Shown here piece after piece: positions 1 through 64,000 of a stretch of 64,000 nucleotides of DNA. How positions within the stretch are numbered: the stretch's first letter is position 1; the number at the start of each line of letters is the position of its first letter. This DNA is from an uncultured Candidatus Saccharibacteria bacterium (GTDB lineage Bacteria; Patescibacteriota; Minisyncoccia; Sungbacterales; HO2-52-23). The stretch is from NCBI GenBank assembly GCA_964585475.1, contig CAZPDF010000001.1, positions 1,441 to 65,440 on the forward strand, in the 5' to 3' direction. The position numbers were made by a program, and so were the translations under genes. Under the pieces are notes generated by a model. It was not told where the DNA came from. It did no database searches and was given only the letters and a program-made list of their open reading frames with translations.

Positions 1-1225
1 CCGGAGGCAACATGTCTTCCATTGCCCTTTTCACCTCATTCATTATTTCGTAAATAATTTCACCGCGGATGATGCGGATATTTGAGTTTTCTGCCAATTC
101 CCGCACCGCGGGATTCACTTTCACGTTGAATCCGACAATGGTGACAAGGTTGGTTGCTTGAGCAAGTTTAACGTCGGACTCGTTTATGTCGCCCGCCTCG
201 CTCCGCAAAATCCTGACCCTGATTATTTCCGAGTCGAGTTTCTTCAGGGAGTCCTCCAGCGCTTCTTTTGATCCGGCGACGTCCGATTTTAGAATTATAT
301 TGAATACGGGTTTGTTGACATCGCTCGTCGGCGAGCCCGCCTTTTCCTTGGCGGTATCTTCCGGCAATGAAGCTATAAAATCTTCTGCGGCTTCTTTGGA
401 GTGGAACGTTTTAAACGTGTCGCCGGCGCCCGGGGCCCCAGAGAGGCCAGCAACGAGTATCGGGGATGAAGGTCCGGCTTCATCAATGCCGCGACCGAGA
501 AAATCCTCCAAAATTCGTATGGTTTCAACCGATTTTCCAATCGCCACAATATCGCCTTTTTTCAACGTTCCGTCCAAGATGAGCAACGTCGCACTAATGC
601 CTCGTTTCGGATCAATGTTGGTTTCGACAACCGTTCCCTCGGCCGGTTTCAAGGGGTCTGCCTTGAGTGCTTCAAGGTCCGCCAGGAGCAGAAGTATTTC
701 AAGGAGCGCATCCATATTTTTGCCGCCCTTGGCGCTCACCTCTGCTGCAGGAACCTTGCCTCCATATCCTTCAACCAGAACCCCCGTTTCGGCTAACTGA
801 GATCGCACCCGCTCGGAATTGGCCTCCGATTTATCGATTTTATTTATAGCGACCGCAAAAGGCAGATCGTTTTTCAGGATGATGTCAATCGCCTCTTTGG
901 TTTGCGGCTTTACGCCTTCATCCGCGGCCACCACCAGTACGGCGATATCCGCGGCTTTGGCGCCCCTAGAACGGAGGCGCGAAAATGCTTCGTGGCCCGG
1001 AGTATCAATAAACGTGATTCTTTTCCCTTGGTGCGTCACTTCGTAGGCGCCGATGTGCTGGGTGATTCCGCCGGATTCCTCCTCCACCACTTTGGTTTTC
1101 CTGTACCAATCTAGAAGCTTGGTTTTGCCATGATCAATGTGGCCCATCACAACCACAATGGGGGGCCTTACTTGGACATGTTCTTTTTGGGATCTCGTTG
1201 TCTTACTTTTTATTGTCATAGCCAT
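1..1225 (-). CDS. infB: translation initiation factor IF-2, N-terminal ~408 aa; the C-terminus lies beyond the window edge
   Basis: Reverse-strand translation from the ATG at 1223-1225 gives MAMTIKSK...VVVMGHIDHGKTKLLD...DTPGHEAF...NKIDK, the GTPase G1/G3/G4 motifs of IF-2. The frame stays open to position 1. It is missing from the ORF track because it is truncated by the window edge. Confidence 0.9.
   Translation of the reverse strand, partial: MAMTIKSKTTRSQKEHVQVRPPIVVVMGHIDHGKTKLLDWYRKTKVVEEESGGITQHIGAYEVTHQGKRITFIDTPGHEAFSRLRSRGAKAADIAVLVVAADEGVKPQTKEAIDIILKNDLPFAVAINKIDKSEANSERVRSQLAETGVLVEGYGGKVPAAEVSAKGGKNMDALLEILLLLADLEALKADPLKPAEGTVVETNIDPKRGISATLLILDGTLKKGDIVAIGKSVETIRILEDFLGRGIDEAGPSSPILVAGLSGAPGAGDTFKTFHSKEAAEDFIASLPEDTAKEKAGSPTSDVNKPVFNIILKSDVAGSKEALEDSLKKLDSEIIRVRILRSEAGDINESDVKLAQATNLVTIVGFNVKVNPAVRELAENSNIRIIRGEIIYEIMNEVKRAMEDMLPP
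186..800 (+). other. spurious ORF antisense to infB
   Basis: Low-complexity S/A/P-rich translation that lies fully inside the infB coding region on the opposite strand. Confidence 0.1.
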
Positions 1226-1226
1226 C

Positions 1227-1293
1227 CGCCGATAAGTCGCTGATAGTTACGCTGATTAAACGCCGATCAAGAATGATCAGCGACTTATCGGCG
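1227..1293 (-). promoter_or_regulatory. 18-bp perfect-stem hairpin ending 2 nt before the infB start codon
   Basis: CGCCGATAAGTCGCTGAT (1227-1244) pairs with ATCAGCGACTTATCGGCG (1276-1293), enclosing a 31-nt loop. It covers the expected ribosome-binding region of infB. Confidence 0.4.
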
Positions 1294-1310
1294 TAGTAAT
1301 CAGCGTCGTA

Positions 1311-1775
1311 TCAGCGGTTAATGGTTTCTTCCAGCACCTTCTTTTCTTCCTCCGATAGAGGATGTTTTGATTTTCCCGCCTCAATTTTTTTGGCGTATAT
1401 TCTTATCCCATCGCGCATATAGAGTGAGGAAATTACGACGCCATTGTCTTCATGATCAAGTAGCGCGAGGATAAAACTTTGATCGCTTCCGGTGTCCTGA
1501 AATGGGTTGAACCTTAAAAATCCTATTTTCTGAACGCTGATTTTGGAAATTTCTTCAACCGATTTAAGACGCGGTTCAAATTCCTCAAATTTCGCCTCTA
1601 GCCGAGCGAGGCGCCTTATCAGGTCTTTTTGAAAATCCGGCGGGGTTTCTTTATCTCCTCCCAGAATCGCGGTGACCTTCTTTTTTAGATCAAATACTTG
1701 CCAAGCCGTTATCGCAAAGCTGGCAATGAGTAGGCCTAGCAAAATAAAAAATTGGTATTGATTAATCCAGTTCAT
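1311..1775 (-). CDS. DUF4446-family membrane protein (N-terminal TM; RFNPF and DxGxDQSF motifs)
   Basis: ORF with the MNWINQYQFFILLGLLIASF TM helix and FLRFNPFQDTGSDQSFILALL. The start at 1775 is preferred over 1886 because the longer form overlaps the GNAT gene. Confidence 0.55.
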   Translation of the reverse strand: MNWINQYQFFILLGLLIASFAITAWQVFDLKKKVTAILGGDKETPPDFQKDLIRRLARLEAKFEEFEPRLKSVEEISKISVQKIGFLRFNPFQDTGSDQSFILALLDHEDNGVVISSLYMRDGIRIYAKKIEAGKSKHPLSEEEKKVLEETINR

Positions 1776-1815
1776 GGTGGTCGCAATTAATTTTTGCTTG
1801 AGAATATTCCGATAT

Positions 1816-2241
1816 TCATGTCTTTTTCCTGTCCTTTTCCATTTCAGCAGTTTCAACCGCATAGACTGCCTTATGCAGTCTTCCATTTTCTAAGTCGGTG
1901 GGAAGGTTATAGCCGTAACAACTTGAGCCTGGTATTACTGGTTTCCACCCCGCCTTTTCGTATATGGAGTAGGCAGGATCATTTTCGGCAATTGAATTGA
2001 ATAGGAGACCCGCCTTTTTCCGTAAATCAAGAAAGTGATTAAGTTCGTTGAGAATATCTTTCCCAAATCCTTGGTTTCTCGCGTGTGGTAAAACAAACAC
2101 CAGTTTTATGTAATAAAACGGGAATGGGCTGTTTCTATATTCTAAATTTGCGAAGCCGACCATATCGCCTTCTGTCTGTAGTTCAATACGATGTATTTTC
2201 CCCTCTGTCGCGGGAGGTTTAAGGTGTTCAAATTCTTTCAT
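1816..2241 (-). CDS. GNAT-family N-acetyltransferase
   Basis: 141 aa with acetyl-CoA-binding-like RNQGFGKDIL and a typical GNAT length. Confidence 0.75.
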   Translation of the reverse strand: MKEFEHLKPPATEGKIHRIELQTEGDMVGFANLEYRNSPFPFYYIKLVFVLPHARNQGFGKDILNELNHFLDLRKKAGLLFNSIAENDPAYSIYEKAGWKPVIPGSSCYGYNLPTDLENGRLHKAVYAVETAEMEKDRKKT

Positions 2242-2406
2242 AATTTTTTAGCCAATTAGGCCTCTCGACAAAAAGTTATTTACCGGCGAGGGGAGGATTC
2301 GAACCTCCGGTACCATTGTTGGTACACCTGTTTTTTCCCGATTTGTCCAAAATTTCGATTCAATTTGAAGAAGAAATTTTGGCAACAAATCGCAATCCCG
2401 TTCAAA

Positions 2407-2723
2407 ACGGAGGCGAGAGGATTTGAACCTCTGAGGGGATTTCGGTTGCCTTCTCGGCAAACCCCAGGGCCGACTTTTGTAAAACGTTCGCAAGGCGCAC
2501 TTAAATAAAGTAGTCGGCCCGCGAAACGATCGGTAATCGTTTCGCCCAGCCGGTTTCTTGCCCCGCACTAAAATTTGGATTTTCGGAAGCGGGAGGATTC
2601 GAACCTCCGATACGGTTTCCCGTATAACGGTTTTCGAGACCGTCCCATTCAACCACTCTGGCACGCTTCCAAATTTTTAGTGCGGGGTCGAGACCGGCGC
2701 TTTAGACCACTCAGCCACGCCTC
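2407..2723 (-). pseudogene. interrupted tRNA-Ser(CGA)-like gene (5' exon-like 2687-2723; 3' part 2407-2555) hosting the intact tRNA-Ser
   Basis: The 5' part GGAGGCG TG GCT GAGTGGTCTAA AGC G CCGGT CTCGA is canonical through position 36. The 3' part AAACCGG ... CAGAGG TTCAAAT CCTCT CGCCTCC G has a perfect 7-bp acceptor pairing. An extra ~90 nt, possibly a second insert, sits between the anticodon stem and the variable/T arm. Confidence 0.5.
2584..2669 (-). tRNA. tRNA-Ser(CGA), type II with long variable arm; no encoded CCA
   Basis: GGAAGCG TG CCA GAGTGGTTGAA TGG G ACGGT CTCGAAA ACCGT TATACGGGAAACCGTATC GGAGG TTCGAAT CCTCC CGCTTCC G. It is flanked by the inverted repeats 2560-2577 and 2668-2686. 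Confidence 0.85.
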
Positions 2724-2934
2724 CGTTTTGTCCGGGACGAGACCGTCCCATTGTTTTGCCTTCGTCGGCAAAACCCAGGGAAATTTTTTACGTTCGCACG
2801 GCTCCGCCGGCTCGCTAAATTTCCCGCGAAAGTCTATAGCTTTCGCCCACTCTGGCATCCCGCCAAATTTTTAGTGCGGGGTCGAGACCGGCGCTTTCAA
2901 TCGGACTCAGCCACCCCACCCCAAGGCGCTAGCT

Positions 2935-2963
2935 CAAAATAGCATTTTTTTCTTGAAAATTCA
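2935..2963 (-). promoter_or_regulatory. candidate sigma70-like promoter for the minus-strand tRNA-Ser array (TTGAAT-17-TATTTT)
   Basis: Reverse complement of 2935-2963 reads TTGAATTTTCAAGAAAAAAATGCTATTTT, placed immediately upstream of the first tRNA-like 5' half. Confidence 0.4.
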
Positions 2964-3032
2964 ACCGGCCGCCCTGCCGAAGGCACGGCTACGGCCGCCT
3001 TGGGGCGACCTGCCTCTAACGGGGTCAATGTA

Positions 3033-3058
3033 AAACCCCGTGCTGTGAGGACGGGGTC
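3033..3058 (-). terminator. rho-independent terminator after the 3066-3938 gene
   Basis: Minus strand: CCCCGTCCTCACAGCACGGGG followed by TTTTACATTG. Confidence 0.7.
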
Positions 3059-3065
3059 GTAAGTA

Positions 3066-3938
3066 TTACTTGAATTCCCAGATAATGCCGGCGCCGATTT
3101 CCATCTCTCGCTTGTTCCCATGGTTCTCGTTAAGTTTGCCGCTCGGGTCAAGGTTTAGCAGGAAACTGTAGTTTCCGCTCAAGCGTAGCGCCAAGCCGTT
3201 AAGGCCTTTGGGAAAGTGGAGGTGCTTACCGAGGTAATATGTAGCGGCAGGAGAGATGCCTATTCGCCGCATCTCAAGGGACCGGTCAAGGTATGCGGAA
3301 GGAGCCAGCGCAAGTTCGATATACTCGGTCGGCCGATAGTAACTGCGGAGCCCCACTTCCATGGTCATGGGGTTTTTATGCTCGGTGGTGGTTATATTGG
3401 TTGCCGGCATGTCGGAGATGATATGGTAGCGGCCGCATCCGTCAATGAGAAAATCTGGGCTGCCAAGAAGTTTCGCACAGGCGCCGATCCAGTGGGTTTT
3501 CGCCCCCCAATCCGGGTTTTTCTCGCCGATATTGTGCATTCTGCGGGTTCCGAGCTCCAGCCGCACCATTTTGAGGAATGCGGGAGTATAGCCGAGTTCT
3601 CCGCCCCAATCAATGCGGTCCGGTGCGTCTGTGCCGGTCAGGAGAGCGAGATCAATGTATGCCTCGAATTTACCCCACTGCGGATCCTCAAAGAAGCGAT
3701 ACTGCGTCTGCATTCCAAGTTTACGGGTCGGGCTCTTTTGGGCATCTCTAACTTTGGTATCAAGCTGTAGCATCCGGTTGTTAAAGACGGACCACTCGTG
3801 GGAAAGTTCGAAACGAAGCGCAGGATCCTGATCCCACCTAATCCCAGAGTATGGCTCGTATGCCGAGGTGTTCGAAAAGGCCAGCAACACGGCCAAAACA
3901 GCGAAAATCGAGGCAAAACGAAGGTAATTCTTGCTCAC
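3066..3938 (-). CDS. secreted hypothetical protein (signal peptide; C-terminal IIWEFK)
   Basis: 290 aa with N-terminal MSKNYLRFASIFAVLAVLLAFS and an aromatic-rich C-terminus. No recognisable catalytic motif. Confidence 0.55.
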   Translation of the reverse strand: MSKNYLRFASIFAVLAVLLAFSNTSAYEPYSGIRWDQDPALRFELSHEWSVFNNRMLQLDTKVRDAQKSPTRKLGMQTQYRFFEDPQWGKFEAYIDLALLTGTDAPDRIDWGGELGYTPAFLKMVRLELGTRRMHNIGEKNPDWGAKTHWIGACAKLLGSPDFLIDGCGRYHIISDMPATNITTTEHKNPMTMEVGLRSYYRPTEYIELALAPSAYLDRSLEMRRIGISPAATYYLGKHLHFPKGLNGLALRLSGNYSFLLNLDPSGKLNENHGNKREMEIGAGIIWEFK

Positions 3939-4164
3939 TGCTTAACCTCGTCTGTAGTGATCTAGCCCATTCGTTGCATATAGGGGGACTTAAGTCAAGT
4001 TTTCTAAAACATTCTGTTTTCCACAGTTTTGGGAAACCCCGCCCCTACTCTACTGCGGAATTCTTACCCTTACTACAAGGATACTGCAGCTTGACCCTTG
4101 TCTTTAATAATTCAACTACGAGGTAGAGTAGGGGGAGCGGGGTAAACAAAATGGACCAGTATTT

Positions 4165-5064
4165 CTACTTGGTCCGAGACGAATTGATGGTGATTGCCCG
4201 TATCCATTTTGAATCCCGGGTCACATATTCATAGCCGCGTTCTTCAAGAAGTTTCTGCATATAGAGAGTGTGGTACCAGCCGTATTTAAGACATGCGGTC
4301 ACGGGCTTAGAACTTTGAAGGGGGTTTTGAAGGAGATTATCAAGCACTTTTAACGCCTCTTCATCGCGTTCCCGGGTTACGAAGTCGCGTACGGGCTTAC
4401 GAAGATCCCGGTATTCGATAAATGCGGTTCTCATCCATTTCTCAAATTCGGGTTTGGTTGCATTCCCCGCTTCCACTTTTGAGAAAAATTCGTGGGAGAG
4501 GGCGGCAAATTCAATGCGCGAAAGTACCGGAGAGGCAGAGGCGATTTCTTGCAAAGATTTCCAGAAATTGCGCCAGCCATTTTTCTCTTGCCGCATATAC
4601 CAAACCGCATCTCCGGAAACCCAGTTTGGCTGTTGATAATCAAAAGCAGTTCGTTCGTCCCACCAGCCAAAGATGGAGCGGAAAGTGGGATGTGAAATCA
4701 GATCGGCGATGGCGAAAAATCTGTCAAAATCCTCCCCGAAAAGTTTGGGTTTCTGAATAAGCTCGCGATACCAATAGAGCTCCGGGCTTTCGGGCGCAAG
4801 TTTCTCCGCAAGCGGCCCCTCGTAAATTACGTAGTCGCACTGGCGAAGTATTTCGCGAAGATGGAGATAGTAAGCGGGATCGGCCTGATGAATGGTTCCG
4901 ACAAGTATGATTGTCCGCTTGTCGCGCGGATGCCAGAAGTAATTGACCTTGGTTGAGATGGCCTGAGGTTCAATGAGCAGTCCTTTCGGTACCGGCTTGG
5001 ATTCCCAGGGCGGTTCTTGGCAGGCAAAGAAGAGTGTTGCAACACAGACAATGGTTTTTAACAT
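4165..5064 (-). CDS. TraB/GumN-family protein, probable lipoprotein
   Basis: 299 aa. N-terminus LFFAC has a lipobox-like Cys. LVGTIH resembles the TraB/GumN GTxH motif. Confidence 0.5.
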   Translation of the reverse strand: MLKTIVCVATLFFACQEPPWESKPVPKGLLIEPQAISTKVNYFWHPRDKRTIILVGTIHQADPAYYLHLREILRQCDYVIYEGPLAEKLAPESPELYWYRELIQKPKLFGEDFDRFFAIADLISHPTFRSIFGWWDERTAFDYQQPNWVSGDAVWYMRQEKNGWRNFWKSLQEIASASPVLSRIEFAALSHEFFSKVEAGNATKPEFEKWMRTAFIEYRDLRKPVRDFVTRERDEEALKVLDNLLQNPLQSSKPVTACLKYGWYHTLYMQKLLEERGYEYVTRDSKWIRAITINSSRTK

Positions 5065-5236
5065 TTTATCCGTCCTCTACGGCTGTAAGCGAGCTGTTTA
5101 GAAAATAGCACTTTCCATAAAATTTGTCAAACCAGTTAGAAAAACGGCGGAGATGTATGAAGAATTAAATTATTTGCGGCGTCAGCGGAATTTAACAGCA
5201 ATTTGGATTCAGCAGTTTTTCTCTAACGGGGTCAAC

Positions 5237-5258
5237 AAAAAAATCCGCCGAGGGCGGA
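5237..5258 (-). terminator. rho-independent terminator
   Basis: Minus strand: TCCGCCCTCGGCGGA followed by TTTTTTTG. A second hairpin, CCCGGCCGAAGCCGGG (5314-5329), lies directly after the hydrolase gene. Confidence 0.65.
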
Positions 5259-5336
5259 CTTGGAAATAGGGAATGGCGTAAGTAACCGATTTGGGTGTGC
5301 AGTAATAATAAATCCCGGCTTCGGCCGGGAGAAAAG

Positions 5337-6365
5337 TTAATTAAGGATTTTCCGGAAAAATTCCATCATTTTCCTGGGCGTATAACTAAGGTTGAGAACC
5401 GTCGTCGAAATAAAAGACGTCTTGTGTCCGTGTAGGAAAGTAATTCGCTCCGGTTCTCCCGCGGCATGCCAAAATGCTTCTCTGCCAGAATAAGGAATAT
5501 ATTCATCGAATTTGGCATCCACATAGAGTACGCGCGAAGAATCTAGATTCGCCGCATAGCGCACGGGTTCGATATCCCAAAAAAGCGGCTTGAGAATTCT
5601 TTGCAGTTCTTCGGCGGTTTTGCCGGAATGGCGTATAACGGTATCTCGGATCTTTTTAATGCGGGGTTCTTGCGCATAAGCAAACATCTCATCCAGATTC
5701 CCTCCGCCCATAAAAATTGCGCCAGCGGCAATCCGTTCATCAACGCCCATGGCAACACCGGCAACTAACGCGCTCGTACTCAAACCGACCAGCCCAACAC
5801 GCTGTATATCAATCTCCTGCTCACTTTCCGCCCAATCCGTGAGGCGACGGATGCCGATAACTGCGCGCTGGAATCTTGCCTTTGAATCTCGAAGGGCCGC
5901 AAGCATTTCCTCTTCCGTCGATACGGCCACAAGCGCATCAAGATCAAGGGGGTCGTCGCCTGCATGCTCCTGAAGATAGAGAACGTTAAAATCCGCATAC
6001 GGATTCCAGAGCGCAAAGTGTGAAGCAACAAAAACCGCGGGAAGCTCGTGCTTTCCATAGAGAGGAAGTATAATAATCAGCCTCTTTTTTCCGGTGGCCC
6101 TGCTCCGGTAGTACGTCGCCTCAATACGATTTTCTGGCGTAGAAAGCTCTAAGTAAAAGGTTTGATATAGATCGTTTCCTTCTGAAGGAAGTTCGTCCAG
6201 AAAGACGGTGCTTTTCTCCGGCTTATATGCGAAAAAGGAAGAATTATCTGGGTGATGCCGGGGATTGGGTACGGCGCCGCGATAGGGCAAAACCATCGTT
6301 GTACAGGCGCTCGCAAAAGATGCTATAGCCAACAATCCGAAGATACGATGCATTACGGAGAGCAT
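5337..6365 (-). CDS. alpha/beta-hydrolase-fold lipoprotein (S9/dienelactone-hydrolase-like)
   Basis: 342 aa. Signal peptide with FASAC lipobox. Nucleophile-elbow-like VGLVGLSTSALVAG. Confidence 0.55.
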   Translation of the reverse strand: MLSVMHRIFGLLAIASFASACTTMVLPYRGAVPNPRHHPDNSSFFAYKPEKSTVFLDELPSEGNDLYQTFYLELSTPENRIEATYYRSRATGKKRLIIILPLYGKHELPAVFVASHFALWNPYADFNVLYLQEHAGDDPLDLDALVAVSTEEEMLAALRDSKARFQRAVIGIRRLTDWAESEQEIDIQRVGLVGLSTSALVAGVAMGVDERIAAGAIFMGGGNLDEMFAYAQEPRIKKIRDTVIRHSGKTAEELQRILKPLFWDIEPVRYAANLDSSRVLYVDAKFDEYIPYSGREAFWHAAGEPERITFLHGHKTSFISTTVLNLSYTPRKMMEFFRKILN

Positions 6366-6573
6366 GAGAAGTATTGTCCTTTTTTGCAGGTGCTATCCTT
6401 AATTATATTCACTCTTATTTTTTCTTCAAGAGTTGATCCTCAAGGTAGTTAGGACGAGAGTAGCGAGAATGGTGATATTTTTCAAGAGCGATCTTTCAAA
6501 TGCACCGCCTTGAAAACTTGCCTGTTTCAGCTACCTTAGATGAAAGGAAAGGCCGCCTATTTCGTCTTAAATT

Positions 6574-7095
6574 ATGAACACCGGAGAACAGAATAGTTTT
6601 CTTAAGGCATACGAAGATTTTTCAGACGCAATCTTCCGGTATTGCTATTTTCGGCTTTATCACCGGGAACTTGCGAAGGATCTCGCGCAGGAGACATTTA
6701 TAAAGACTTGGGAATACATTGCCAAGGGAGGGAAAGTGCAGAATATACGCGCGTTTTTATACCGCGTGGCGCGAAACCTCATTATCGATGAGTCAAGGAA
6801 AAAGCGGATGTTCTCTTTGGATTTATTGCGAGAAAAAGGGTTTGATCCGGCTGTATCCATGGAGGAGGAGATACAGTCCCACGCAGGCGTAAGGGATGTA
6901 ATGAAGTTTCTTTCGGATCTTGAGCCGAAATACCGCGAAGTAATTATCTTGCGCTTCGTTGAGGACATGTCACCCAAAGAAATTGCGGAGGCGATTGGTG
7001 AATCGGAAAATAATATATCGGTACGACTCCACCGCGCAATTAAAAAAGTGCGGGAGCTAATAGAGAAGGAATCTCGCCATCATGAATCCCGTTAG
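6574..7095 (+). CDS. RNA polymerase sigma-70 factor, ECF subfamily
   Basis: 173 aa with sigma2 (ETFIKTWEY) and sigma4 HTH (PKEIAEAIGESENNISVRLHRA) regions. Confidence 0.85.
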   Translation: MNTGEQNSFLKAYEDFSDAIFRYCYFRLYHRELAKDLAQETFIKTWEYIAKGGKVQNIRAFLYRVARNLIIDESRKKRMFSLDLLREKGFDPAVSMEEEIQSHAGVRDVMKFLSDLEPKYREVIILRFVEDMSPKEIAEAIGESENNISVRLHRAIKKVRELIEKESRHHESR

Positions 7096-7202
7096 AAGCC
7101 GCGATCGCATATCAAAAATAACAAATATCTCTATGTGCAACATTTTAGGTATAAATAATCCATGTAGATCGGATCACCTGATCGCGATCTGCTTCTAACG
7201 GG

Positions 7203-8348
7203 ATGAAGCCTAATTTCGAAGAACTTATACGACTGGCAAAATCCGCCGGTCTTACGCGTGAGGAAAAGGACTCGATGAGGCGGGCGATCTTAGCATTTAT
7301 TGAATCCAGTCCTGTAAGAGTTTCGGTTTGGTCCCGTCTTCATTTTTATATTGCGGTCGAAGCGGAAAGAATAGGAGTTCTTTTCGCAAGGCCGGCGGTG
7401 AAAGCCGTGCCAATAGCTATAATTATTGTATTAATTCTGGGGGGCGGCGTTTCATACGCCGCAGAAGGGGCGCTTCCGGGAGACATACTTTATCCCGTGA
7501 AGGTTTCGATAAATGAAGAAGTTCGCGCTCGTTTTGCAATTTCTCCCGAATCCCGCGCGGCATGGGAGGCGAAAATTGCAGAAAGGCGGCTTGAAGAGGC
7601 AGAGGATCTCGTTTCCGAGGGGCGCATGAGCAGGGAGACCGCAGCGAAAATTGCGGAAAAATTTGACGCGCATGCCGAGCGGGTAAACGAACGTATTTTG
7701 GCGCTGGGCGCAGCCGATAAGGTTGAGGTGGCCGCCGATTTGAGCTCGAACTTCGAAACATCCCTTAAGGCGCACGACCGGATCCTTTGGCGTATCGCCG
7801 AGGGGCAGGAAGAAGCTAGTTCCTCGGTTAGGGAGATCCGCGAGAAGGTAAGGGCCAACGCCCGGAAGTTTATGAAAATCCGTTCTGAAAATGAGGAGAA
7901 AGTTTCCGCGTCTCTGGAAGTAAAAGCGCGAGCCGCGGCCACTGCCAAGCTGAATTCTGCGGAAGAGAAAATAAGCGAAACGAGGAAATATGCGTCTAGG
8001 ATCAAGGCACTATTGGGTGAGGTGTCTCTTGCCAGTATAGAAATGCGGCTTGAGGTTGCAACCAGGGTTCTCGCGGACGGTAAGGCGCGGTTTGAAGCAG
8101 GGGCGTACGGCGAGGCGTTTTCACTCGCCCAGAAAGCAGAGCGCATTGCTAAAGAAGCAAAACTTCTTGCGGCGGCGCGAAATGAGTTTAGAATAAATGT
8201 AGATTTTGATGAGCGCGCCGCGGCTGAGGGACTTCATAGGGATTCTGCCGCGGCATCCGATACTGAAGATAATTCTGGGGCCCACGACGATAATGATTCC
8301 GAGGATGAAAATATCCGCGATGGCGTAAAAAAGAAGGAGCAGAGATAA
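7203..8348 (+). CDS. DUF5667-domain membrane protein (anti-sigma-factor-like partner of the ECF sigma)
   Basis: 381 aa with a single TM (VPIAIIIVLILGGGV) followed by LPGDILYPVKV and a long coiled-coil ectodomain. It sits immediately downstream of the ECF sigma gene. Confidence 0.6.
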   Translation: MKPNFEELIRLAKSAGLTREEKDSMRRAILAFIESSPVRVSVWSRLHFYIAVEAERIGVLFARPAVKAVPIAIIIVLILGGGVSYAAEGALPGDILYPVKVSINEEVRARFAISPESRAAWEAKIAERRLEEAEDLVSEGRMSRETAAKIAEKFDAHAERVNERILALGAADKVEVAADLSSNFETSLKAHDRILWRIAEGQEEASSSVREIREKVRANARKFMKIRSENEEKVSASLEVKARAAATAKLNSAEEKISETRKYASRIKALLGEVSLASIEMRLEVATRVLADGKARFEAGAYGEAFSLAQKAERIAKEAKLLAAARNEFRINVDFDERAAAEGLHRDSAAASDTEDNSGAHDDNDSEDENIRDGVKKKEQR

Positions 8349-8378
8349 GATAAAGGTCGAGTTTAAGTTAACTGCGTA

Positions 8379-8987
8379 TTGTATGCCAATATGGAGAACC
8401 TGAAAAAATCAGCATTGATATTCGGGATTATGGCCGTAGCGCTTGCGCTTGTATTCAGCGCGACTATGTCGGTGCGCGCCGATTCGGACGATAACGACTT
8501 GGAGGATTTGTTTGAAGGAAAGGGAGCGTTTAAGTTTGATAAGTTCCCGCCGGGGCTTGATAAAAAGCGCGATCTTCCCAAGGGTCCGAGTTTCACCGTA
8601 AATCCGCAGGGCCGAGTGTTAATTAGCGCGGGGGAAGTTACCGAAGCGAATTGGCCGAATCTCAAAGTTAAGGTGTGGGGTCTTTCGTTGAGTGTTCACG
8701 TTATGCCGAATGCGGTTATCCACGGAGCAGCCGCACCGGTCGTAAATACGAGCACTTCAACCGCAACGACCACTCCCCCTACAACTACGGGTGGGGTATC
8801 GGTAGGCGACAAAGTGGATATTTTGGGGGAGATGGAGTCCTCGACCGGCCTGATCCACGCGCTTCATTTCAAGAACCGTTCGCAAACTGACCATACGATT
8901 AATGCGCTCCAGCAGAGAATCCAGGAACTCTTGAAGGAGATTGAGAAAATCCGCCAGAGTCTTAAGGATATCCGGAAGGGACTGTAA
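8379..8987 (+). CDS. secreted hypothetical protein (Thr-rich linker)
   Basis: 202 aa with signal peptide LIFGIMAVALALVFSA, a TSTSTATTTPPTTT linker and a C-terminal helix. Confidence 0.5.
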   Translation: MYANMENLKKSALIFGIMAVALALVFSATMSVRADSDDNDLEDLFEGKGAFKFDKFPPGLDKKRDLPKGPSFTVNPQGRVLISAGEVTEANWPNLKVKVWGLSLSVHVMPNAVIHGAAAPVVNTSTSTATTTPPTTTGGVSVGDKVDILGEMESSTGLIHALHFKNRSQTDHTINALQQRIQELLKEIEKIRQSLKDIRKGL

Positions 8988-8997
8988 TTTGTTGCAT

Positions 8998-9038
8998 CGA
9001 GAAAAACGAATACGCCACCCGGGTGGCGTATTCGTTTT
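8998..9038. terminator. bidirectional rho-independent terminator
   Basis: AAAAACGAATACGCCACCC GGG TGGCGTATTCGTTTT, a 15-bp stem with U-runs on both strands. Confidence 0.7.
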
Positions 9039-9159
9039 GGTGGGCAGTGAAGGAATCGAACCCCGTAGCAGAACCTTCGGTTCGCTACGGGGCAGGCCTA
9101 CGGCCTTCGCGGTGTAAACGCGACGCTCTTCCGGGGATTCTTCTATTTCGAGTGTAAAT
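9039..9159 (-). other. tRNA-Val-like element with genomically encoded 3' CCA (fragmentary or unusual tRNA)
   Basis: Minus strand contains a second copy of the Val anticodon arm TCGCG TTTACAC CGCGA, a GGCCGTAGGCC hairpin, a 9-bp hairpin CCCCGTAGC..GCTACGGGG, a T-loop-like GGTTCGATTCC and ...CACTGCCCACCA. No cloverleaf 5' acceptor partner was found. Confidence 0.3.
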
Positions 9160-9231
9160 TGGGCGCTCAAGGGATCGAACCTTGGGCCTTCTCGGTGTAA
9201 ACGAGACGCTCTACCACTGAGCTAAGCGCCC
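9160..9231 (-). tRNA. tRNA-Val(TAC)
   Basis: GGGCGCT TA GCTC AGTGGTA GAGC G TCTCG TTTACAC CGAGA AGGCC CAAGG TTCGATC CCTTG AGCGCCC A. Confidence 0.85.
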
Positions 9232-9235
9232 AAAA

Positions 9236-9667
9236 TTATTCTCCGGTCCAGCTTAATATCCAGCGCGGCTTGATTTTTAAAGTCACTCGGGAGCCGGCCT
9301 CCAGCAGCTCCTTAAAATATTTCCCCGCTTTTTCTTTTGGCAAGTACTTATATGCGAGCCGTTCTAAAAGCTTTCCTTCCGGGTCGTCCTCCATGGTGAC
9401 ATCTCCGTAACCGACAACCGCAGCATAAGGTAGAGAGTGTTCAGCAATAGAAAACCCCGCCTTGGGATCCTCCTTTAAATTTCTCGTCTTTTTACGTCCC
9501 GGGGTGGTGCTGACCAAAAAGTTTTCTCCATCATACTCAAACCACACCGGAGTTACATGAGGATATCCTTCCGGCGTAATTGTCGCAATATCCATCAGGA
9601 CAGGACGCTGAAAAAATTTTTTCATTTGTTCCGGAGTCATCCCCGGAGTTACTGGATTTGAAGACAT
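9236..9667 (-). CDS. pyridoxamine 5'-phosphate oxidase-family (FMN-binding split-barrel) protein
   Basis: 143 aa with MDIATITPEGYPHVTPVWFEYDGENFLVST, typical of the PPOX/general-stress-protein-26 fold. Confidence 0.7.
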   Translation of the reverse strand: MSSNPVTPGMTPEQMKKFFQRPVLMDIATITPEGYPHVTPVWFEYDGENFLVSTTPGRKKTRNLKEDPKAGFSIAEHSLPYAAVVGYGDVTMEDDPEGKLLERLAYKYLPKEKAGKYFKELLEAGSRVTLKIKPRWILSWTGE

Positions 9668-9668
9668 A

Positions 9669-9740
9669 TGCGCGCTGAGGGGATTGAACCCCCGACCTAC
9701 TCTACGTCAAAGAGTCGCTCTACCACTGAGCTACGCTCGC
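9669..9740 (-). tRNA. tRNA-Val(GAC); two acceptor-stem mismatches
   Basis: GCGAGCG TA GCTC AGTGGTA GAGC G ACTCT TTGACGT AGAGT AGGTC GGGGG TTCAATC CCCTC AGCGCGC A. A4:G69 and G7:A66 do not pair. Confidence 0.55.
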
Positions 9741-9822
9741 AAGTGTAACGGGGCAAGCTACCGCCTAATTTGATGAATTAGGCGAGCCTCGCTCAGCTTT
9801 GATGAGCGGGAGCCAAACGCCC

Positions 9823-10011
9823 TTATGATTTCTTCAATTTTTTAAGTTCTTCAAGTTCCGCCTGAAGATTGGCGCGTAGTTTTTCCTGCTCTTCCGGCGT
9901 TAAATCCGAAATAATATTTTTCCAGAATTTCAATTCTTCCGCATCTTCGCCAAGAAGGAGCAGTTCGTCAATGGTTGCCCCGATGTCATTATTTTTTACG
10001 CCATCGATCAT
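9823..10011 (-). CDS. small acidic hypothetical protein
   Basis: 62-aa ORF whose stop overlaps the start of the upstream gene (ATGA). Confidence 0.35.
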   Translation of the reverse strand: MIDGVKNNDIGATIDELLLLGEDAEELKFWKNIISDLTPEEQEKLRANLQAELEELKKLKKS

Positions 10012-10592
10012 ATCATTGCAGGTCCCGGCTCTAGTTCGTTGAGATATTCTTCTGCCTGTTTCCCCATTCGGCGCACGCCTTGGATAAATTGTTCTCGCTT
10101 GTCCATAAAGTATGACGCAGTTTTTTCAAGGAAAGCAGCTGGCTTTGGAAATTTGTCCTTTGTTTTTTGCGCGATTTCCTGCATCATTTCCGGGCCGAAT
10201 TCTATTTTGGCGATAAAGCTCGAAGCGCTTCGCGCGGCAAGCGCTGCCTCCGGCGTGCCGAATGCCGCTAATGCGTAGGAGAGCGCGATCCCGCCGCCGA
10301 TAAGCATATGGTCGAAGCGCTGCCTTGATGTTAATTTTTCGTTGCTTAAGGTTTTCCCGAGCATACCCTCGATCGCGAGTTTGGGAGCATCAATTCCCGG
10401 CACGAAGTTTGCGGCAATATCAATCGTTCGCGAAGTTACCATGTCTTTCAAGAGCCCGAGGCGCCCCTTTTTATGCCGCTCCATCGTCTCTTGGTATTCT
10501 GGAACGAGTATCGATTCCGTGCCCTGGGCCACCGATTCCGCGGGCGGTATCTCGGCTTCTTCAACGGGATTAATGTTTTCAAATGATGGCAT
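10008..10592 (-). CDS. hypothetical protein
   Basis: 194-aa ORF with coding-like composition; no recognisable motif. Confidence 0.45.
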   Translation of the reverse strand: MPSFENINPVEEAEIPPAESVAQGTESILVPEYQETMERHKKGRLGLLKDMVTSRTIDIAANFVPGIDAPKLAIEGMLGKTLSNEKLTSRQRFDHMLIGGGIALSYALAAFGTPEAALAARSASSFIAKIEFGPEMMQEIAQKTKDKFPKPAAFLEKTASYFMDKREQFIQGVRRMGKQAEEYLNELEPGPAMI

Positions 10593-10791
10593 AAGAAATC
10601 AAACCAAAATTTTTTAAAGATGTCTTTTCCGATCGCTATGGTTCCGAAGCCCGTCATGGCGGGCGCGGGAAGTCGGGTTAAGTACTTAGACCCTGCAAGC
10701 AGTATAAGGCTTTTTCGGAGATTTTTCTACTGGCGAGCGTAAGCTATAAGAAAAGCACGTTAATTTCGTGCTTTTGTTTCGCGGTCTATAT

Positions 10792-11562
10792 TTATGGGGA
10801 TTGAATTTTTATGGCGTACGCGTGTTGCTTAAGCGTTTGGGCCGCTGACTTCAGCTTTTCTTGGTGGTGAGGGAAAAGATCTTTTAGGATTTCGGGATCA
10901 AGCTCAAAAATGAGCGCTGCATGCCCCACTATCGGCGCGGCATATGAAGGGTACATTTCCAGCGTTGCTGAATTGGTTGGAACGAACTCGTCTTTTTCGG
11001 CGCGTATCTGAAGGAGCTTCCGGGGATTATTTTGGATATCCTCCCGGAGTTTTGCCAGCCATTTCGAGTCCGGTCGGATTTGGCGCGCGGCCTCATGCCA
11101 GAAGACGAAACGCGCAAGGGATGATCCTCGAAAAGGCGTGCCTGCGGTGACTACCTGGAAGTGCATAAGCTCCGGGTCGCGTGCTTGAGCGGCAAGGATT
11201 ATGAGTCCTCCCATGCTGTGCCCCAAGAACACGAGGTCTTTTTCAAGGTCAGTAAGCCGCAGGCCGTATTTTTGATGCAATCTCTCTTCTTGTTTCGTGA
11301 GAAATTTGTCAAAGCGTGCTGTGAGGGTATCAATGTCTTTTCTCGCCCAGCCGGTGTCGGCGATGACCACATTAAACCCCGCATTCCCCAGCCGCGCACG
11401 CAACGGAAGCATGACCGACGGAGTTCCTCCGAGGCCATAGGCCAGAATTATATTGGGCCTTGTCGGATCAAGCTCGTTTTCTGGAATTGGTATAAGGGAG
11501 CCCGGAAAAAGGAGCAGGAGATACGAGAAAATATAGACCGCTTCTTTAATCCACTCAAACAC
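10792..11562 (-). CDS. alpha/beta hydrolase (lipase/esterase, GHSMGG nucleophile elbow)
   Basis: 256 aa. N-terminal TM/signal, then LAYGLGGTP and the GHSMGG (GxSxG) motif. Confidence 0.75.
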   Translation of the reverse strand: MFEWIKEAVYIFSYLLLLFPGSLIPIPENELDPTRPNIILAYGLGGTPSVMLPLRARLGNAGFNVVIADTGWARKDIDTLTARFDKFLTKQEERLHQKYGLRLTDLEKDLVFLGHSMGGLIILAAQARDPELMHFQVVTAGTPFRGSSLARFVFWHEAARQIRPDSKWLAKLREDIQNNPRKLLQIRAEKDEFVPTNSATLEMYPSYAAPIVGHAALIFELDPEILKDLFPHHQEKLKSAAQTLKQHAYAIKIQSP

Positions 11563-11629
11563 CGTGTTTCTCCTTTGAGAGTGCGTAGTTTATTAGTAGA
11601 GGAAATTAAGTCCGAGGTCAAATTAAATC

Positions 11630-11779
11630 ACCACCCTAGGAGGTTGTCCCAAAACTATAAAAACAACACTTTCGTCATTCTGAGCGAAGCGAAGAATCTC
11701 GTATTTAAGCCATTTCTAAACAGTGGAGATTCTTCACAAAGTTCAGAATGACAGTTTTTAGACAGCCCCCTAGGGGTGG
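11630..11779. repeat. MITE-like nested inverted-repeat element, family A, copy 1
   Basis: Outer IR CACCACCCTAGG/CCTAGGGGTGG. Inner IR CGTCATTCTGAGCGAAGCGAAGAATCTC / GAGATTCTTCACAAAGTTCAGAATGACAG. A second copy is at 49495-49620. Confidence 0.7.
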
Positions 11780-11788
11780 AAACTACAA

Positions 11789-11976
11789 TGGCCCCAATGG
11801 GATTCGAACCCATGTACTGGGCTCTTGCCCTCCCACTTTTTTGTTTGCCGCCACCGGGATTCGAACCCGGGTACCGGGCTTGAAAAGCCCGTGTCCTAGA
11901 CCAAGCTAGACGATGGCGGCGTCAAAAGTGGGAGGGTGAAAAAAGCCCATGTCCTAGGCCTCTAGACGATGGGGCC
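11789..11976 (-). repeat. nested tRNA-Glu locus: Glu-type tRNA-like gene split in the anticodon loop (5' half 11937-11976, 3' half 11789-11824) by an IR-bounded insert carrying the intact tRNA-Glu
   Basis: 5' half GGCCCCA TC GTCT AGAGGCCTA GGAC A TGGGC TTTTTTCA. IR CCCTCCCACTTTT / AAAAGTGGGAGGG, then CAAG A. 3' half GCCCA GTAC ATGGG TTCGAAT CCCAT TGGGGCC A, with a perfect 7-bp acceptor pairing between the halves. Confidence 0.6.
11846..11920 (-). tRNA. tRNA-Glu(TTC)
   Basis: GCCGCCA TC GTCT AGCTTGGTCTA GGAC A CGGGC TTTTCAA GCCCG GTAC CCGGG TTCGAAT CCCGG TGGCGGC A. Confidence 0.85.
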
Positions 11977-12083
11977 AAAATTAAGTTAAAAGCATAAAGT
12001 CAAAAGTTCAAAGTCAACGAACTAACTATATCAAAAATTTGGTAAAATTTCAAATGAAAAAACCCAACTCGACAAGAGTTAGG

Positions 12084-12395
12084 TTAGAAATCTTTGCAGG
12101 CGCCTATAGATGCGGCTTCCTCAAAATCGGTAGGGCTGCCGTCCACCAAGTCTTTAGTATCCTGAACCGGACCTACGAATATGCCGGAGAGTATGCCGGC
12201 AAGGGCATAAAATGGTGCTACCACCACCATCCCTGTGGCTTTTGCCACTTTCATCGCTGGTTGATCTTGGTGATTCAGCAGTGCTTTGGCCGGGCAAGTC
12301 ACAATGGCAGCTGGGCTAGTAACAATCCTGGTAGCCGTGGCACATCCCTGAACGAGAACTGCAGCGACGATCAAAGAACCGACGATTTTTCTCAT
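12084..12395 (-). CDS. small putative lipoprotein
   Basis: 103 aa with signal peptide and LVQGCATA lipobox. Preferred over the overlapping plus-strand ORF 12039-12428. Confidence 0.4.
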   Translation of the reverse strand: MRKIVGSLIVAAVLVQGCATATRIVTSPAAIVTCPAKALLNHQDQPAMKVAKATGMVVVAPFYALAGILSGIFVGPVQDTKDLVDGSPTDFEEAASIGACKDF

Positions 12396-12499
12396 GGGTC
12401 TCTCCTATTCGGGTACCGGATCCATTAGTTGCAAACCCGCGACTTTTTGTCAATAGGCGCGGTCTTTTTTCATCCCCGATTTTATGTTATTTTCTAGGC

Positions 12500-14035
12500 A
12501 TGCGGTACGAAGTTGTCATAGGCCTCGAAATCCACGCGGAGCTCAAAACCAAAACCAAGATGTTTTGCTATTCTTTGAATGACCCGAACGAGAAGCACCC
12601 GAATATAAATGTGTGCCCAATTTGTATGGGGCATCCCGGAACTCTGCCGGTAATAAATGAGGAAGCGGTGAAAAAAGTTATTACGGTGGGGCTTGCTTTG
12701 GGCGGCGAGATTCCCGAATTTTCGCAATTTGACCGCAAGAATTATTTTTATCCCGACTTGCCTAAGGGATACCAGATATCGCAGTATCAACACCCCCTCG
12801 TTCAAGGAGGATATCTTGAACTCCAAATCCCAAATCCCAAATTCCAAATCTCAAACAAATCTCAAATTCCAAATTCTAAGTCCGAAACGCGAGGGATACG
12901 AATCCAGAGAATTCATCTCGAGGAAGATACGGGACGCCTCATACATGATAAAGCGTCCGGCGCTTCGCTAGTTGACTTCAATCGCGCTGGGGTGCCGCTC
13001 ATGGAGTTAGTGACCGAGCCGGATTTGCGATCCGGGGAAGAAGTGAAGAAATTCGGGGAGGAGCTGCAGCGAATCTTGCGTTACCTTGGCGCATCGGACG
13101 CGGATATGGAAAAAGGCCAGATGAGGGTGGAGGTGAATATTTCACTCCGTGAACTACCAACTACCAACGACCAACGACCAACGACCTTAGGCACGAAGGT
13201 AGAAATTAAAAACATCAACTCCTTCAAATATGCCGCTGATGCGGTGGAGTATGAGACCAGACGGCAGAGCGAACTCTTGGAGCGCGGCGAAAAAGTAATT
13301 CAGGAGACGCGGGGGTGGAATGAAAAAAAGCAAGAGACTTTTTCACAGCGTTCCAAGGAAGAAGCGCATGACTACCGCTATTTTCCGGAACCGGATCTCC
13401 CGCCGCTCAAAATTTCGCGGGAATTGGTTGAAGAGCTGCGGGCACGTCTTCCCGAACTGCCGGAGTCAAAAAAGACCCGGTTGGTAAAAGAATACGGGTT
13501 GGAACAGGGCGTGATTGAGATTCTCATACGCGAAAAATCGCTTGCCGATTATTTCGAGGCGGTCGCAAGTGAGCTTATGCAGCACGATAAGGAGACGCCC
13601 GAGAAGTCATCCAAAAATCCAGTTGCTATTGCCGCCTCATTTCTAACGGGCGACTTCCTGCGGATTCTTAATGAAAGCGGGGCGCAAGCAAATGATACTC
13701 GTGTAACTGCAGAAAATTTTGCGGAGCTTGTGATATATTTTGCCGAGGAGAAAGTCTCAAATCTTACCGCGAAGCAAGTCCTTGAGGAAATGTTTCGATC
13801 GGGCGAAGATCCCTCCGATATCATCGATCGCCTGGGGTTATGGCAGATGAGCGATACTGCGGATTTAGAGAATATTGCGGGGCACATTATTGAGGAGAAT
13901 CCCAAAGCGGTTGAGGATTTCCGACGGGGGAAAGAGGCCTCGCTTCAATTTTTGGTGGGGCAGGTGATGAAAGAGACCAGGGGAAAGGCAAATCCGAAGG
14001 TTGTGCTGGAAATATTAAAGAAGCTCATGAGTTAA
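12500..14035 (+). CDS. gatB: aspartyl/glutamyl-tRNA(Asn/Gln) amidotransferase subunit B, carrying two in-frame low-complexity insertions
   Basis: 511 aa. MRYEVVIGLEIHAELKTKTKMFC...CPICMGHPGTLP...IQRIHLEEDTGRL...GVPLMELVTEPD...VEVNISLR...VEIKNINSF, plus the C-terminal YqeY-like tail. Confidence 0.95.
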   Translation: MRYEVVIGLEIHAELKTKTKMFCYSLNDPNEKHPNINVCPICMGHPGTLPVINEEAVKKVITVGLALGGEIPEFSQFDRKNYFYPDLPKGYQISQYQHPLVQGGYLELQIPNPKFQISNKSQIPNSKSETRGIRIQRIHLEEDTGRLIHDKASGASLVDFNRAGVPLMELVTEPDLRSGEEVKKFGEELQRILRYLGASDADMEKGQMRVEVNISLRELPTTNDQRPTTLGTKVEIKNINSFKYAADAVEYETRRQSELLERGEKVIQETRGWNEKKQETFSQRSKEEAHDYRYFPEPDLPPLKISRELVEELRARLPELPESKKTRLVKEYGLEQGVIEILIREKSLADYFEAVASELMQHDKETPEKSSKNPVAIAASFLTGDFLRILNESGAQANDTRVTAENFAELVIYFAEEKVSNLTAKQVLEEMFRSGEDPSDIIDRLGLWQMSDTADLENIAGHIIEENPKAVEDFRRGKEASLQFLVGQVMKETRGKANPKVVLEILKKLMS

Positions 14036-14037
14036 GT

Positions 14038-14763
14038 ATGCGCTATTCTCATGCGATAAAAATTTATCGGAAGCGCTGGCATCTCGGAGTGACATTTCTC
14101 GTCATAGTTTTGCCATTCGTTTTTATTTTAGTTTTTTCGCAAGTTACGGGAGTTGACGCCATGCGCGTCTTTATCGATCTTGGCGCATCTTTCGTGCGCG
14201 TCTTAGTCGCTTATCTTATCTCGATCATTCTGGCAATTTTATTTGCGGTGCTTCTCGGGCAAGGAAAGGTTGGAAATTTTTTCCTGCCGGTATTTGACGT
14301 TTTGCAGAGTTTTCCTGCGTTTGCTCTTCTCCCGCTTCTTACCTTGTGGTTCGGCATAGGCAGCTGGGCGGCGATATTTTTTCTTGTGGCGACCATGCTC
14401 TGGCCGATTCTTTTCTCAACGCTCTCGGCGATCCATATGTCACGAACCGATCTTGCCGAAGCCGCGTTTATCTTCGGCGCCAAGGGAATAAAAAAGTTTT
14501 TTGCCTTTACCGTACCCATTGCTTTCCCCGGGCTTGTCGTGGGTTCTATAGTCGGAATAGGAGAAGGGTGGGAGGCGATCGTCGGTGCGGAAATTATTGG
14601 TATAACTCCCGGCATTGGGGGCTTTCTTAATACAGCATCAACCCAAGCCAATATCCCCGTGCTTACTTTCGGGATAATTGCGCTTCTTCTTTTCTTATTC
14701 ACGTTAAATAAATTAATATGGCTTCCGTTGCTTAAGAAGAGCCACGACTATTCCCATGAATGA
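14038..14763 (+). CDS. ABC transporter permease (NitT/TauT, SsuC-like)
   Basis: 241 aa, six TM segments, EAA-like loop. Overlaps the downstream ATPase gene by 8 nt. Confidence 0.8.
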   Translation: MRYSHAIKIYRKRWHLGVTFLVIVLPFVFILVFSQVTGVDAMRVFIDLGASFVRVLVAYLISIILAILFAVLLGQGKVGNFFLPVFDVLQSFPAFALLPLLTLWFGIGSWAAIFFLVATMLWPILFSTLSAIHMSRTDLAEAAFIFGAKGIKKFFAFTVPIAFPGLVVGSIVGIGEGWEAIVGAEIIGITPGIGGFLNTASTQANIPVLTFGIIALLLFLFTLNKLIWLPLLKKSHDYSHE

Positions 14764-15502
14764 TAAAAATGTAATCAGATCAGACAAAATAAGCCATGTT
14801 TTTTTAACCGAGGACAAAAAACGGATTGAAGTGCTTCGTAATGTGTCGTTTGAAGTGGAGCGGGGGGAGTTTTTTACAATTTTGGGCCCTTCCGGATGCG
14901 GGAAATCAACGCTTTTGAGAATTATCGCCGGTATGGTAAAACCGACCAAGGGGGTTGTTGAGTTTTCGAGCTCCGAAGCCGGAAAGGATTTTGCCATGGT
15001 CTTCCAGTCCTTTGCGATTTTCCCCTGGCTTACGGTGTATGAGAATGTTGAGTTTGGCTTGAAGATGCGTGGTGTCGCAGGAAACGATCGTGAAAATGTT
15101 GCCCGCGAACACATTCAAGAAATCGGGCTTGCTGGCTTTGAGGATACATATCCCAAGGATCTTTCCGGAGGAATGAAACAGCGCGTTGGAATCGCGCGGG
15201 CCCTGGCAATTTCTCCCAAACTTCTTTTGATGGACGAGCCGTTTTCCGCGTTGGATGCTTTCACCGCAGAAAAGCTGCGAAAAGAAGTTCTTGGCCTTTG
15301 GCTAAAAGATAAGATGACTATTGTAATGGTTACGCATTTGGTGGACGAGGCGATTGAGATGTCGGATCGCGTGTTGGTCATGACTCCCCGGCCGGGACAG
15401 GTTGAGGCGGTTCTGCCGATAGAACTTCCTCGGCCGCGCAACAGGAGATCCAAGGATTTTTTTGATGTCGTGGATAAAATTACCGAATTCGTTAAGGTCT
15501 AA
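14756..15502 (+). CDS. ABC transporter ATP-binding protein (NitT/TauT, SsuB-like)
   Basis: Walker A GPSGCGKST, signature LSGGMKQR, Walker B LLLMDEPFSALD. Confidence 0.9.
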   Translation: MNDKNVIRSDKISHVFLTEDKKRIEVLRNVSFEVERGEFFTILGPSGCGKSTLLRIIAGMVKPTKGVVEFSSSEAGKDFAMVFQSFAIFPWLTVYENVEFGLKMRGVAGNDRENVAREHIQEIGLAGFEDTYPKDLSGGMKQRVGIARALAISPKLLLMDEPFSALDAFTAEKLRKEVLGLWLKDKMTIVMVTHLVDEAIEMSDRVLVMTPRPGQVEAVLPIELPRPRNRRSKDFFDVVDKITEFVKV

Positions 15503-15504
15503 GT

Positions 15505-16113
15505 ATGGCGGAGCTTCCCATCGCATTTATTTTTCTCCCGCTTGATTCCGCAACCGCGCTTTATGCGGCCCTGTTTCTAATTTTAATTTTATCCGGCCTC
15601 GGCCTCCCGGTTCCTGAAGAGATAACGCTTCTTTTCGGGGGTTATCTTGCATATCTTGAATTCATCCATTTCTGGCCAACGGTGTATGTTTTAATTCTTG
15701 GAATTGTGGTTGCGGATGCGGCCGGTTATTTTTTGGGCCGCTTTGCGGGCGATTGGGTGTCGCAGAGGATTTCTCGGATCCGGCATCTCTCGCTCTTACT
15801 TGAGAAGGCAAAATTTTATTTCGAGAAACACGGAGAAAAAGTGGTGCTTTTTTCCCGGCCCCTTATCGGGGTGCGGGTGGCGGTGCCGATACTGGCCGGC
15901 CACTTCAAGATGAATTTTGTAAAATTTCTGCTTTTTGATACTATGGCCGCGATTCCCTGGACATTCTTTTTGGTCTCAATCAGTTATTATCTCGGCTCGG
16001 GCCTTGATCTCGTAACCGGAATCAAGGAGGTTAAACATTTCATCTTCATCCTGATTTGGTCCGCGATCGTGGTTTATGCGGTTAGGTTGGTGAGAAAAAT
16101 CAGTCCTCACTAA
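15505..16113 (+). CDS. DedA-family membrane protein
   Basis: 202 aa, multi-TM, DedA core GYFLGRFAG...LFSRPLIGVR. Confidence 0.75.
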   Translation: MAELPIAFIFLPLDSATALYAALFLILILSGLGLPVPEEITLLFGGYLAYLEFIHFWPTVYVLILGIVVADAAGYFLGRFAGDWVSQRISRIRHLSLLLEKAKFYFEKHGEKVVLFSRPLIGVRVAVPILAGHFKMNFVKFLLFDTMAAIPWTFFLVSISYYLGSGLDLVTGIKEVKHFIFILIWSAIVVYAVRLVRKISPH

Positions 16114-16130
16114 ATGTGCATCCGATTTAT

Positions 16131-16201
16131 GCGGGATTAGTACAGTGGTAGTACGCTTGCTTCCCAAGCAAGAGACGCCAGTTCGATTCTGGTATCCCGC
16201 T
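16131..16201 (+). tRNA. tRNA-Gly(CCC)
   Basis: GCGGGAT TA GTAC AGTGGTA GTAC G CTTGC TTCCCAA GCAAG AGAC GCCAG TTCGATT CTGGT ATCCCGC T. Confidence 0.9.
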
Positions 16202-16270
16202 TTTCTGACTTGACAAAACAATACACTTTTGCTACTAATGTTGTTAGTTCTACCAAGGAGAAAAAGGGTT

Positions 16271-16747
16271 ATGGACGGAATCAAGGCCGCTTTCACGCAG
16301 CCATTAGACCCCAGTCTGGAAGAAAGAAAACAGCAGAGAGAAGATGAAAAGAAGCGTTTGGCGAAAAACATTTTGAGCATTTGGAGAATCCAAGCGAAAG
16401 GACCCGTGATTTCAGATGAAGAACTGGCAACCATCAGAAAGCGTGCAGCATGTAGCGAGGATCTGAGTCCGGACGAGGTCAGACGACTGGTACAAACGAT
16501 TGATGCGGCTCGACTAGGTTTCGCTCATGGCATTCTCAAGGATTTTCCGCCACTATTTAGCAGGGTCTACGAGCACGGTGGATGGGAAGATGTTTTTGAT
16601 GGAGAGGTTATCGCACATCTGCCAAATGGTCGCATTAGGGTCAAGACTATGCATGGTGGCGAATTCGTCGAAGAAACATGGTCGAATTGGTTCAACGAAG
16701 AAGAGTTCGTTGAGATGTTTGGAGAAAAACCAGTACGTAACTGGTAA
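16271..16747 (+). CDS. hypothetical protein
   Basis: ORF starting MDGIKAAF; charged N-terminus; no motif recognised. Confidence 0.4.
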   Translation: MDGIKAAFTQPLDPSLEERKQQREDEKKRLAKNILSIWRIQAKGPVISDEELATIRKRAACSEDLSPDEVRRLVQTIDAARLGFAHGILKDFPPLFSRVYEHGGWEDVFDGEVIAHLPNGRIRVKTMHGGEFVEETWSNWFNEEEFVEMFGEKPVRNW

Positions 16748-16818
16748 GAAGAAGGTCATCAACACCGTTTGGCTTCGCCATACGGTCTTTTTTTATCCAA
16801 AACTTGGTACCAAAAACC

Positions 16819-16847
16819 AAAAAGCCGTAACTCGTTACGGCTTTTTG
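16819..16847 (+). terminator. rho-independent terminator
   Basis: AAAAAGCCGTAACTCGTTACGGCTTTTTGG. Confidence 0.7.
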
Positions 16848-17159
16848 GTGTGGACCCGGCGGGACTTGCACCCGCTTTCTCGCTTACCAAAGGCGAAATT
16901 TTACTCCATAAACTACAGGCCCAGGGTCCACAGAATAAAGGTAAAACAAAAGAAGCCCCTTTTCAAGGACTTCTTTTGTTTGGTAAGCGAGGACCCGCAA
17001 TTTATGCGAATTCCGCCTTGTGACTCCATTATACTCTTGCCAACTTTTATGTCAATAGGAAGTATTAACAGTAAAATTTGGTATCAATAAGCCCTTCACC
17101 CCGATTACGGCGGTTCGAGCGATCGCCCATCCGAAGCTCAAAGAACGAAGAAGAGTTGT

Positions 17160-17312
17160 GACATAACCCGCTCAGGTTTACATCTTAAATTTAATATTTA
17201 AAACCTGAGCGAAGCTCGCCCAGTCAAACTGGGCGGCTAACGTCGTGTACTGACCCGCTTCTGGAAAACACCGCTTATTCAAGCGGTTGTTTTTGTTGCG
17301 GGTAAGGGGGAG
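17160..17312 (+). ncRNA. candidate small structured RNA (three hairpins closed by an ACCCGC/GCGGGT helix, ending in a terminator-like hairpin plus U-run)
   Basis: Hairpins CGCTCAGGTTT..AAACCTGAGCG, CGCCCAGTCAAACTGGGCG and CCGCTTATTCAAGCGG followed by TTGTTTTTGTTG. No ORF spans the region. Confidence 0.25.
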
Positions 17313-17385
17313 ATAGAACTACTTGCGTTAGAAATAAGAAAGTGCTACTAATTAGTAGGTTGGATAAGTTCTTGGGGAGTTACAA

Positions 17386-17604
17386 ATGAAAGAACGAGAC
17401 GAACTGCATATCCATCGTCTGGGAAACCGACGCACAGTATCAATTTTACAGAGAAATGGACTTTTTGGGGAATGGAATGAGGTGAATGTAGCATTCTCGC
17501 AAGTCAAACCGCTCATGGCGGCTCTTTCAAAAATCACTACGCGTGGCGCACAAAGAAAAGTAGCTTACAAGATCGGGAAAACATTACAAGAAGACAAAAG
17601 TTAA
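17386..17604 (+). CDS. small hypothetical protein
   Basis: 72-aa ORF in an AT-richer segment. Confidence 0.3.
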   Translation: MKERDELHIHRLGNRRTVSILQRNGLFGEWNEVNVAFSQVKPLMAALSKITTRGAQRKVAYKIGKTLQEDKS

Positions 17605-17696
17605 ATAATAAACAGCGATTCCGCTTGGTCATCAATCGGAATTTTTTTATCCAAAACTCGGCACAAAAGAAGTTTGACTTCCCAAACCAACCATAA

Positions 17697-17732
17697 CAAC
17701 ATTCCAACATTCTCAAGAATGTTGGAATGTTG
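17697..17732. promoter_or_regulatory. perfect 17-bp-arm palindrome CAACATTCCAACATTCT-CA-AGAATGTTGGAATGTTG (ArsR-type operator candidate)
   Basis: It shares the core ATTCT-CA-AGAAT with the palindrome upstream of the ArsR gene at 25453-25478. It lies upstream of ORF 17951-18268. Confidence 0.5.
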
Positions 17733-17950
17733 TGTACATATGAAACTGGTTCCCACCTAGTTAAACTGGGTGAGGCCCCCGTTTTAGCAAGAGCGAGGCC
17801 CGCCCCGATGGGCGGCGCCCAAATATTTTTTGTGTGGCTAACTTCACACGCTAACTCGCTCGTCAGTAGAAAGAAAACCGAAAGTTGTAAAAGGAACATC
17901 GGTGTGCTACTTTTGTTTTTAGTTCTGGCAAGCAATTTAGAGGAAAGCGA

Positions 17951-18268
17951 ATGCGACATTGGACGCACGACGAACTGCACGTTTTGATGAATAGCAGTCT
18001 GTCCTTGAAGACAAAATCCGACAGAGTGCATTCGTTTCCGCAAGTCAGTTCGGAACAAAAAGAGCAGGGTAAACTCCAAATGATGGAGATATATGCAGAA
18101 GCAATAGATTGCAAGCAGGCCGATGCGGCAAAAGAATTCGTCAAAAAAGCGTTCTCACATATGAAGCAGAAATTGGAACTGGATGATATCCGCGAAGAGT
18201 ATGCCTCACAAAAATTGTGCCATTCTCCGCTTGGAAATGATTATATGTGCTTTTGCGATGAAAGGTAG
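17951..18268 (+). CDS. hypothetical protein
   Basis: 105-aa ORF downstream of the palindrome. Confidence 0.35.
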   Translation: MRHWTHDELHVLMNSSLSLKTKSDRVHSFPQVSSEQKEQGKLQMMEIYAEAIDCKQADAAKEFVKKAFSHMKQKLELDDIREEYASQKLCHSPLGNDYMCFCDER

Positions 18269-18379
18269 ACGGTGTAGCAAACCTACCCGTTTTTATTTAC
18301 CCAAAATTCGGCATCACAGGGGCATAAATTTTGACTATCTCTAGAAAACGCGGTAAGCAGGAGATAGTTTCCTTGATTT

Positions 18380-19321
18380 TTGCGAGGGGAGATTCCCGTG
18401 CGCTGGATGCGTATTGGATGGGGGGTGATTTTGACGCTCGTAGGCCTTGTTTTAAGCATTCCCTTGGTACCCGGCCCTGGCAGTATAATTTTATTTTGGG
18501 GGATTGGTGTTTTGGCGCGTGAAGTACCTTGGGTTAAAAGATTTCTCGCTGGTGCGAAAGATTGGACAATGCGGAATCTCCCCGTCGTCTATAGATTTGG
18601 CGTATGGGCAAAGAATTTTCTCGATAGACACCGCCTCTTAAAGAAGGCCGCAAAAATAATTTTCTGGATCCTGCCCATTCTTTATTTTTTGTTGTTCTAT
18701 GTGTATATAGCAGCGGGGCACGAAATTGTTAAGCGGCCGTCCGCCCATCAGAGATGGGCGAGGCCAGCCTCGCCAAGCGGGCCCCAGGATCTTCGCGGTT
18801 CTCCGGAATCGCTGGCCAAACAAAATAAAGTTGCCGATCTTTGCAAGCTTTCGCGGTTTAAAGATGACCGCGAACTGCAAAGTTTTATCGCGAGGAAATT
18901 GCTTGTACGGGTGCAGGACTGGACAGAAACGTACTACGTAACCACCGAAGAGAGATTTCGGTATCTACGTCCGTGGGCAAAGGATTTTCTTGAGGGCCTG
19001 GCCAAGAAACATAACGCCACTTTCGGGAAACATCTAAAAGTAACGTCTCTCGTGCGTACCGAGGCGTATCAGCGGATGCTTGTTAAGCGCGGAATATCCG
19101 ATGCCGACGGCGAAACCGAAGATCGACGTTCCGCGCATCTTACCGGTTCCGCCTTTGATGTGTCTCGGCGCGACATGTCTTTTCTCGAAAGGGCGTGGAT
19201 GAGATGGGAGCTATGGTCTTTGAAACGGAAGGAAGTTATTGAGGCGGTAGAGGAAGGGCGGCACAACAATACTTTTCATATCATGGTAGTTCCGCCTTGC
19301 TACCGAAACAGGCAGAAATGA
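18380..19321 (+). CDS. membrane-anchored peptidase M15 (VanY/D-Ala-D-Ala carboxypeptidase-like) domain protein
   Basis: 313 aa. N-terminal TM region with PGPG. C-terminal RSAHLTGSAFDVS matches the M15 SxHxxGxAxD zinc-binding motif. Confidence 0.5.
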   Translation: MRGEIPVRWMRIGWGVILTLVGLVLSIPLVPGPGSIILFWGIGVLAREVPWVKRFLAGAKDWTMRNLPVVYRFGVWAKNFLDRHRLLKKAAKIIFWILPILYFLLFYVYIAAGHEIVKRPSAHQRWARPASPSGPQDLRGSPESLAKQNKVADLCKLSRFKDDRELQSFIARKLLVRVQDWTETYYVTTEERFRYLRPWAKDFLEGLAKKHNATFGKHLKVTSLVRTEAYQRMLVKRGISDADGETEDRRSAHLTGSAFDVSRRDMSFLERAWMRWELWSLKRKEVIEAVEEGRHNNTFHIMVVPPCYRNRQK

Positions 19322-19345
19322 AAAACCCCGAAATCTTCGGGGTAT

Positions 19346-21442
19346 TTAATTTTTGCGACTATCGTCAGATTTTTCCGATTCTTTCAACTCTTGTTCAAAG
19401 AGATTCGGTATTTTTATATATTCCTGCCACTCTTTTGATTCCTCAAGGAATGGACGGGGTTCAGCATCCTGATACCAGCGTTCAAGCGCAAATTTTAAAG
19501 CGGGAAGCGCCGTTTCTGCTCCGGTTTCTCGCTCACCCAAAGATTTGGTGTAGTCATCCGGTCCGCCTATCCATACGCCGAAGGTGGCATCGGGGGTGAA
19601 ACAGAAGAGCAGCGCATCTGTATAGTTTTCAGTCGTTCCGGTTTTGCAGGCGATAGGTTGTTTGAGCGCGTTTAACCGGGTGGCCGTGCCGTATTTTACT
19701 GCGCCGCGCAGTGCTTCAAGCATTATTCGTGCCAGCACATCTGAGATGGCCGGCTCGGCTTTTTCCCACGATTTTTTTTCGAAGACCACTTCGCCTTTGG
19801 CGCCCGTTGCCTTAGCGATTATGTAGTTTTCGCGCAGGAACCCTTTATTGGGGATTACGGAATAGGCACCCGTAACTTTAATTAGCGGATGAGAGGATAC
19901 GCCAAGGGCCGAAGGTAGATACGGCGGTATGGGATCTTTCAACCCCAGGCGGCGAGTCATGGCGCTCACGCGCGGATCGAGTCCGCATCTGCTTACTCGC
20001 GCGGTGTGCACTGCGGGGCGGTTTATGGATTTAGCGATGGCAAATCTTCTGGTATAGGCGTTTTTCTGGTATTTCTCCTCGTCAAAATTTTTCGGCTCCC
20101 ACCAGTCCGCCGGGTTTTTCGGATCGGCCCCGCGTCTTACGGGGCAGCGGATTTTTTCATTGGAGACAATGCGATCGAGGATCCGTGCCGGATCCGCCCC
20201 TTCGCTAAGCTCCTGTTCAAACCGCGACAGATATACAAAGGGTTTGAAAGCCGAGCCGATCTGGCGTTTGGCGGGCCCAACCGCATTATTAAATTGGTGG
20301 CGTGAATAGTCCTTGCCTCCTACGAGCGCAAGAATCGCCCCGGTAGCATTTTCAATCGCGACGAACGCACCTTCGGCGTCAATGGCATTCTCCCCTTGGC
20401 GCTTTTCATATTCGGATAGCGTGAAGCGGATTCCTTGTTGGGCCAGGTCCTGCAATTCTTCATCAAGCGTGGTAGAGACGCGAAGGCCAAACCACGCGTC
20501 GTTTTTCCCGGCCTCGTCAAAATAGATTCCGAGTTCTTTCTTGAGAATTGAGCGTGCATAGTCAATTGCATGCGGAGCGCGCTGGCAGGATTTCTCAAAT
20601 TCCTTGCTCGTCTCGATCGGCGCATCAATTGCGGCGCGATACGCTTCCTCGGTTATGCGGTATGCCGTTTCTTGGCTGACGGGCTCGCCGAGTTCAAGGT
20701 AGGCTTTCGTCAGGGACTGGTTTCGTGCCTCGCGCGCGCGATCCGGATGCTTTTTAGGGGAAAGTTCTTCGGGCGATTTGATGGTGCCGGCCAGAATTCC
20801 CATATCGGAAAGAGTAAGTTCTGCTGCACTTTTATGGAAGTATAGCCGCGCTGCGGCTTCAACTCCGTAGCGCTGGTGTCCGAAGTAGGCCTCGTTTAAA
20901 TATAGAGCAAGAATTTGGTCCTTGCTGAAATTCTGGATGAGACGTCTTGCCAATAAGTATTCTTTAATTTTTCTGGCGACGCTCTTTCGCGAACGCTCGT
21001 ATGGCTGGAGGAGTTGCTTAACTAATTGTTGAGGGATGGTAGATCCGCCTTCGACGACCCGTCTTGCCCCGACATTTCTAAGAATTGCCCTCCCCGTGGC
21101 TTTTAAATCAATCGCCAGATCCCGCTCAAAGAACCGGCGGTCTTCCACCGCAACAATTATTTGCGCTATGGGCTGGCTACGGATATTCTCCGCTTCTATA
21201 ACGTCCCTCCACTCGCGCGCGACGCATCCGACCACTTCTCCGCTTTTGCCGTAGAAGTAGGCGGTCTGATACGGGCGATAATTATTTAAGGAATCGAGGC
21301 TGGGAAGATCGAAAATTTTCTCCCAGAAAATAAGCCAGAAAACAAGGGACAGTACTCCGATTACGACAAGACCGCTTACTCCCAGCGCGCTCCATTTGAG
21401 TACACCAAGTAGCCACGTAAATACTCTTTTCAGCTCCTTCAC
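19346..21442 (-). CDS. mrcA: penicillin-binding protein 1A (bifunctional transglycosylase/transpeptidase)
   Basis: 698 aa. N-terminal TM. GT51 motifs (EDRRFFE, GGSTIPQQLVKQ). Transpeptidase region with a SAFKP-like motif. Confidence 0.9.
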   Translation of the reverse strand: MKELKRVFTWLLGVLKWSALGVSGLVVIGVLSLVFWLIFWEKIFDLPSLDSLNNYRPYQTAYFYGKSGEVVGCVAREWRDVIEAENIRSQPIAQIIVAVEDRRFFERDLAIDLKATGRAILRNVGARRVVEGGSTIPQQLVKQLLQPYERSRKSVARKIKEYLLARRLIQNFSKDQILALYLNEAYFGHQRYGVEAAARLYFHKSAAELTLSDMGILAGTIKSPEELSPKKHPDRAREARNQSLTKAYLELGEPVSQETAYRITEEAYRAAIDAPIETSKEFEKSCQRAPHAIDYARSILKKELGIYFDEAGKNDAWFGLRVSTTLDEELQDLAQQGIRFTLSEYEKRQGENAIDAEGAFVAIENATGAILALVGGKDYSRHQFNNAVGPAKRQIGSAFKPFVYLSRFEQELSEGADPARILDRIVSNEKIRCPVRRGADPKNPADWWEPKNFDEEKYQKNAYTRRFAIAKSINRPAVHTARVSRCGLDPRVSAMTRRLGLKDPIPPYLPSALGVSSHPLIKVTGAYSVIPNKGFLRENYIIAKATGAKGEVVFEKKSWEKAEPAISDVLARIMLEALRGAVKYGTATRLNALKQPIACKTGTTENYTDALLFCFTPDATFGVWIGGPDDYTKSLGERETGAETALPALKFALERWYQDAEPRPFLEESKEWQEYIKIPNLFEQELKESEKSDDSRKN

Positions 21443-21684
21443 CCCCTATTCGGTTATCAAGGAAGCTCGGTCTATCCCCAAAATACTCTCGTCTGGCGGC
21501 GAGTCAAATTGTATTTTTTGTTGACGGTAAAGATGTATAATTGAGAATGAGGTGGATCTTTAAAAAGGGGAGAGAAGAAATGACGGAAGGGAGCTTCCTT
21601 TGACTTCGCTTGGTATACGCCGCTCCGTTCAGCTACCCGCCGTTTTACAGACAGGCGCGTTTTTCTTATCATTCATAATATGAT

Positions 21685-23142
21685 ATGAAAACTACCATAC
21701 TTGTTGCTGCGGCCGTTCTTGCGATTGCGCTATCCGGTCTTGCCGGATGGCAATTGTTTTTGCCGAATGAGGTTTTGGTTACGCTTGGTGAGAATCAAAA
21801 TGAGCCGCCAGCCAAACCCGCAAAAACGAAAGAGGAGATGATTGAAGAGGCGCTTGCTAAATCGAGCAATGTAAAAGGGCTTTATATGACCGCGGACGTG
21901 GCAAGCGATCCGGGGGTGGGTGCCGCCAGGATACGAAATAAGCTCATCCGTCTTGCGACCACCACTGAAATAAACGGTTTTGTCATTGATGTGAAAGAAG
22001 CATGCGGGCCCGATTATGATGAGAGTCGCATCCGGGAGTTGATTCGTACTCTCCATGAAAATAACATTTGGGCGATTGCGCGGATAGTGACGTTTAGCGA
22101 CTCATCGCGTATCAATGTAAACCCGGACTGGTATCTTACGCGGAAAAATAAGAAAGCGGTCGGCGTATCCTGCGCCAATAAGAGACACCTCGTTCTCAAA
22201 TCTTCGGACGGGTCCAAGCCCAGCGTAGTCTTCTGGCAGGACAAAGCGGGCCGCTATTGGATGGATCCCACGCATCCTGAAGTACGAAAGTATCTCGCAG
22301 AATTCTCGAAGACGATGATTGATTTAGGTTTTGACGAGCTTCAGTATGACTATATCCGTTTTCCTTCGGACGGCGACATAGAAAACGCAAACTATCCTTC
22401 CTGGAATGGGAAGTCCTCAAAATGCGGGGCGATGCGTGATTTCTTCCGCTATCTTAGCCGGGACCTGAAAGCATATAAACCCGATATCATTCTTTCGGCG
22501 GATCTTTTCGGCTATGCATCCGTAGGACTTGATGCCGGCATCGGCCAGTGTCTCGATGCCCTGGAAGACAATTTCGACTATATCTCTTTCATGACGTATC
22601 CGTCGCACTACTATTCAGGTTTTCACGTGCCGAGTTTGCGCGGCCTTCCGGCGATTTCTTACCGCAATTTGGCCGAGGCCCGGGCGCATCCTGATACAAT
22701 CGTCGAGCGCTCGCTTATTTTTGCACGCGATTTCTTTGATGGAAAAATAGACCTTCGGGGGAACCCCGCAACTACTACCCAAGCAACTTCGACCCCGCCG
22801 GCAACCTCAACGGCCGAAGTTTTGCAGGAGCCAGAGTTACCGAAACCGCGTTCCAAAGCTCGCCTTCGTCCCTGGATTGAAGATTTCTTCCATGAACAGG
22901 ACTGTTTGGCTAAACGCCCGTGCAACGAAAAAAAAGTCCGCATGCAAATTGAGGCGACAGAGCAAACAGAAAACCATGGGTGGCTTCTCTGGAATGCTGC
23001 GAATGTGTACACGGAAGGCGCTTTGAAAAAAATGAATAAAAACCCGTCGGTCGACGGGTTTTTTCTGTACGTTGTGGCACTGCGCGGTGTCCTCGGCTAT
23101 TGCGATTTCAGACATGACTTCCGCTTCGGAACGCGCCTTTGA
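21685..23142 (+). CDS. secreted glycoside-hydrolase-like protein (GHL10/DUF4015-type TIM barrel)
   Basis: 485 aa. Signal peptide; KGLYMTADVA...LIRLATTTEINGFVIDVKE...DELQYDYIRFP pattern. Confidence 0.55.
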   Translation: MKTTILVAAAVLAIALSGLAGWQLFLPNEVLVTLGENQNEPPAKPAKTKEEMIEEALAKSSNVKGLYMTADVASDPGVGAARIRNKLIRLATTTEINGFVIDVKEACGPDYDESRIRELIRTLHENNIWAIARIVTFSDSSRINVNPDWYLTRKNKKAVGVSCANKRHLVLKSSDGSKPSVVFWQDKAGRYWMDPTHPEVRKYLAEFSKTMIDLGFDELQYDYIRFPSDGDIENANYPSWNGKSSKCGAMRDFFRYLSRDLKAYKPDIILSADLFGYASVGLDAGIGQCLDALEDNFDYISFMTYPSHYYSGFHVPSLRGLPAISYRNLAEARAHPDTIVERSLIFARDFFDGKIDLRGNPATTTQATSTPPATSTAEVLQEPELPKPRSKARLRPWIEDFFHEQDCLAKRPCNEKKVRMQIEATEQTENHGWLLWNAANVYTEGALKKMNKNPSVDGFFLYVVALRGVLGYCDFRHDFRFGTRL

Positions 23143-23195
23143 AAAACTTCGCGAAATCCCACCGAGATTTCGTTCATCACGGGTCGGCCTCGCTC

Positions 23196-23221
23196 CCCCC
23201 TCTTTTCGATCGAAAAGAGGG
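23196..23221. other. perfect 26-bp palindrome CCCCTCTTTTCGATCGAAAAGAGGGG
   Basis: Self-complementary with no flanking U-run, so it could be either a hairpin or a protein-binding site. Confidence 0.4.
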
Positions 23222-23357
23222 GAACCATGGCCGTTCGGCCTCCCAGTATTTTCAAGAGCGCATTCCTCTCTTAAATTTCTGCAATCGCAATGGCCTCCCG
23301 CGCTATGTGGATGTTTAGGGATCCTCAAAAGCACGTTGATTAGCTATCCCGGCAAGT

Positions 23358-23386
23358 TTGACAAATCACTGTAAATCATATATAAT
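23358..23386 (+). promoter_or_regulatory. consensus sigma70 promoter TTGACA-17-TATAAT
   Basis: TTGACAAATCACTGTAAATCATATATAAT, then GGAGG, then the ATG at 23412. Confidence 0.7.
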
Positions 23387-23411
23387 TGAGAGTAGAGAAA
23401 GGAGGAGCACA

Positions 23412-23744
23412 ATGCATCTTACCAACGAAGGGGCTGCGATGTTGCTCAAAAGTCTGTTTGATCCCGCCACGATGTGCACTTCCTGTGGCCGCTCCCTTGA
23501 GAGGGTGGCCAGCTACTGCACGTGGTGCGGAGCGAAAAACCCCGAGTTTGATGAGTGTGAACTTGTCTACCGCGCCGGGAAGACGCTCCGCGAAGCGCAA
23601 GAGGATTGTTGCAACGGCCATCCGGAAAAATTGGCTGCCATTCGTGAGGACATCGCGAGGATCATCCCCGAATCATTTCCTGAGCTCGTGAACAAACCCT
23701 ACGATCAGCCGTTCTGCATGCACTGCGGAACGCAGGTGGCTTAA
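23412..23744 (+). CDS. zinc-ribbon protein (three CxxC pairs)
   Basis: CTSCGRS...CTWCGAKN...CCNGH...CMHCGTQ. Start placed at MHLTNEG after the promoter and RBS. Confidence 0.5.
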   Translation: MHLTNEGAAMLLKSLFDPATMCTSCGRSLERVASYCTWCGAKNPEFDECELVYRAGKTLREAQEDCCNGHPEKLAAIREDIARIIPESFPELVNKPYDQPFCMHCGTQVA

Positions 23745-23756
23745 AGGAGGCCAGCT

Positions 23757-24116
23757 ATGAAACTGACAAAGTGTGATTGGCTGCTCATCATCTCCTGCCT
23801 CGTGATCACTCTTTACTCCTGGGCCGTGATGTTTACGGGCGTCGCAAACAACTGGCCTTTCGGCAGCGGTGGAGGATGGTTCGGGTCGCTTTCCTCGGTT
23901 TTAGTCGGCGCGCTCCTGCTTTCCTTCTGGCTAATCCTTGCGGTGGTGAGAGCGGCAACGCTGTTATATCGGGAATACGCCGATCTCACACCAGGGGAGA
24001 AGAGCATCGTAGGCCGAATAATGAGCAGGGCGGCTGAGGAGTTGATCAAGAAGTTGAGGCGCCGCCAAGACAGGGTCGGAAAAATCATCCGGCTCGGCGA
24101 CAGAATGAGAAAGTAG
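23757..24116 (+). CDS. small membrane protein (2 TM)
   Basis: 119-aa ORF with two hydrophobic helices and a basic C-terminus. Confidence 0.45.
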   Translation: MKLTKCDWLLIISCLVITLYSWAVMFTGVANNWPFGSGGGWFGSLSSVLVGALLLSFWLILAVVRAATLLYREYADLTPGEKSIVGRIMSRAAEELIKKLRRRQDRVGKIIRLGDRMRK

Positions 24117-24502
24117 ATGTAGAAGTTCGGGTCCTGCCGTAAAGGCGGGGCCCAAATTTTTAAAAGATGTGGAAAATAAGTATTTGACATTTCAAAATGG
24201 CCCTGTATCCTTATATTGTATGAACGTATGCAGCAACTTAATTACTACTTTGGTTACGGAAGCTGGCTTAACTCCGGAAGAGATTAAACTGTGGGAAGAA
24301 ATTTCAGGAAATATACCCGAAAAATTATGCACCGACCTCTATGATACCCTAAAATCGGTACCGGGCGCGGTGCGCGCAGCAACTGACAGTTTAAAAGAGA
24401 AAAAACCAGCGCTACAGAGCGGTGATATCAAAAAGTGGGGGGAAATTTTGAGCAGAGAGAACGATCTCCTTCTCTCATTTATCAAAAAGTAACAAAAATA
24501 AA

Positions 24503-25051
24503 ATGAAAGGCCCCGAACAAGAACGACCCAAACCAAGTAAAGGGATCGTACCGGAAAAAGGTAAAGAGTTTCCGGTTGTTGATATAATCAAAGGAAAAAT
24601 TGGAGAGATGATCGACAAGCAGATAGGAAAGAAAACAGGGATAGACGTAAAGAAAATATTAGAAGCGGCCAAGCCCCCGATAATGCATGCGGCAGAAGGT
24701 GAAACTGCTGAAGGTGGAACCGAGGGAATTATGGAGAAAATTCTTAATAATCCTAAAGCTGTTCGTGCGGGAGCAGCAGTCACGCTTGCTGCGTTAGAGA
24801 GATGGACGAGATTTTGGTCAACTTTCATGGAACCGCCCATACCAGGTTTTCTTAAGTCTAAAGAGGAGAAAGAGCAGGAAAAGAGAGATAAGGAGGGCGG
24901 TGGCGAAACCTTTTTGGAACAAGCCCGCAGGTACTATGAGTTTGGCGGCCGGCTGGAAAACGCCGTACTTAAAGGGGAGTGGGATGAACTTCTAAAGAAA
25001 AAGGCGACAGCTAGAAAGGGTGGTGGAATTCCTGATGGCAAAGCCGCCTAG
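24503..25051 (+). CDS. hypothetical protein (K/E-rich)
   Basis: 182-aa ORF; no motif recognised. Confidence 0.4.
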   Translation: MKGPEQERPKPSKGIVPEKGKEFPVVDIIKGKIGEMIDKQIGKKTGIDVKKILEAAKPPIMHAAEGETAEGGTEGIMEKILNNPKAVRAGAAVTLAALERWTRFWSTFMEPPIPGFLKSKEEKEQEKRDKEGGGETFLEQARRYYEFGGRLENAVLKGEWDELLKKKATARKGGGIPDGKAA

Positions 25052-25163
25052 GAATGCGGCTAATGTGTAGAAGAGGGGGCATTAAAAAAAGATTAAAAAC
25101 TGCCGCGAGGCAGTTTTTAATCTGCCTATAAGAAGATATTGTCGGCTATAAATCCGCGTATTT

Positions 25164-25433
25164 CTATTCTAATGTTCTTAAGAATTTGAGAATAGATATT
25201 CCGGTGGAAGTAAGTTTGTGCCGGATTGAAGTTCCATCCGACCGCTTCATTAAAAGACCCGCAATGCCAAGCCGCCGTATATGTTCCGAGATGGTTTTGA
25301 AGTTTACGTCAAGCTTCTCGGAAATTTCCGAAACCGAAAGTTCCGGCTCCCGCCCCAGGAGCTGCATGATCTCAATTCTTCTATGGTTCGCGAATCCCTT
25401 CACGATCCGCTCAAGTTCCCTTGTCTTTTTCAT
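25164..25433 (-). CDS. ArsR/SmtB-family transcriptional regulator
   Basis: 89 aa with winged HTH: RRIEIMQLLGREPELSVSEISEKLDVNFKTISEHIRRL. Confidence 0.8.
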   Translation of the reverse strand: MKKTRELERIVKGFANHRRIEIMQLLGREPELSVSEISEKLDVNFKTISEHIRRLGIAGLLMKRSDGTSIRHKLTSTGISILKFLRTLE

Positions 25434-25452
25434 TCCTTTTTATGATACTTTA

Positions 25453-25478
25453 TTCTAATATTCTCAAGAATATTAGAA
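25453..25478. promoter_or_regulatory. operator-like palindrome TTCTAATATTCT-CA-AGAATATTAGAA upstream of the ArsR gene
   Basis: Perfect 12-bp arms, about 20 nt upstream of the regulator's start codon. A degenerate copy lies at 25164-25196. Confidence 0.6.
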
Positions 25479-25563
25479 TAAGAGTTTTATCACATGTTCC
25501 GTGGCATTTTTTATATTTCTTTCCGTATCCACAGGGAGTTAATTTGTAACGCGCGGAAAAATA

Positions 25564-28092
25564 TTATTTCAGGTCCTCGGAGGACAATGAAAACTCGCTC
25601 CCCGGTTTTATCTCGCCCTTGATGATCTTATCGGCGATTTCTTTTTCTATTTTGTCTTGAATAAAGCGCTGCATCGGCCGCGCGCCAAAAGCCGGATCAT
25701 ATCCGCCTTTCGCGGCCGCATCAACCAATCCGTCCGTTATTTTTAAAATTATATTCTGTGATTTCAAGCGCGATGTCAGTTTCTCGAGCATCAGGCGCGC
25801 GATTTTCTGTAATACCTCTTTGCCGAGCGGCCTGAAAATAATTACGGCGTCAAAGCGGTTCAAAAGCTCCGGGCTCATTATTTTTTCTTTCTGGATATAC
25901 TCGATGATTTGCCGCTCCATGCTTGAGGGATCTTCTCCGCGGTTGGTTAGTTCCCAAATAAGTTGGGATCCGGCGTTGGAGGTTGCAATAATGATGGTGT
26001 TTCGCATGTTCACGCGCTCTCCCAAGTAGTCTGAAAAGAAGCCCTCATCCAGAACCTGCAGGAAGAGGTTTTTTACTTTGAGGTTTGATTTCTCAAATTC
26101 ATCCAGAAGTACCACGCCGTAAGGATAGGAGCGGATTTTGCTTGCTAAGATTCCCGGCTCGTTTTTCTCAAAAGATCCGAGAAGCCGCGTTACGTCCTCA
26201 TCTGTTTGGAACTCGGTCATGTCTAGTCGCACCGTGGCTTCCTCGTTTCCGAAGTAGCTCTCGGCGAGCGCCTTGGCGGTCTCTGTTTTTCCGACGCCGG
26301 TTGGCCCCAGAAAAAGAAAAGTGCCTATGGGACGCTTCGGATTTCGGGTGCCCGCGCGCGCGCGGCGGACGGCATCGGCAATCGCCTGGATCGCCATTTC
26401 CTGATCAATTACTCGCTTGTGGAGTATATCTTCGAGAGCAAGCAGTTTCTCCTTTTCTTCTCCCGTAATTTCCCCAAGCGGCATTTTGGTTTTTCGTTCT
26501 AGGATGGCAAGCACTAGCTCCGGTCCCACCATGAATATTTTTTGGGCAACCGCCTCATTCGCTACTTCCTCCAATAAATCAACCGCGCGTTTGGGCATGG
26601 CGCCGGTAACAAGGAAATTTGTTGCGCCTTCACCTATTTTCTCAAGCGCGGGGTAAGTGAAGATAATTTTTCCTCCGCGTGAGGCCTCGGTTGCCGGAAT
26701 TATGTCCTCCAGAATTTTAAATAGTGCGTTTCCGGCCGGCTCCGCAATTTCAATTTTGGAAAAATGTTCCATCAGGCCCTTATTCGTTTCGAGGATTCTC
26801 CGGAAAGGCAGGGTGTCTGCGAGAGCAATAATATGAATATCTGAACTTCTAAGATAAGGCTGTAGGAGTTCATTTGCGCTAATACCTAAAGCCGTGAGGG
26901 AGGCGGTAAATTCCGGGAATTCGTCTATGGCGAGTATTATGTTCCCGGCCTTTACAGCTTCGTTTAGCAAGCGGAGGAGGAGTGACTCTGTTTCTCCTTT
27001 GGTTTTTCCGGAGGCGACAACGCCAGAGCCAAATAGTTCAAGAATGCGTTTGTGTTCAAGTTCCGGGAAAATGTTGCCGTGCGTAATCATCCGCGTAAGC
27101 CCGAGAAGAATTGTTCGCTTGCCTGTGCCGGGTTCCCCCACCAGAACCAGGTTTGCCCCGGATTTTTTAAGAAGGGAGGATTCAAGAAGTTTGATCTCGC
27201 GATCGTGTCCGATAATTTCTTCTTCGGCCCCCAGCGCTTCATAGGCGAGGTCTCTCGCAAATTTTTCAAGAAAGGCCGTGTGTCCGTACGCCCAGTCTTT
27301 GGCAAATCCCGGAATGCGGCCCAGCCTGACCCTAGTCCACCATCTGCGTTTTGCATCACCTTGCGAAAATTTTTCTTCCTGCCATTCGGCCGCCCCGCGC
27401 AGGGTAACTGGCGTTACGCCATTGGCCATGAGGTAATCGCGGAACGGCTTGGATGTTTCAAAAAGGGCCGTCATGAGGTTGGCGAAAGTTATATCCTTAT
27501 CGGCGTCAATGTTTTTTTCAAGATAGCCCAAGAGGGTATTGATATTTCCGTCTACATCGCCGGCCGAAATAATGGTTTGCAGGAGATTTTTATATTCTTC
27601 GTTTTCAACTCCAAGACGCCAAATAAGTTCCTGGCCGATATCGGTCCTGGGCAGCGTTTCAAATAATCGAGATAGGGTTATTGTGCCGGCGGGGGAAGAT
27701 GCGCGGTACCAAACCTGGGCCGCATATAAATTTAAGCGGCACAAGATATTGGAGTGCGGCGCTTCTCCTGGTTTGTCGGCGGTCTTTGAATTGAAAAACC
27801 CGTCAAGCGCCCCAAGGAGTAGACGCGGGGCGGTGAGAAGAAATAAGGCCCCGATCAAAAAATTTTGATCAATTCCCGGTATCTCCGTCGGCAGTCGGAT
27901 CTCTATGCCGTATGCATGCGTTCCCGCGACCTGCCGCGCCAGCAGAGAATAAAAAATTAGCGCGAGGTTAACCAAAACCATTTTGTCAAGAACTCGCGCG
28001 ATGGAATTTCGAAAACGGCGCGGGAAAACGTTTTCAAGGGCGAGCGCCCCGATGAATTTATTTTCGAAGATGTGGGGATAAGGCGTAGGCAT
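25564..28092 (-). CDS. membrane-anchored double-AAA+ Clp/Hsp100-like ATPase (degenerate Walker A in D1, canonical D2, no ClpB M-domain)
   Basis: 842 aa. N-terminal hydrophobic segments. D1 GEPGTGKRT (Arg where Ser/Thr is expected). D2 GPTGVGKTE, sensor-2 GARPMQRFI. Confidence 0.75.
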   Translation of the reverse strand: MPTPYPHIFENKFIGALALENVFPRRFRNSIARVLDKMVLVNLALIFYSLLARQVAGTHAYGIEIRLPTEIPGIDQNFLIGALFLLTAPRLLLGALDGFFNSKTADKPGEAPHSNILCRLNLYAAQVWYRASSPAGTITLSRLFETLPRTDIGQELIWRLGVENEEYKNLLQTIISAGDVDGNINTLLGYLEKNIDADKDITFANLMTALFETSKPFRDYLMANGVTPVTLRGAAEWQEEKFSQGDAKRRWWTRVRLGRIPGFAKDWAYGHTAFLEKFARDLAYEALGAEEEIIGHDREIKLLESSLLKKSGANLVLVGEPGTGKRTILLGLTRMITHGNIFPELEHKRILELFGSGVVASGKTKGETESLLLRLLNEAVKAGNIILAIDEFPEFTASLTALGISANELLQPYLRSSDIHIIALADTLPFRRILETNKGLMEHFSKIEIAEPAGNALFKILEDIIPATEASRGGKIIFTYPALEKIGEGATNFLVTGAMPKRAVDLLEEVANEAVAQKIFMVGPELVLAILERKTKMPLGEITGEEKEKLLALEDILHKRVIDQEMAIQAIADAVRRARAGTRNPKRPIGTFLFLGPTGVGKTETAKALAESYFGNEEATVRLDMTEFQTDEDVTRLLGSFEKNEPGILASKIRSYPYGVVLLDEFEKSNLKVKNLFLQVLDEGFFSDYLGERVNMRNTIIIATSNAGSQLIWELTNRGEDPSSMERQIIEYIQKEKIMSPELLNRFDAVIIFRPLGKEVLQKIARLMLEKLTSRLKSQNIILKITDGLVDAAAKGGYDPAFGARPMQRFIQDKIEKEIADKIIKGEIKPGSEFSLSSEDLK

Positions 28093-28110
28093 AAGAGGCT
28101 GGGACTAAAT

Positions 28111-28527
28111 TTAAAAAATGAAGGCGAGTCCCGTAAAAAATAGCGCGGGAAGGAGGATCGGGAAAAATATCCATACGGCCAATATGGCGGTGGTGGCGAT
28201 GATTACGGCGCCCTCGAAAATTATTCCGATAATTAAAACAATGGTTCGGAAGAGAAACCCGACTACGCGCGAAACGGTGTTGGCCACAATATTTTCTAAG
28301 AGCGCCTCAAGGGCGACGACGCCTTTAGACTCCTCCCGGATGCGGTAAAACGGCGCAAAAAGCGTTTTTAACAGGAGTTCCAGGGAAAAGAGATAATACC
28401 CGAACCAAAGAAAATTTTTCCCTAGTTCCCAAATGTCGCGGAGCGCTTGCCCGTAGTGCCAGGTGATGTATTCGCCGAGAAAAATCGCAATACCCATTAA
28501 GTTCATTATAAATGAAAGGGGCGACAT
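28111..28527 (-). CDS. small polytopic membrane protein, upstream in the same operon as the AAA+ gene
   Basis: 138 aa with four predicted TM helices. Confidence 0.5.
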   Translation of the reverse strand: MSPLSFIMNLMGIAIFLGEYITWHYGQALRDIWELGKNFLWFGYYLFSLELLLKTLFAPFYRIREESKGVVALEALLENIVANTVSRVVGFLFRTIVLIIGIIFEGAVIIATTAILAVWIFFPILLPALFFTGLAFIF

Positions 28528-28568
28528 GGCGCAATCGGAGAAAATCTGCTAGATTATATGGCATAAGT

Positions 28569-28750
<182 letters not shown>

Positions 28751-28751
28751 T

Positions 28752-29090
28752 ATGGGAATCTATCGTCATACGCAGGAAACATTTGCGGATCGTAGCGGCA
28801 CCATAATTGAGGCCGATCTCCTGGGCACCATTGATACAGAGAGCCCTGAATATCAGGAGGCGTATCTCGGTTTTCTCAAACGCAACCGGGCAGTGATTGA
28901 GAAGAAACTTCGAGGGGAGCCGATATCGCGTGAGGAAGATGAGCATCTTTTTTCTGAAGCGGAAGAGCTTGTGGTGACGTTTCCGCCTGACGACCCAATC
29001 AAACCGGAACATGCGGTCTTGCGTGATTTGCGTGAGGCGATGCTTGATCAATTTGAGCTTGTTTCCGAAAAAGACATGGATCGCCTTTAA
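28752..29090 (+). CDS. hypothetical protein
   Basis: 112-aa acidic ORF. Confidence 0.4.
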   Translation: MGIYRHTQETFADRSGTIIEADLLGTIDTESPEYQEAYLGFLKRNRAVIEKKLRGEPISREEDEHLFSEAEELVVTFPPDDPIKPEHAVLRDLREAMLDQFELVSEKDMDRL

Positions 29091-29102
29091 ATTTTTTCGT
29101 GC

Positions 29103-29351
29103 GTGGGTAGTCCGCTCGACCGACTTTTTGGCGCCGACATTCTAATCCGGGTCGGCAGTAAGGAACCTAAAAAGAAACCGAGGCCTCTTACTTTTGATTT
29201 GACGGTACGGCGCGCGAAAACCGGAACGAAGGCTGACGTTCTAATCAAGGATCTGCCGGACCCGGATTTACAGGAGAAGGAGTACCTTAAGGCCATGGGT
29301 GGAGCGGCTCATGACGCTTTTAGAATTTATCTTCGCAGGAGCAGAAATTGA
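29103..29351 (+). CDS. hypothetical basic protein
   Basis: 82-aa ORF, K/R-rich. Confidence 0.35.
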   Translation: MGSPLDRLFGADILIRVGSKEPKKKPRPLTFDLTVRRAKTGTKADVLIKDLPDPDLQEKEYLKAMGGAAHDAFRIYLRRSRN

Positions 29352-29388
29352 TTTTGTAAAACGACGCATACCATGCTAGAATAAGGAC

Positions 29389-30484
29389 ATGGAAGAATTA
29401 CGGAAACGATTCAACGATCTGGAATTTAAGATCCGCGGCCTCGCGGACCGGCTTTGATATCTCAAAAAAACGGCAAGAAATTTCCGAAATTGAGCGCGGG
29501 ATGCAGAGTGTTGATTTCTGGAAGGACAAGGAACGCGCCTCGGGGTTTTCGCGAGAGCTTGCGGCTCTGAAGCGCGAAGTCGAGCGGTATGAAGCACTGG
29601 CGCGGGAGTTGGACACACTTTTTAAGATGGTCGACCTGGCTGAAAGTGATGAGGGCATCCGCAAAGAACTTGAATCAGAAGTTAAAGCCCTCCAAAAAGA
29701 AGTTAAAAAAATAGAAACCGAGCTTTATTTTTCCGGAAAATACGACAAGGGTAATGCCGTTCTCTCGGTTTATGCCGGTGCTGGCGGGAAAGACGCAGAG
29801 GACTGGGCGGCGCTTTTGATCCGCATGTACCGCCGTTTTTCCGAAGAACGGGGATGGATAGCCAGAACCATTCATGAGCATTGGGGCGAGTCCAACGGTC
29901 CTGCCGGCTGGGGGATCAAGAATGCCACGATACTTATCGAGGGTGCTTATTCCTACGGGTATTTGAAAAAAGAATCGGGCGTGCATCGTTTGGTCCGGAT
30001 CTCGCCCTTCTCTTCGCAATCCCTTCGTCACACCTCTTTTTCACTGGTTGACGTTATGCCGGAATTGGTCGCGCCGGAAGAGGTGGAAATAAAACCGGAG
30101 GATTTGAAAATAGATTTTTTCCGCTCATCTGGCCCGGGGGGACAGAACGTCAATAAACGAGAGACCGCTGTCCGAATCACGCATCTGCCCACAGGAATTC
30201 AGGTGGCAGCGCAAGTGGAAAGGACGCAGGAAAGAAACCGCGAAATCGCGATGGAGATTCTTCGCTCGCGACTCTATAAATTTGAATTAGTGAAACAAGA
30301 AAAGGAGCGCCAGGGAGTTCGACAGGAAAAGGTTGCCATTGAATGGGGCAGCCAGATCCGTTCCTACGTCATGCATCCGTACCAGATGGTAAAGGACCAT
30401 CGCACTGACGTTGAGACCTCACAGATAGATAAAGTGCTGGATGGGGGGCTTGAGGAGTTTATCGAAGCAGAAGTGAAGATATAA
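29389..30484 (+). CDS. prfB: peptide chain release factor 2, requiring the programmed +1 frameshift at CTT TGA (29452-29457)
   Basis: Frame 1 reads MEELRKRFNDLEFKIRGLADRL then TGA. The +1 frame continues DISKKRQEISEIERGMQSVDFWKDKERA...SPFSSQSLRHTSF...RSSGPGGQNVNK, including the GGQ motif. Confidence 0.9.
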
Positions 30485-30494
30485 TTTTAGGCGC

Positions 30495-33400
30495 ATGAAG
30501 CGTATAAAAAAACACATCAAAAACCACCACATTATCTCTGCATTGGCAGCAGGCGGCATTGCTTTTGCGGCGTTCAACTTTAACGGTACGCCGCTTTTTA
30601 ATAATCTTGATAACTTCGTTCTCTTTGCGAGTGAAGAAATACAGATAGAACAGGGAACACAGGTTTCTTCGGGCGACCTCGGTTCCAACGGGAAAATTGA
30701 TATTGAAAAAGACGTTATCATAAACGGCAACCTTTTTGCGAATGAAATCACGATAGACAAAGATTCCACCATAAACGGTAACGCCTCTTTTAATAAACTC
30801 AAACCCCATAAAAATTCACGGATTCTTGGAACGCAAACCAAACCGGTACAACTTCCGATAGCGAACATCCCCAATGTTTCCGAATTTCAGATCGGCACGC
30901 AGGATTTCAGATTTGAAGGAGCAACTAACACGCTTTCCGTCGGAAGCTACCGTGATATTATCCTCGAGAAAAACGCCCGCCTAAACCTTTCGGGCGGAGC
31001 TTACAATTTGCGGAAACTCGAACTCAAAGAAAACTCCACGTTCATTTTCAACGGCTCAACCACGATAAACATTCAATTCAAGCTCAAAGGGAAAGATAGG
31101 GTATCAATCCTCCCCGGACAAAATATCAAACCCGACGACCTAACAATCAATTACCTCGGCCTTCGTCCCAGAAACGAAAAGGAAGAAAAGGAAGATGATG
31201 ACAACGAAATTGATTCGGAAATGGACAACCAAGAAAAGAAAGATCACAAAGCCAGTAAAATCGGCCGACCAATTGTTTTTGGCAAAAATTCTTTCCTCAA
31301 CTTTAAACTCCTTGCTCCAAAGGCGAGTGTTCATATTGGAAAGGAATCAACCGTGAGGGGCCAGATTTTGGCAAGGAAGATAAAAATAGAAAAGAATTCT
31401 ATATTGAGCAGAGAACAAACCGGATTCAAGATTGCCAAACCGGAAGACATCATTACCGATCCCGACGGAGGCGTTTATCCGATCAATGAATTGCTGGTTT
31501 CTTTAACTCCGGAAGCGACCATCTTAGACGCTCAAACCATAGCCGCAAGCGTCAACGGCCGGATTATCGGCATTGTTTCTTCGATTAACCTTTATCAAAT
31601 TGGGGTTCCCGCAGGATCAATTCAGGAGTTAGAAAATTTGATTAGCATTTTACGGAGCAACCCTAAAGTCGAAGGGGTATTTAGGAATTTTGTTGTTCCA
31701 AAGCAGTTTTTTCCAGTGGATCGGGTTGAGACACTATCCAAGATCGATAACGAGTTTAAAATAGCGCCCTCAGTGGTGTACCTTATTTTTGCTACACCTA
31801 TGTATCGAATTTTATTCTTCGCGGCTACTCTCTTACTGGCCCTTTACTTATACCTAAAACGGCATCAACTCAGAAAGTTCAGCATCATCAAAGATAAATT
31901 ATTCTACAGTTCTTCGCATCTGGCATGGTTTGCTGTCTTATCAATAACATTTCTTTTGTTCCCTCTGACGTGGTTGGTTCGGTGGATAGCGCCCTATGGT
32001 CGAGGTGGCTCTATCGGTATTCCTTTTATCACCTTCGGCGGTAGTACTTACGAATTCGGATTTAGTATAGTCGGCATCCTGGGGAATATATTATTTGTTT
32101 ATATCCTTACCTTAGTAGTCGCGTATCTCAAAAGAAATTTTAGGAAACATGGCAGTTTGATAATTCTCTTGGTACTCGCCCTTTTGATAACCGGCAGTAT
32201 ATTTTTAGTATTTGTGCGATTTGTGAGAGAGGGAGCACCTTTTATGCCGTCACCAATACTATTAAGAATTCTCGGACACGAAGCATATGCAGCGCCGCAG
32301 ATAAAATACGATTTAGAGAATCTTAGAAATCAGTTCCCCCCATTCACAAAAGCTTATGACAATATCAAAATCCAACAGGCGTGGGAGGTTATAACAAGCG
32401 TTACACCTCTGCTATCGCCGCCTATTATTGGAATTGTTGATTTCGGTGTTGAGGCAACCCATCACGAATTTAATACACCCGAAGTAAATTTCGGTTCGGT
32501 CAATCGTTCGCTCCTAGAAGATTTTATAGAGTCCACCTTTCTAGATCCGGTTGGCGGCCATGGCACTCAAGTTGCCGGAATTATCGGTGCGAATAACGTT
32601 TCTAGAATAAACCCTCTAGCGCAAGATAGTCCTCAAATGAATGGCATACTTTCGGGGGTTCTTTCAGAAAATCAGTACACTTTGGAGTTTAAGCCAATCG
32701 GTGGTCCTAAAAATGCTGCTACCTCAACCTTTATACAAGTTGCCGGCGCCCTAGAAGCAGCTATAGGAGGGAGTTCCAGGGTTGTTAATATGAGTTTTGG
32801 TGGCGCACTTTGTTCTGCGCTCTCGATTTTCAGTGGACGAGAATGCTATAAAACAGATCAAGAGTTTCTTGACGCCTTTGGCGTTTATCAAAGACAGTTT
32901 CAACAAGCTTCAACGACTTTATTTGTCGCCGGTGCGGGAAATGATGATATTGATGCTTCCCACTCTTTGCCAGGTGCCTTGAGTCTGCTGGATAATGTAA
33001 TGACCGTCGGAGCTACCGATTTAGATGATAAAAGAGCAGAATTCCTCTTTCCGGAAAAGAGCAATTTTGGGTCTAGTGTAAACATCTCTGCTCCAGGTAC
33101 AGATGTTTATGCTCCCGCTCCAAACAACGAATACGATTCCGACTTCTCTGGCACCTCCGCCTCCGCCCCTATGGTTACCGGTGTTGCAGGGCTTTTGAAA
33201 GCCCTTGAACCGGAGTATCAGAAATTCACTCTAGGGCTTGTGATGAATCCTGCAAAAATAAAAGAAATTCTAATTAAGTCTGCTGATCCGATAAATACCG
33301 GAGAACTAAATAAACCCCTAGGCAAAGATTGTTTCAATTTCAATACCTTTATTCATAACGGCTGCCGGGAAAATGCTCACAGAGCCGTGGCCTGGCAATT

Positions 33401-35384
33401 TCCTCCGAAATCGGTTGAAAATCTGACGACCTCAAATATAACTTCAAGTTCCATAGCTCTGAATTGGACAAGATCGTCTGATTTTGATTTTCAAAACCCA
33501 GATTTTGATTCGTATAAAATCTTCCGCAGCACAACTGCAGGAGTCAATACCAGCAATACTCTTATTGCCACAATCACTGGCTCAACCACAACAAGTTTTG
33601 TCGATTCCGGCTTAACTCCCACTACCGCCTTCTTCTACAAAGTCTTCGTCTTTGATCGAGCCGGTCTTTCTTCCGGCAGCAACGAGGTTTCGGCAACTAC
33701 GCAGCCCTCGGTTCCGTCTTTCCCCGGCCCCCAGCCCGGTCCTAATGTGGGGGATACCATTTCAATTCCCATGCTCTCCGGAGGCATTCTGGGAATAGGG
33801 ACGGAAATGGATATTACCGGAGTTGCGGTTGCGGCTGACGGCGTGAACGCCGTGGTTGCCGAAAGCTCCGGAGATCTCTCAAGGGTAAATCTTGCAACCG
33901 GCCAGGTAACTACCATTGCATTCGTAAGCGCGGGCGGCATTGCCAGTCCGGTAATCGAGCCGGGAGGTGAGACCGTGCTTGTCGTTACTGCTCCGCGCGG
34001 CGGGGGGCCGTCCGGCGGAATTGCGCGCGTGAATCTCACGACCGGAGCTGTAAATACCATTTTGGCTAGCGGCATTGACCACGCCGCTGCCATGGCTCTG
34101 GATTCCCAAGGAAGATTCGCTTATGTCACTGGATCGGAAGGAGGGCTTTTCAAGATTGACCTTGAGGCCCGCACCGTAAGCGTGATTTCGGGGATTGGAG
34201 GATTTGGCCTTGCGCTCGAATCAAACAACACCACCGCATTAGTGCCTGCTGGCGGTCCCGCCGGCGGAGTATTTAGCTGCAACCTCATGCGGATAGATCT
34301 TGTGACAGGAGACGTAACCCCTATTGCCTCGGTATGCCTTTTCGGAGGAGTCCCAGTAAGTGTTGCCATAGAACCCGGAGGCCAAACCGCCCTGGTTGCC
34401 ACTACCGGCCAATTCGCCGGGGCTTCCGGAGTCATAGCTAGGGTCACTCTTGCCACCGGGGCGGTCAGAACGCTCTCCTCATGCCAGGGATGCGGCTGGC
34501 CCCACCTTACTATGGAGCCATCTGGAACCAGCGTACTTTATCTTGGCGATCTCGATCAATCCATCATCCGATTCAATATCGCAGATAACACCCAGACCAC
34601 CCTGGCGCGATCAGACAGCCCCCAAGGTATGGCGCTTTCTTCAGACGGCCAAACGGCGTTTACGGTTTCCGACGAATTCCGCTTTACAAGCAAGCTCTCG
34701 CGAATTTCGCTTGACACCGGAAAAGTGGATAAACTCGTAACCACCGGCCGCGCGGGCGGCGGGATTATTCTTGGAAACGGAGACACTTCTGCCTTCTTTA
34801 CCGCTCTTGATCCCGTAAATTTCAGTACTCCGACCATCCAAAAAGTTGATCTTTCCACACTCCGAGCAAGCACCACAAGCGTACTTCCCGATTTTGGACA
34901 CGGAATTGCGAGAGAAGCAAACGGCAATACCGTCTTGGTAGCTGTTAATGACGGCCGAAGTCTTTTGCGTGTAAACTTAATATCAGGAGCCGTTGGTCTC
35001 ATCTCCGACCAGCTTTCAAGCCCCGTGGCAGTTGCCGTAGAAGAGGAGGGGGTATCGGCGCTGGTGGTTGAGGGACGCGCCAACGTCTCCCTTTCCCGCG
35101 TTGACCTCCAAACTGGCGGCGTTACGGTAATTGCGAGCGATCTTGCAGCAATCGGTTTTGGACGAATAGGAGGTGTGGCGCGTGAACCCAGTGGCCAAAC
35201 CGCGCTTGCTGCCATAGGAGGGGCGCTCATCAGAGTGAATCTTCTTTCGGGCGCGCTTACCACGCTTGCCTTTCCGATCTGCGGTTTGGGTAACGGACTT
35301 TCTGGAGTAATCATTGAGGGTGGAGGAAATACCGCATTGCTTTCCCATGAGGTATGCGGGATATTAAGAATAAGAATACGCTGA
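30495..35384 (+). CDS. giant multidomain surface protein: N-terminal ice-binding-like beta-helix (DUF3494-like), 4-5 TM helices, peptidase S8 (subtilase), fibronectin-III, C-terminal YVTN-type beta-propeller repeats
   Basis: 1629 aa. FVLFASEEIQIEQGTQVSSGDLGSNGKIDI repeats. TM cluster at aa ~430-590. S8 motifs IVDFG, HGTQVAG, GTSASAPMVTG. An FN3-like region follows, then repeated ...GGxxA/TAL/V... propeller blades. Confidence 0.85.
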   Translation: MKRIKKHIKNHHIISALAAGGIAFAAFNFNGTPLFNNLDNFVLFASEEIQIEQGTQVSSGDLGSNGKIDIEKDVIINGNLFANEITIDKDSTINGNASFNKLKPHKNSRILGTQTKPVQLPIANIPNVSEFQIGTQDFRFEGATNTLSVGSYRDIILEKNARLNLSGGAYNLRKLELKENSTFIFNGSTTINIQFKLKGKDRVSILPGQNIKPDDLTINYLGLRPRNEKEEKEDDDNEIDSEMDNQEKKDHKASKIGRPIVFGKNSFLNFKLLAPKASVHIGKESTVRGQILARKIKIEKNSILSREQTGFKIAKPEDIITDPDGGVYPINELLVSLTPEATILDAQTIAASVNGRIIGIVSSINLYQIGVPAGSIQELENLISILRSNPKVEGVFRNFVVPKQFFPVDRVETLSKIDNEFKIAPSVVYLIFATPMYRILFFAATLLLALYLYLKRHQLRKFSIIKDKLFYSSSHLAWFAVLSITFLLFPLTWLVRWIAPYGRGGSIGIPFITFGGSTYEFGFSIVGILGNILFVYILTLVVAYLKRNFRKHGSLIILLVLALLITGSIFLVFVRFVREGAPFMPSPILLRILGHEAYAAPQIKYDLENLRNQFPPFTKAYDNIKIQQAWEVITSVTPLLSPPIIGIVDFGVEATHHEFNTPEVNFGSVNRSLLEDFIESTFLDPVGGHGTQVAGIIGANNVSRINPLAQDSPQMNGILSGVLSENQYTLEFKPIGGPKNAATSTFIQVAGALEAAIGGSSRVVNMSFGGALCSALSIFSGRECYKTDQEFLDAFGVYQRQFQQASTTLFVAGAGNDDIDASHSLPGALSLLDNVMTVGATDLDDKRAEFLFPEKSNFGSSVNISAPGTDVYAPAPNNEYDSDFSGTSASAPMVTGVAGLLKALEPEYQKFTLGLVMNPAKIKEILIKSADPINTGELNKPLGKDCFNFNTFIHNGCRENAHRAVAWQFPPKSVENLTTSNITSSSIALNWTRSSDFDFQNPDFDSYKIFRSTTAGVNTSNTLIATITGSTTTSFVDSGLTPTTAFFYKVFVFDRAGLSSGSNEVSATTQPSVPSFPGPQPGPNVGDTISIPMLSGGILGIGTEMDITGVAVAADGVNAVVAESSGDLSRVNLATGQVTTIAFVSAGGIASPVIEPGGETVLVVTAPRGGGPSGGIARVNLTTGAVNTILASGIDHAAAMALDSQGRFAYVTGSEGGLFKIDLEARTVSVISGIGGFGLALESNNTTALVPAGGPAGGVFSCNLMRIDLVTGDVTPIASVCLFGGVPVSVAIEPGGQTALVATTGQFAGASGVIARVTLATGAVRTLSSCQGCGWPHLTMEPSGTSVLYLGDLDQSIIRFNIADNTQTTLARSDSPQGMALSSDGQTAFTVSDEFRFTSKLSRISLDTGKVDKLVTTGRAGGGIILGNGDTSAFFTALDPVNFSTPTIQKVDLSTLRASTTSVLPDFGHGIAREANGNTVLVAVNDGRSLLRVNLISGAVGLISDQLSSPVAVAVEEEGVSALVVEGRANVSLSRVDLQTGGVTVIASDLAAIGFGRIGGVAREPSGQTALAAIGGALIRVNLLSGALTTLAFPICGLGNGLSGVIIEGGGNTALLSHEVCGILRIRIR

Positions 35385-35388
35385 TATT

Positions 35389-36069
35389 ATGATTTTTTTC
35401 GATAACGTTTCTAAAATCTATAACCATAATTCCGTCGCGTTGAAAAACGTGACTCTTCGGATTGAGCCGCGCGAATTTGTTTCCATCGTGGGTTCTTCCG
35501 GGGCCGGAAAAACAACGCTTTTGAAGCTTTTGATCAGGGAAGAGGAGCCGACCGACGGCAAAATTTATCTTGACGGTTTTGATATAACTATCGTTCCGAA
35601 AAGCGAGATTCATCACGTGCGCAGGCGCATTGGGATCGTATTTCAGGATTATAAATTGCTTCCAACCAAAACCGCCCATGAAAATGTCGCATTTGCCATG
35701 GAGGTGGCCGGAAGATCGGATGCGGAGATCGCCGAGGATGTTCCGCAGGCGCTGGAACTCGTCGGGCTTGCCGATAAGATTAATAATTTTCCACACCAGC
35801 TCTCCGGTGGAGAGAAACAGAGAGTAGCTATTGCGCGCGCTTTGGTCAATCGGCCGGACGTTATTTTGGCGGACGAGCCGACCGGAAATTTGGACCCCAT
35901 AAATACGTGGGAGATCATAAAACTTTTGCAGAAAATAAACATGCTTGATACGACGGTGGTCTTGGCCACGCACGACAAAGAAATTATCAACGCGATAGAC
36001 AAGCGGGTGGTGGTGCTGGACAAAGGGGAAGTAATATCGGATAAAGAAAAGGGGAAGTATTTGGTATAA
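35389..36069 (+). CDS. ftsE: cell division ATP-binding protein FtsE
   Basis: 226 aa. Walker [10 protein letters not shown], signature LSGGEKQR, Walker [12 protein letters not shown]. Confidence 0.9.
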
Positions 36070-36072
36070 CGA

Positions 36073-36223
36073 ATGTTTTTTCGGTACGCCTATCGCTTGC
36101 CCCGGCGAGGCAAGCTCGCTCCAGCGCTCGGTTTCGCTCTCCTCGCATACGCTCGGAACCGTGCCCGCTCAACCTCGCGAGGCCCTCAAAAACATTCGTT
36201 ATACCAAATGAAGAAAGACAAAC
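36073..36223. other. structured 150-nt spacer between ftsE and ftsX, closed by the 12-bp inverted repeat ACGAATGTTTTT/AAAAACATTCGT
   Basis: Terminal IR plus an internal hairpin GCTTGCCCCGGCGAGGCAAGC. ftsE and ftsX are normally contiguous. Confidence 0.45.
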
Positions 36224-37132
36224 ATGCTGAAGGTAACCTTAAAACGTATATTAAAAGCCGGTTATTTGAGCTTTCGGCGGAATGGCTGGCTTTCTACGGC
36301 TACGATTTTGGTAATGGTGCTCGTGCTTTTTGTTTTGGGGAATCTGGTGTTTTTGAGTGCGATTGCAGCGACCGTGGTTGGGACGCTTGAATCCAAGATC
36401 GATATTAGCGTCTATTTCGTCTCTGACGCCTCGGAGGAAAATATCCTTGCCGTAAGGCGTGAAATCGAAGCCCTCCCCGATGTTGCCGGAGTGGCCTATG
36501 TGTCAAAAGATGAGGCGCTTGCCGACTTCAGGGAAAAACATAGCGGCAATGCTTTAATTGCCAACGCCTTGGACGAACTTGGAGAAAACCCGCTTGAAGC
36601 AAGTTTAAATATCAAAGCCAAAGACCCGGCCGATTACGGATCAATCAGCAATTTTCTGCTTCATAAAAACTATGCCGTCGTGGACAAAATCAATTATTTT
36701 GAAAATCAAATGGTAATTGAGCGGCTTGGAGCAGTTCTTACCACGGTGCGAAGTTCGGGTGCCGTTCTTGCAATCTTTCTTGCGTTTGTCTCGGTTTTGG
36801 TCGCGTTCAACACGGTGAGATTAGCAATTTACACCATGCGGGAAGAGATCGGGATTATGCGTCTGGTGGGGGCAACCAAGTGGTTTATCCGGGGGCCGTT
36901 TCTTTTGAACGGCGTATTCTACGGCGCGATTGCCGCACTCGCCGCGATATTTATATTTTTCCCTCTTACTTGGGCGGCGTCTCCCAAGCTTGCTCTGGTT
37001 GTTCCGAATTTCGAGCTTTTTCGGTATTTTCTTGATAATTTCTGGGAGTTTTTCGGCGTCATGCTTTTTGCCGGAGTTTTTCTTGGTGTTGTTTCGAGTT
37101 TCATCGCAATCAGGCGGTACCTCGATGCATAG
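36224..37132 (+). CDS. ftsX: cell division permease FtsX
   Basis: 302 aa. N-terminal TM, periplasmic domain, three C-terminal TM helices; adjacent to ftsE. Confidence 0.85.
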   Translation: MLKVTLKRILKAGYLSFRRNGWLSTATILVMVLVLFVLGNLVFLSAIAATVVGTLESKIDISVYFVSDASEENILAVRREIEALPDVAGVAYVSKDEALADFREKHSGNALIANALDELGENPLEASLNIKAKDPADYGSISNFLLHKNYAVVDKINYFENQMVIERLGAVLTTVRSSGAVLAIFLAFVSVLVAFNTVRLAIYTMREEIGIMRLVGATKWFIRGPFLLNGVFYGAIAALAAIFIFFPLTWAASPKLALVVPNFELFRYFLDNFWEFFGVMLFAGVFLGVVSSFIAIRRYLDA

Positions 37133-37190
37133 CCATTTCTCAATTTTTGTGTTATGTTTAAAATCGCCTATAGGGCGATTTTAAGTTTAT

Positions 37191-37261
37191 TCCGGGGTCG
37201 TCTAACGGTAGGACACATGCCTCTGGAGCATGGTATCTTGGTTCGATTCCAGGCCCCGGAG
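37191..37261 (+). tRNA. tRNA-Gln(CTG)
   Basis: TCCGGGG TC GTCT AACGGTA GGAC A CATGC CTCTGGA GCATG GTAT CTTGG TTCGATT CCAGG CCCCGGA G. It is followed by TTTTGTGCGGGAG, which resembles the CCCCGCAC repeat terminus. Confidence 0.85.
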
Positions 37262-37833
37262 TTTTGTGCGGGAGACGCGGAAATTGGGGGCAAAACGCAA
37301 AATGCTTTGCGTTTTGCGGGACTGCTACATTAAATCCGCGAGCTAACGAGCGTAAAAAATAAAGGCAGTCCCGGGAATTTGTGAAGGAACAAATTGATTC
37401 TCTGTCCCGGAGTTTTATGATAGAACTTATCTATGGAAAACCCAATTGAAAAAGGCCCTGAACGGATCCTGACAAAAGAAGACGTCATGGAGGTTATTGC
37501 TCGTCATGCGGAAAATGCTATCCTCGTTCGAGAGTTGTCTGACGAGCAGGGACTCTACTTACTTGAAGTAAAAGTAGAAGGCAAAGAGTCCGATGAAATT
37601 ATCCAATATCAATATATGAGGAAAGGAAGGTTCCCAAACCACAACGAAGCATCAGAAACTGCTATTCATGCTGTGTATTATCAAGGTGAAACGCCAGTTG
37701 GTGGAGATAAAATTGCTGTTTATAAATCTGAAATGGGGGGCTGGGAAGAAGTAGAATAAGTTCCAACATCGTCCCACAGCCGTAGAGCCCTTGCGATTCC
37801 TACCGAGATGGGTCATGCGCTATATCCACAAAA

Positions 37834-38541
37834 ATGGCAACTGATTTTTCTTCAAAACAGTTATCCGAAACATACTCTGAAGGGGTAACGGCCGAAGGGC
37901 TCAGTTTACGGCCAGTAGTTTTGGAATTAGTTGGAGATGTGCGGGAAAAAGAGGTGCTGGATATAGGTTGCGGCGATGGCCGTTATAGCATCGTCTTTGG
38001 AGAGAATGGGGCTAAGGTTACCGCAATTGATCTTTCACCTCATCAAATAGCGATAGCGATGCAGAAGCATTCACACCCTAATATCAACTACAGTACCGGA
38101 GATGTTACGAGCGACATTGTCGAAGATAATTCTATAGATTTAGTCTTTGCTAATTTAGTTGTTCCAGACCTAGATAATTTAGAAAAGCTGGGCAGGTTAT
38201 TTTTTCTTTCCAGGCGAGTACTAAAAGTGCAGGGCAGGTTGATTTTCTCGGTCCTTCATCCCCTGTATCTTTGTTCAGACCAAGATAATTTTGATAAAGC
38301 GGTTAGCTTTGATCCCAAAGGTTATTTCAACGAAGGAAGCAACTACCGTGCGGAGGCCCTGACGAATGCCGGAAATAAAATGACGTTCGATGAGACGCAT
38401 TTCAGCCTGACCTTTATTTCTAAATTGCTCAGAGAACAGAACTTTTTAATTCGATCCATATCGGAAAGTCGTCAAGTTCCTGAAAAGGGAATGTTTCTCC
38501 CGAAGTATCTTGTTTTTGAATGTATTCCAGCTGAAAAGTGA
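37834..38541 (+). CDS. class I SAM-dependent methyltransferase
   Basis: 235 aa. Motif I VLDIGCGDGRYS. AT-rich relative to its surroundings; it sits just downstream of tRNA-Gln. Confidence 0.7.
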   Translation: MATDFSSKQLSETYSEGVTAEGLSLRPVVLELVGDVREKEVLDIGCGDGRYSIVFGENGAKVTAIDLSPHQIAIAMQKHSHPNINYSTGDVTSDIVEDNSIDLVFANLVVPDLDNLEKLGRLFFLSRRVLKVQGRLIFSVLHPLYLCSDQDNFDKAVSFDPKGYFNEGSNYRAEALTNAGNKMTFDETHFSLTFISKLLREQNFLIRSISESRQVPEKGMFLPKYLVFECIPAEK

Positions 38542-38890
38542 GACGCAAGGCGTCTAGCCTTTTGAGGGCCTCATTTAAGTTAAAATAACCCCTACCAAGA
38601 CCCCCGCCTTCGGCGGAAGGTACCTGATTCACCGTTAATCGATACTTGAGGAGGCCAGTCGGATCTAGTTTTAAAATATGTGGGAAGATTTTTTAGCAAA
38701 TTATCTCGCTTCGCTCGCATCGGCCCTCACCTTGGCGCTTCTTGGTTTCGGGTCGTATAAAATTTATAAGAGGAGGAAGCGGGGTGCGGGGAAATATTAA
38801 TAGATGAGGTAACCCTTAAATCGCTGATTGAACTTTGTTTTTTGGCTCCCGGATATGATAGGATGGAATCGGGGTGGCGCTTGACTACTT

Positions 38891-40435
38891 ATGTTTTACC
38901 GAAAACCCTTATTCATTGTTTTAGCATTTGCGGCCCTTGGCGTTTTCGCCGGAGGGTATGTTTATTTTGGACGCTCGTCCAAAGAGGCCCCCGCGGTCGT
39001 AAGCGTAAAACGTGCAGACATCGTTCAGGAAGTAAACGTGACCGGGAGAGTGAAACCCGCGTCCGAGGCAAATCTTGCTTTTGAAAAAATTGGCAAAGTT
39101 ACGAGCGTATACGTCAAAGTGGGGGAACGGGCTCTGGCCGGACAGGTGCTGGTAGTACTTGATAATGCCGAGATCCTCGCGTCTCTGGCGGATGCCGAGG
39201 CGAATGTTCGCGCTAAAATCGCGAAACTCGACGAGCTAAAACGCGGCACCAGGTCCGAGGAGATCCGTATACAAGAGGTTAAGGTGGAGAACGCGAAAGT
39301 AGCGGTGGAAGATGCGAAGCGAAATCTTCTCGATAAGATCCAAGATGCGTATACAAAATCGGACGATGCCGTACGAAATGATGCGGACCAATTTTTTTCT
39401 AACCCCCGAAGTTTAAATCCCCAGCTTACATTTGTGAATGTTGATACGGGACTCAAAGCCGATCTTGAACGGGAGCGGCCGATTCTCGAGACGATGCTGA
39501 ACTCCTGGAGTGCATCGCTTGCGGCTTTAAGCGTATCGCAAGACCTTCTTTCTTATGCGAAAGCCGCCCGGGAAAATCTGGGGCGGATAAAATCATTTTT
39601 GGATAAGGCCTCGCTTGCGGTAAACGTGCTTACGCCGACCTCAAATCTTTCCCAGACAACCGTTGATGCGTGGAAGACGGCAGTGTCTGGCGCCCGCGCG
39701 GATATTAATACTGCCTTAAGCAATTTGACCGTTGCGGAGGAGAAGCGTCGGGGTGCCGACTCCAATCTTGCTGTCGTGGAAAATGAGTTGGCGTTGAAGC
39801 TGGCAGGTGCTACGCCGGAAGAGATCGCGGCACAGGAAGCGGAAGTCGAGCGCGCACGCGCCAGCGTACTCACGATCCGCGCCCAGATTTCTAAAACCGA
39901 ACTCCGGGCGCCTTTTCGCGGAATCATAACGGAACAAAACGCCAAAGTGGGTGAGATTGCTGCTGCCAATAGCGCCCTTGTCTCTCTTATCTCGGAGACG
40001 CAATTTGAGATTGAAGCCAATGTTCCCGAAGCGGATATTGCCAAAATAAAAATTGGAAACTCCGCGCGAGTGACACTGGATGCCTATGGGAGTGACATCG
40101 GTTTTGACGCGTCGGTCGTATCTATAGACCCCGCGGAGAAAATTATTGACGGCGTGGCAACGTACCGCATCACGCTTCAATTTGCCAAAGAAGATATGCG
40201 GATCAGATCCGGCATGACCGCCAATATCGATATTGTAGGCGATCGGAGGCATAATGTTCTCGCCGTCCCGCAGCGGGCGATCAGTATCCGCAACGGCGAA
40301 AAAACAGTCCGCATACTTAAAGGAGGTGCGGCGCAAGAGGTGCGGGTGGGTACGGGGCTTCGCGGATCGGATGGCAATGTCGAGATAGTCCAAGGCCTTG
40401 AGGAGGGCGATCAGGTTATTCTCTCAAACGACTGA
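38891..40435 (+). CDS. efflux transporter periplasmic adaptor subunit (HlyD/MacA family)
   Basis: 514 aa. N-terminal TM, lipoyl/beta-barrel segments and a long coiled coil; precedes the ABC ATPase and permease genes. Confidence 0.8.
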   Translation: MFYRKPLFIVLAFAALGVFAGGYVYFGRSSKEAPAVVSVKRADIVQEVNVTGRVKPASEANLAFEKIGKVTSVYVKVGERALAGQVLVVLDNAEILASLADAEANVRAKIAKLDELKRGTRSEEIRIQEVKVENAKVAVEDAKRNLLDKIQDAYTKSDDAVRNDADQFFSNPRSLNPQLTFVNVDTGLKADLERERPILETMLNSWSASLAALSVSQDLLSYAKAARENLGRIKSFLDKASLAVNVLTPTSNLSQTTVDAWKTAVSGARADINTALSNLTVAEEKRRGADSNLAVVENELALKLAGATPEEIAAQEAEVERARASVLTIRAQISKTELRAPFRGIITEQNAKVGEIAAANSALVSLISETQFEIEANVPEADIAKIKIGNSARVTLDAYGSDIGFDASVVSIDPAEKIIDGVATYRITLQFAKEDMRIRSGMTANIDIVGDRRHNVLAVPQRAISIRNGEKTVRILKGGAAQEVRVGTGLRGSDGNVEIVQGLEEGDQVILSND

Positions 40436-40446
40436 AACCTCAAAAT

Positions 40447-41166
40447 ATGGCGTTGATTGAAACGAGGAATCTCGAAAAAATATACTCTGGCGAAAGTGTA
40501 GCAACTCCGGCGCTCCGCGCCGTATCTTTTTCTATTGATCGCGGGGAGTTCGTGGCCATCATGGGCCCTTCCGGATCGGGCAAATCAACCCTGCTTCATA
40601 TTTTGGGATTTCTTGACCGCCAAACCGGCGGCGAGTATCGTTTTGAGGGAAAAACCAGCGAGGATTATTCAAAAGCAGAAATAGCCCACGTGCGGAATAA
40701 AAAAATGGGGTTTGTGTTTCAGGCGTTTAATCTTCTGGCGCGGACTACGGTACTCGAGAATGTAAAGCTGCCGCTTCTTTATTCGGATGTCCCGGAATCG
40801 CATTGGGACGGCTTGGCAAAAAAAGCGATTGAGGCGGTCGGTCTCTCGCATAGGATTCAGCATGTGCCTTCCCAGCTTTCGGGCGGGGAGAAACAGCGAG
40901 TTGCGATTGCGCGCTCTCTCGTCAATAACCCCGAAGTAATTTTTGCAGATGAGCCGACCGGGAATCTTGATTCGAAATCCGGAAAGCAAGTGATGGAGAT
41001 TATACAGAATTTGAATCAAAAAGACGGGCATACCATTATTTTGATTACACACGAGACCTATACCGCGGAGCACGCCGGAAGGATCATCCGGTTGCTTGAC
41101 GGAAAAATAGAGAGCGACTCTCTCGTGAATCATCGGAGGAGGGCTGAGGACCAATTTATAAAATAG
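40447..41166 (+). CDS. ABC transporter ATP-binding protein (MacB/LolD-like)
   Basis: [35 protein letters not shown]. Confidence 0.9.
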
Positions 41167-41190
41167 TTTTTTTCGGAGGAGCCAAAATCC

Positions 41191-42429
41191 ATGCGTTTTA
41201 CACATAATTTCAAAACCGCGTTTACCGGGCTTAAGACCCATAAATCCCGGTCTATTCTTACTATTCTCGGGATTGTGATTGGAATTACCGCCATCATTTT
41301 GGTCATGGCGGTGGGGCAAGGCGCCCAAGAATTGATTATTGGCCAAATTCAGGGGCTTGGGTCGCGTACCATAGCCGTGGTCCCGGGAAGACAGCCACGG
41401 GGGCCTTCCGACTTCGCGCAGATTTTCAGTGACTCACTTAAAGAAAAAGATTTGACGGCCCTCGAGCGTAAAGAGAATGTGCCGACCTTAAAGGAGATTA
41501 TGCCGGTGGTATTCGGGGGGGAGTCCGCCTCATACGAGGGCGAAACGTATCGGCTTACCATATTCGGCGCATCGGAGCTCATTTCAAAAATTTTTGATCT
41601 AGTCCCTGCCGAGGGTCGATTTTTTACTGATGACGACATAAAAAGCCGGGCCGATGTCGTGGTGATCGGAGCCAAAGTAAGGGACGAGCTTTTCGGCTCG
41701 TCAGATGCAATCGGTCAGAAAATAAAGATCAAGGAGAAAAGTTTTCGGGTGATAGGCATACTACCGAGAAAGGGACAAGTTTCTTTTTTCAATTTCGATG
41801 ATATGGCGATTGTGCCCTATACGACTGCTCAGCAGCTAATTTTTGGAATCAAGCACTTCCACCGTTTTATCATAGAGGCCGACTCTGAAGAAAATATCGC
41901 GCGGACCGTAAGAGACGTGAAGGAAACTCTGCGAAGTTCCCACGGCATTACCGATCCTCTGAAAGACGATTTCTTTGTTGAGACGCAAGCGGATCTTGTC
42001 GGCCGCCTGTCCACCGTTACTAACGTTCTTACCATACTTCTCGTCTCGGTTGCCGCGATCTCACTTCTTGTCGGCGGCATAGGCATCATGAATATAATGC
42101 TTGTTTCCGTAACCGAGAGGACGCGGGAAATTGGCCTGCGCAAGGCCGTGGGCGCAACCGAGAAAAATATTTTGACCCAATTTCTGCTTGAAGCGGTCAT
42201 GCTTACCGTAAGCGGCGGGATCGTCGGGATTGCGCTGGGAGCGCTTCTCTCCCTTGCGGCTTCCTTTATCTTGAGCCAATTCGTCGGCTTGAGCTGGAAA
42301 TTTACTTTTCCGATTTCAGCCGCACTGATAGGCCTGGCGGTCTCGACCTCTATCGGGATAATTTTTGGTATCTATCCTGCCCGTCAGGCCTCTTTAAAAA
42401 ACCCCATTGAAGCGCTACATTATGAGTAA
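41191..42429 (+). CDS. ABC transporter permease (MacB/FtsX-like, 4 TM)
   Basis: 412 aa. N-terminal TM, large periplasmic domain, three C-terminal TM helices. Confidence 0.85.
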   Translation: MRFTHNFKTAFTGLKTHKSRSILTILGIVIGITAIILVMAVGQGAQELIIGQIQGLGSRTIAVVPGRQPRGPSDFAQIFSDSLKEKDLTALERKENVPTLKEIMPVVFGGESASYEGETYRLTIFGASELISKIFDLVPAEGRFFTDDDIKSRADVVVIGAKVRDELFGSSDAIGQKIKIKEKSFRVIGILPRKGQVSFFNFDDMAIVPYTTAQQLIFGIKHFHRFIIEADSEENIARTVRDVKETLRSSHGITDPLKDDFFVETQADLVGRLSTVTNVLTILLVSVAAISLLVGGIGIMNIMLVSVTERTREIGLRKAVGATEKNILTQFLLEAVMLTVSGGIVGIALGALLSLAASFILSQFVGLSWKFTFPISAALIGLAVSTSIGIIFGIYPARQASLKNPIEALHYE

Positions 42430-42441
42430 TCTCTACATTAG

Positions 42442-43080
42442 ATGGAATATTTTATAGGAATAGATCTTGCAGGGCTAATCGAAACCGTTGGCTATATCGG
42501 TATTTTTGCAATTGTATTTGCCGAATCAGGACTCCTGATAGGTTTTTTCCTGCCCGGTGACTCCCTGCTTTTTACGGCGGGGATTCTTGCATCGCAGGGA
42601 TATTTCAATATCGCGATATTGACGTTTCTTTGTTTTGCGGGAGCAGTTTTGGGCGATTCTTTTGGGTATGCTTTTGGCAGAAAAGCCGGACCGAAAATTT
42701 TTACGAAAGAGGATTCAATTCTTTTTCACAAATCTCATCTTGAGCGAGCCCGGCGGTATTATGAGAAGCATGGCGGGAAAACGATTATTCTTGCGCGTTT
42801 TGTACCGATCGTCCGTACGTTTGCGCCGATTCTCGCGGGAGTTGGCGGCATGCACTACAAGACCTTTCTGTCGTACAATGTTTTCGGCGGCCTTATCTGG
42901 GGGGCTGGCCTCACGCTCCTTGGGTATTTTCTCGGGAGCGTGATTCCGGACGTTGACCGCTTTTTTTTTCCTCTTATTGCCTCGATTATAGTTTTATCAT
43001 TCCTTCCGCCGGTTATACATGTGCTGCGTGATAAAGAGGAGAGGAGACAGATTTTAAAATTTTTAAAAATGAGAAAATAG
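42442..43080 (+). CDS. DedA-family membrane protein (second copy)
   Basis: 212 aa. GYAFGRKAGPKIF...LARFVPIVRTFAPILAGV. Confidence 0.75.
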   Translation: MEYFIGIDLAGLIETVGYIGIFAIVFAESGLLIGFFLPGDSLLFTAGILASQGYFNIAILTFLCFAGAVLGDSFGYAFGRKAGPKIFTKEDSILFHKSHLERARRYYEKHGGKTIILARFVPIVRTFAPILAGVGGMHYKTFLSYNVFGGLIWGAGLTLLGYFLGSVIPDVDRFFFPLIASIIVLSFLPPVIHVLRDKEERRQILKFLKMRK

Positions 43081-43267
43081 ATTACTATTTAGGTGGCCCA
43101 CGCACTAATTTCGTAAAGATGTTTATCTTATTGCGGTTAAACATTCGTGGTATCGCCTCCGGCTTACCTAGAGGCCAATAAATACTTATTGCTAAAATTA
43201 GTGCGGGGCATAAGTTTTGTATCCAAAATTTCTTCGCTTAAGGGCTTTAAATTTTGGACAAAGCCTT

Positions 43268-44512
43268 ATGGATCACGAGGAAGCAAAAAAGCCAACCAAA
43301 TTTTTCGGACTTTCCCGGAACGTAATCTCCATGGGCGCGGTGAGTTTTTTAAACGATCTTTCCTCGGACATGATTTTTCCTTTTATTCCGATTTTTCTCA
43401 CAACGGTCCTTGGTGCCAGCGCTACATTTATCGGACTCATAGAGGGGATCGCGGATGCCACCGCCAGCATTTTGAAAATAGTTTCCGGCCGCCTCTCGGA
43501 TAAATGGAGGATTAGAAAACCATTTGCGGTTTTTGGCTATAGCTTGTCGGCGGCAGCAAAGCCCATTTTAGCTTTGGCTTCCGCACCCTGGCACGTTTTG
43601 GCAGTGCGGTTTTTGGATCGAGTGGGCAAAGGTACGCGCGACGCTCCGCGAGACGCGCTCCTTTCACTCTCGGCGGAGAAGCGGCATATCGGCCGTGCAT
43701 TCGGGTTCCACCGCGGAGCTGATACTTTAGGGGCGGCGCTCGGACCGCTGATCGCCTTTGCCGTTTTGCCATTTCTTGGAGGTGAGAGCGAGTCGGGGTT
43801 TCGCAATCTTTTTCTTCTCTCATTTGTAGCGAGCTTTTTTGCGGTACTTATTCTTAAGTTTTCGGTCCGTGAAGTTCGTAATAATATCGATGGCAAAGAA
43901 CCGCTTTTTCCGCCGAAATTTAGATTTAAGTATCTCGGCGTACCCTTTCTTATTTTCCTCGCTGCGGCAACTATTTTTTCTCTGGGAAAGGCCTCGGAGG
44001 CGTTTTTGCTACTCCGCGCGCAGGGACTGGGCGTTGCGATAATGCTTCTTCCGATAATTTATTTTGTGTATAACATCACTTTTGCTCTTTTCTCCACTCC
44101 TGCCGGTATGCTCTCGGATAAAATTGGGCACCGCAATACTTTTATGATCGGGATGCTTATTTTTTCCGGGACTTATTTTTTGTTCGCCCAAGCCACCTCG
44201 TCTCTTGCCATGTGGATTCTTTTCGCTGTCTACGGGTTTTATAGCGCATTTACCGAGGGAGTGGGGCGCGCCATAGTAGCGGATCTTGTGGAGGAAAAAT
44301 TCCGAGCAACCGCCTACGGAATGTACAGCGCCTTCACCGGTTTTGCGCTTCTGCCGGCAAGTCTGGTTTTCGGCATTTTGTGGGATCGCTTCGGGCCCAG
44401 CGTTTCATTCCAGTACGGCGCAATCCTCGGCCTTATCGCGTTCGTAATATTTCTTTTCCTGCGTTTGAAAAATCATCAGAAAGAGATGAATGCCGCATCA
44501 ACACGAAGCTAA
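43268..44512 (+). CDS. MFS transporter
   Basis: 12-TM pattern with the MFS loop motif GRLSDKWRIRKP. Start placed at MDHEE. Confidence 0.75.
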   Translation: MDHEEAKKPTKFFGLSRNVISMGAVSFLNDLSSDMIFPFIPIFLTTVLGASATFIGLIEGIADATASILKIVSGRLSDKWRIRKPFAVFGYSLSAAAKPILALASAPWHVLAVRFLDRVGKGTRDAPRDALLSLSAEKRHIGRAFGFHRGADTLGAALGPLIAFAVLPFLGGESESGFRNLFLLSFVASFFAVLILKFSVREVRNNIDGKEPLFPPKFRFKYLGVPFLIFLAAATIFSLGKASEAFLLLRAQGLGVAIMLLPIIYFVYNITFALFSTPAGMLSDKIGHRNTFMIGMLIFSGTYFLFAQATSSLAMWILFAVYGFYSAFTEGVGRAIVADLVEEKFRATAYGMYSAFTGFALLPASLVFGILWDRFGPSVSFQYGAILGLIAFVIFLFLRLKNHQKEMNAASTRS

Positions 44513-44530
44513 GGTTAGAATAACAAAGTT

Positions 44531-45271
44531 ATGGATAAGGATAAAATTTATCAACAAATCCTGAAAGAGGCAGAATCTGATTCCGACGTCATCGGCTTTG
44601 TGCTTGGTGCTGGTAGGGGCAAAGGAATTGTTGGTGAGTACTCAGACTATGATATTGCTATTATTGTTTCTGATGAGTTGAAAGCTGAGTATGTAGAAAA
44701 GTACGAAAAGAAATACCACCAGACCGAGATTATCGATATTGGAGTTTATTCCTTGACTGACTATAAGAATTACGCACAATGGGGCGCTCCCGATGCTCCC
44801 CATCGGTACAACTTTGCTTATCTGAAAGCTGTAATAGACAGAACAGGTGAAATTCAAAAAATAATCGACGCCAAAGGGGTAATACCGCCGGACAAAGTTA
44901 AAGAGTTCGTTGCCGCAGAACTGGATGGTTACATGAACTACTATTATCGAGCCGTTAAAAATTATCGTGATGGTAATATGACCGCCAGCCGATTAGACGC
45001 CGCCGAATCGATGGTCCCGCTCCTAGTGACATTATTCGGAGCAGAAGGTAGATTACGACCCTATAACAAGTATCTCGAATGGGATCTTAAAAATCACCCT
45101 TTAAAATTTTTGCCGTGGCCAGTAGACGAATTTATAGAAAAGATAATAAAAATCATGACGACGGGCGACATCAAAACCCAAAAGGAAATTTTCGAGAAAG
45201 TTTGCGAATTATTCAGAGCTCAAGGATACGGTGAGGTTATTGACGGATGGAAAGGGTACTATTTGGGTTAA
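44531..45271 (+). CDS. aminoglycoside 6-nucleotidyltransferase-like protein (ANT(6)/AadK family)
   Basis: 246 aa. N-terminal nucleotidyltransferase motif GFVLGAGRGKGIVGEYSDYDIAIIV. AT-rich gene. Confidence 0.6.
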   Translation: MDKDKIYQQILKEAESDSDVIGFVLGAGRGKGIVGEYSDYDIAIIVSDELKAEYVEKYEKKYHQTEIIDIGVYSLTDYKNYAQWGAPDAPHRYNFAYLKAVIDRTGEIQKIIDAKGVIPPDKVKEFVAAELDGYMNYYYRAVKNYRDGNMTASRLDAAESMVPLLVTLFGAEGRLRPYNKYLEWDLKNHPLKFLPWPVDEFIEKIIKIMTTGDIKTQKEIFEKVCELFRAQGYGEVIDGWKGYYLG

Positions 45272-45438
45272 AGCTGGTCTCTGCTGAGACCCCTCAATAA
45301 GTAGGAGTGAGTAGGGGGTCGCAGTTTGCCGCTTATTCAATAGAACTGTTATAAGCTTCATGTGCGAAAGACCCCTTGTGGGGTTTAAATACTTTATATA
45401 TAATCGGACTATAACTATCCGAGTACTATAAGAATACT

Positions 45439-45726
45439 ATGAAAAGAAAGTTTGATTATGCACTAGTTCTTGTTGAATGCCTCAAGAAAAGAAGCGGTGA
45501 ATTTATAGGCGTAAAGACGGTCGCGAAAGAATTTCGGCTTCCCGAAGCATACCTTGAGAAAGTGGCACAGGAGCTCAAGCGCGCCGGATGGCTTGAGGGG
45601 CGGAGAGGTGCTGGCGGAGGATATCGGCTTTTAAAGGATCCCGCCGCTGTTTCAGTGGAGAACCTGATCAATTTCTACGAGCCCGTTTACTCGTTTTGCC
45701 CGCTTCTTAGGGAGCTAAAAAAATGA
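45439..45726 (+). CDS. Rrf2-family (IscR-like) transcriptional regulator, short form
   Basis: 95 aa. HTH VKTVAKEFRLPEAYLEKVAQELKRAGWLEGRRGAGGGYRL. It sits directly upstream of the cysteine desulfurase gene. Confidence 0.7.
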   Translation: MKRKFDYALVLVECLKKRSGEFIGVKTVAKEFRLPEAYLEKVAQELKRAGWLEGRRGAGGGYRLLKDPAAVSVENLINFYEPVYSFCPLLRELKK

Positions 45727-47042
45727 GAGAAGTATACTTAGACCATGCCGCTACTACTTATTTGGACCCACGGGTAAAGGAAGCGATGGAGCCATATTGG
45801 ACGGAGGACTTTGGTAATCCATCAAGCTTGTATAGAGGCGGGAGGCGTGCCAAAGAAGCGTTGGATAAAGCGCGCGAAACCATTGCGCAGATTTTGAATT
45901 GCAAGCCCGAGGAGCTGATTTTTACAGGAGGAGGAACTGAGGCAATAAACTTGGCGATCTTTGGATCGGCTAAGCAATACGGACTCCCGTTCCAGACTAA
46001 GTCTGGAACGGATGGCAGACTTAGTCCGGAACGCAGGGGTAATCTCGTAACTTCAAAAATTGAGCATCATGCCGTCCTGCATAGCATGGAGGCCTTGGGC
46101 AAGGAGGGGTTTGAAATAACCCATCTTGATGTTGACGAATATGGGCTGGTCAACCCGGAGCATGTGAGAGAAGCAATCCGGCAGGACACGATTTTAGTTT
46201 CTATAATGTATGCGAATAACGAGATCGGGACGATCGAGCCGATCGAGGAAATAGGAAAAGTGATTAAAGAAGCGCGCGAGGCGCGAAAGAAGGAAGGAAA
46301 CGCGACTCCGATTTTTTTCCATACCGATGCTTGCCAGGCCGCAGGGGCACTGGATTTAGACGTCCAGAAACTAGGGCTAGATCTACTTGCGATCAACGGC
46401 TCAAAAATTTACGGGCCAAAAGGGGTGGGCTGCCTTTTTATCCGCAGAGGAGTGCGCGTTAAGCCCCTGATTTACGGCGGAGGACAGGAGAATAATTTGC
46501 GGTCCGGCACAGAAAATGTTCCGGGAATTATCGGTTTTGCGAAGGCCCTGGAACTTGCGCACATGGAACGAGAAAAAGAAAACGCTCGTCTCAGTGAATT
46601 GCGGGATTATCTTCTGGTACGGCTTCTAAAAGAAATTCCCAAAACGGTTCTCAACGGCCATCCAGCGAAGCGGCTTCCCAATAACATAAATGTGTCAGTG
46701 CTCGACATTGAAGGGGAGGCGGTTATTCTTTATCTGGATGCCAAAGGAATTTATGTTTCCACCGGATCCGCCTGCGCATCCACCAGCCTTGATCCCTCGC
46801 ATGTCATTTTGGCGATAGGCCGGCCGTATGAATACGCCCACGCGTCGCTGCGCTTTACGCTTGGTAGGAGAACTGCCAAAGAAGATCTGGATTATGTTAT
46901 GGAAGTTTTTCCTGGAGTTGTGGAGAAATTACGAAAAATTAGTCCCCTGCGAATAGAAGTAGGACAGATGACGGTGAGTCATCCGGAAGCATTTGCGGGG
47001 CAAGGGTCGAAAGTGAAAGTTGGAGGGAAGAATTATAAGTAA
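45723..47042 (+). CDS. iscS: cysteine desulfurase (IscS/NifS)
   Basis: 439 aa. PLP-lysine region INGSKIYGPKGVGCLF. Active-site loop SSGSACAS. Contains a ~30-aa insertion (QTKSGTDGRLSPERRGN). Confidence 0.9.
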   Translation: MREVYLDHAATTYLDPRVKEAMEPYWTEDFGNPSSLYRGGRRAKEALDKARETIAQILNCKPEELIFTGGGTEAINLAIFGSAKQYGLPFQTKSGTDGRLSPERRGNLVTSKIEHHAVLHSMEALGKEGFEITHLDVDEYGLVNPEHVREAIRQDTILVSIMYANNEIGTIEPIEEIGKVIKEAREARKKEGNATPIFFHTDACQAAGALDLDVQKLGLDLLAINGSKIYGPKGVGCLFIRRGVRVKPLIYGGGQENNLRSGTENVPGIIGFAKALELAHMEREKENARLSELRDYLLVRLLKEIPKTVLNGHPAKRLPNNINVSVLDIEGEAVILYLDAKGIYVSTGSACASTSLDPSHVILAIGRPYEYAHASLRFTLGRRTAKEDLDYVMEVFPGVVEKLRKISPLRIEVGQMTVSHPEAFAGQGSKVKVGGKNYK

Positions 47043-47106
47043 AGGGCTTTCTCTAAATTTTCGAGTTCGTAGAACGAAGAAAATTTAGCTAGAAAACCTT
47101 TACCGA

Positions 47107-47368
47107 GCACTCAATTTATTCTGCTATGTATTATGTCTATGTGATTCGTAATCGGAAGTCGCGGGAAACCTATATCGGTTATTCCGACGACTTGAAACGG
47201 AGGTTACGAGAACACAAGGATAAAAATCCGGAGCTTCTGTATTACGAAGCATACAAAAGCGAGAAGGATGCAAGGATACGGGAGAAAAAGCTGAAGCAGC
47301 GGGGGACAAAGCATCCGCTGGCTCAAAGAAAGATTGAAGTACAGTTTAGCAGAATAAATTGAGTGCTC
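47107..47368 (+). mobile_element. GIY-YIG nuclease ORF bracketed by perfect 21-bp inverted repeats
   Basis: GAGCACTCAATTTATTCTGCT (47107-47127) and AGCAGAATAAATTGAGTGCTC (47348-47368) flank the 78-aa ORF. Confidence 0.5.
47126..47362 (+). CDS. GIY-YIG nuclease-family protein
   Basis: MYYVYVIRNRKSRETYIGYSDDLKRRLREH, the GIY...YIG motifs with conserved Arg and Glu. Confidence 0.75.
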   Translation: MYYVYVIRNRKSRETYIGYSDDLKRRLREHKDKNPELLYYEAYKSEKDARIREKKLKQRGTKHPLAQRKIEVQFSRIN

Positions 47369-47721
47369 GGTGCTCAATGCTGTTACCAAATTTTCTTCAC
47401 CGTTGGTTCGAAAATTTGGACATCATTGGCAAATAATAAAAAAGAGGGGCATGTCGCCCCTGAGTTTAGTGGAGATAGGATCCGAGGTCTTTCTCGCGGA
47501 AATGCTTCGTGAGGTCGCTCTCCGACGTGATGACAAAATTGGCGAGGCGCGGATTTTTTTCCTTGATTTTCACCCCCGCAACGGCAGCAGCGATTTCTTC
47601 GACGGCTTCCTCAAGTTCTCGCCACGCCCGCTCGAATCTTTCCTGAAGCATTTCGCGTGTGAAAGAATTCGGAAGCGGCGGTTTATTCTTCCAGATGACG
47701 TACTCGTACGGGGCCGTCACG

Positions 47722-48153
47722 TTAATCCGGTATCAGATGCGTCCGATGCTCGCCATCGCAGCAGGGGCGCACGCACGTTTCCGTACCCGGCGTATCTTCC
47801 GGATCTTTTTCAGGAATCAATTGTGCCGAAGCAACTTCTCGCTCGTCATCCAGAAGCCCGACGTGAGTAAGGTACATAGAAAGAATGGTTGCGGAAGGCA
47901 TACCGGCTCGGAGTCCTTTACAGTCGATACTTTCTGGAATGTGGCTGTGCAGGGCGAAGAGTGTGCTCTTGGGCATGGTAATTCTGAAAGTTTCTGTCTC
48001 CGCCTCCTTCACTACTTCTATGCCGAGACGCTGTTTTCCCGAAAGATCCGGGAAAAAAGGAACGAACTGCAGCTTGAATTCGTCTTTCCTGCGGAGAGTC
48101 ACCCTGACCCCTACTTTTGCGGTATCCATCAGTCCCTCCTTGGCGAGAAACAA
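47722..48153 (-). CDS. hypothetical protein (may belong with the downstream ORF 47466-47720)
   Basis: 143-aa ORF. Its stop is followed 2 nt later by a GTG-initiated 84-aa ORF in another frame. Confidence 0.3.
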   Translation of the reverse strand: MFLAKEGLMDTAKVGVRVTLRRKDEFKLQFVPFFPDLSGKQRLGIEVVKEAETETFRITMPKSTLFALHSHIPESIDCKGLRAGMPSATILSMYLTHVGLLDDEREVASAQLIPEKDPEDTPGTETCVRPCCDGEHRTHLIPD

Positions 48154-48218
48154 GCTTATAAAAGGATACCATGTAAGCTATAGAAAGTCAATTTTATTTA
48201 TAACAAACAAATAAAGAT

Positions 48219-48911
48219 ATGAGTCCAGAAGAAAAAGGAACATCACCGGTGACGAAGCCGAAAGTCGATACGAAGGCAGATGTGATAAACCAATTCACCG
48301 GAGAAAAGTGGTACTACACGGATATCGTAAAGGAGCATTTTTTTAATCCCCGGAATTTGATGTTGGAAGATCCGGACGAGTCGCAGTATGACGCGGTGGG
48401 AATGGTCGGGAGCGCTGCCTGCGGAGACATGATGAAGATGTGGCTGAAGATTGAGCCGGAAACGGAAAAAGTAAAAGAAATGAAGTGGCGTACTTTTGGT
48501 TGCGGCAGTGCGATTGCCGCGACCTCGATGTTTAGTGTGATGGTCACGGAAAATGGAGGCGTTCCGATCGGTGAGGCATTAAAAATAAAGCCCCAGCATA
48601 TTATGGAGCGCCTCGGCGGCTTGCCCAATCGTAAAATCCATTGCTCGGTTCTGGCTGACAAAGCTTTCCGCAAAGCCGCGAACGAATATTTCCGCAGGAC
48701 AGGACAAGTCGGTCGTATTATAATAGAAGGAGCGCGTGTGATTGACCCTAAACTTAACATGACGGATAAGGATATTGAGGAGGCGGTTTTAGAAGGCGCG
48801 ACAGATTTAGAATCTGTGCAGAAAAAATTAAAAATCGGGATCGGGTCCCCGGAGATCATTCCGGAAGTCGAGCAACTTATCAGATTTTATAAAGAGAAAT
48901 ATTATGGTTAG
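48219..48911 (+). CDS. Fe-S cluster assembly scaffold protein (IscU/NifU N-terminal domain with C-terminal extension)
   Basis: NPRNLMLEDPDES...GSAACGDMMKMWLKI...FGCGSAIA. The three IscU cysteines and Asp are conserved. Confidence 0.75.
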   Translation: MSPEEKGTSPVTKPKVDTKADVINQFTGEKWYYTDIVKEHFFNPRNLMLEDPDESQYDAVGMVGSAACGDMMKMWLKIEPETEKVKEMKWRTFGCGSAIAATSMFSVMVTENGGVPIGEALKIKPQHIMERLGGLPNRKIHCSVLADKAFRKAANEYFRRTGQVGRIIIEGARVIDPKLNMTDKDIEEAVLEGATDLESVQKKLKIGIGSPEIIPEVEQLIRFYKEKYYG

Positions 48912-48962
48912 TCATAATATTTCTTGTAAATTAAAATGACAGCCCAGCGGCTGCCAAGTATA

Positions 48963-49424
48963 CTATGACGCAGAGAGTATGGCGATATCGCCTTTTATAG
49001 TATTGCGAATTGCGGTTTTGTCGCTTTCCGGATCTTCAAGTTCTCGAATACGCCTTTCAAAAGTCGGTATGTAGCGGATTACCGACGGAGGGTTTGAGGC
49101 CAGCGCCTGAAGGACCCTTCCCGCATGCGAGGAGTCAAGGGCGTCAAGTTTTTTCAGCACCTCATAAAGCCGCCCGCAGTTTTCAAGATTCGAGGATGAT
49201 CCGAGGTCGAAGACATACTCCATTGAATATCCAAGATACTTAAGGTTTTCCGGATTCTCTTTAGCCATCGCGATAAGACTGTCTTGATTAGGTAGCCACA
49301 CGTCTAAGACGTAGAAAGGATCAAATATAAATGCTTTAAGTATATTTATAGGCCAGCCAGCATTAAATTCCTCTAGCGCCTTGAGTATTGAAAAGAGCTT
49401 ATCGCATTTTTGGAAAGTAACCAA
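48963..49424 (-). CDS. hypothetical protein
   Basis: 153-aa ORF. Confidence 0.4.
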   Translation of the reverse strand: MVTFQKCDKLFSILKALEEFNAGWPINILKAFIFDPFYVLDVWLPNQDSLIAMAKENPENLKYLGYSMEYVFDLGSSSNLENCGRLYEVLKKLDALDSSHAGRVLQALASNPPSVIRYIPTFERRIRELEDPESDKTAIRNTIKGDIAILSAS

Positions 49425-49494
49425 GGGAAATCACCCCGTCTTTCCCAATTTATCAGTAGACCAGCGTGCTTAATCCAGATTAGCATGTTAATGA

Positions 49495-49620
49495 ACTGGT
49501 AGCGAGTAAACCCACAAACGTCATTCTGAGCGTAGCGAAGAATCTCTATATTTGTGTCTAAGAGATCCTTCACTTCGTTCAGGATGACAGCTAGAAATGT
49601 CGTGTTACTCGCTACCAGTT
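49495..49620. repeat. MITE-like nested inverted-repeat element, family A, copy 2
   Basis: Outer IR AACTGGTAGCGAGTAA/TTACTCGCTACCAGTT. Inner IR CGTCATTCTGAGCGTAGCGAAGAATCTC / GAGATCCTTCACTTCGTTCAGGATGACAG. Confidence 0.7.
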
Positions 49621-49627
49621 CAATAGA

Positions 49628-49891
49628 ATGGATCAAGATCCAGCCGAAAATCTACAGGAATCCAAAAAACCCCTCAAGATAGGGAAGATTGTAGTTGATA
49701 GAAATTTGTGTATTGGCGCGGCATCCTGTATTGCCGTTGCTCCCGGAGTGTTCGAGCTTGATTCCGAAAATAAGGCAATCGTGTATAATGAAAAAGGAGC
49801 GGATGATGAGACCATACTTTTGGCCGCAAAGTCCTGCCCCACGCAAGCTATATTGGTGTTTGATGAGGAAGGCAATCAAATATTTCCTTAG
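49628..49891 (+). CDS. small ferredoxin (single 4Fe-4S-type Cys cluster)
   Basis: 87 aa with CIGAASCIAVAP...KSCP. Confidence 0.65.
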   Translation: MDQDPAENLQESKKPLKIGKIVVDRNLCIGAASCIAVAPGVFELDSENKAIVYNEKGADDETILLAAKSCPTQAILVFDEEGNQIFP

Positions 49892-49894
49892 AAG

Positions 49895-49962
49895 TAACGA
49901 ATTTCCGCGAATTCGAAACGAATTTACACGAATCACGAATTATTCGCGTTGATTCGTTTAAA
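49895..49962. promoter_or_regulatory. cluster of CGAAT-containing palindromes upstream of sodA (operator candidate)
   Basis: ACGAATTTCCGCGAATTCGAAACGAATTTACACGAATCACGAATTATTCGCGTTGATTCGTT, with nested palindromes CGAATT..AATTCG and CGAATAATTCG. Confidence 0.4.
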
Positions 49963-49966
49963 AAGT

Positions 49967-50599
49967 ATGTACGAAGCAAAAAATTTCGACCATCTTTTAG
50001 GAACTGCCGGTTTTAGCGACACGCTGCTTAAGAATCACTTCACTCTCTATCAGGGTTACGTTACGAACACCAATAAATTATCCGACACACTACAGGAAAT
50101 GGTAAAAACCGGAAAAATAGGAACGCCGGAGTACGCGGAACTGAAGCGAAGATTCGGCTGGGAATTTAATGGGATGCGGCTTCACGAACTTTATTTTGGC
50201 AACATGAGGCATGCGAATAGCGCGCCTCCGCCTAGCGGCTCCGGCAATGCGAATGAGCCCATGCGAATGGATGCGGTGTTGGATTCGGAATCAGCGTTAA
50301 TGAAAAAAATCGTGGAGGACTTTGGAAACTACGAGAACTGGGAGAAAGATTTTAAAGGTACGGGTGCTATGCGCGGCATTGGCTGGACCATTCTTTACTA
50401 TGACCCGGAAGCCAATCGCATGTTCAATGTTTGGATAAATGAACACGACTTCGGGCATCTTGCTGGCTGTAAAACGCTCTTGGTGCTCGATGTTTTTGAG
50501 CATGCATATGTGCTTGATTATGGCCTCAAACGCGCCGACTATATTGAAGCGTTCTTTAAGGCGATCGACTGGCAGGCGGTAACAGAACGATTTAAGTAA
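49967..50599 (+). CDS. sodA: superoxide dismutase (Fe/Mn family)
   Basis: MYEAKNFDHLLGTAGFSDTLLKNHFTLYQGYV...LHELYFGNM...DVFEHAYVLDY. Confidence 0.85.
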   Translation: MYEAKNFDHLLGTAGFSDTLLKNHFTLYQGYVTNTNKLSDTLQEMVKTGKIGTPEYAELKRRFGWEFNGMRLHELYFGNMRHANSAPPPSGSGNANEPMRMDAVLDSESALMKKIVEDFGNYENWEKDFKGTGAMRGIGWTILYYDPEANRMFNVWINEHDFGHLAGCKTLLVLDVFEHAYVLDYGLKRADYIEAFFKAIDWQAVTERFK

Positions 50600-50866
50600 A
50601 AAGTTGCTTTTTAGTAATTAATATGTTATAATAGAAATATGGAATCTTTAAGACCTAAAAATCCGGGAGAGCGGCACGAGACCCCGTTTCAAATAGATGC
50701 CGTCTATAAGGAGCCAGGCCAGGACATGATTGATATTATGAAGCGGGAGCTTGCCAAGAAAAGATCAACGCCAGGGCGGAGTGTTAAACCTGAAGATATA
50801 AGTGACGAAGAAGCGTCCCAGGCCATTTATAAAGAGCGAAAGATTGGCTTGCGAGAAAATGCTTAA

Positions 50867-51085
50867 ATGATCGAGCAGATCGAGAAAGCTTTGGAAGAGA
50901 TTCGCCCGATGCTGGCACGCCACTTGGGCAACATTGAATTTGTGAAATTTGAAGAGGGAGTGGCCTACGTCCGGTTTCTTGGCACCTGCCACGGATGCCC
51001 GCTTTCGCAATTGACTCTTAAAGCCGGAGTAGAGGAGGTTTTGAGATCAAAAATTCCCGAGGTTGCAAGGGTGGAAGCGGTGTGA
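50867..51085 (+). CDS. NifU-like (Nfu-type) Fe-S cluster protein
   Basis: 72 aa. GTCHGCPLSQLTL CxxC motif. Confidence 0.65.
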   Translation: MIEQIEKALEEIRPMLARHLGNIEFVKFEEGVAYVRFLGTCHGCPLSQLTLKAGVEEVLRSKIPEVARVEAV

Positions 51086-51479
51086 TATACTGCATTCAGA
51101 TCCAACTGGAGAAAAGAATATGTTTGGCAATGAGCGCGTGAGGCATTGGCCTAATCCTGGCGGGAGTCCTGGTGACTTCGGTTTCGGCAAGACCAAACCC
51201 AAGAAGAGGCGGCTGTTGAAACTAACTCTTGAAAGGTTGAGTAATGTTCAATAACGAGCGCGTGCGGCATGATGAGGGTGGCATCGTTGTTGCCTGTCCA
51301 CACTGTAAAGCCAAGGTATTTAAGCCGATCAGGATAGGCGGAGTTTCTTGTTGCCCACTGTGCAAGACCCCATTATTTAGATAGTAAGCCGACGATCTCT
51401 GACCGTTCGGTTTTTTATTTGTTTGTCCAAATTTTTGAGCAAGATGTGCGATGAAAATTTGGTTCACAAACAAATAACC

Positions 51480-51630
51480 CCTCACCAATTTTGCCAAGTA
51501 TTACAGAATGGGGTCGATGGGTATACCCAATCGAGATCCACCCGCGAAGCGCGCGTGCCGAATAGGCACATCCCTAATGGGCGAAGCGTTTCGCTCTCTA
51601 CTACTTTGTAAAATTGGTGACGGGGTTGAT
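51480..51630 (+). repeat. IR-bounded ~150-nt element, family B, copy 1 (upstream of htrA)
   Basis: Termini CACCAATTTTGCC/GTAAAATTGGTG. Core GCGCGTGCCGAATAGGCACATCCCTAATGGGCGAAGCGTTTCGC, near-identical to the inverted copy at ~56420-56560. Confidence 0.6.
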
Positions 51631-51639
51631 TTTAGAATC

Positions 51640-51667
51640 TTGACGAATTGATTCCCAGTTATATAAT
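51640..51667 (+). promoter_or_regulatory. sigma70-like promoter TTGACG-16-TATAAT for htrA
   Basis: TTGACGAATTGATTCCCAGTTATATAAT. Confidence 0.55.
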
Positions 51668-51873
51668 TTGAAGGAAAGGCGCGAAGTCGAGTTCAGCTCG
51701 ACCAAGCGCTACTTTAAGAAAATGCAGCGAGCGAGTGTAATTCTATTTAGAGACAATGGGAGGAGCGATTTGCTTGGTTCCGCGCAATCGCGGAAAATCG
51801 CGACGACCCTTAGCGAGGCCGCCGCAGGAGCGGCCGAGTCGTGTCGAGAAATAGAATTACCGAGCAAACGGTT

Positions 51874-53133
51874 ATGGACGAGAACCAACCCACAACCCGG
51901 CAAATAGTGCTTTTTACAGTTGTTTTAAGTTTTATTGTCTCGATAATCGGGACTGTTTTGACTTTGGGAGTTTTTGGTCCGCTTTTTGGGGGGGACGAAG
52001 GGGGAGGGCCTATTCTTTTTAACCGTCCGAAGATTTTGGAAAAAATCACCGAGCGGGAAACCACCGAACGCGTTCTGCGGCAGGACGAGCTTGCGGTGAA
52101 AGTCGTGGAAGAAGCGTCTCCGGCAGTAGTCAGCATTATTGCTTCAAAAGACGTACCGGTAATTGAGCAATTTTTTACCGATCCCTTCGGGGACGACCCG
52201 GTTTTTAAGCAATTTTTTGGAGATCAGGGATCCGGCTTTCGTATTCCGCAGTTTCGGCAGAAGGGCACCGAGAAGCAAGAGGTTTCCTCCGGCACCGGCT
52301 TTATTGTCTCTTCGGACGGCCTCATTATTACGAATAAACACGTAGTGTCTGATCTTGAAGCGTCTTATACGGTTTTCATGAATGACGGTCGGCATCTGGG
52401 AGTGAAGATCTTGGCACGTGATCCGTTTCAGGACTTGGCGGTATTAAAAATTGAAGGCGGCAATTTTCCTTCGGTGCGGCTTGGCGATTCATCCCGAGTA
52501 AAAATCGGTCAGACCGCAATTGCGATCGGGAACGCCTTGGGCGAATTTAGAAACACGGTTTCCGTAGGCGTTATCTCCGGTCTCCATCGCTCGGTGGTGG
52601 CTTCCGGTGCTCCGGCCGGCCCCGAGACATTGCAGGAACTAATCCAGACCGATGCGGCCATAAATCCGGGCAATTCCGGCGGCCCGCTTCTTAATCTTTC
52701 GGGAGAAGTAATCGGGATTAATACCGCCATGGCGCAGGGCGCGGAGAACATCGGCTTTGCCATTCCGATAAATAAGGCGAAGCGTGATATAGAAAGTGTC
52801 CAAAAACAAGGAAAAATTGTGTATCCGCTTCTGGGAGTGCGCTACGTTCCCATTACCAAAGAGCTGGCCGAGAAAGATAAGTTGGGGCGGGATTACGGCG
52901 CGCTCTTGATTTCTAGCGCGAATGATCCGGCTATTGTTTCAGGTGGCCCGGCAGATAAAGCCGGACTCAAAGAAAAAGATATACTTCTTGAGCTAAACGG
53001 CGAGCGGATTGACGCGGAGCATACGCTTGCCTCTCTCATTCAAAAATATCAGCCGGGAGACGAGGTGACGTTTAAAGTATTCCGCGACGGAAAGGAATTT
53101 GAGGCGAAGGTAAAATTTGATGAGAGAAAATGA
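51874..53133 (+). CDS. htrA: serine protease HtrA/DegP family (trypsin domain plus PDZ)
   Basis: TM anchor, catalytic His/Asp/Ser (ITNKHVV, DLAVLK, GNSGGPLL) and a C-terminal PDZ domain. Confidence 0.85.
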   Translation: MDENQPTTRQIVLFTVVLSFIVSIIGTVLTLGVFGPLFGGDEGGGPILFNRPKILEKITERETTERVLRQDELAVKVVEEASPAVVSIIASKDVPVIEQFFTDPFGDDPVFKQFFGDQGSGFRIPQFRQKGTEKQEVSSGTGFIVSSDGLIITNKHVVSDLEASYTVFMNDGRHLGVKILARDPFQDLAVLKIEGGNFPSVRLGDSSRVKIGQTAIAIGNALGEFRNTVSVGVISGLHRSVVASGAPAGPETLQELIQTDAAINPGNSGGPLLNLSGEVIGINTAMAQGAENIGFAIPINKAKRDIESVQKQGKIVYPLLGVRYVPITKELAEKDKLGRDYGALLISSANDPAIVSGGPADKAGLKEKDILLELNGERIDAEHTLASLIQKYQPGDEVTFKVFRDGKEFEAKVKFDERK

Positions 53134-53237
53134 TTTATCATGCGCGAGAGCGTGTCCGGCCCCCTTCTTTAGCGAACCCAACTTGGAAACCCCGTTTCCA
53201 AGTTATGCGGGACTGGCGAAAGCATAAATGAAAGATC

Positions 53238-53270
53238 AAAAAACCAGCCGCATCAATCGGGCTGGTTTTG
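53238..53270. terminator. bidirectional terminator
   Basis: AAAAACCAGCCGCATCAATCGGGCTGGTTTTGG. Confidence 0.65.
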
Positions 53271-53627
53271 GTTTGCGCGGTTTTTCCAGAGCGTAAAACA
53301 TCCGCAGAGAAAAGAGATAAGAAAAAATCCATACATGAGCTGCGCCCCCAGCGGATGTTCAAGTACTTGAAAGGTAAATGCAATCACTATGACGCCAACT
53401 GAATACCCCAGTACTGACCCGCAGTTGATGCCAAAGATATGTCGCCGGAAAGTCATCGCCGCCAAGTAGCCGACCAGAAGCGATATGAGCATCCACCCCA
53501 TTAAGATTAGCCGACTTAGCACTTCAAAATTATTGTGGATTAGCACGATTCCGCCTAAATAGGGAATGGGGATCAAAATAAGACATATTCCCGCCAGACG
53601 CCTTTTCCATATGACGGTCATATTCAT
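53253..53627 (-). CDS. small polytopic membrane protein
   Basis: 124 aa, four TM helices. Confidence 0.45.
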   Translation of the reverse strand: MNMTVIWKRRLAGICLILIPIPYLGGIVLIHNNFEVLSRLILMGWMLISLLVGYLAAMTFRRHIFGINCGSVLGYSVGVIVIAFTFQVLEHPLGAQLMYGFFLISFLCGCFTLWKNRANQNQPD

Positions 53628-54358
53628 CGCAATCCTCCGGTGCCACCCCTTAACCGCATTTTGAACGTTTCATTGTCTCGCCAGGAGACCAGTTTTTCCT
53701 GCAGGCCTTTATAGATCAGCCGATCGAATTTTTTCCCTTTGAAAACGATGAGATAATGATCCGCAAAATCAAGCGCGGGAATTTCTTCCAGCTTTTTCGC
53801 ATCGCGGAAGAAGAGATGAATCTTGGCCCTCCATAGCCAGAGAGCGACACTCTCGGGCAAGGGACTATGCATAATAGAAAGGAGCATGGAGGTATCATTG
53901 AAGTCGGCGATCGAGCGCTCTAGAAATTCAAAGATCCTTCTGCCTTCTCTATCCAGAAATCCTTCCGGCACAAATCCGCCCTTTATCATTTTTTCTTCAG
54001 CTTGAGCAAGATCGGCCAGTGTTCGCATCTCGCCAAGATTTTGCAGAAACGGCCTCCAGGTGTCGAGCCCCTCACTTTGGAAATGGATCTCCGGCCGTTC
54101 TTCGATGAGGCGGTCGCAAGTTACACCGACGCACTCTTTAGAGTATTTTGCGAGCGCGCGGGCGGTTTCTTGGCAAATGCGTGAAGGAGCATAGAAAACT
54201 TTATCAAAAGGATATTGATCAAATTCCATCCGCACGAGATCTTTTAGATATCGTTCTCCTTTATCCTCTTTTTTTAGTCCGGCATCGGGGTCGTTTGAGG
54301 CGCGTTCCCCAAAACGCATGAGACTCACGCCTATAAGCTGGTCGGAGTTATTCGCCAT
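53624..54358 (-). CDS. hypothetical protein (weak histidine-phosphatase-like RFGE motif)
   Basis: 244-aa ORF. LMRFGERAS resembles RHG only loosely. Confidence 0.4.
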   Translation of the reverse strand: MANNSDQLIGVSLMRFGERASNDPDAGLKKEDKGERYLKDLVRMEFDQYPFDKVFYAPSRICQETARALAKYSKECVGVTCDRLIEERPEIHFQSEGLDTWRPFLQNLGEMRTLADLAQAEEKMIKGGFVPEGFLDREGRRIFEFLERSIADFNDTSMLLSIMHSPLPESVALWLWRAKIHLFFRDAKKLEEIPALDFADHYLIVFKGKKFDRLIYKGLQEKLVSWRDNETFKMRLRGGTGGLR

Positions 54359-54412
54359 AGTTCCCCACGTTTTTCTGGAACTGGATATAGTATAAATATG
54401 ATGTCGGCTTTG

Positions 54413-54562
54413 GTCAACCCCGCACCTTTTATGCGCTAGGCCACCTCGCGAGCACCGGATTCTTATACCTATTCGGCACTTACTCTATACAGAGTTAATC
54501 TCGGCATACAGTGTACCTGTGAGGTGGCTGGTGCGATGCGGCGCATAAAAGGTGCGGGGTCA
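54413..54562. repeat. MITE-like element with perfect 24-bp terminal inverted repeats (GTTGACCCCGCACCTTTTATGCGC)
   Basis: Arms at 54413-54436 and 54539-54562. Inner IR GCCACCTC/GAGGTGGC. The termini contain the CCCCGCACC motif shared with the tRNA-locus repeats. Confidence 0.65.
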
Positions 54563-55075
54563 ACTAATCCCTTGGTTTGACGAAAATTCATTGTAGGTTT
54601 ACTTTTGAAGCAAGACCCTTTGGAGTAAAAGAAGATGAATGGGGCAAAGATCTTCTGCCTTCGATGCGAGAAAGAAATAAGTTCAGCGAATCATGAGTGT
54701 GATTTCGAAGCCGCGACAGGTTTTTCCATAGTGAGTGCGTTTAAGGACTCATTTTCACATCGTCCCCTGAAGCCAAAATCAATATGGAAGTTCTTTGTGG
54801 TTTTAGGGATCCTCGGCATCCTTGCTTTGCTTATTGGTGTATTATTCTGATCTGGCGAGTTTCCCGGACTGCCGTAGCAAATTTTCCTTCACTTAGGCCC
54901 TTAGCAGATAGTTAAACTTTGGACAGGCAACTCGCTTGTCTTTTTGTATTTTGTTTCCTGCGATATCCACACGCCTTCCAAGAGCCGGTTGAGGCAATGG
55001 TTGGAAACGCTGGCGTGGGTTCCGAAACGCGCCGAAGCAAGAATCCCGCAGGGGCCTTAAAGTTTTCCAGAGACA

Positions 55076-55103
55076 GGCAGTCGAAATCTGGCTGCCTTTT
55101 TAT
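55076..55103 (+). terminator. rho-independent terminator
   Basis: GGCAGTCGAAATCTGGCTGCC TTTTTATTT. Confidence 0.55.
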
Positions 55104-55104
55104 T

Positions 55105-55262
55105 TACCCCGTTACAAGAAAGCCACGGGTGTAAGCCCGTGGATGAATTGCGCCGTTCCTGCCAGCCTTAAGATAAAATGCCACGAGCGTAAGCTCGTGG
55201 TCGCCTTGTAACGGGGTTTACCGGGAAACCCCGCACGAAGTGCGGGGAGGGTGTCATTTAAT
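55105..55262. other. structured non-coding element: 12-bp closing helix CCCCGTTACAAG/CTTGTAACGGGG, twin hairpins with YGTAAG loops, then CCCCGCACGAAGTGCGGGG hairpin
   Basis: CCACGGGTGTAAGCCCGTGG and CCACGAGCGTAAGCTCGTGG hairpins inside the closing helix. No ORF. Confidence 0.4.
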
Positions 55263-55335
55263 ACCTTTTTAACTCTTGACTTCGATACCGACTATATGAT
55301 AAGATTTTAACGGTACTCTTATAATAATAGGGTGT

Positions 55336-55776
55336 GTGATGCAAAAGATCGTGTTCATTGCGTTTGGACTGATGCTGTCAATGGTGGTAGCTGCTAACGT
55401 TTCTGCGGAAGAATACGGTGATATCGGCATCAAGTGGGGCGTTGCAACTGGATTACAGACCGATCCCGCCACAGGAGAAAAAAAGAGCGTAGTCGCGAGC
55501 GTTTTCATTACCGATATTGCCCCAGGAGGTCCGGCGGAACGAGCTGGAGTTCCTGAGAGGGGTACCCTGATTTCTGTGGATGGAAAGAAAATCACGGAGA
55601 TGCCCATAACGAATAATCGCATACATCTCGGTATTCGCGGGCCCGTGGGCACCGCGGTGACGATTGAGATTTTCACACAAAGGGTAAAGAACGGGGTGGT
55701 TCACCTTGGCCTGAAGAAGTTTACGATTACCAGAGAGAAGCTCAATACCCTCGACAAAAATTCAGCGGAAAAATAG
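55336..55776 (+). CDS. secreted PDZ-domain protein
   Basis: 146 aa. Signal peptide, then a PDZ-like FITDIAPGGPAERAGV...GTLISVDGKKI. Confidence 0.55.
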   Translation: MMQKIVFIAFGLMLSMVVAANVSAEEYGDIGIKWGVATGLQTDPATGEKKSVVASVFITDIAPGGPAERAGVPERGTLISVDGKKITEMPITNNRIHLGIRGPVGTAVTIEIFTQRVKNGVVHLGLKKFTITREKLNTLDKNSAEK

Positions 55777-55923
55777 ATCGAGATCCGACCCGGTAGTCGG
55801 ATCTTTTTTCTTTTGACTTTTTTTGAGCTCATGTTATAATTAACGGCACTGGGGCTTCCTTGGCCTGAAGGAGTACCCCAGTATTTGGGTTCTAAACGAG
55901 AGACGACGACGAGGAGGATGACG

Positions 55924-56268
55924 ATGGCAAGATCAAAGATTGTGGTTAAATACTTCAGCGACCCGAACTTCAGAGAGTACCACGTGAGCAAGGAGATCTC
56001 TCTGTCTCACGAGATTTTCAAGAGACCGCTCCGCCCCCGATCCAATGAGTATCTGAAAAGGGTCGGCAAGGTAGGCGCAGAGCTCGTGAGGGATATCATC
56101 GCAGTGCCGGGTGTCGCTTCGGTCGGCATCGAGTCCTACCACCTGTGGGTGTCGAAGGGACATGCCTTCGAGTGGGCGGAGATCGAGTCCTATGTAGTTA
56201 ACGCCCTCAAGCAGGCAGTCGGTACGGATGTCGAGGTCGTTGAGCCAACGCCCTTCCCTTACCGTTAA
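55924..56268 (+). CDS. hypothetical protein
   Basis: ORF starting MARSKIVVKYF; no motif recognised. Confidence 0.4.
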   Translation: MARSKIVVKYFSDPNFREYHVSKEISLSHEIFKRPLRPRSNEYLKRVGKVGAELVRDIIAVPGVASVGIESYHLWVSKGHAFEWAEIESYVVNALKQAVGTDVEVVEPTPFPYR

Positions 56269-56419
56269 GTTGTCGGGTTAGAATACAAGTGGCGTTCAGG
56301 CCCGCCGCTCGTGTTCGCCCCGCCGAAACAGCCAGTCGTAACTAAGGGGAGGCCGCAAGGTCCCCCCTTCCTAATTATGCTCTTGATTTCCGTAAAAAAT
56401 TTTGGTATACTAGAGGTAT

Positions 56420-56560
56420 TAGTAGCCTTCCCGCCCTAATTTTGCTAGATAAAACAAGCGCAAGACGCTTCGCCCGTTGAGGGATGTGCCTATCCGGCAC
56501 GCGCGTCTTGTTAGGATTTCCGGGTGTGTACTTTGCTGGGGTTTATACTTTTTGATAGGG
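56420..56560 (-). repeat. IR-bounded element, family B, copy 2 (upstream of clpB, inverted relative to copy 1)
   Basis: Reverse complement reads CTAATTTTGCC...GCGCGTGCCGGATAGGCACATCCCTCAACGGGCGAAGCGTCTTGCGC...GCAAAATTAG. Confidence 0.6.
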
Positions 56561-56630
56561 CAAAATTAGAGCGGGATGGTCATAATTTCAGCGAAAATTT
56601 GTTCGCTGAAACTCCAAATTTTCGGAAATT

Positions 56631-59306
56631 ATGCCACCTTTTCAACAATTCACCATCAAAGCCCAAGAGGTCTTGAAAAAAGCGCATGACCTTGCGCTGG
56701 AAAGATCACATCATCAAATTGATGTGCTGCATTTGCTTACCGGATTGATCTTGCAGGAGGAGGGGACGGTGGACGCGATTTTGGAAAAACTTGAGATAGA
56801 TGTTTCCATGATTGCTGACCGGCTTCTGGAAACTCTGGACTCGATGCCTCGCGGGGCAATGATCGCGACCCCTCTCGGGCAGGTCTATTTGACGCAGGAT
56901 TTGGCAAAAGTGATCGAGCAGGCGCATAGGGAAGCGGCGCAATTGAAAGATGAATTTATTTCAACCGAGCATCTCTTCTTGGCATTGGTTGAGGTACCTT
57001 CCAGGGCCAAAGAAATGCTTGAGCGGGAGGGCCTGAATAAAGAGATGATTTTACGCGCTTTAGCCGAGCTTCGAGGCGGGCAGAGGATTACCGACCCCGA
57101 ACCAGAAACTAAGTATAATGTCATTGAAAAATACGCGCGTAACTTGACGCGCCTGGCGCGTCAGGAAAAACTCGACCCCGTGATTGGGCGCGAGAACGAA
57201 ATCAGGAGAGTCATGGAAGTTTTATCCCGCCGCACGAAGAATAACCCTGTCCTTATCGGAGAAGCGGGGGTGGGGAAAACAGCCATTGCCGAGGGATTGG
57301 CGCAGAGGATAGTTTCCGGCGACGTGCCGGAAACCCTGAAGGATAAGGACCTTATTTCCGTGGATCTTGCCGCAATTGTAGCGGGCACCAAATACAGGGG
57401 AGAATTTGAGGATCGGGTGAAAGCGATTTTACGCGAGATCGAGAGAGCGCAGGGTAAATACATAATTTTTATTGACGAGCTGCATACGATTGTCGGCGCC
57501 GGGGCCGCGGAAGGCGCGATTGACGCCTCCAACATGTTAAAACCGGCGTTAGCGCGCGGAGAACTCCATGCTATTGGCGCTACCACCCTCAAAGAATATC
57601 AGCGCTATATCGAGCGCGATCCGGCCCTCGCTCGCCGCTTCCAGCCGGTATACGTGGATGAGCCAAGCGTGGAAGACACCGTTGCGATACTGCGGGGGCT
57701 CAAACCAAAATATGAGGCGCATCACGGGATTAAGATCACCGATGGCGCTATTGTGGCTGCCGCCAATCTTTCGTCGCGCTACATAACTGATCGTTTTCTG
57801 CCGGATAAAGCGGTGGACCTAGTTGACGAGGCATCATCTTCCCTGCGTCTTGAGATGGACAGTCTACCCAAAGATCTGGATGACACGCGGAGGAGAATTA
57901 TGAAGCTTGAAATTGAAAAGGAGGCCATCAAAAAGGAGATTGACAGAAAAAGTAAGGAGCGGTTGAAAAAACTTGTGAGTGAAATTGCGGAGCTGCAAGG
58001 TGGCACGCAAGCCATGGAAGAAGCGTGGAAGCAGGAGAAAGAAACCATTGTCGGGATCCGCGCCATGAAAAAAGAGTTGGATACTGCGCGTCAGGAATCG
58101 GATATTGCCGAGAGAGCGGGAGAATTCGGGAAAGTAGCCGAACTTCGCTACGGAAAAATTCCGCAGACCGAGACCAAGCTTGACGAGGCCGAAAAACTTC
58201 TTAAGAAACTTCAGAATTCTCGGCATCTTGTGCGCGGGGAAGTTACGGAGGAAGATATCGGTTCCGTGGTCGCCCGCTGGACCGGAATTCCGGTAACGAA
58301 GATTCTTGAAACCGAAGCCGTGCGCTTGACGAAGATTGAGGAAGAGCTTAAAAAGCGAGTCATCGGGCAGGGAGAGGCCGTTGAGAAAATTGCGAATGCG
58401 GTGCGCCGCTCAAGAGCCGGCATTGCCGAGGAAAATCGTCCCATCGGCTCCTTCATATTCTTGGGCCCCACCGGAGTAGGAAAAACCGAGCTTGCCAAAA
58501 CCCTGGCTGAGTTTTTATTTTCGGACGAGAAGGCCTTGATTCGCGTGGATATGTCCGAATACATGGAGCGACACACGGTTTCCAAATTCATTGGCTCTCC
58601 TCCCGGATACGTAGGGTATGAGGAGGGGGGCCAATTGACCGAGCTTGTGAAGCATCGGCCCTATTCGGTAATACTTTTTGATGAGATAGAAAAAGCGCAT
58701 CCGGAGGTCTTCAATGTTCTTTTGCAGATTCTGGATAACGGGCGTTTGACCGATGCCAAAGGCCGCATGATTAATTTCAAAAACACGATAATTATAATGA
58801 CTTCCAATATCGGCGGGGAGTATGCGCAAGAGATGGGGAAAATAGGATTTGCGAGCGGAGACGAGGATACCAGGGAACGGAAAGAAGGCGACATGAAAGA
58901 TAAGATAAGAAAGGCCCTTGAGCGTCATTTCCGGCCTGAGTTTTTGAATCGCCTGGATGAAATAATAATTTTCTCCTCGCTTACGCCGGAAGTCATCCAA
59001 AAAATTGTTGAAATACAACTCGAGCGCGTGGTTAAGCGTATGGCCGGGCGCGAAATATCTGTTTCATTCACCGGAGAGGTCAAGAAATTTATCGCGGAGA
59101 AGGGTTACGACCCGACTTACGGAGCGCGGCCCCTGAAGCGCGCGATCCAGACGCATATTCTTGATATGCTCGCGCAGGAAATTATTGCGGGGAAAATCGG
59201 GGAAGGGGATGCGGTTTTGGTTGACGCCAAAGACGGGAAGGCGGTTTTTGGGAAAGGAGTTAAAAGAGTTGGAGGGAAAAGAGCGGTGGTAGTGGCGAAA
59301 AGTTAA
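56631..59306 (+). CDS. clpB: ATP-dependent chaperone ClpB
   Basis: 891 aa. Clp-N domain. D1 [10 protein letters not shown]. Long coiled-coil M-domain. D2 GPTGVGKTE. Sensor GARPLKR. Confidence 0.95.
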
Positions 59307-59557
59307 GGCGCGGTTTCTTCTTTATTGGGCAGGCCTCGGCATATCGCCTCGAAAAGACGCTCGCCGCGCTTAAACTTTTAAACATTTAAACTTTCCCGGC
59401 TCGCTAAGGTTCCGGCCGCCATGAATTAGTTACCAGTTACCATTTGTTATTCGGGCGGCCTCCATATTCTTTTCTCGGCAACATGCCTCGACCTGCGCGA
59501 TTGTTCGACCGCGCCAAACCATCCGTCTATGTTAATAAACTAGGATAGAAGTAAGAG

Positions 59558-59597
59558 AAAACCGCCCCGACTTGAGTCGGGGCGGTTTTGTTTTTTA
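59558..59597. terminator. bidirectional rho-independent terminator
   Basis: AAAACCGCCCCGACTTGAGTCGGGGCGGTTTTGTTTTTT. Confidence 0.8.
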
Positions 59598-59665
59598 AGT
59601 TTTAAAAATCGAAGGAGCGGAGACGCTTGCGCGCATCCGCTCCGGGACTGCAACGGCGAAAAGGG

Positions 59666-60457
59666 TTATTCAACCTCGGTCGTCGTTTTGATTCTGACAA
59701 CCCCATCGAGACGCTGCATGTTGCCCATGAGCGACCCGATAGAGTGGAGGATCTCGGGAGTTCTACGCGCCGTGACCGTCATCTCCATTGTGATTTTGAC
59801 TACTCTTGTGAGTGGCGATTCGGGCTCGGGCTGGATTGGGGCGTCGGGCTCGACCGGAACTATGGCATCAGGCAATGCAGTAGGTGGAGTGATTTGGTGA
59901 GCGGGTTCTGCGGCAGGCACTGGGCGTTCTCTATGAGTCCAGGGGGTTTGTATAATCCGTTCCTTGAAGTTGGCGAGTTCCACGAAATTGAACTCGGTTT
60001 CAAAGAGCGGGTCGAGCGAACGACTAAGCATTGACCTCCCCTCATGGTCTAACCCCCGGGTCGCGACCCACCAGATCTTGATGCCTTTTTTTGCTTTCTC
60101 TGAGAGAACCGGCGCGTAGTCCTGGTCGGCGGTTACGATCACGATATCCGAAACTTCGGAGGGCTTAAGTTTTCTTATTGTATCGATGATCAATTGATCA
60201 TCGGCCCCGTTGATGGTCGAAGTGATGAACGCATCGAATCCTGCGGATTCAAATCTCTTAGCTAGGCTTTGGGGGTAGGGGACGTTTGAAGATATCGTCC
60301 ATAGCGGTTTTGGGTGAATCTTGGAGGCCGTCCCTATCTCCTCTGTTAGTATTTTGAAAAGAACATGGTACTTGACGTGGTCTATGCCGAGGATCGGTCG
60401 CATGAAGGAAAACGAGGGGCCGTCAACAAACACCGCTTTCGCCTTCTTCTTTGGCAT
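59666..60457 (-). CDS. NYN-domain (LabA/YacP-like PIN-fold) protein with Pro-rich C-terminal extension
   Basis: 263 aa. AVFVDGPSF...GADDQLIIDTI...IVIVTADQDY. Confidence 0.7.
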   Translation of the reverse strand: MPKKKAKAVFVDGPSFSFMRPILGIDHVKYHVLFKILTEEIGTASKIHPKPLWTISSNVPYPQSLAKRFESAGFDAFITSTINGADDQLIIDTIRKLKPSEVSDIVIVTADQDYAPVLSEKAKKGIKIWWVATRGLDHEGRSMLSRSLDPLFETEFNFVELANFKERIIQTPWTHRERPVPAAEPAHQITPPTALPDAIVPVEPDAPIQPEPESPLTRVVKITMEMTVTARRTPEILHSIGSLMGNMQRLDGVVRIKTTTEVE

Positions 60458-60529
60458 CTTCTGCCTCCCTTGTATGAAATTTTACTCCTGTTAAAGTATA
60501 GCAGATTTTATATGTTCTGTCAAATTAAA

Positions 60530-61040
60530 TTTTAATCACGCGTTCTGCGTTCAAAAATTTAGGTAGAGTCCTTAAAAAGAGTGCGGCCGGATCCAGAAGG
60601 ATCGGCCGCATGTTGAGGAAGAATATGTGTTCGCGCTTTTTTTCGCGCGTGAATTGTTGGGAAGGAACGGAAATCTGGTGGAGAGTCGGCGCAAGGTCCG
60701 AAGAGGGCGATTGGTTCGCCCGGGGCCGTGGTTCTTTGAAAACCGACAGATCAGCTTGCAGGCGCCGACCCTCCAATGATTAATTTTGCGCCGCTACATC
60801 GCTAGCCGCAAGTGTTGGTTATCCACAGGGCTTTGTCCAAAATTTGGAGTGAGTACGCGCGAACAAATTTTGGTTACAAAACCTGTGCCCCGCTCTAATT
60901 TGAGTAATGAACATGTTTTGTCGTTGAGTAAGCCGCAGGCGTTACCGTGGGTTAAGCCAGGAAATGCTGCTCAAGCCTCAGACGAAATTAGGGCGGGGCT
61001 AAGGGCTTTGTTGAAATTCCGGCAAAGAAAAAAGAGATCT
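60530..61040. ncRNA. ~500-nt GC-rich structured non-coding region, candidate ncRNA of unidentified class
   Basis: Nested helices GGAGAGTCGGCGC..GCGCCGACCCTCC, GCGGCCGGATCC..GGATCGGCCGC and GGGCGATTGGTTCGCCC. Only low-complexity ORFs overlap it (60786-61085, 60525-60776). No RNase P, tmRNA or SRP consensus was recognisable by eye. Confidence 0.3.
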
Positions 61041-61075
61041 TTTAGATCTCTTTGGTTTGGAAATAGTTTGCGATG
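61040..61075 (-). terminator. rho-independent terminator after nth
   Basis: Minus strand: AAAGAGATCTAAAAGATCTCTTT followed by TTTCTTTG. Confidence 0.65.
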
Positions 61076-61100
61076 GCTTCGATGAAGTCAGGATCCGCTT

Positions 61101-61769
61101 CTACCTTTTCTGAAATCTTGGAAATTTAAATGCTGAAGGGCAAATATCACTTAAGGGGCACAAATCACACCTCGGGTCTTTGGCCTTACAGATCGCGCGG
61201 CCGTGGTCAATCAGAAGATACGTAAATTTAAACCAATCTTTTTTGGGAATAAGTCGCATTAAATCCCGCTCTATTTTTACCGGATCATCGTTTGAGGATA
61301 AGCCGAGGCGTTGGGATAGCCGCCGGACGTGCGTATCCACCGCAATCCCTTCCACAACCCCGTATGCGTTGCCAAGAACCACGTTTGCGGTTTTTCTCGC
61401 AACGCCGTGAAGCGTTAGCATTTCAGCCATCGTTCGCGGGATCTTGCCTCCGAACTTTTCCTTGATGATTTTGGCGCTGGCCAAAATATTTTTGGCCTTG
61501 GCGCGGTAAAATCCGGTCGGCCGGATCATTTGTTCAAATTCCTTCGGGTCGGCCCCTACGTAGTCATCAAGCGCTTGGTATTTTTTGAAAAGTTCCGAGG
61601 TAACCTCATTTACTTTTTTGTCGGTGCACTGCGCCGACAAAATCACGGCAACCAAAAGTTCCCAGTTATTTGAAAACTTCAAGGCGATCTTGGCGTTGGG
61701 ATATTTTGTCTTGAGGCGCTTTATGACTTCCCTGCTCCGGCGCTGCTTTTTTCTCAAAGACTCGTTCAT
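61101..61769 (-). CDS. nth: endonuclease III
   Basis: 222 aa. HhH-GPD motif LHGVARKTANVVL. Catalytic Lys and Asp. C-terminal [4Fe-4S] cluster CxxxxxxCxxCPxxxxC. Confidence 0.9.
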   Translation of the reverse strand: MNESLRKKQRRSREVIKRLKTKYPNAKIALKFSNNWELLVAVILSAQCTDKKVNEVTSELFKKYQALDDYVGADPKEFEQMIRPTGFYRAKAKNILASAKIIKEKFGGKIPRTMAEMLTLHGVARKTANVVLGNAYGVVEGIAVDTHVRRLSQRLGLSSNDDPVKIERDLMRLIPKKDWFKFTYLLIDHGRAICKAKDPRCDLCPLSDICPSAFKFPRFQKR

Positions 61770-61832
61770 TATTAAACTCTGACGACCGTCAAGAAATCAG
61801 AACGGTATTTTTAAAAGCCGTCCGTCCCCAAT

Positions 61833-62534
61833 TTAGCAGATGAGTTTAATCTTGAATGTTCCTGTTTCTTGCCCGGCTTCAATTTCAATCTTTGCCTCTT
61901 CCGCGATATCGGCCGGGCATGATTCGCCCTGTTGGGTTTTGAGAAGTTGGATGAAGGCCTTGCCGTCCTCTTTTTTCGGCAGAATTTTAACGTTGAATTT
62001 GGTCTCAAGTCCGGTCAAGGCCCTCATTCGGCGCACCACCTCAAGCGGAGGGGTAAATCCCTGAACGATAAAATCCTTCACCCCAAGGTCGCGCGCGGCG
62101 TTCTCATGTTCTTGAAGGCCGCGGTGAGAGGAGATCGCAACCGGAATTTTCGCAAATCGAGCATCTTTTTTCATCGCTCCGATCAGTTCAAATCCGCTCA
62201 TGTTAGGCATGTTGATTCCGGTAAATACGACGTCGGGAAGGTAGGCCTCTTTCTTAACTCCTTGCAGGATTTGCATCGCTTCAAGTCCGTCCCGAGCAAC
62301 CACCACTTCAAAATTAGCTTCCCGGAACACAGCCGTATAAATATCAAGCAGGGTTGCATCGTCGTCAACGACGAGAATTTTCTTCTTCTCCGCAGTAGCG
62401 GCGCTTTTTATCGGCGTTTCCGTAACGGCTGGCGCGGGCGCTTTTTGGATAATTTTTGGCTCGAGCCGTCCGGATTCTTCCGGCGCGGCCCCCCCGACTT
62501 CAAGCGCCGCCTTTTTTTCTTCTGCAGTGCTCAT
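61833..62534 (-). CDS. response-regulator receiver-domain protein with uncharacterised C-terminal domain
   Basis: 233 aa. KILVVDDD...phospho-acceptor Asp...NMPNMSGFEL...K receiver motifs. No DNA-binding output domain recognised. Confidence 0.65.
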   Translation of the reverse strand: MSTAEEKKAALEVGGAAPEESGRLEPKIIQKAPAPAVTETPIKSAATAEKKKILVVDDDATLLDIYTAVFREANFEVVVARDGLEAMQILQGVKKEAYLPDVVFTGINMPNMSGFELIGAMKKDARFAKIPVAISSHRGLQEHENAARDLGVKDFIVQGFTPPLEVVRRMRALTGLETKFNVKILPKKEDGKAFIQLLKTQQGESCPADIAEEAKIEIEAGQETGTFKIKLIC

Positions 62535-62556
62535 TTATTTTAAAATTTTGTTAAAC

Positions 62557-62689
62557 CCCGTCACCAAAATTTCGACTAATCTTTAGTGCCGTCTTCATGT
62601 ATTGCAAGGCCAGCCGTCCCCGCAGAACCCAGTAGTACACTAACGTACTCCGAGGGATTAATAAACGGCAGTCGAAATTTGGTGCGGGG
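62557..62689. repeat. MITE-like element with CCCCGCAC-type terminal inverted repeats, overlapping the 3' end of the DUF2905 gene
   Basis: CCCCGTCACCAAAATTTCGAC (62557-62577) and GTCGAAATTTGGTGCGGGG (62671-62689). The last 11 codons of the 62658-62900 ORF lie inside the right arm. Confidence 0.55.
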
Positions 62690-62900
62690 TAAAGATTAAA
62701 AACAAAATTGAGAAGAGGGTACTTAAAATTATGCTCGTTCCGATTGGAAAATAAAACGTAAAGTTTTGCCGCTCAATCAAGATGTCCCCGGGAAGTTTCC
62801 CCAAAGACCCCGCCTTTCCTGTAACATCCAGCCCGAGGATAATGAATAGTACCCCCAAGAATATAAGAAGAATACCCAAGAAACTCATACTTAATATCAA
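62658..62900 (-). CDS. DUF2905-family small membrane protein
   Basis: 80 aa, two TM helices, GKLPGDI motif. Confidence 0.55.
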   Translation of the reverse strand: MILSMSFLGILLIFLGVLFIILGLDVTGKAGSLGKLPGDILIERQNFTFYFPIGTSIILSTLFSILFLIFTPHQISTAVY

Positions 62901-62996
62901 GTATACTCCCTATGGTAAAAAAGCGAAGTGGGACGGATCTCGCATTTTTTAAAGAAAAATTGTATAATTAGCCCAAAATTATAGCAGAGTAGAGAT

Positions 62997-63434
62997 ATGC
63001 GAAGGGGCTGGTTTCTAGTTTTTCTGGTTCTTCTTTCGGTAACTTCCGCTTTTGCGCACGATGCCTCCCAGATGCCAACCGGAGCATCACCACCGGATTG
63101 GTCTCTCTGGGAGTGCAAGGATCCGGAGGCGGATCCTTCCGGTTTTATCGAACAGCAGGATTGCCGTAATCCGGGGAGTAAGAAATTCGATCGCGCGATT
63201 TATCGCATGGCAGGATCGCCTAAGCCCTTTATGCTACTCATCGGATACGACGAATCCGCGAAAAACCCCATGGTAAATGCGCAGCTGATCCTCGAAGTGG
63301 AAGATGGGGTGTGGGTGACCGGCATGCGCGGAAAGGAATTTTTTGCGGTTGAGAACCCCCGTGGCGTATTCCACTTTTCTATAAAGATCTCCGGCGGGAA
63401 GATAGCAAGGCGAACCGTCCGCCCGATCTACTAG
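62997..63434 (+). CDS. secreted hypothetical protein
   Basis: 145 aa with a signal peptide. Confidence 0.45.
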   Translation: MRRGWFLVFLVLLSVTSAFAHDASQMPTGASPPDWSLWECKDPEADPSGFIEQQDCRNPGSKKFDRAIYRMAGSPKPFMLLIGYDESAKNPMVNAQLILEVEDGVWVTGMRGKEFFAVENPRGVFHFSIKISGGKIARRTVRPIY

Positions 63435-63471
63435 CGAAAAAATACGCTCCGCGAAATCTTGCGGAGCGTTT

Positions 63472-64000
63472 TCACTCAAATACATTCCCGCCGCCGTCTA
63501 CGTAGTCGGATACGCCATCTGTTCCAATGTGGACTTTGTTATTTCGGAAAGTGGTGTTTTGAATGGTCGGTGATGAATTTACCAGAAAAATTCCGTAAGA
63601 GAGCTCATTCGGCGTAGGAATGTTCGGCTCCCGATGGTCCTGTATTAATGAATTGGAGATGGTGGTTGAGGCCGAATTTTCAAGCCAAACGCCGACAAAA
63701 TAGCTTTTTTCAATGACCGCCGCATCAACTGCAACTGAAGCGTATGCTATCCGTAGCGCTCCTTTCTCCGGGCTTGGCCCCCAAGTAGTCCCTCCGTAGC
63801 GGACGATGACGTGCGAGAGAGATGATTCATCGGATCCAGCACCAAACGATATATTAGTCCAATCGCCGTCCTGCGGTTGGGTGGTCGTCCCGTTAGTATC
63901 GCCGCCGTACTCGTCGTCGTTAAGGGATGTGAAAACAATTTTGTTATCTGGCGCTCCGTCCGCAAGAAGCCGCCCCAGGACCGACATGGATCCTAGGCCC
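63472..64000 (-). CDS. right-handed beta-helix-like repeat protein, C-terminal part (N-terminus probably beyond the window edge)
   Basis: ORF open to the window edge. G/T/N/S-rich beta-helix-like repeats NTTFRNNKVHIGTDG. Confidence 0.45.
   Translation of the reverse strand, partial: GLGSMSVLGRLLADGAPDNKIVFTSLNDDEYGGDTNGTTTQPQDGDWTNISFGAGSDESSLSHVIVRYGGTTWGPSPEKGALRIAYASVAVDAAVIEKSYFVGVWLENSASTTISNSLIQDHREPNIPTPNELSYGIFLVNSSPTIQNTTFRNNKVHIGTDGVSDYVDGGGNVFE

Follow-up and report, generated by a model that had tools for sequence, protein, structure and literature searches.

We identified a palindromic DNA motif whose copies are predicted to be 28-base binding sites for a family of small ArsR-type proteins of CPR bacteria. 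The motif occurs three times (sites A, B, and C) in the 64,000-nucleotide stretch of DNA that was analysed, hereafter called the window, which comes from an uncultured Candidatus Saccharibacteria bacterium. Site B, just upstream of a gene for an 89-amino-acid regulator, would be the autoregulatory operator of that gene; site C, within the last codons of the same gene, would serve as an auxiliary operator; and site A would be an orphan of a sister class. We put the probability of this reading at roughly 0.6. Next to nothing is known of how CPR bacteria, most of them uncultured, control transcription. The 89-residue protein and its 28-bp site with 16 invariant positions form a sharply defined pair across many CPR lineages, and every test of the pair could be run in vitro or with a heterologous host. 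The features on which the argument turns are listed here in window coordinates.

17696-17733, no strand assigned: site A, a perfect 38-bp palindrome, ACAACATTCCAACATTCT-CA-AGAATGTTGGAATGTTGT, with 18-nt arms at 17696-17713 and 17716-17733
17741-17830, plus strand: hairpin and intrinsic terminator (terminator at 17809-17821 plus a T run), directly after site A
25090-25123, minus strand: intrinsic terminator of the regulator gene, a 15-pair stem and then a T run, 40 nt past site C
25164-25433, minus strand: regulator gene, encoding the 89-aa ArsR/SmtB-fold winged-helix protein of subfamily 1, C-terminus ILKFLRTLE*
25166-25193 (core), no strand assigned: site C, class I, imperfect, spacer TA
25442-25447, minus strand: -10-like hexamer TATCAT of a predicted promoter, 4 nt after site B and 8 nt before the ATG
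25450-25481, no strand assigned: site B, a perfect 32-bp palindrome, TTATTCTAATATTCT-CA-AGAATATTAGAATAA, with 15-nt arms at 25450-25464 and 25467-25481

All three sites match the 16 fixed positions of the motif ATTC-N4-RTTCT-YR-AGAAY-N4-GAAT, which consists of four ATTC/GAAT boxes with centres 8 bp apart, two pointing rightward and two leftward around a flexible YR centre. A search of the window for the pattern ATTCNNNNATTCTNNAGAATNNNNGAAT with up to three mismatches returned exactly these sites; shuffled sequences gave a mean of 0.09 matches, and three were reached in none of 100 shuffles. Scoring the whole 64-kb window gave 16/16 at each of the three sites and nothing palindromic above 13/16. 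A sequence-only reading of the window had proposed that one palindrome recurs at three sites, and the scans confirm both the copies and their positions. The perfect palindromes that it described at sites A and B are real as well, with arms of 18 and 15 nt that slightly exceed the lengths it gave. The 28-bp core of site B, a class I site and a candidate operator, lies at 25452-25479. Site C is 83% complementary across 23-nt arms and spans the last nine codons and the stop codon of the regulator gene. Neither the motif nor any account joining CPR bacteria with ArsR or with such a palindrome was found in the open-access full-text literature, a scope that most subscription journals fall outside.

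The gene at 25164-25433 had been taken for an ArsR/SmtB-type regulator, and this identity is borne out by profile and structure. The 89-aa protein scores 38.2 bits against the Pfam profile HTH_5 (cut-off 22) and 50.9 bits, just below the cut-off of 55, against NCBIfam NF033788, a metalloregulator subfamily; the SdpR autorepressor family was also matched. Its AlphaFold model (pLDDT 92) has the element order of the ArsR/SmtB fold, alpha1-alpha2-alpha3-alphaR-beta1-beta2-alpha5. The top Foldseek matches of the model are YgaV, CadC, SmtB, CzrA (TM 0.90), and HlyU, and PagR also superposes. Among solved structures the best match by sequence is HlyU (E = 1e-8), with AspA also listed.

The sequence contains no cysteine. 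Three histidines are invariant, H17 in alpha1, H51 in the recognition helix, and H72 in the wing; alpha5 (STGISILKFLRTLE) carries neither histidine nor aspartate, as judged by inspection and not from a ligand-site model. By the same inspection, the features of metal sensing in this fold, a CXC pair in alpha3 and a set of Asp, His, and Glu in alpha5, are absent. The lack of cysteine, together with that of histidine and aspartate in the last helix, means that no classical ArsR/SmtB sensing site is present, and the idea that the protein responds to metal or redox stress thus has no basis in its sequence.

Homologues of the protein form 1,674 clusters (E <= 1e-5) and are 65-88% identical to it. 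According to the record names they come from Patescibacteria (many Parcubacteria groups and Microgenomates) and from Omnitrophota, although the titles of automatically binned genomes are often an unreliable guide to taxonomy. Protein identity hardly follows the named groups, being 0.74 within them and 0.70 between them with Omnitrophota included. The position of the regulator is syntenic in groups of seven to eight genomes, and a DUF4015 gene about 2 kb downstream of it is common to the window and the syntenic relatives. The regulator is directly preceded by a gene for a ClpB-like protein (25564-28092), in which the second-AAA and D2-small domains are clear and the first ~290 residues have no Pfam match. 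This position and a weak match to Phr had raised the possibility of a heat-shock regulon, which was dropped: the neighbours vary from locus to locus, and ClpB occurs in one other locus only.

The relatives examined comprise 80 loci from species-representative genomes, in which genes were called crudely as longest ORFs. The upstream palindrome is retained in about 70 of 77 homologue loci, with a score of 16/16 in most, despite differing neighbours. In the window, 16 nt separate the proximal end of site B from the ATG at 25433, with the TATCAT hexamer in between. The same arrangement, with the -10-like box at +4 from the palindrome, is found in L023, L027, L075, and L018. In about 20 of the 77 loci a TATAAT-like box instead follows the upstream site at 14-18 nt (mode 16), a spacing that places the outer box, TTGGAA or TTAGAA, at the -35 position of the predicted promoter. 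In both arrangements, the upstream site would overlap the predicted footprint of RNA polymerase. The short distance between -10 box and ATG suggests that the mRNA is leaderless or nearly so.

Site B is thus an inverted repeat with a 13-2-13 core and a short centre, set over the predicted promoter of the regulator gene, and the autoregulatory position recognised in the sequence-only reading recurs across the family. Autoregulation by the 89-aa protein is well supported by this pattern of conservation. The sign of regulation is suggested by the overlap with the promoter, which would make repression sure only where the -10-like box lies at about +4, the arrangement of the window. The window's protein would most likely bind site B over the -35 and spacer region of the promoter of its own gene, which is probably leaderless, and thereby repress itself.

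The degenerate copy that had been noticed over the 3' end of the gene is real, and it is conserved throughout the subfamily. All 90 non-redundant subfamily-1 genes carry a 3' site, and all carry it in one register, with the first base of the stop codon at site position 28. Codon usage in the last nine codons departs sharply from that in the rest of the same genes. Arginine is encoded by AGA in 76 of 76 cases, compared with 134 of 628 (21%) elsewhere (p = 1e-45); glutamate by GAA in 75 of 75, compared with 287 of 493 (58%); phenylalanine by TTC in 74 of 75, compared with 64 of 158 (40%); and threonine by ACA in 52 of 57, compared with 26%. The first isoleucine of the site is invariably ATT, and codon positions that fall within the N4 stretches vary freely. 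Synonymous positions are therefore frozen, which indicates that a DNA motif is selected here besides the peptide ILKFLRTLE. The codon counts show a dual-coding constraint on the stretch occupied by site C. The 3' operator is fixed to the base in every one of the 90 genes, and a second subfamily re-creates it in other frames. As a case of dual coding this is unusually clean, the site shaping the C-terminal helix of the very protein by which it is presumably bound.

Some copies of the regulator have sites with a GC centre (TTCTGCAGAA), among them those of L063, L052, L080, and L076, and their C-terminus becomes ...KFCRTLE. L063 contains tandem paralogues (6578-6908 and 8751-9077), one with GC in both its upstream and 3' sites and the other with TA, a pattern that indicates that the two sites of a gene change their centre dinucleotide together.

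As an auxiliary operator, site C would capture the protein about 286 bp from site B, through cooperative binding or looping, or it would act as a roadblock to elongation. We prefer capture by looping or cooperative binding as the probable role of the 3' site; helical phasing lends it no support, since the distances between upstream and 3' sites (266-476 bp) give no significant Rayleigh test, and a roadblock is equally open.

A metagenome scan for the exact 16 fixed bases also yielded genes of a more distant subfamily (subfamily 2, LERHFKG.ANHRRIEIL...KT.SEHTR...), and these genes too are bracketed by sites. The 3' site of subfamily 2 lies on the stop codon in at least three registers. In one of these the centre of the palindrome supplies the stop as TGA or TAA (...TFSHS*), and in another a TAA falls within the left arm (...TF*). 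Retention of the 3' site in differing frames indicates that the constraint acts on the DNA and not via the peptide.

The sites of the two subfamilies differ outside the invariant positions. CA precedes the inner ATTC in 18 of 32 subfamily-2 half-sites (56%) but in 9 of 172 subfamily-1 half-sites (5%; Fisher 4e-11), and C precedes the outer ATTC in 18 of 32 and 29 of 172, respectively. The class II consensus, aACATTCyaACATTCT-NN-AGAATGTtrGAATGTTgt, is about 38-40 bp long, with no conservation beyond it. Site A carries the class II signature (ACATTC) at both inner and both outer boxes, whereas sites B and C carry it at none, and near-copies of site A (94-100% identical across 34-39 nt) occur in many metagenome loci. 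The two kinds of site meet in L070, from a Moranbacteria bin, where a subfamily-2 gene (2654-2944) has class II sites at 2585 and 2929 and a subfamily-1 gene 1.1 kb from it (4029-4316) has class I sites at 3990 and 4287; two further class II orphans lie upstream. That each paralogue is bracketed by its own type of site indicates that the two systems coexist and stay distinct.

The earlier proposal that site A is bound by the window's ArsR-type protein is not supported by these comparisons, since all four of its boxes are of the sister-subfamily type. Judging from the boxes, the protein that binds site A is most likely a subfamily-2 paralogue encoded outside the window, which contains neither a second regulator gene nor a subfamily-2 gene. 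Because the 16 invariant positions are common to site A, the window's own protein might bind there too, more weakly. Cross-binding between the classes may occur as well, given that about 5% of the operators of subfamily-1 genes themselves have ACATTC boxes (for example in L055, L068, and L079). Judging by inspection, a candidate determinant of specificity is the residue that follows the conserved E-H in the recognition helix, which is isoleucine or valine in proteins with class I sites and threonine in those with class II sites. Two classes of site and two protein subfamilies in one genome would form a natural specificity pair.

Site A lies in a 345-nt gap between ORF 17386-17604 and ORF 17951-18268, 218 nt upstream of the latter and 7.4 kb from the regulator gene, a distance in the tail of the distribution for extra sites in relatives. 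The sequence at 17741-17830 folds on the plus strand with z = -3.7 when the palindrome is left out. Beyond its terminator, and before ORF 17951-18268, a promoter-like sequence can be read by eye (TTGTAA-17-TACTTT, ~17875-17910). The intervening terminator and the separate promoter-like sequence make it unlikely that site A is an operator of ORF 17951-18268, a role that had been proposed for it. A weak -10-like TACATA lies 6 nt past the core of site A, and we speculate that the site may cover the start of a small unit that ends in a terminator (17741-17830, perhaps a small RNA unit), much as site B sits beside TATCAT. No Rfam family matched site A or 17741-17830 at gathering score, and a known RNA family at site A was set aside, permissive E-values having given only miRNA-like hairpin noise on the palindrome. 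When conservation of site A was sought in relatives, no record was found for the 313-aa neighbour protein, and the flanks of the site, compared by BLAST with all fetched loci, matched through the palindrome alone.

Several other features of this region are recorded as separate observations. The sole other contig with the ORF at 17951 (L312, Logan SRR8863434_227550) starts within site A, at about 17704; short-read assemblies appear to break at so long and perfect a palindrome, which may conceal such sites in metagenomes. A 32-nt direct repeat, CGGnnTTTTTTTATCCAAAAYTYGGYA..., occurs at 16783-16814, 17637-17668, and 18287-18318 (spacings of 854 and 650 bp). Each copy lies just past the stop codon of a small ORF or a terminator, the second being 28 nt before site A, and the small gene units after tRNA-Gly may have the repeat in common as a terminator-tail and promoter-upstream element. 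The units at 17205-17290 and 17741-17830 are similar, both on the plus strand in neighbouring gaps, with a hairpin loop AGTYAAACT (CCCAGTCAAACTGGG and CCTAGTTAAACTGGG) followed by an intrinsic terminator. The pair has no Rfam match and may represent a small RNA, not yet described, in two copies. The sequences upstream of ORF 16272-16747 and ORF 17951-18268 (16230-16257 and 17905-17932) are 82% identical over 28 nt and may share a promoter or leader, the encoded proteins being unrelated. A perfect palindrome with 16-nt arms at 16816-16849, ACCAAAAAGCCGTAAC-TC-GTTACGGCTTTTTGGT, looks like a bidirectional terminator and adjoins a minus-strand tRNA-like Rfam match (16851-16922, 42 bits) that ARAGORN did not call. 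A perfect, spacerless 36-bp palindrome near tRNA-Val at 9003-9038 (AAAACGAATACGCCACCC/GGGTGGCGTATTCGTTTT) is unrelated to the ATTC-box motif.

Orphan copies of the motif in the relatives show a strong dependence on distance from the regulator gene. Across the 80 loci, the density of extra sites per 10 kb is 1.3 within 0.5 kb of the gene, 0.8 from there to 2 kb, roughly 0.2 between 2 and 6 kb, and roughly 0.03 farther out, and L021 has up to six sites around the gene. By the gaps in which they lie, 66% of orphans are co-directional, 17% divergent, and 17% convergent, compared with 72%, 15%, and 13% for adjacent gene pairs overall. No -10 box was found at a constant offset from the orphans, and with no depletion in convergent gaps either, we rejected the idea that they are promoter operators. 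Their neighbours form clusters of at most four in an all-against-all BLAST comparison, and in Pfam the 127 neighbour proteins are spread over 129 families, none with more than three members. UvrA, Ada, DinD-like, RadC, and Fpg-like genes near some sites had brought a DNA-damage regulon to mind, which the same ceiling of three members per family among the 127 neighbours does not support. With no recurrent neighbour, background orientation, and no constant -10 spacing, a small functionally coherent regulon finds no support, and the small regulon under the control of this single protein, as suggested in the sequence-only reading, is likewise not well supported. In annotation, orphan copies should not be taken as promoters of the next ORF. 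A distinct arrangement is seen in L128, where a stretch of 2 kb (8448-10410) contains four class II sites, nearly identical, between small co-directional genes (Fic, unknowns, and a response regulator); the contig has no regulator gene, and the layout resembles a cassette array.

Some orphans lie in frame within genes. These include TspO (L044 15318, L048 8801), Dus (L027 4766, L045 3540), MnmA (L067 8141, L207), TsaD (L154 11777), an Fpg-like protein (L037 4050), and reverse transcriptases (L111, L198). Depending on the frame, such copies encode HS.ILEN.R./YS.VLKNIRI or FS.SQE.EN, and they are placed in loops or linkers. In Dus the site occupies the inter-domain linker in L027 and L045 and is missing from six orthologues, one of them 81% identical, a distribution that points to sporadic gains. 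Scores across the loci fall off abruptly: 169 sites score 16/16, 31 score 15, and 12 score 14, with background below, and this sharp gap suggests that the sites are maintained and are not decaying. At the free positions (N4 and flanks) the arms are complementary in 70-94% of cases, against about 25-30% by chance, and the sequences at these positions differ between sites of one genome. Metagenome orphans were picked by the exact 16-base pattern, and the perfection of those positions there is therefore not independent evidence; the palindromy of the free positions is. Two sites have the same centre dinucleotide in 70% of cases when they come from one locus and in 36% when they come from different loci; for an identical arm the figures are 47% and 12%. 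Viral contigs served as a negative control, in which 103 of 104 pattern matches were non-palindromic at the N positions; a phage or plasmid origin was rejected on the grounds that these matches are chance occurrences.

The orphans pose a difficulty for the reading that we adopt. Free positions that co-vary and differ within a genome are not accounted for by simple recognition by a protein, and copies inside coding regions or in convergent gaps are odd for a plain transcription factor. From the patterns set out above we infer binding, the sign of regulation, looping, and the paralogue at site A, and other explanations have to be weighed against the same patterns.

One of these, put forward in the sequence-only reading, has the single ArsR-type protein encoded at 25164-25433 act both as its own repressor, by way of site B, and as the regulator of ORF 17951-18268, by way of site A. 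The outcome would be a small regulon responsive to an effector, metal or redox. The 16 invariant positions common to all sites, the CA centre of both A and B, the tendency of same-locus sites to share the centre dinucleotide (70% vs 36%), and the absence of a paralogue from the window are all as this explanation would have them. However, site A is class II at four of four boxes and is cut off from the ORF by the hairpin and terminator, the orphans of relatives have neither a recurrent neighbour nor a constant promoter spacing, and the protein lacks cysteine and the alpha3N or alpha5 ligand residues. We consider this explanation unlikely.

We judge similarly improbable that the palindromes are a dispersed repeat, self-propagating or neutral, like REP elements or Rickettsia palindromes, which arises by local copying or template switching. 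The copies that flank the regulator gene would then be the source, and orphans such as site A would be by-products without any part in regulation. Such a repeat would fit the sporadic gains in the Dus linker (L027 and L045 against six orthologues), the in-frame copies in the TspO, MnmA, TsaD, Fpg-like, and reverse transcriptase genes, and arms that co-vary where they are not conserved. It would also fit the greater likeness of sites within a genome than between genomes, the fall in density with distance from the gene, intergenic orientations at background proportion, and a protein identity that hardly follows taxonomy (0.74 vs 0.70). Yet no decayed relics are seen, the copy number is very low (three in 64 kb), the motif is conserved across phyla where REPs are species-specific, no transposase is associated with it, and it is absent from viral contigs (103 of 104 matches being chance). 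The synteny of the regulator in groups of seven to eight genomes also speaks against a dispersed repeat or mobile cassette.

Co-variation of the arms, context-blind copies near the gene, and the weak taxonomic signal nonetheless keep a propagating or architectural reading alive. One form of it, doubtful in our estimate yet worth stating, is that the regulator and its two bracketing sites are a self-contained module that propagates its sites and is shared horizontally between Patescibacteria and Omnitrophota. If so, new copies would seed near the gene whatever the intergenic setting, some of them even within housekeeping genes and in frame, and co-variation of the arms would reflect the making or maintenance of copies through hairpin or cruciform intermediates. 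The system would then be a winged-helix counterpart of REP/RAYT, or of centromere-like nucleation, and not an ordinary transcription factor.

A role as an architectural or centromere-like organiser of DNA, on the model of AspA of pNOB8 or ParB/parS, appears very unlikely. In this role the cluster of sites at the gene would nucleate a higher-order complex, with distant sites such as A as extra anchor points. The solved structures matched by sequence include AspA, which is ArsR-like and binds a centromere; the protein's own gene contains a site, as spo0J contains parS; and the sites cluster at the gene, up to six of them in L021, with indifference to promoter context. Against this, no ParA/ParB-type partner recurs nearby, the sites show no link to a GC-skew switch in the window, and the precise relation between the upstream site and the -10 box points to transcription.

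That the palindromes act as RNA hairpins in processing, stability, or termination, and not as protein-binding DNA, is extremely improbable: site A does fold as a 17-bp hairpin, the arms do co-vary, and sites often lie just past stop codons, but the AT-rich stems have no U-tract, the terminator scan lists none of the three sites and finds the true terminators adjoining them (17809-17821 and 25123-25090), the invariant positions are sequence-specific boxes and more than pairs, the 3' site tolerates mismatches at three of 13 pairs while every box stays intact, and either orientation and divergent gaps are used.

The reading that we adopt, binding sites of an ArsR-fold family, places the window's protein beside several known systems. 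SmtB, CzrA, and CadC are ArsR/SmtB autorepressors with 12-2-12 inverted-repeat operators. The window's protein shares their fold and has, like them, an inverted-repeat operator with a 2-bp centre over its own predicted promoter. Unlike them, it is without metal- or thiol-sensing residues; its site is 13-2-13, with four identical boxes spaced 8 bp; and every member of the family has a second operator-like site in its own last codons, with orphan copies elsewhere. In its small size, its lack of a metal site, and its best sequence and family matches, the protein is closer to HlyU, PagR, NolR, and the SdpR-type regulators; it differs from HlyU, which senses through cysteine, in having none. To our knowledge, none of these regulators has an operator within the end of its own coding sequence.

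Auxiliary operators within coding sequence are familiar from lac O2 in lacZ and gal OI in galE, and the loop between lambda OL and OR encloses cI. The arrangement of sites B and C is similar in that the second operator lies a few hundred base pairs off and within a gene, and a loop between the two would enclose the regulator gene. It differs in that the auxiliary site occupies the regulator's last nine codons, is fixed to the base family-wide, and dictates part of the C-terminal helix, with no phasing signal.

The parS site located within spo0J is a ParB binding site in ParB's own coding sequence, and the ArsR-like AspA of pNOB8 binds a palindrome at its own gene. In these systems, as in ours, sites cluster around the gene of the binder. 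The present family departs from them in having no genes for a partition ATPase or adaptor, no ParA/ParB-type family recurring among the neighbours, and no evidence of spreading, and in its precise relation to a promoter. Analogies with integron attC and with Xer/dif were dropped in view of the 2-bp centre, the conservation of sequence and not of structure, and the lack of a recurrent recombinase.

In REP/RAYT systems, repeats flank a gene for an IS200/IS605-like HUH tyrosine transposase, and each genome contains hundreds of copies of these repeats, which are species-specific. Like these systems and the Rickettsia palindromic elements, the family described here combines a single-copy gene flanked by palindromes with further copies elsewhere, some of them in frame within genes. 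Its binder, however, is a winged-helix protein and not a HUH transposase, and its sites are 28-40 bp long, few per genome (three copies in the 64 kb of the window), and conserved across phyla, from Patescibacteria to Omnitrophota.

Follow-up and report, generated by a model that had tools for sequence, protein, structure and literature searches.

The elements found beside htrA and clpB in the window (the whole 64 kb stretch of DNA analysed in our study, from a Sungbacteria-like genome) are members of different subfamilies of one dispersed structured repeat family. The structure is under selection, and its outer stem P1 is selected only on one strand, called S here. The reading which we prefer, though we stop short of calling it probable, is that of a site-directed, probably mobile repeat family that folds as a single strand, in which copy B became the leader of clpB and copy A lies outside the htrA transcript. 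The hairpin family is apparently undescribed so far. A full-text literature search on structured RNAs and repeats of the CPR and on the core sequence gave no description of the element; Rfam (release 15) at the gathering threshold returned only tRNAs over the whole window and, with E up to 10 around copies A and B, only chance-level matches.

The two copies in the window

Both elements reported in the initial annotation were recovered, copy A at 51478-51626 on the + strand (covariance model R1: 114 bits, E 1.5e-21) and copy B at 56426-56579 on the - strand (117 bits, E 3.9e-22 at 56429-56576). Their description as near-identical holds for the core of ~40 nt only, where two substitutions and one single-base indel separate them; the outer stem, P3 and a variable region of ~55 nt differ, and the differences in the stems are compensatory changes. 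Exactly two occurrences of the 25-mer GCGCGTGCCGRATAGGCACATCCCT were counted in the 64 kb, one per strand (in copy B as the exact core at 56480-56504, - strand), and none in 100 dinucleotide-preserving shuffles. The quoted termini were found as CCAATTTTGCC...GTAAAATTGG in copy A and CTAATTTTGCC...GCAAAATTAG in copy B, and the hairpin GTGCC-GAATA-GGCAC is present as quoted.

Compared with shuffled sequences, the strand reading GTGCCGAATAGGCAC folded better, with z = -7.8 for copy A and -4.8 for copy B. In copy A the outer stem P1 is formed by 51478-51497 paired with 51606-51626, and encloses a variable hairpin (~51509-51540) and P3 with the three-way-junction core (51544-51594), inside which P4, the GTGCC-GAATA-GGCAC hairpin, occupies 51555-51569 (all + strand). 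The core and P3 of copy B lie at 56460-56512 on the - strand. An extra hairpin, P0, which had been overlooked, is located directly 5' of both copies. In copy A it spans 51415-51477 on the + strand (TTATTTGTTTGT...ACAAACAAATAA) with a 12-bp stem, an inner hairpin and a bulge on the 3' side, and the same architecture is seen at four other loci (L049, L067, L050 and L018).

Conserved fold of the family

The core was found at 9 genome loci and 54 true metagenome loci, and further copies are without the exact core. Among the 70 metagenome matches, 16 were discarded as chance 18-mer matches in unrelated, mostly GC-rich sequence, several of them apparently coding. As a lower bound, the family has 50 distinct members among genomes and metagenomes of Patescibacteria/CPR, and the core is conserved in genomes labelled Saccharibacteria, Sungiibacteriota and Tagabacteria. 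Several copies can occur at one locus (three within 8 kb at L004; two each at L010, L008, L068 and L081). This size, spread and clustering support the first of the two alternatives offered earlier for the pair, a repeat family.

The full unit has ~215 nt on strand S and consists of P0, the X' linker and a P1-bounded hairpin of ~148 nt. The P0 hairpin is AT-rich and two-tiered, carries a 2-nt bulge in the 3' side and is found 5' of most members; bulges are present in P1 as well. The arms of the outer stem (CCCCGCNNNAATTTTGCC / GGCAAAATTNNNGC(T)GGGG) form terminal inverted repeats of 16-20 nt in all members. Inside P1 a variable region is accompanied by the conserved three-way junction with P3 and P4 (GUGCC-GRAYA-GGCAC), followed by AUCCC..GGGCGAAGCG. 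The unpaired nucleotides of this junction (the P4 loop G-R-A-Y-A, AU and CGAAG) are almost invariant, and the P1-bounded length is kept tightly at 145-156 nt although the core occupies one of two positions.

In the covariation analysis of 37 sequences, 95.9% of cells were paired and 13 pairs were altered on both sides; none of 500 shuffles reached the observed values and the slid controls paired at 33-42%. The covariation supports P1, P3 and P4, the last of which covaries in copies found by the covariance model. The retention of the core across CPR labels together with the covariation of P3 and P4 points to an RNA or protein-binding function, beyond the usual needs of a MITE. Wobble pairs in P1 counted on S, the strand reading GTGCCGAATAGGCAC, amount to 38 G.U against 7 A.C, which indicates that S is the folded strand. 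The predicted folding energy points the same way: S is favoured in 37 of 44 informative cases for P0 (of 45 tested) and in 31 of 47 for the main element (of 48 tested). A peptide-coding core was considered on account of RVPNRHIP in one frame and was rejected, the ORFs being spurious: the CCC-GGG spacer varies by 3-7 nt, so the reading frame is broken, and consistent starts and stops are absent.

Genomic contexts and short complementary segments

The members fall in two main contexts. At ~29 loci (class 1) S is antisense to the gene, whose start codon corresponds to the first three bases of P0; the genes include groEL, rpmA, nusG, rplK, dnaJ, hrcA and, with copy B, clpB. The gene start is 39-60 nt from P1, and P0 holds both the AUG and the second codon in base pairs. 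At ~13 loci including copy A (class 2) S is co-directional and follows the stop codon of the preceding gene, with P0 starting in or beside the T-tract of that gene; a terminator hairpin is visible before the T-run in several of these loci. About a quarter of the members have P0 without a gene start. Recurrence at the same genes in different genomes was observed for groEL (7 loci), rpmA (5) and nusG (4), and within operons the stop codon of the upstream gene is 8-14 nt from the element.

Wobble pairs in P0 of class 1 (21 versus 13) have no clear strand bias. For the strand bias, two other causes were rejected, a replication-strand effect on inspection, as opposite orientations within 20 kb fit no single replication direction, and transcription-linked deamination on argument, as it predicts the opposite direction of the G.U bias at class-1 loci.

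Two segments are complementary to the X' linker, namely X at the 5' foot of P0 and X2 in the tail that follows P1, and the type of X' tracks the context. AUGAGC, AUGACC and AUUGAGC are found antisense at ATGGC, ATGCC and TTGGC start codons, respectively, and members with the AAUAA and AUUAA types begin in or beside the T-run 3' of the preceding gene. The three segments covary (X/X'/X2 of GCCAT/ATGAGC/GCCAT; GGCAT/ATGACC/GGCAT at L056; GGCAA/ATTGACC/GGCAA at L010, which has a TTG start), and copy B of the window has a decayed GGCTA. No direct repeat occurs just outside P1. The 5-6 nt direct repeat formed by X and X2 flanks P0 and P1 jointly, and pairing with X' alone could explain it: X and X2 may be direct repeats merely because both pair with X', which would make them part of a structural switch and not a target duplication. 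A decoy ORF starting from the upstream AUGGC was rejected, since its length and frame, read by hand, are not conserved in L012, L003 and L029.

Selection of P1 specifically on S, covariation of P3 and P4 around almost invariant unpaired nucleotides, a tightly kept length and a core shared by genomes labelled as different CPR groups are also features that would suit small stable RNA genes on the S strand. Such a gene would produce an RNA of ~150 nt with a protein-binding junction that has a GNRNA-type pentaloop and with ends paired through P1, similar to those of Y RNA or 6S RNA or to a leader-trailer processing stem; P0 would be a promoter or processing signal. A functional tRNA gene is bordered by stems of this type, which is what would be expected of a processing stem for a stable RNA. 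However, the search for an S-strand promoter gave no convincing candidate. P0 as a sigma-70 promoter was rejected (its TTGT../..ACAA arms are 18 to ~45 nt apart, and the scan gave a weak 9/12 at copy B and none at copy A), and as a gene-strand promoter of a leaderless mRNA it has no -10-like hexamer at the right distance. In class 1, S would be antisense inside highly expressed operons, and in class 2 the position of P0 in a T-run 3' of a visible terminator (several loci) makes read-through unlikely. Several copies per few kb with patchy presence in close relatives are unusual for a housekeeping RNA, and no Rfam family matches. We regard this explanation as unlikely.

Copy B as a predicted leader of clpB

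A promoter predicted at 56383-56411 on the + strand (TTGATT-17-TATACT, with TG before the -10) would place the start of the clpB transcript a few bases 5' of copy B, and the reverse complement of copy B together with P0 would then form a predicted 5' leader of ~210 nt. P0 of copy B spans 56580-56635 on the - strand, and its minimum free energy fold pairs the clpB start codon: read on the + strand, CATAATTTC (56582-56590) pairs with the arm GAAATTATG (56625-56633), inside which lies the ATG (56631-56633). Between promoter and element, X2 of copy B (AGTAGCC, 56421-56427, + strand) is a decayed copy of the ATGCC start motif, judging from X2 of other loci and from the empty site of the relative L083. 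That empty site reads TTGATT-17-TATAAT-accctcaa-ATGCC, and the filled site of the window reads promoter-agaggtatt-AGTAGCC-(element+P0)-ATGCC. In L083 a homologous promoter directly adjoins the clpB ATG, and in L080 it precedes a different leader.

In the relative L081, which also carries the element at clpB, a stretch of 57 nt running from P0 through the linker into the end of the P1 arm is identical to the window at 56 positions, against only 50% identity at the third-codon positions of clpB; the homology boundary between the two lies within the stem base. This excess over neutral sites, with the recurrence at the same genes, suggests a selected local function and not junk. A local effect of copy B on clpB translation is plausible because the start codon is paired in the predicted leader, relatives of the element stand at groEL, dnaJ and hrcA, and the 57-nt stretch is conserved.

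These observations bear on a reading of the whole family as a cis-acting mRNA leader or intercistronic riboregulator, where the reverse complement of S is transcribed with the flanking gene and P0 hides the start codon. A decoy X2 (usually AUGGC) and the real start would then compete for X' in an on/off switch, the trigger being temperature, a ligand, a protein or ribosome traffic. The start and second codons held in P0 at a fixed distance from P1 in ~29 loci agree with it, as do the covariation of X, X' and X2 with ATG or TTG and the second codon, the nearby upstream stop codon in operons and the frequent chaperone neighbours (groEL, dnaJ, hrcA and clpB). The strand concerned is the clpB leader in copy B, where the predicted promoter puts the element and P0 exactly in the 5' leader and the 56/57 identity falls, and the groES-groEL spacer elsewhere. 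On the mRNA strand, however, the S-strand G.U pairs of P1 become A.C mismatches, up to four per stem (L071). Moreover, ~13 members including copy A have P0 without a start codon in a post-stop T-run where no gene is regulated, the neighbours (ribosomal proteins, NusG/NusB, GAPDH, ParA and RF2) make no coherent regulon, and clpB of the relatives has a near-leaderless promoter or a quite different leader. As an account of the family this riboregulator is a possibility that we rate as rather doubtful.

In the preferred reading, a mobile repeat folding as a single strand, copy B would have inserted between the clpB promoter and the start codon, its reverse complement serving as the 5' leader with AUG held in P0, and clpB translation would probably be affected by this arrangement.

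Copy A and the htrA promoter

The TTGACG-16-TATAAT promoter noted earlier for htrA is present at 51640-51667 on the + strand with 11/12 matches, 14 nt 3' of copy A. P0 of copy A starts within the T-run 3' of the preceding + strand ORFs, and copy A occupies the stretch between this T-run and the predicted htrA promoter. As copy A is 5' of this promoter, it is outside the htrA transcript; the stretch holding it is probably not transcribed, and a direct role of copy A in htrA expression is probably absent. Placement in a 5' UTR is predicted for copy B and the operon-internal members, and not for copy A and the ~13 class-2 members.

The second alternative given earlier, a stress-responsive cis-element shared by the two genes, is mostly unsupported. 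It may be specified as a shared heat-shock control site for htrA and clpB, either a CIRCE/HrcA or HAIR/HspR operator or an RNA thermometer. Both copies in the window do adjoin protein-quality-control genes and some members stand by groEL, dnaJ or hrcA. Nevertheless, copies A and B are oriented oppositely relative to their genes, as the initial annotation had itself noticed, and their positions relative to the promoters differ, copy A being 5' of that of htrA. The proposed check for a bias toward stress genes gave mostly housekeeping genes in the flanks (L27, L11, L32, L35, NusG, NusB, RbfA, RF2, GAPDH and ParA, the L35 call being a reading of the N-terminus and not made by Pfam), though groEL, dnaJ and hrcA occur; most neighbours are neither stress genes nor chaperones. 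The proposed check for conservation at the same loci showed the element to be absent at clpB in 6 of 7 relatives and at htrA in 5 of 5. RNA-type covariation over 150 nt exceeds what a protein operator needs, and the element resembles neither of the consensus repeats CIRCE (TTAGCACTC-N9-GAGTGCTAA) and HAIR. The shared operator reading is largely refuted, and a common heat-shock control site of any of these kinds is very improbable.

Distribution among relatives and possible mobility

The clpB region was compared in seven Sungbacteria relatives whose ClpB is 80-88% identical. The element is present in L081 and absent in the other six (L080 and L082-L086), i.e. its presence is polymorphic at orthologous clpB sites; at htrA it is absent in all five relatives showing that region. 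At L005 the 3' end of rplL is duplicated on both sides of a spacer and the element, and all differences found by translating both copies are synonymous, which indicates arrival of the element on foreign DNA. The copies within the window are not mutual closest relatives, which gives no hint of a recent burst. No autonomous element or transposase with the same ends was found in ~680 kb (the window and 86 loci), and viral contigs, phages and plasmids gave no element matches.

The same stem ends enclose other contents as well. Besides the two strong copies, the window holds one degenerate copy and three elements having the same ends but other contents. Copy C, the diverged member (54417-54560, - strand; 29.5 bits, E 4e-4 with R1), has the outer stem ACCCCGCACCTTTTATGCGC / GCGCATAAAAGGTGCGGGGT and a degenerate core GTGCCGAATAGGTAT. 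In element D (43098-43280, - strand) an outer stem of this kind (CCCCGCACTAATTTTA / CGAAATTAGTGCGTGG, 43098-43208) encloses a different interior that lacks the core; its P0-like hairpin at ~43215-43280 is linked by a shared repeat (I4) to the P0 of element E. The latter (60815-61004, + strand) consists of a P0-like hairpin (~60815-60881) and a part bounded by the stem CCCCGCTCTAATTT / AAATTAGGGCGGGG (60882-61004), whose interior is different from that of copies A and B. Element F is a 112-nt hairpin without P0 (ACCCCGTTACAAG...CTTGTAACGGGGT, 55106-55217, + strand), directly 3' of a hairpin and T-run that look terminator-like by eye. Copy A and element E are on the + strand and copies B and C and element D on the - strand, all within 20 kb. 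A tRNA-Ser(cga) gene is enclosed by a perfect 16-bp stem (CCCCGCACTAAAAATT / AAATTTTAGTGCGGGG; 2561-2687, - strand), and this entire unit lies within the anticodon loop of another tRNA-Ser-like gene. Units with a tRNA between such stems are located in the window at 2150-3150, 11789-11936 and 28560-28760. Such ends also surround an element in L082.

The reading that we prefer makes the element a non-autonomous mobile DNA, at present or formerly, which folds in single-stranded form and whose insertion site would be chosen through pairing with X'. Insertion may occur directly upstream of a start codon, leaving the coding sequence undisturbed, or in the interval that separates a terminator from the promoter following it; the position of copy A, 3' of the preceding gene and 5' of the htrA promoter, is of the second kind. 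A bolder form of this reading, which we hold to be improbable, is a guide-directed mobile module, moving as ssDNA or via RNA, whose X' picks first codons or terminator T-tracts so that start codons are kept, whose core is a handle for a protein and whose ends can equally carry tRNAs. If true, the inserted element would supply a new structured leader, the stem ends would bring replacement tRNA genes into tRNA anticodon loops, and a general 'insert and compensate' strategy would operate in tiny CPR genomes.

Comparison with known repeats and structured elements

Intergenic palindromic repeats and MITEs such as ERIC/IRU, Correia, RUP/BOX and MIRU share with this family a size of ~100-150 bp, long terminal inverted repeats and a single long hairpin. 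They are likewise non-coding, multicopy and intergenic or intercistronic, occur in either orientation, are co-transcribed with their neighbours, have long and short size classes (~148 nt and ~90 nt in this family) and vary in presence between close relatives; MIRU also abuts stop and start codons within operons. In contrast to them, the present family has a seemingly modest copy number per genome, a conserved core of ~40 nt, covarying P3 and P4, a G.U bias on one strand and a P0 that takes in the start codon of the neighbour, and it lacks TA or any other fixed target duplication directly beside the inverted repeats. To our knowledge, the three-way complementarity of X, X' and X2 has no counterpart in ERIC or Correia elements.

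Strand-specific folding and hairpins with bulged bases are shared with IS200/IS605 elements and PATEs and with REP/REPIN sequences and their RAYT. In IS608 the target is determined by guide tetranucleotides, which pair with the sites of cleavage. The short internal segment X' beside the foot of a hairpin, complementary to the flanking target as well as to one end of the element, would fit a guide of this sort, and insertion would be orientation-specific relative to a short target. On the other hand, the two hairpins P0 and P1 differ from one another, the putative guide is 3' of P0 and not 5' as in IS608, and no transposase is linked to the family. Y1 transposase genes exist in related genomes. 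A link to Y1 (IS200/RAYT-like) enzymes was rejected, as the Y1_Tnp genes seen in L080, L031 and L062 are flanked by their own, unrelated palindromes; the 64 kb window has no Y1 transposase.

RNA thermometers sequestering the start codon or SD and translational riboswitch platforms resemble class 1 in the AU-rich stem pairing the start codon, in an upstream decoy that can compete for the anti-start strand and in the presence of several heat-shock genes. Unlike in thermometers, the main stem is selected on the strand opposite to the mRNA; no ligand-type aptamer family was matched, and the genes are mostly not heat-shock genes. Integron attC sites are similar in being imperfect hairpins of variable length (57-141 nt, against 85-156 nt here), in conserving structure over sequence, in having one functional strand and an extrahelical base (here the T in GC-T-GGGG), and in a homology boundary inside the stem base, as between the window and L081. 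No R''/R' boxes (RYYYAAC...GTTRRRY) were found in P1, and neither an integrase nor a cassette array. The present elements, in contrast to attC, are solitary or paired, without cassette ORFs, and have variable content inside the hairpin together with a conserved core.

Implications

Genomes of the CPR/Patescibacteria are very small and compact, and little is known of their non-coding DNA. Here, the start codons of genes that are essential and highly expressed (groEL, L27, L11, NusG and ClpB) repeatedly carry a folded module of ~215 nt, which fills hundreds of bases of intergenic space where relatives have short gaps. If mobile, the module has a targeting logic that spares the genes on which it lands and may be a source of new 5' leaders, including those of chaperone genes; if an RNA, it represents a widespread structured RNA class with good covariation. 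Alignment A2 and covariance model R1 provide a defined model for searching complete CPR genomes and metatranscriptomes. Moreover, start codons beside such leaders may be mis-called, as is suggested by ClpB homologues annotated with 900-950 aa.

Copies A and B in the window

The initial annotation had described paired elements at htrA and clpB, and both have been found in the window: copy A at 51478-51626 on the + strand, and copy B at 56426-56579, which matches copy A when read on the - strand. Their description as near-identical holds for a core of ~40 nt, but the outer stem (P1), the inner stem (P3) and a variable stretch of ~55 nt all differ. The 25-mer GCGCGTGCCGRATAGGCACATCCCT common to the two copies occurs exactly twice in the window and in none of 100 shuffles, and the differences between their stems are compensatory (e.g. 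CACCAATTTTGCC/GTAAAATTGGTG in A against CTCTAATTTTGCC/GCAAAATTAGGG in B). Both copies are predicted to fold, each as one long hairpin that includes a three-way junction, and the stability of the fold greatly exceeds that of shuffled sequence (z = -7.8 for A, -4.8 for B).

Copy A follows the end of some small ORFs and is itself followed by the htrA promoter (51640-51667), whose reported TTGACG-16-TATAAT sequence has been confirmed; the copy is thus upstream of the point where the htrA transcript is predicted to begin. The T-run before copy A has only a weak hairpin ahead of it and was not called by the terminator scan. For clpB, an extended -10 promoter (TTGATT-17-TATACT) is predicted at 56383-56411 and would start the transcript a few bases ahead of copy B, so that one strand of copy B (R, defined below) and of P0, the additional hairpin 5' of P1, would form a clpB leader of ~210 nt. 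In this predicted leader CAUAAUUUC would pair with GAAAUUAUG, and the latter stretch includes the AUG. Separately, a 12-bp long-range stem (GTAATTCTATTT/AAATAGAATTAC, 51737-51860) covers the 5' leader predicted for htrA together with the ORF start region, and may be a separate structure controlling htrA.

Family membership and conserved structure

No Rfam family matched the element even at E = 10, and no mention of the family was found in the literature searched. Relatives were sought by exact-pattern scans for the core. These gave 9 loci in CPR genomes that carry the labels Sungiibacteriota, Saccharibacteria or Tagabacteria or are unclassified, and 70 metagenome loci, 54 of them true members and 16 chance matches to the 18-mer. 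S denotes the strand with the core in the orientation GTGCCGAATAGGCAC (+ for copy A, - for copy B), and R its complement. On S, members begin with 5'-CCCCGCNNNAATTTTGCC (P1 5' arm), followed by a variable region and P3; the core hairpin P4 (GUGCC-GRAYA-GGCAC), AUCCC-loop-GGGCGAAGCG and P3' come next, and a linker leads to the P1 3' arm, GGCAAAATTNNNGC(T)GGGG-3'. The length is tightly held at 145-156 nt, although the distance of the core from the 5' end is either ~43 or ~79 nt; there is also a short form, of ~90 nt.

In an alignment of 37 members, canonical pairs fill 95.9% of the pair cells and two-sided changes occur at 13 pairs, values matched by none of 500 shuffles, whereas slid controls pair in merely 33-42%. 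With a covariance model (R1) derived from the alignment, additional copies without the exact core were found, often within already known loci: three within 8 kb in L004, and two each in L010, L008, L068 and L081. P4 covaries in these copies (GAAGC/GCUUC, GCGC/GCGC, UAGCC/GGCUA, GGCC/GGCC, GCGCC/GGCGC) around a constant G-R-A-Y-A loop. No copy was found in phage, plasmid or viral contigs.

L068 (579-929) holds a tandem of two members with the same strand orientation. In the second, the 5' arm of P0 has apparently been lost to the first member's tail; insertion at the same target, nested or adjacent, could explain this. L005 (6380-6640) has a duplication of the final ~20 codons of rplL (L7/L12), with a 30-nt spacer and a short-form element between the two copies; by hand translation both copies give the same peptide and all differences found are synonymous, so the upstream rplL copy and the element were probably brought in together by recombination, on a piece of foreign DNA. 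A short-form element stands at the same place, after rplL, in L028.

Strand preference and genomic contexts

Read on S, P1 contains 38 G.U pairs against 7 A.C pairs; four G.U pairs fall in a single P1 stem of L071, and all of them become A.C mismatches on R. P3 shows no strand bias (11 vs 8). The predicted energy of the main element is better on S in 31 and on R in 16 of 48 cases, and that of P0 in 37 and 7 of 45, respectively; in a strand-neutral count for P0 the preference was not significant.

In most members P0 lies directly 5' of P1. It is an AT-rich hairpin of two tiers, with covariation in the outer as well as the inner stem, and has a 2-nt bulge on the 3' side. A short segment between P0 and P1 (X') is complementary to two others, X at the 5' foot of P0 and X2 in the tail after P1, and can therefore lengthen either hairpin. 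The three segments change together across members. Most have GCCAT, ATGAGC and GCCAT as X, X' and X2; L056 and copy B have GGCAT, ATGACC and GGCAT (X2 decayed to GGCTA in copy B), with the same X and X' in L025; L010 (9052-9199) has GGCAA, ATTGACC and GGCAA; and copy A and its relatives have TTAT(T) or TTAA, AATAA or ATTAA, and TT(G)AT.

The type of X' predicts which of two contexts a member occupies. Class 1 comprises about 29 loci where S runs antisense to the adjoining gene and X corresponds, as the reverse complement, to the start codon of this gene and the first two bases of its second codon; for a TTG start codon, X' reads ATTG. The distance from start to P1 is 39-60 nt, most commonly 41, and inside operons the element is merely 8-14 nt from the stop codon of the upstream gene. 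The neighbour is ClpB for copy B and, by Pfam, GroEL at seven loci (each time between groES and groEL), L27 at five and NusG at four; L11, L32, DnaJ, HrcA, NusB, RbfA, RF2, YebC, GAPDH, ParA and a tyrosine recombinase were also confirmed by Pfam. L35 is presumably a further neighbour, assigned solely by reading its N-terminus. In class 2 (about 13 loci including copy A) S is co-directional with the preceding gene, and in L049, L067, L050, L066, L016 and L032 P0 starts within a T-run that evidently belongs to a terminator hairpin. A small RNA gene on S would agree with the RNA-like core and the strand bias; such a gene would lack a promoter and would lie antisense within operons, and we consider this explanation unlikely.

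The clpB and htrA regions in relatives

The source organism is Sungbacteria-like by its ClpB protein, and seven related contigs with 80-88% identical ClpB were compared. The gene order cysteine desulfurase, NifU, SOD, NifU, HtrA, ClpB, Nth is kept in most of them. The element is absent at htrA in all five contigs covering that gene, and is present upstream of clpB in one of seven (L081, 88%), being absent in L080, L082, L083, L084, L085 and L086. A shared heat-shock site, as first suggested, is highly improbable.

The empty site of L083 reads TTGATT-17-TATAAT-accctcaa-ATGCC; the clpB start codon (7100-7160) comes 8 nt after the TATAAT box, giving a near-leaderless mRNA. The filled sites read promoter-agaggtatt-AGTAGCC-[B+P0]-ATGCC in the window and ..GGTAAGCC-[element+P0]-ATGCC in L081, and the X2 motif at clpB appears to be the former start site, which has since lost its AUG. 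At clpB of L080 the leader is of another kind (9860-10003, ~95 nt of AGCTT-rich repeats in a long hairpin ending at the AUG), and L082 has a stem-bounded element unlike the one studied (ATCCCGCACCTATTCTAGAC...GTCTAGAATAGGTGCGGGA); within the clade, the region of the clpB leader is evidently highly plastic. In the same set, a NifU-like gene of L084 (3546-5297) encodes 583 aa against the usual ~220-290 aa, with a faint LAGLIDADG match between two NifU_N matches, and may carry an intein or homing-endonuclease insertion.

The clpB genes of the window and L081 are 76.7% identical (50% at third-codon positions) and the main element has diverged about as much, with compensatory changes in P1, P3 and P4, while the stretch formed by P0, the linker and the final bases of the P1 arm is identical at 56 of 57 nt. 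This conservation of P0, the pairing with the start codon and the decoy would fit a translational switch acting on the mRNA strand, which is doubtful in view of the P1 strand bias and the class 2 members.

Similar stem ends and nested tRNA genes

Several hairpins of the window have CCCCGC.../...GCGGGG-type ends like those of the element: C (54417-54560, -) with a degenerate core, D (43098-43208, -) and E (60882-61004, +) with a P0-like hairpin and no core, and F (55106-55217, +) without P0. A perfect 16-bp stem with the same type of ends encloses a tRNA-Ser gene, and this unit sits in the anticodon loop of another tRNA-Ser-like gene.

Such nested tRNA genes occur at 2150-3150 (-), 11789-11936 and 28560-28760. 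The tRNA-Ser(cga) (2583-2671), tRNA-Glu (11846-11920) and tRNA-Thr (28618-28691) genes each lie within an inverted repeat of 10-16 bp starting CCC/CCG, and each enclosed unit occupies the anticodon-loop region of a second tRNA-like gene, apparently of the same isotype for Ser and Glu. The Ser arrangement is repeated at 2842-2897, and in L034 a tRNA-Val is flanked by a similar repeat (CCCTCCCACCAAT/ATTGGTGGGAGGG). Rfam detected no group I intron.

Interpretation and comparison with known systems

The elements form a dispersed, multi-copy, structure-conserved and strand-biased family, sporadic among close relatives and found in two contexts, and an internal segment pairing with both flanks predicts the context of a member. 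The best reading, to which we give slightly less than an even chance, is a non-autonomous element, mobile now or in the past; it would fold as a single strand, and X' pairing would select the insertion site. This reading explains why the X' type agrees with the context, why orientation is fixed within a class and why both filled and empty sites exist; the position of copy A in a probably untranscribed gap and the same ends around other contents are likewise explained. It has two main weaknesses. No transposase or autonomous partner was found in the roughly 680 kb examined, and nearby Y1 transposases carry other palindromes; and the conservation of the core and the near-perfect conservation of P0 at clpB exceed the need of a passive repeat. 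IS200/RAYT-like Y1 genes lie in L080 (20659-21339; Y1_Tnp by Pfam), L031 (10682-11374) and L062 (3143-3709), the latter two being 36-39% tblastn matches to the L080 copy; they were rejected as partners, having their own palindromes of ~23-29 nt on both sides (e.g. CTATAGAGGTCGGACCTCTATAG), unrelated to the element. The translational-switch and small-RNA explanations are compatible with mobility, and clpB could have gained its leader through recruitment of a mobile module.

Among known kinds, the element comes closest to the ERIC, Correia and MIRU-type intergenic repeats, and the single-strand mechanism of IS200/IS605 is closest to the proposed targeting logic. The element differs from each of these in defining features: no target duplication lies directly at its inverted repeats, no cognate transposase was found, and the geometry of its guide segment is unlike that of the known system. 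It is therefore not placed in any named family.

Other repeats and hairpins in the window

The non-coding stretches 54360-55335, 56270-56630 and 60460-61100 are 0.4-1 kb long, unusually long for a small CPR genome, and are filled by structured hairpins (C, F, B, E and others); the ORFs at 53624-54358, 55885-56268 and 59666-60457 had no Pfam match. Long perfect intergenic inverted repeats are present at 47102-47371 (25-nt arms, 220 nt apart) and 36059-36209 (22-nt arms, spanning 151 nt). A perfect or near-perfect 28-nt palindrome, ATTCCAACATTCTCAAGAATGTTGGAAT, has three copies (17701-17728, 25166-25193 and 25452-25479) and could be an operator or a REP-like hairpin. A small repeated hairpin, CGTCATTCTGAGCG(A/T)AGCGAAGAATCTC, is found at 11673-11700 and 49519-49546 with 27 of 28 bases identical; the hairpins span 11674-11752 and 49520-49588, the latter inside a 147-nt hairpin (49484-49630). 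The GCGAAGC motif is present in this small hairpin, in P0 and in the core, and recurs in many loops of this genome.
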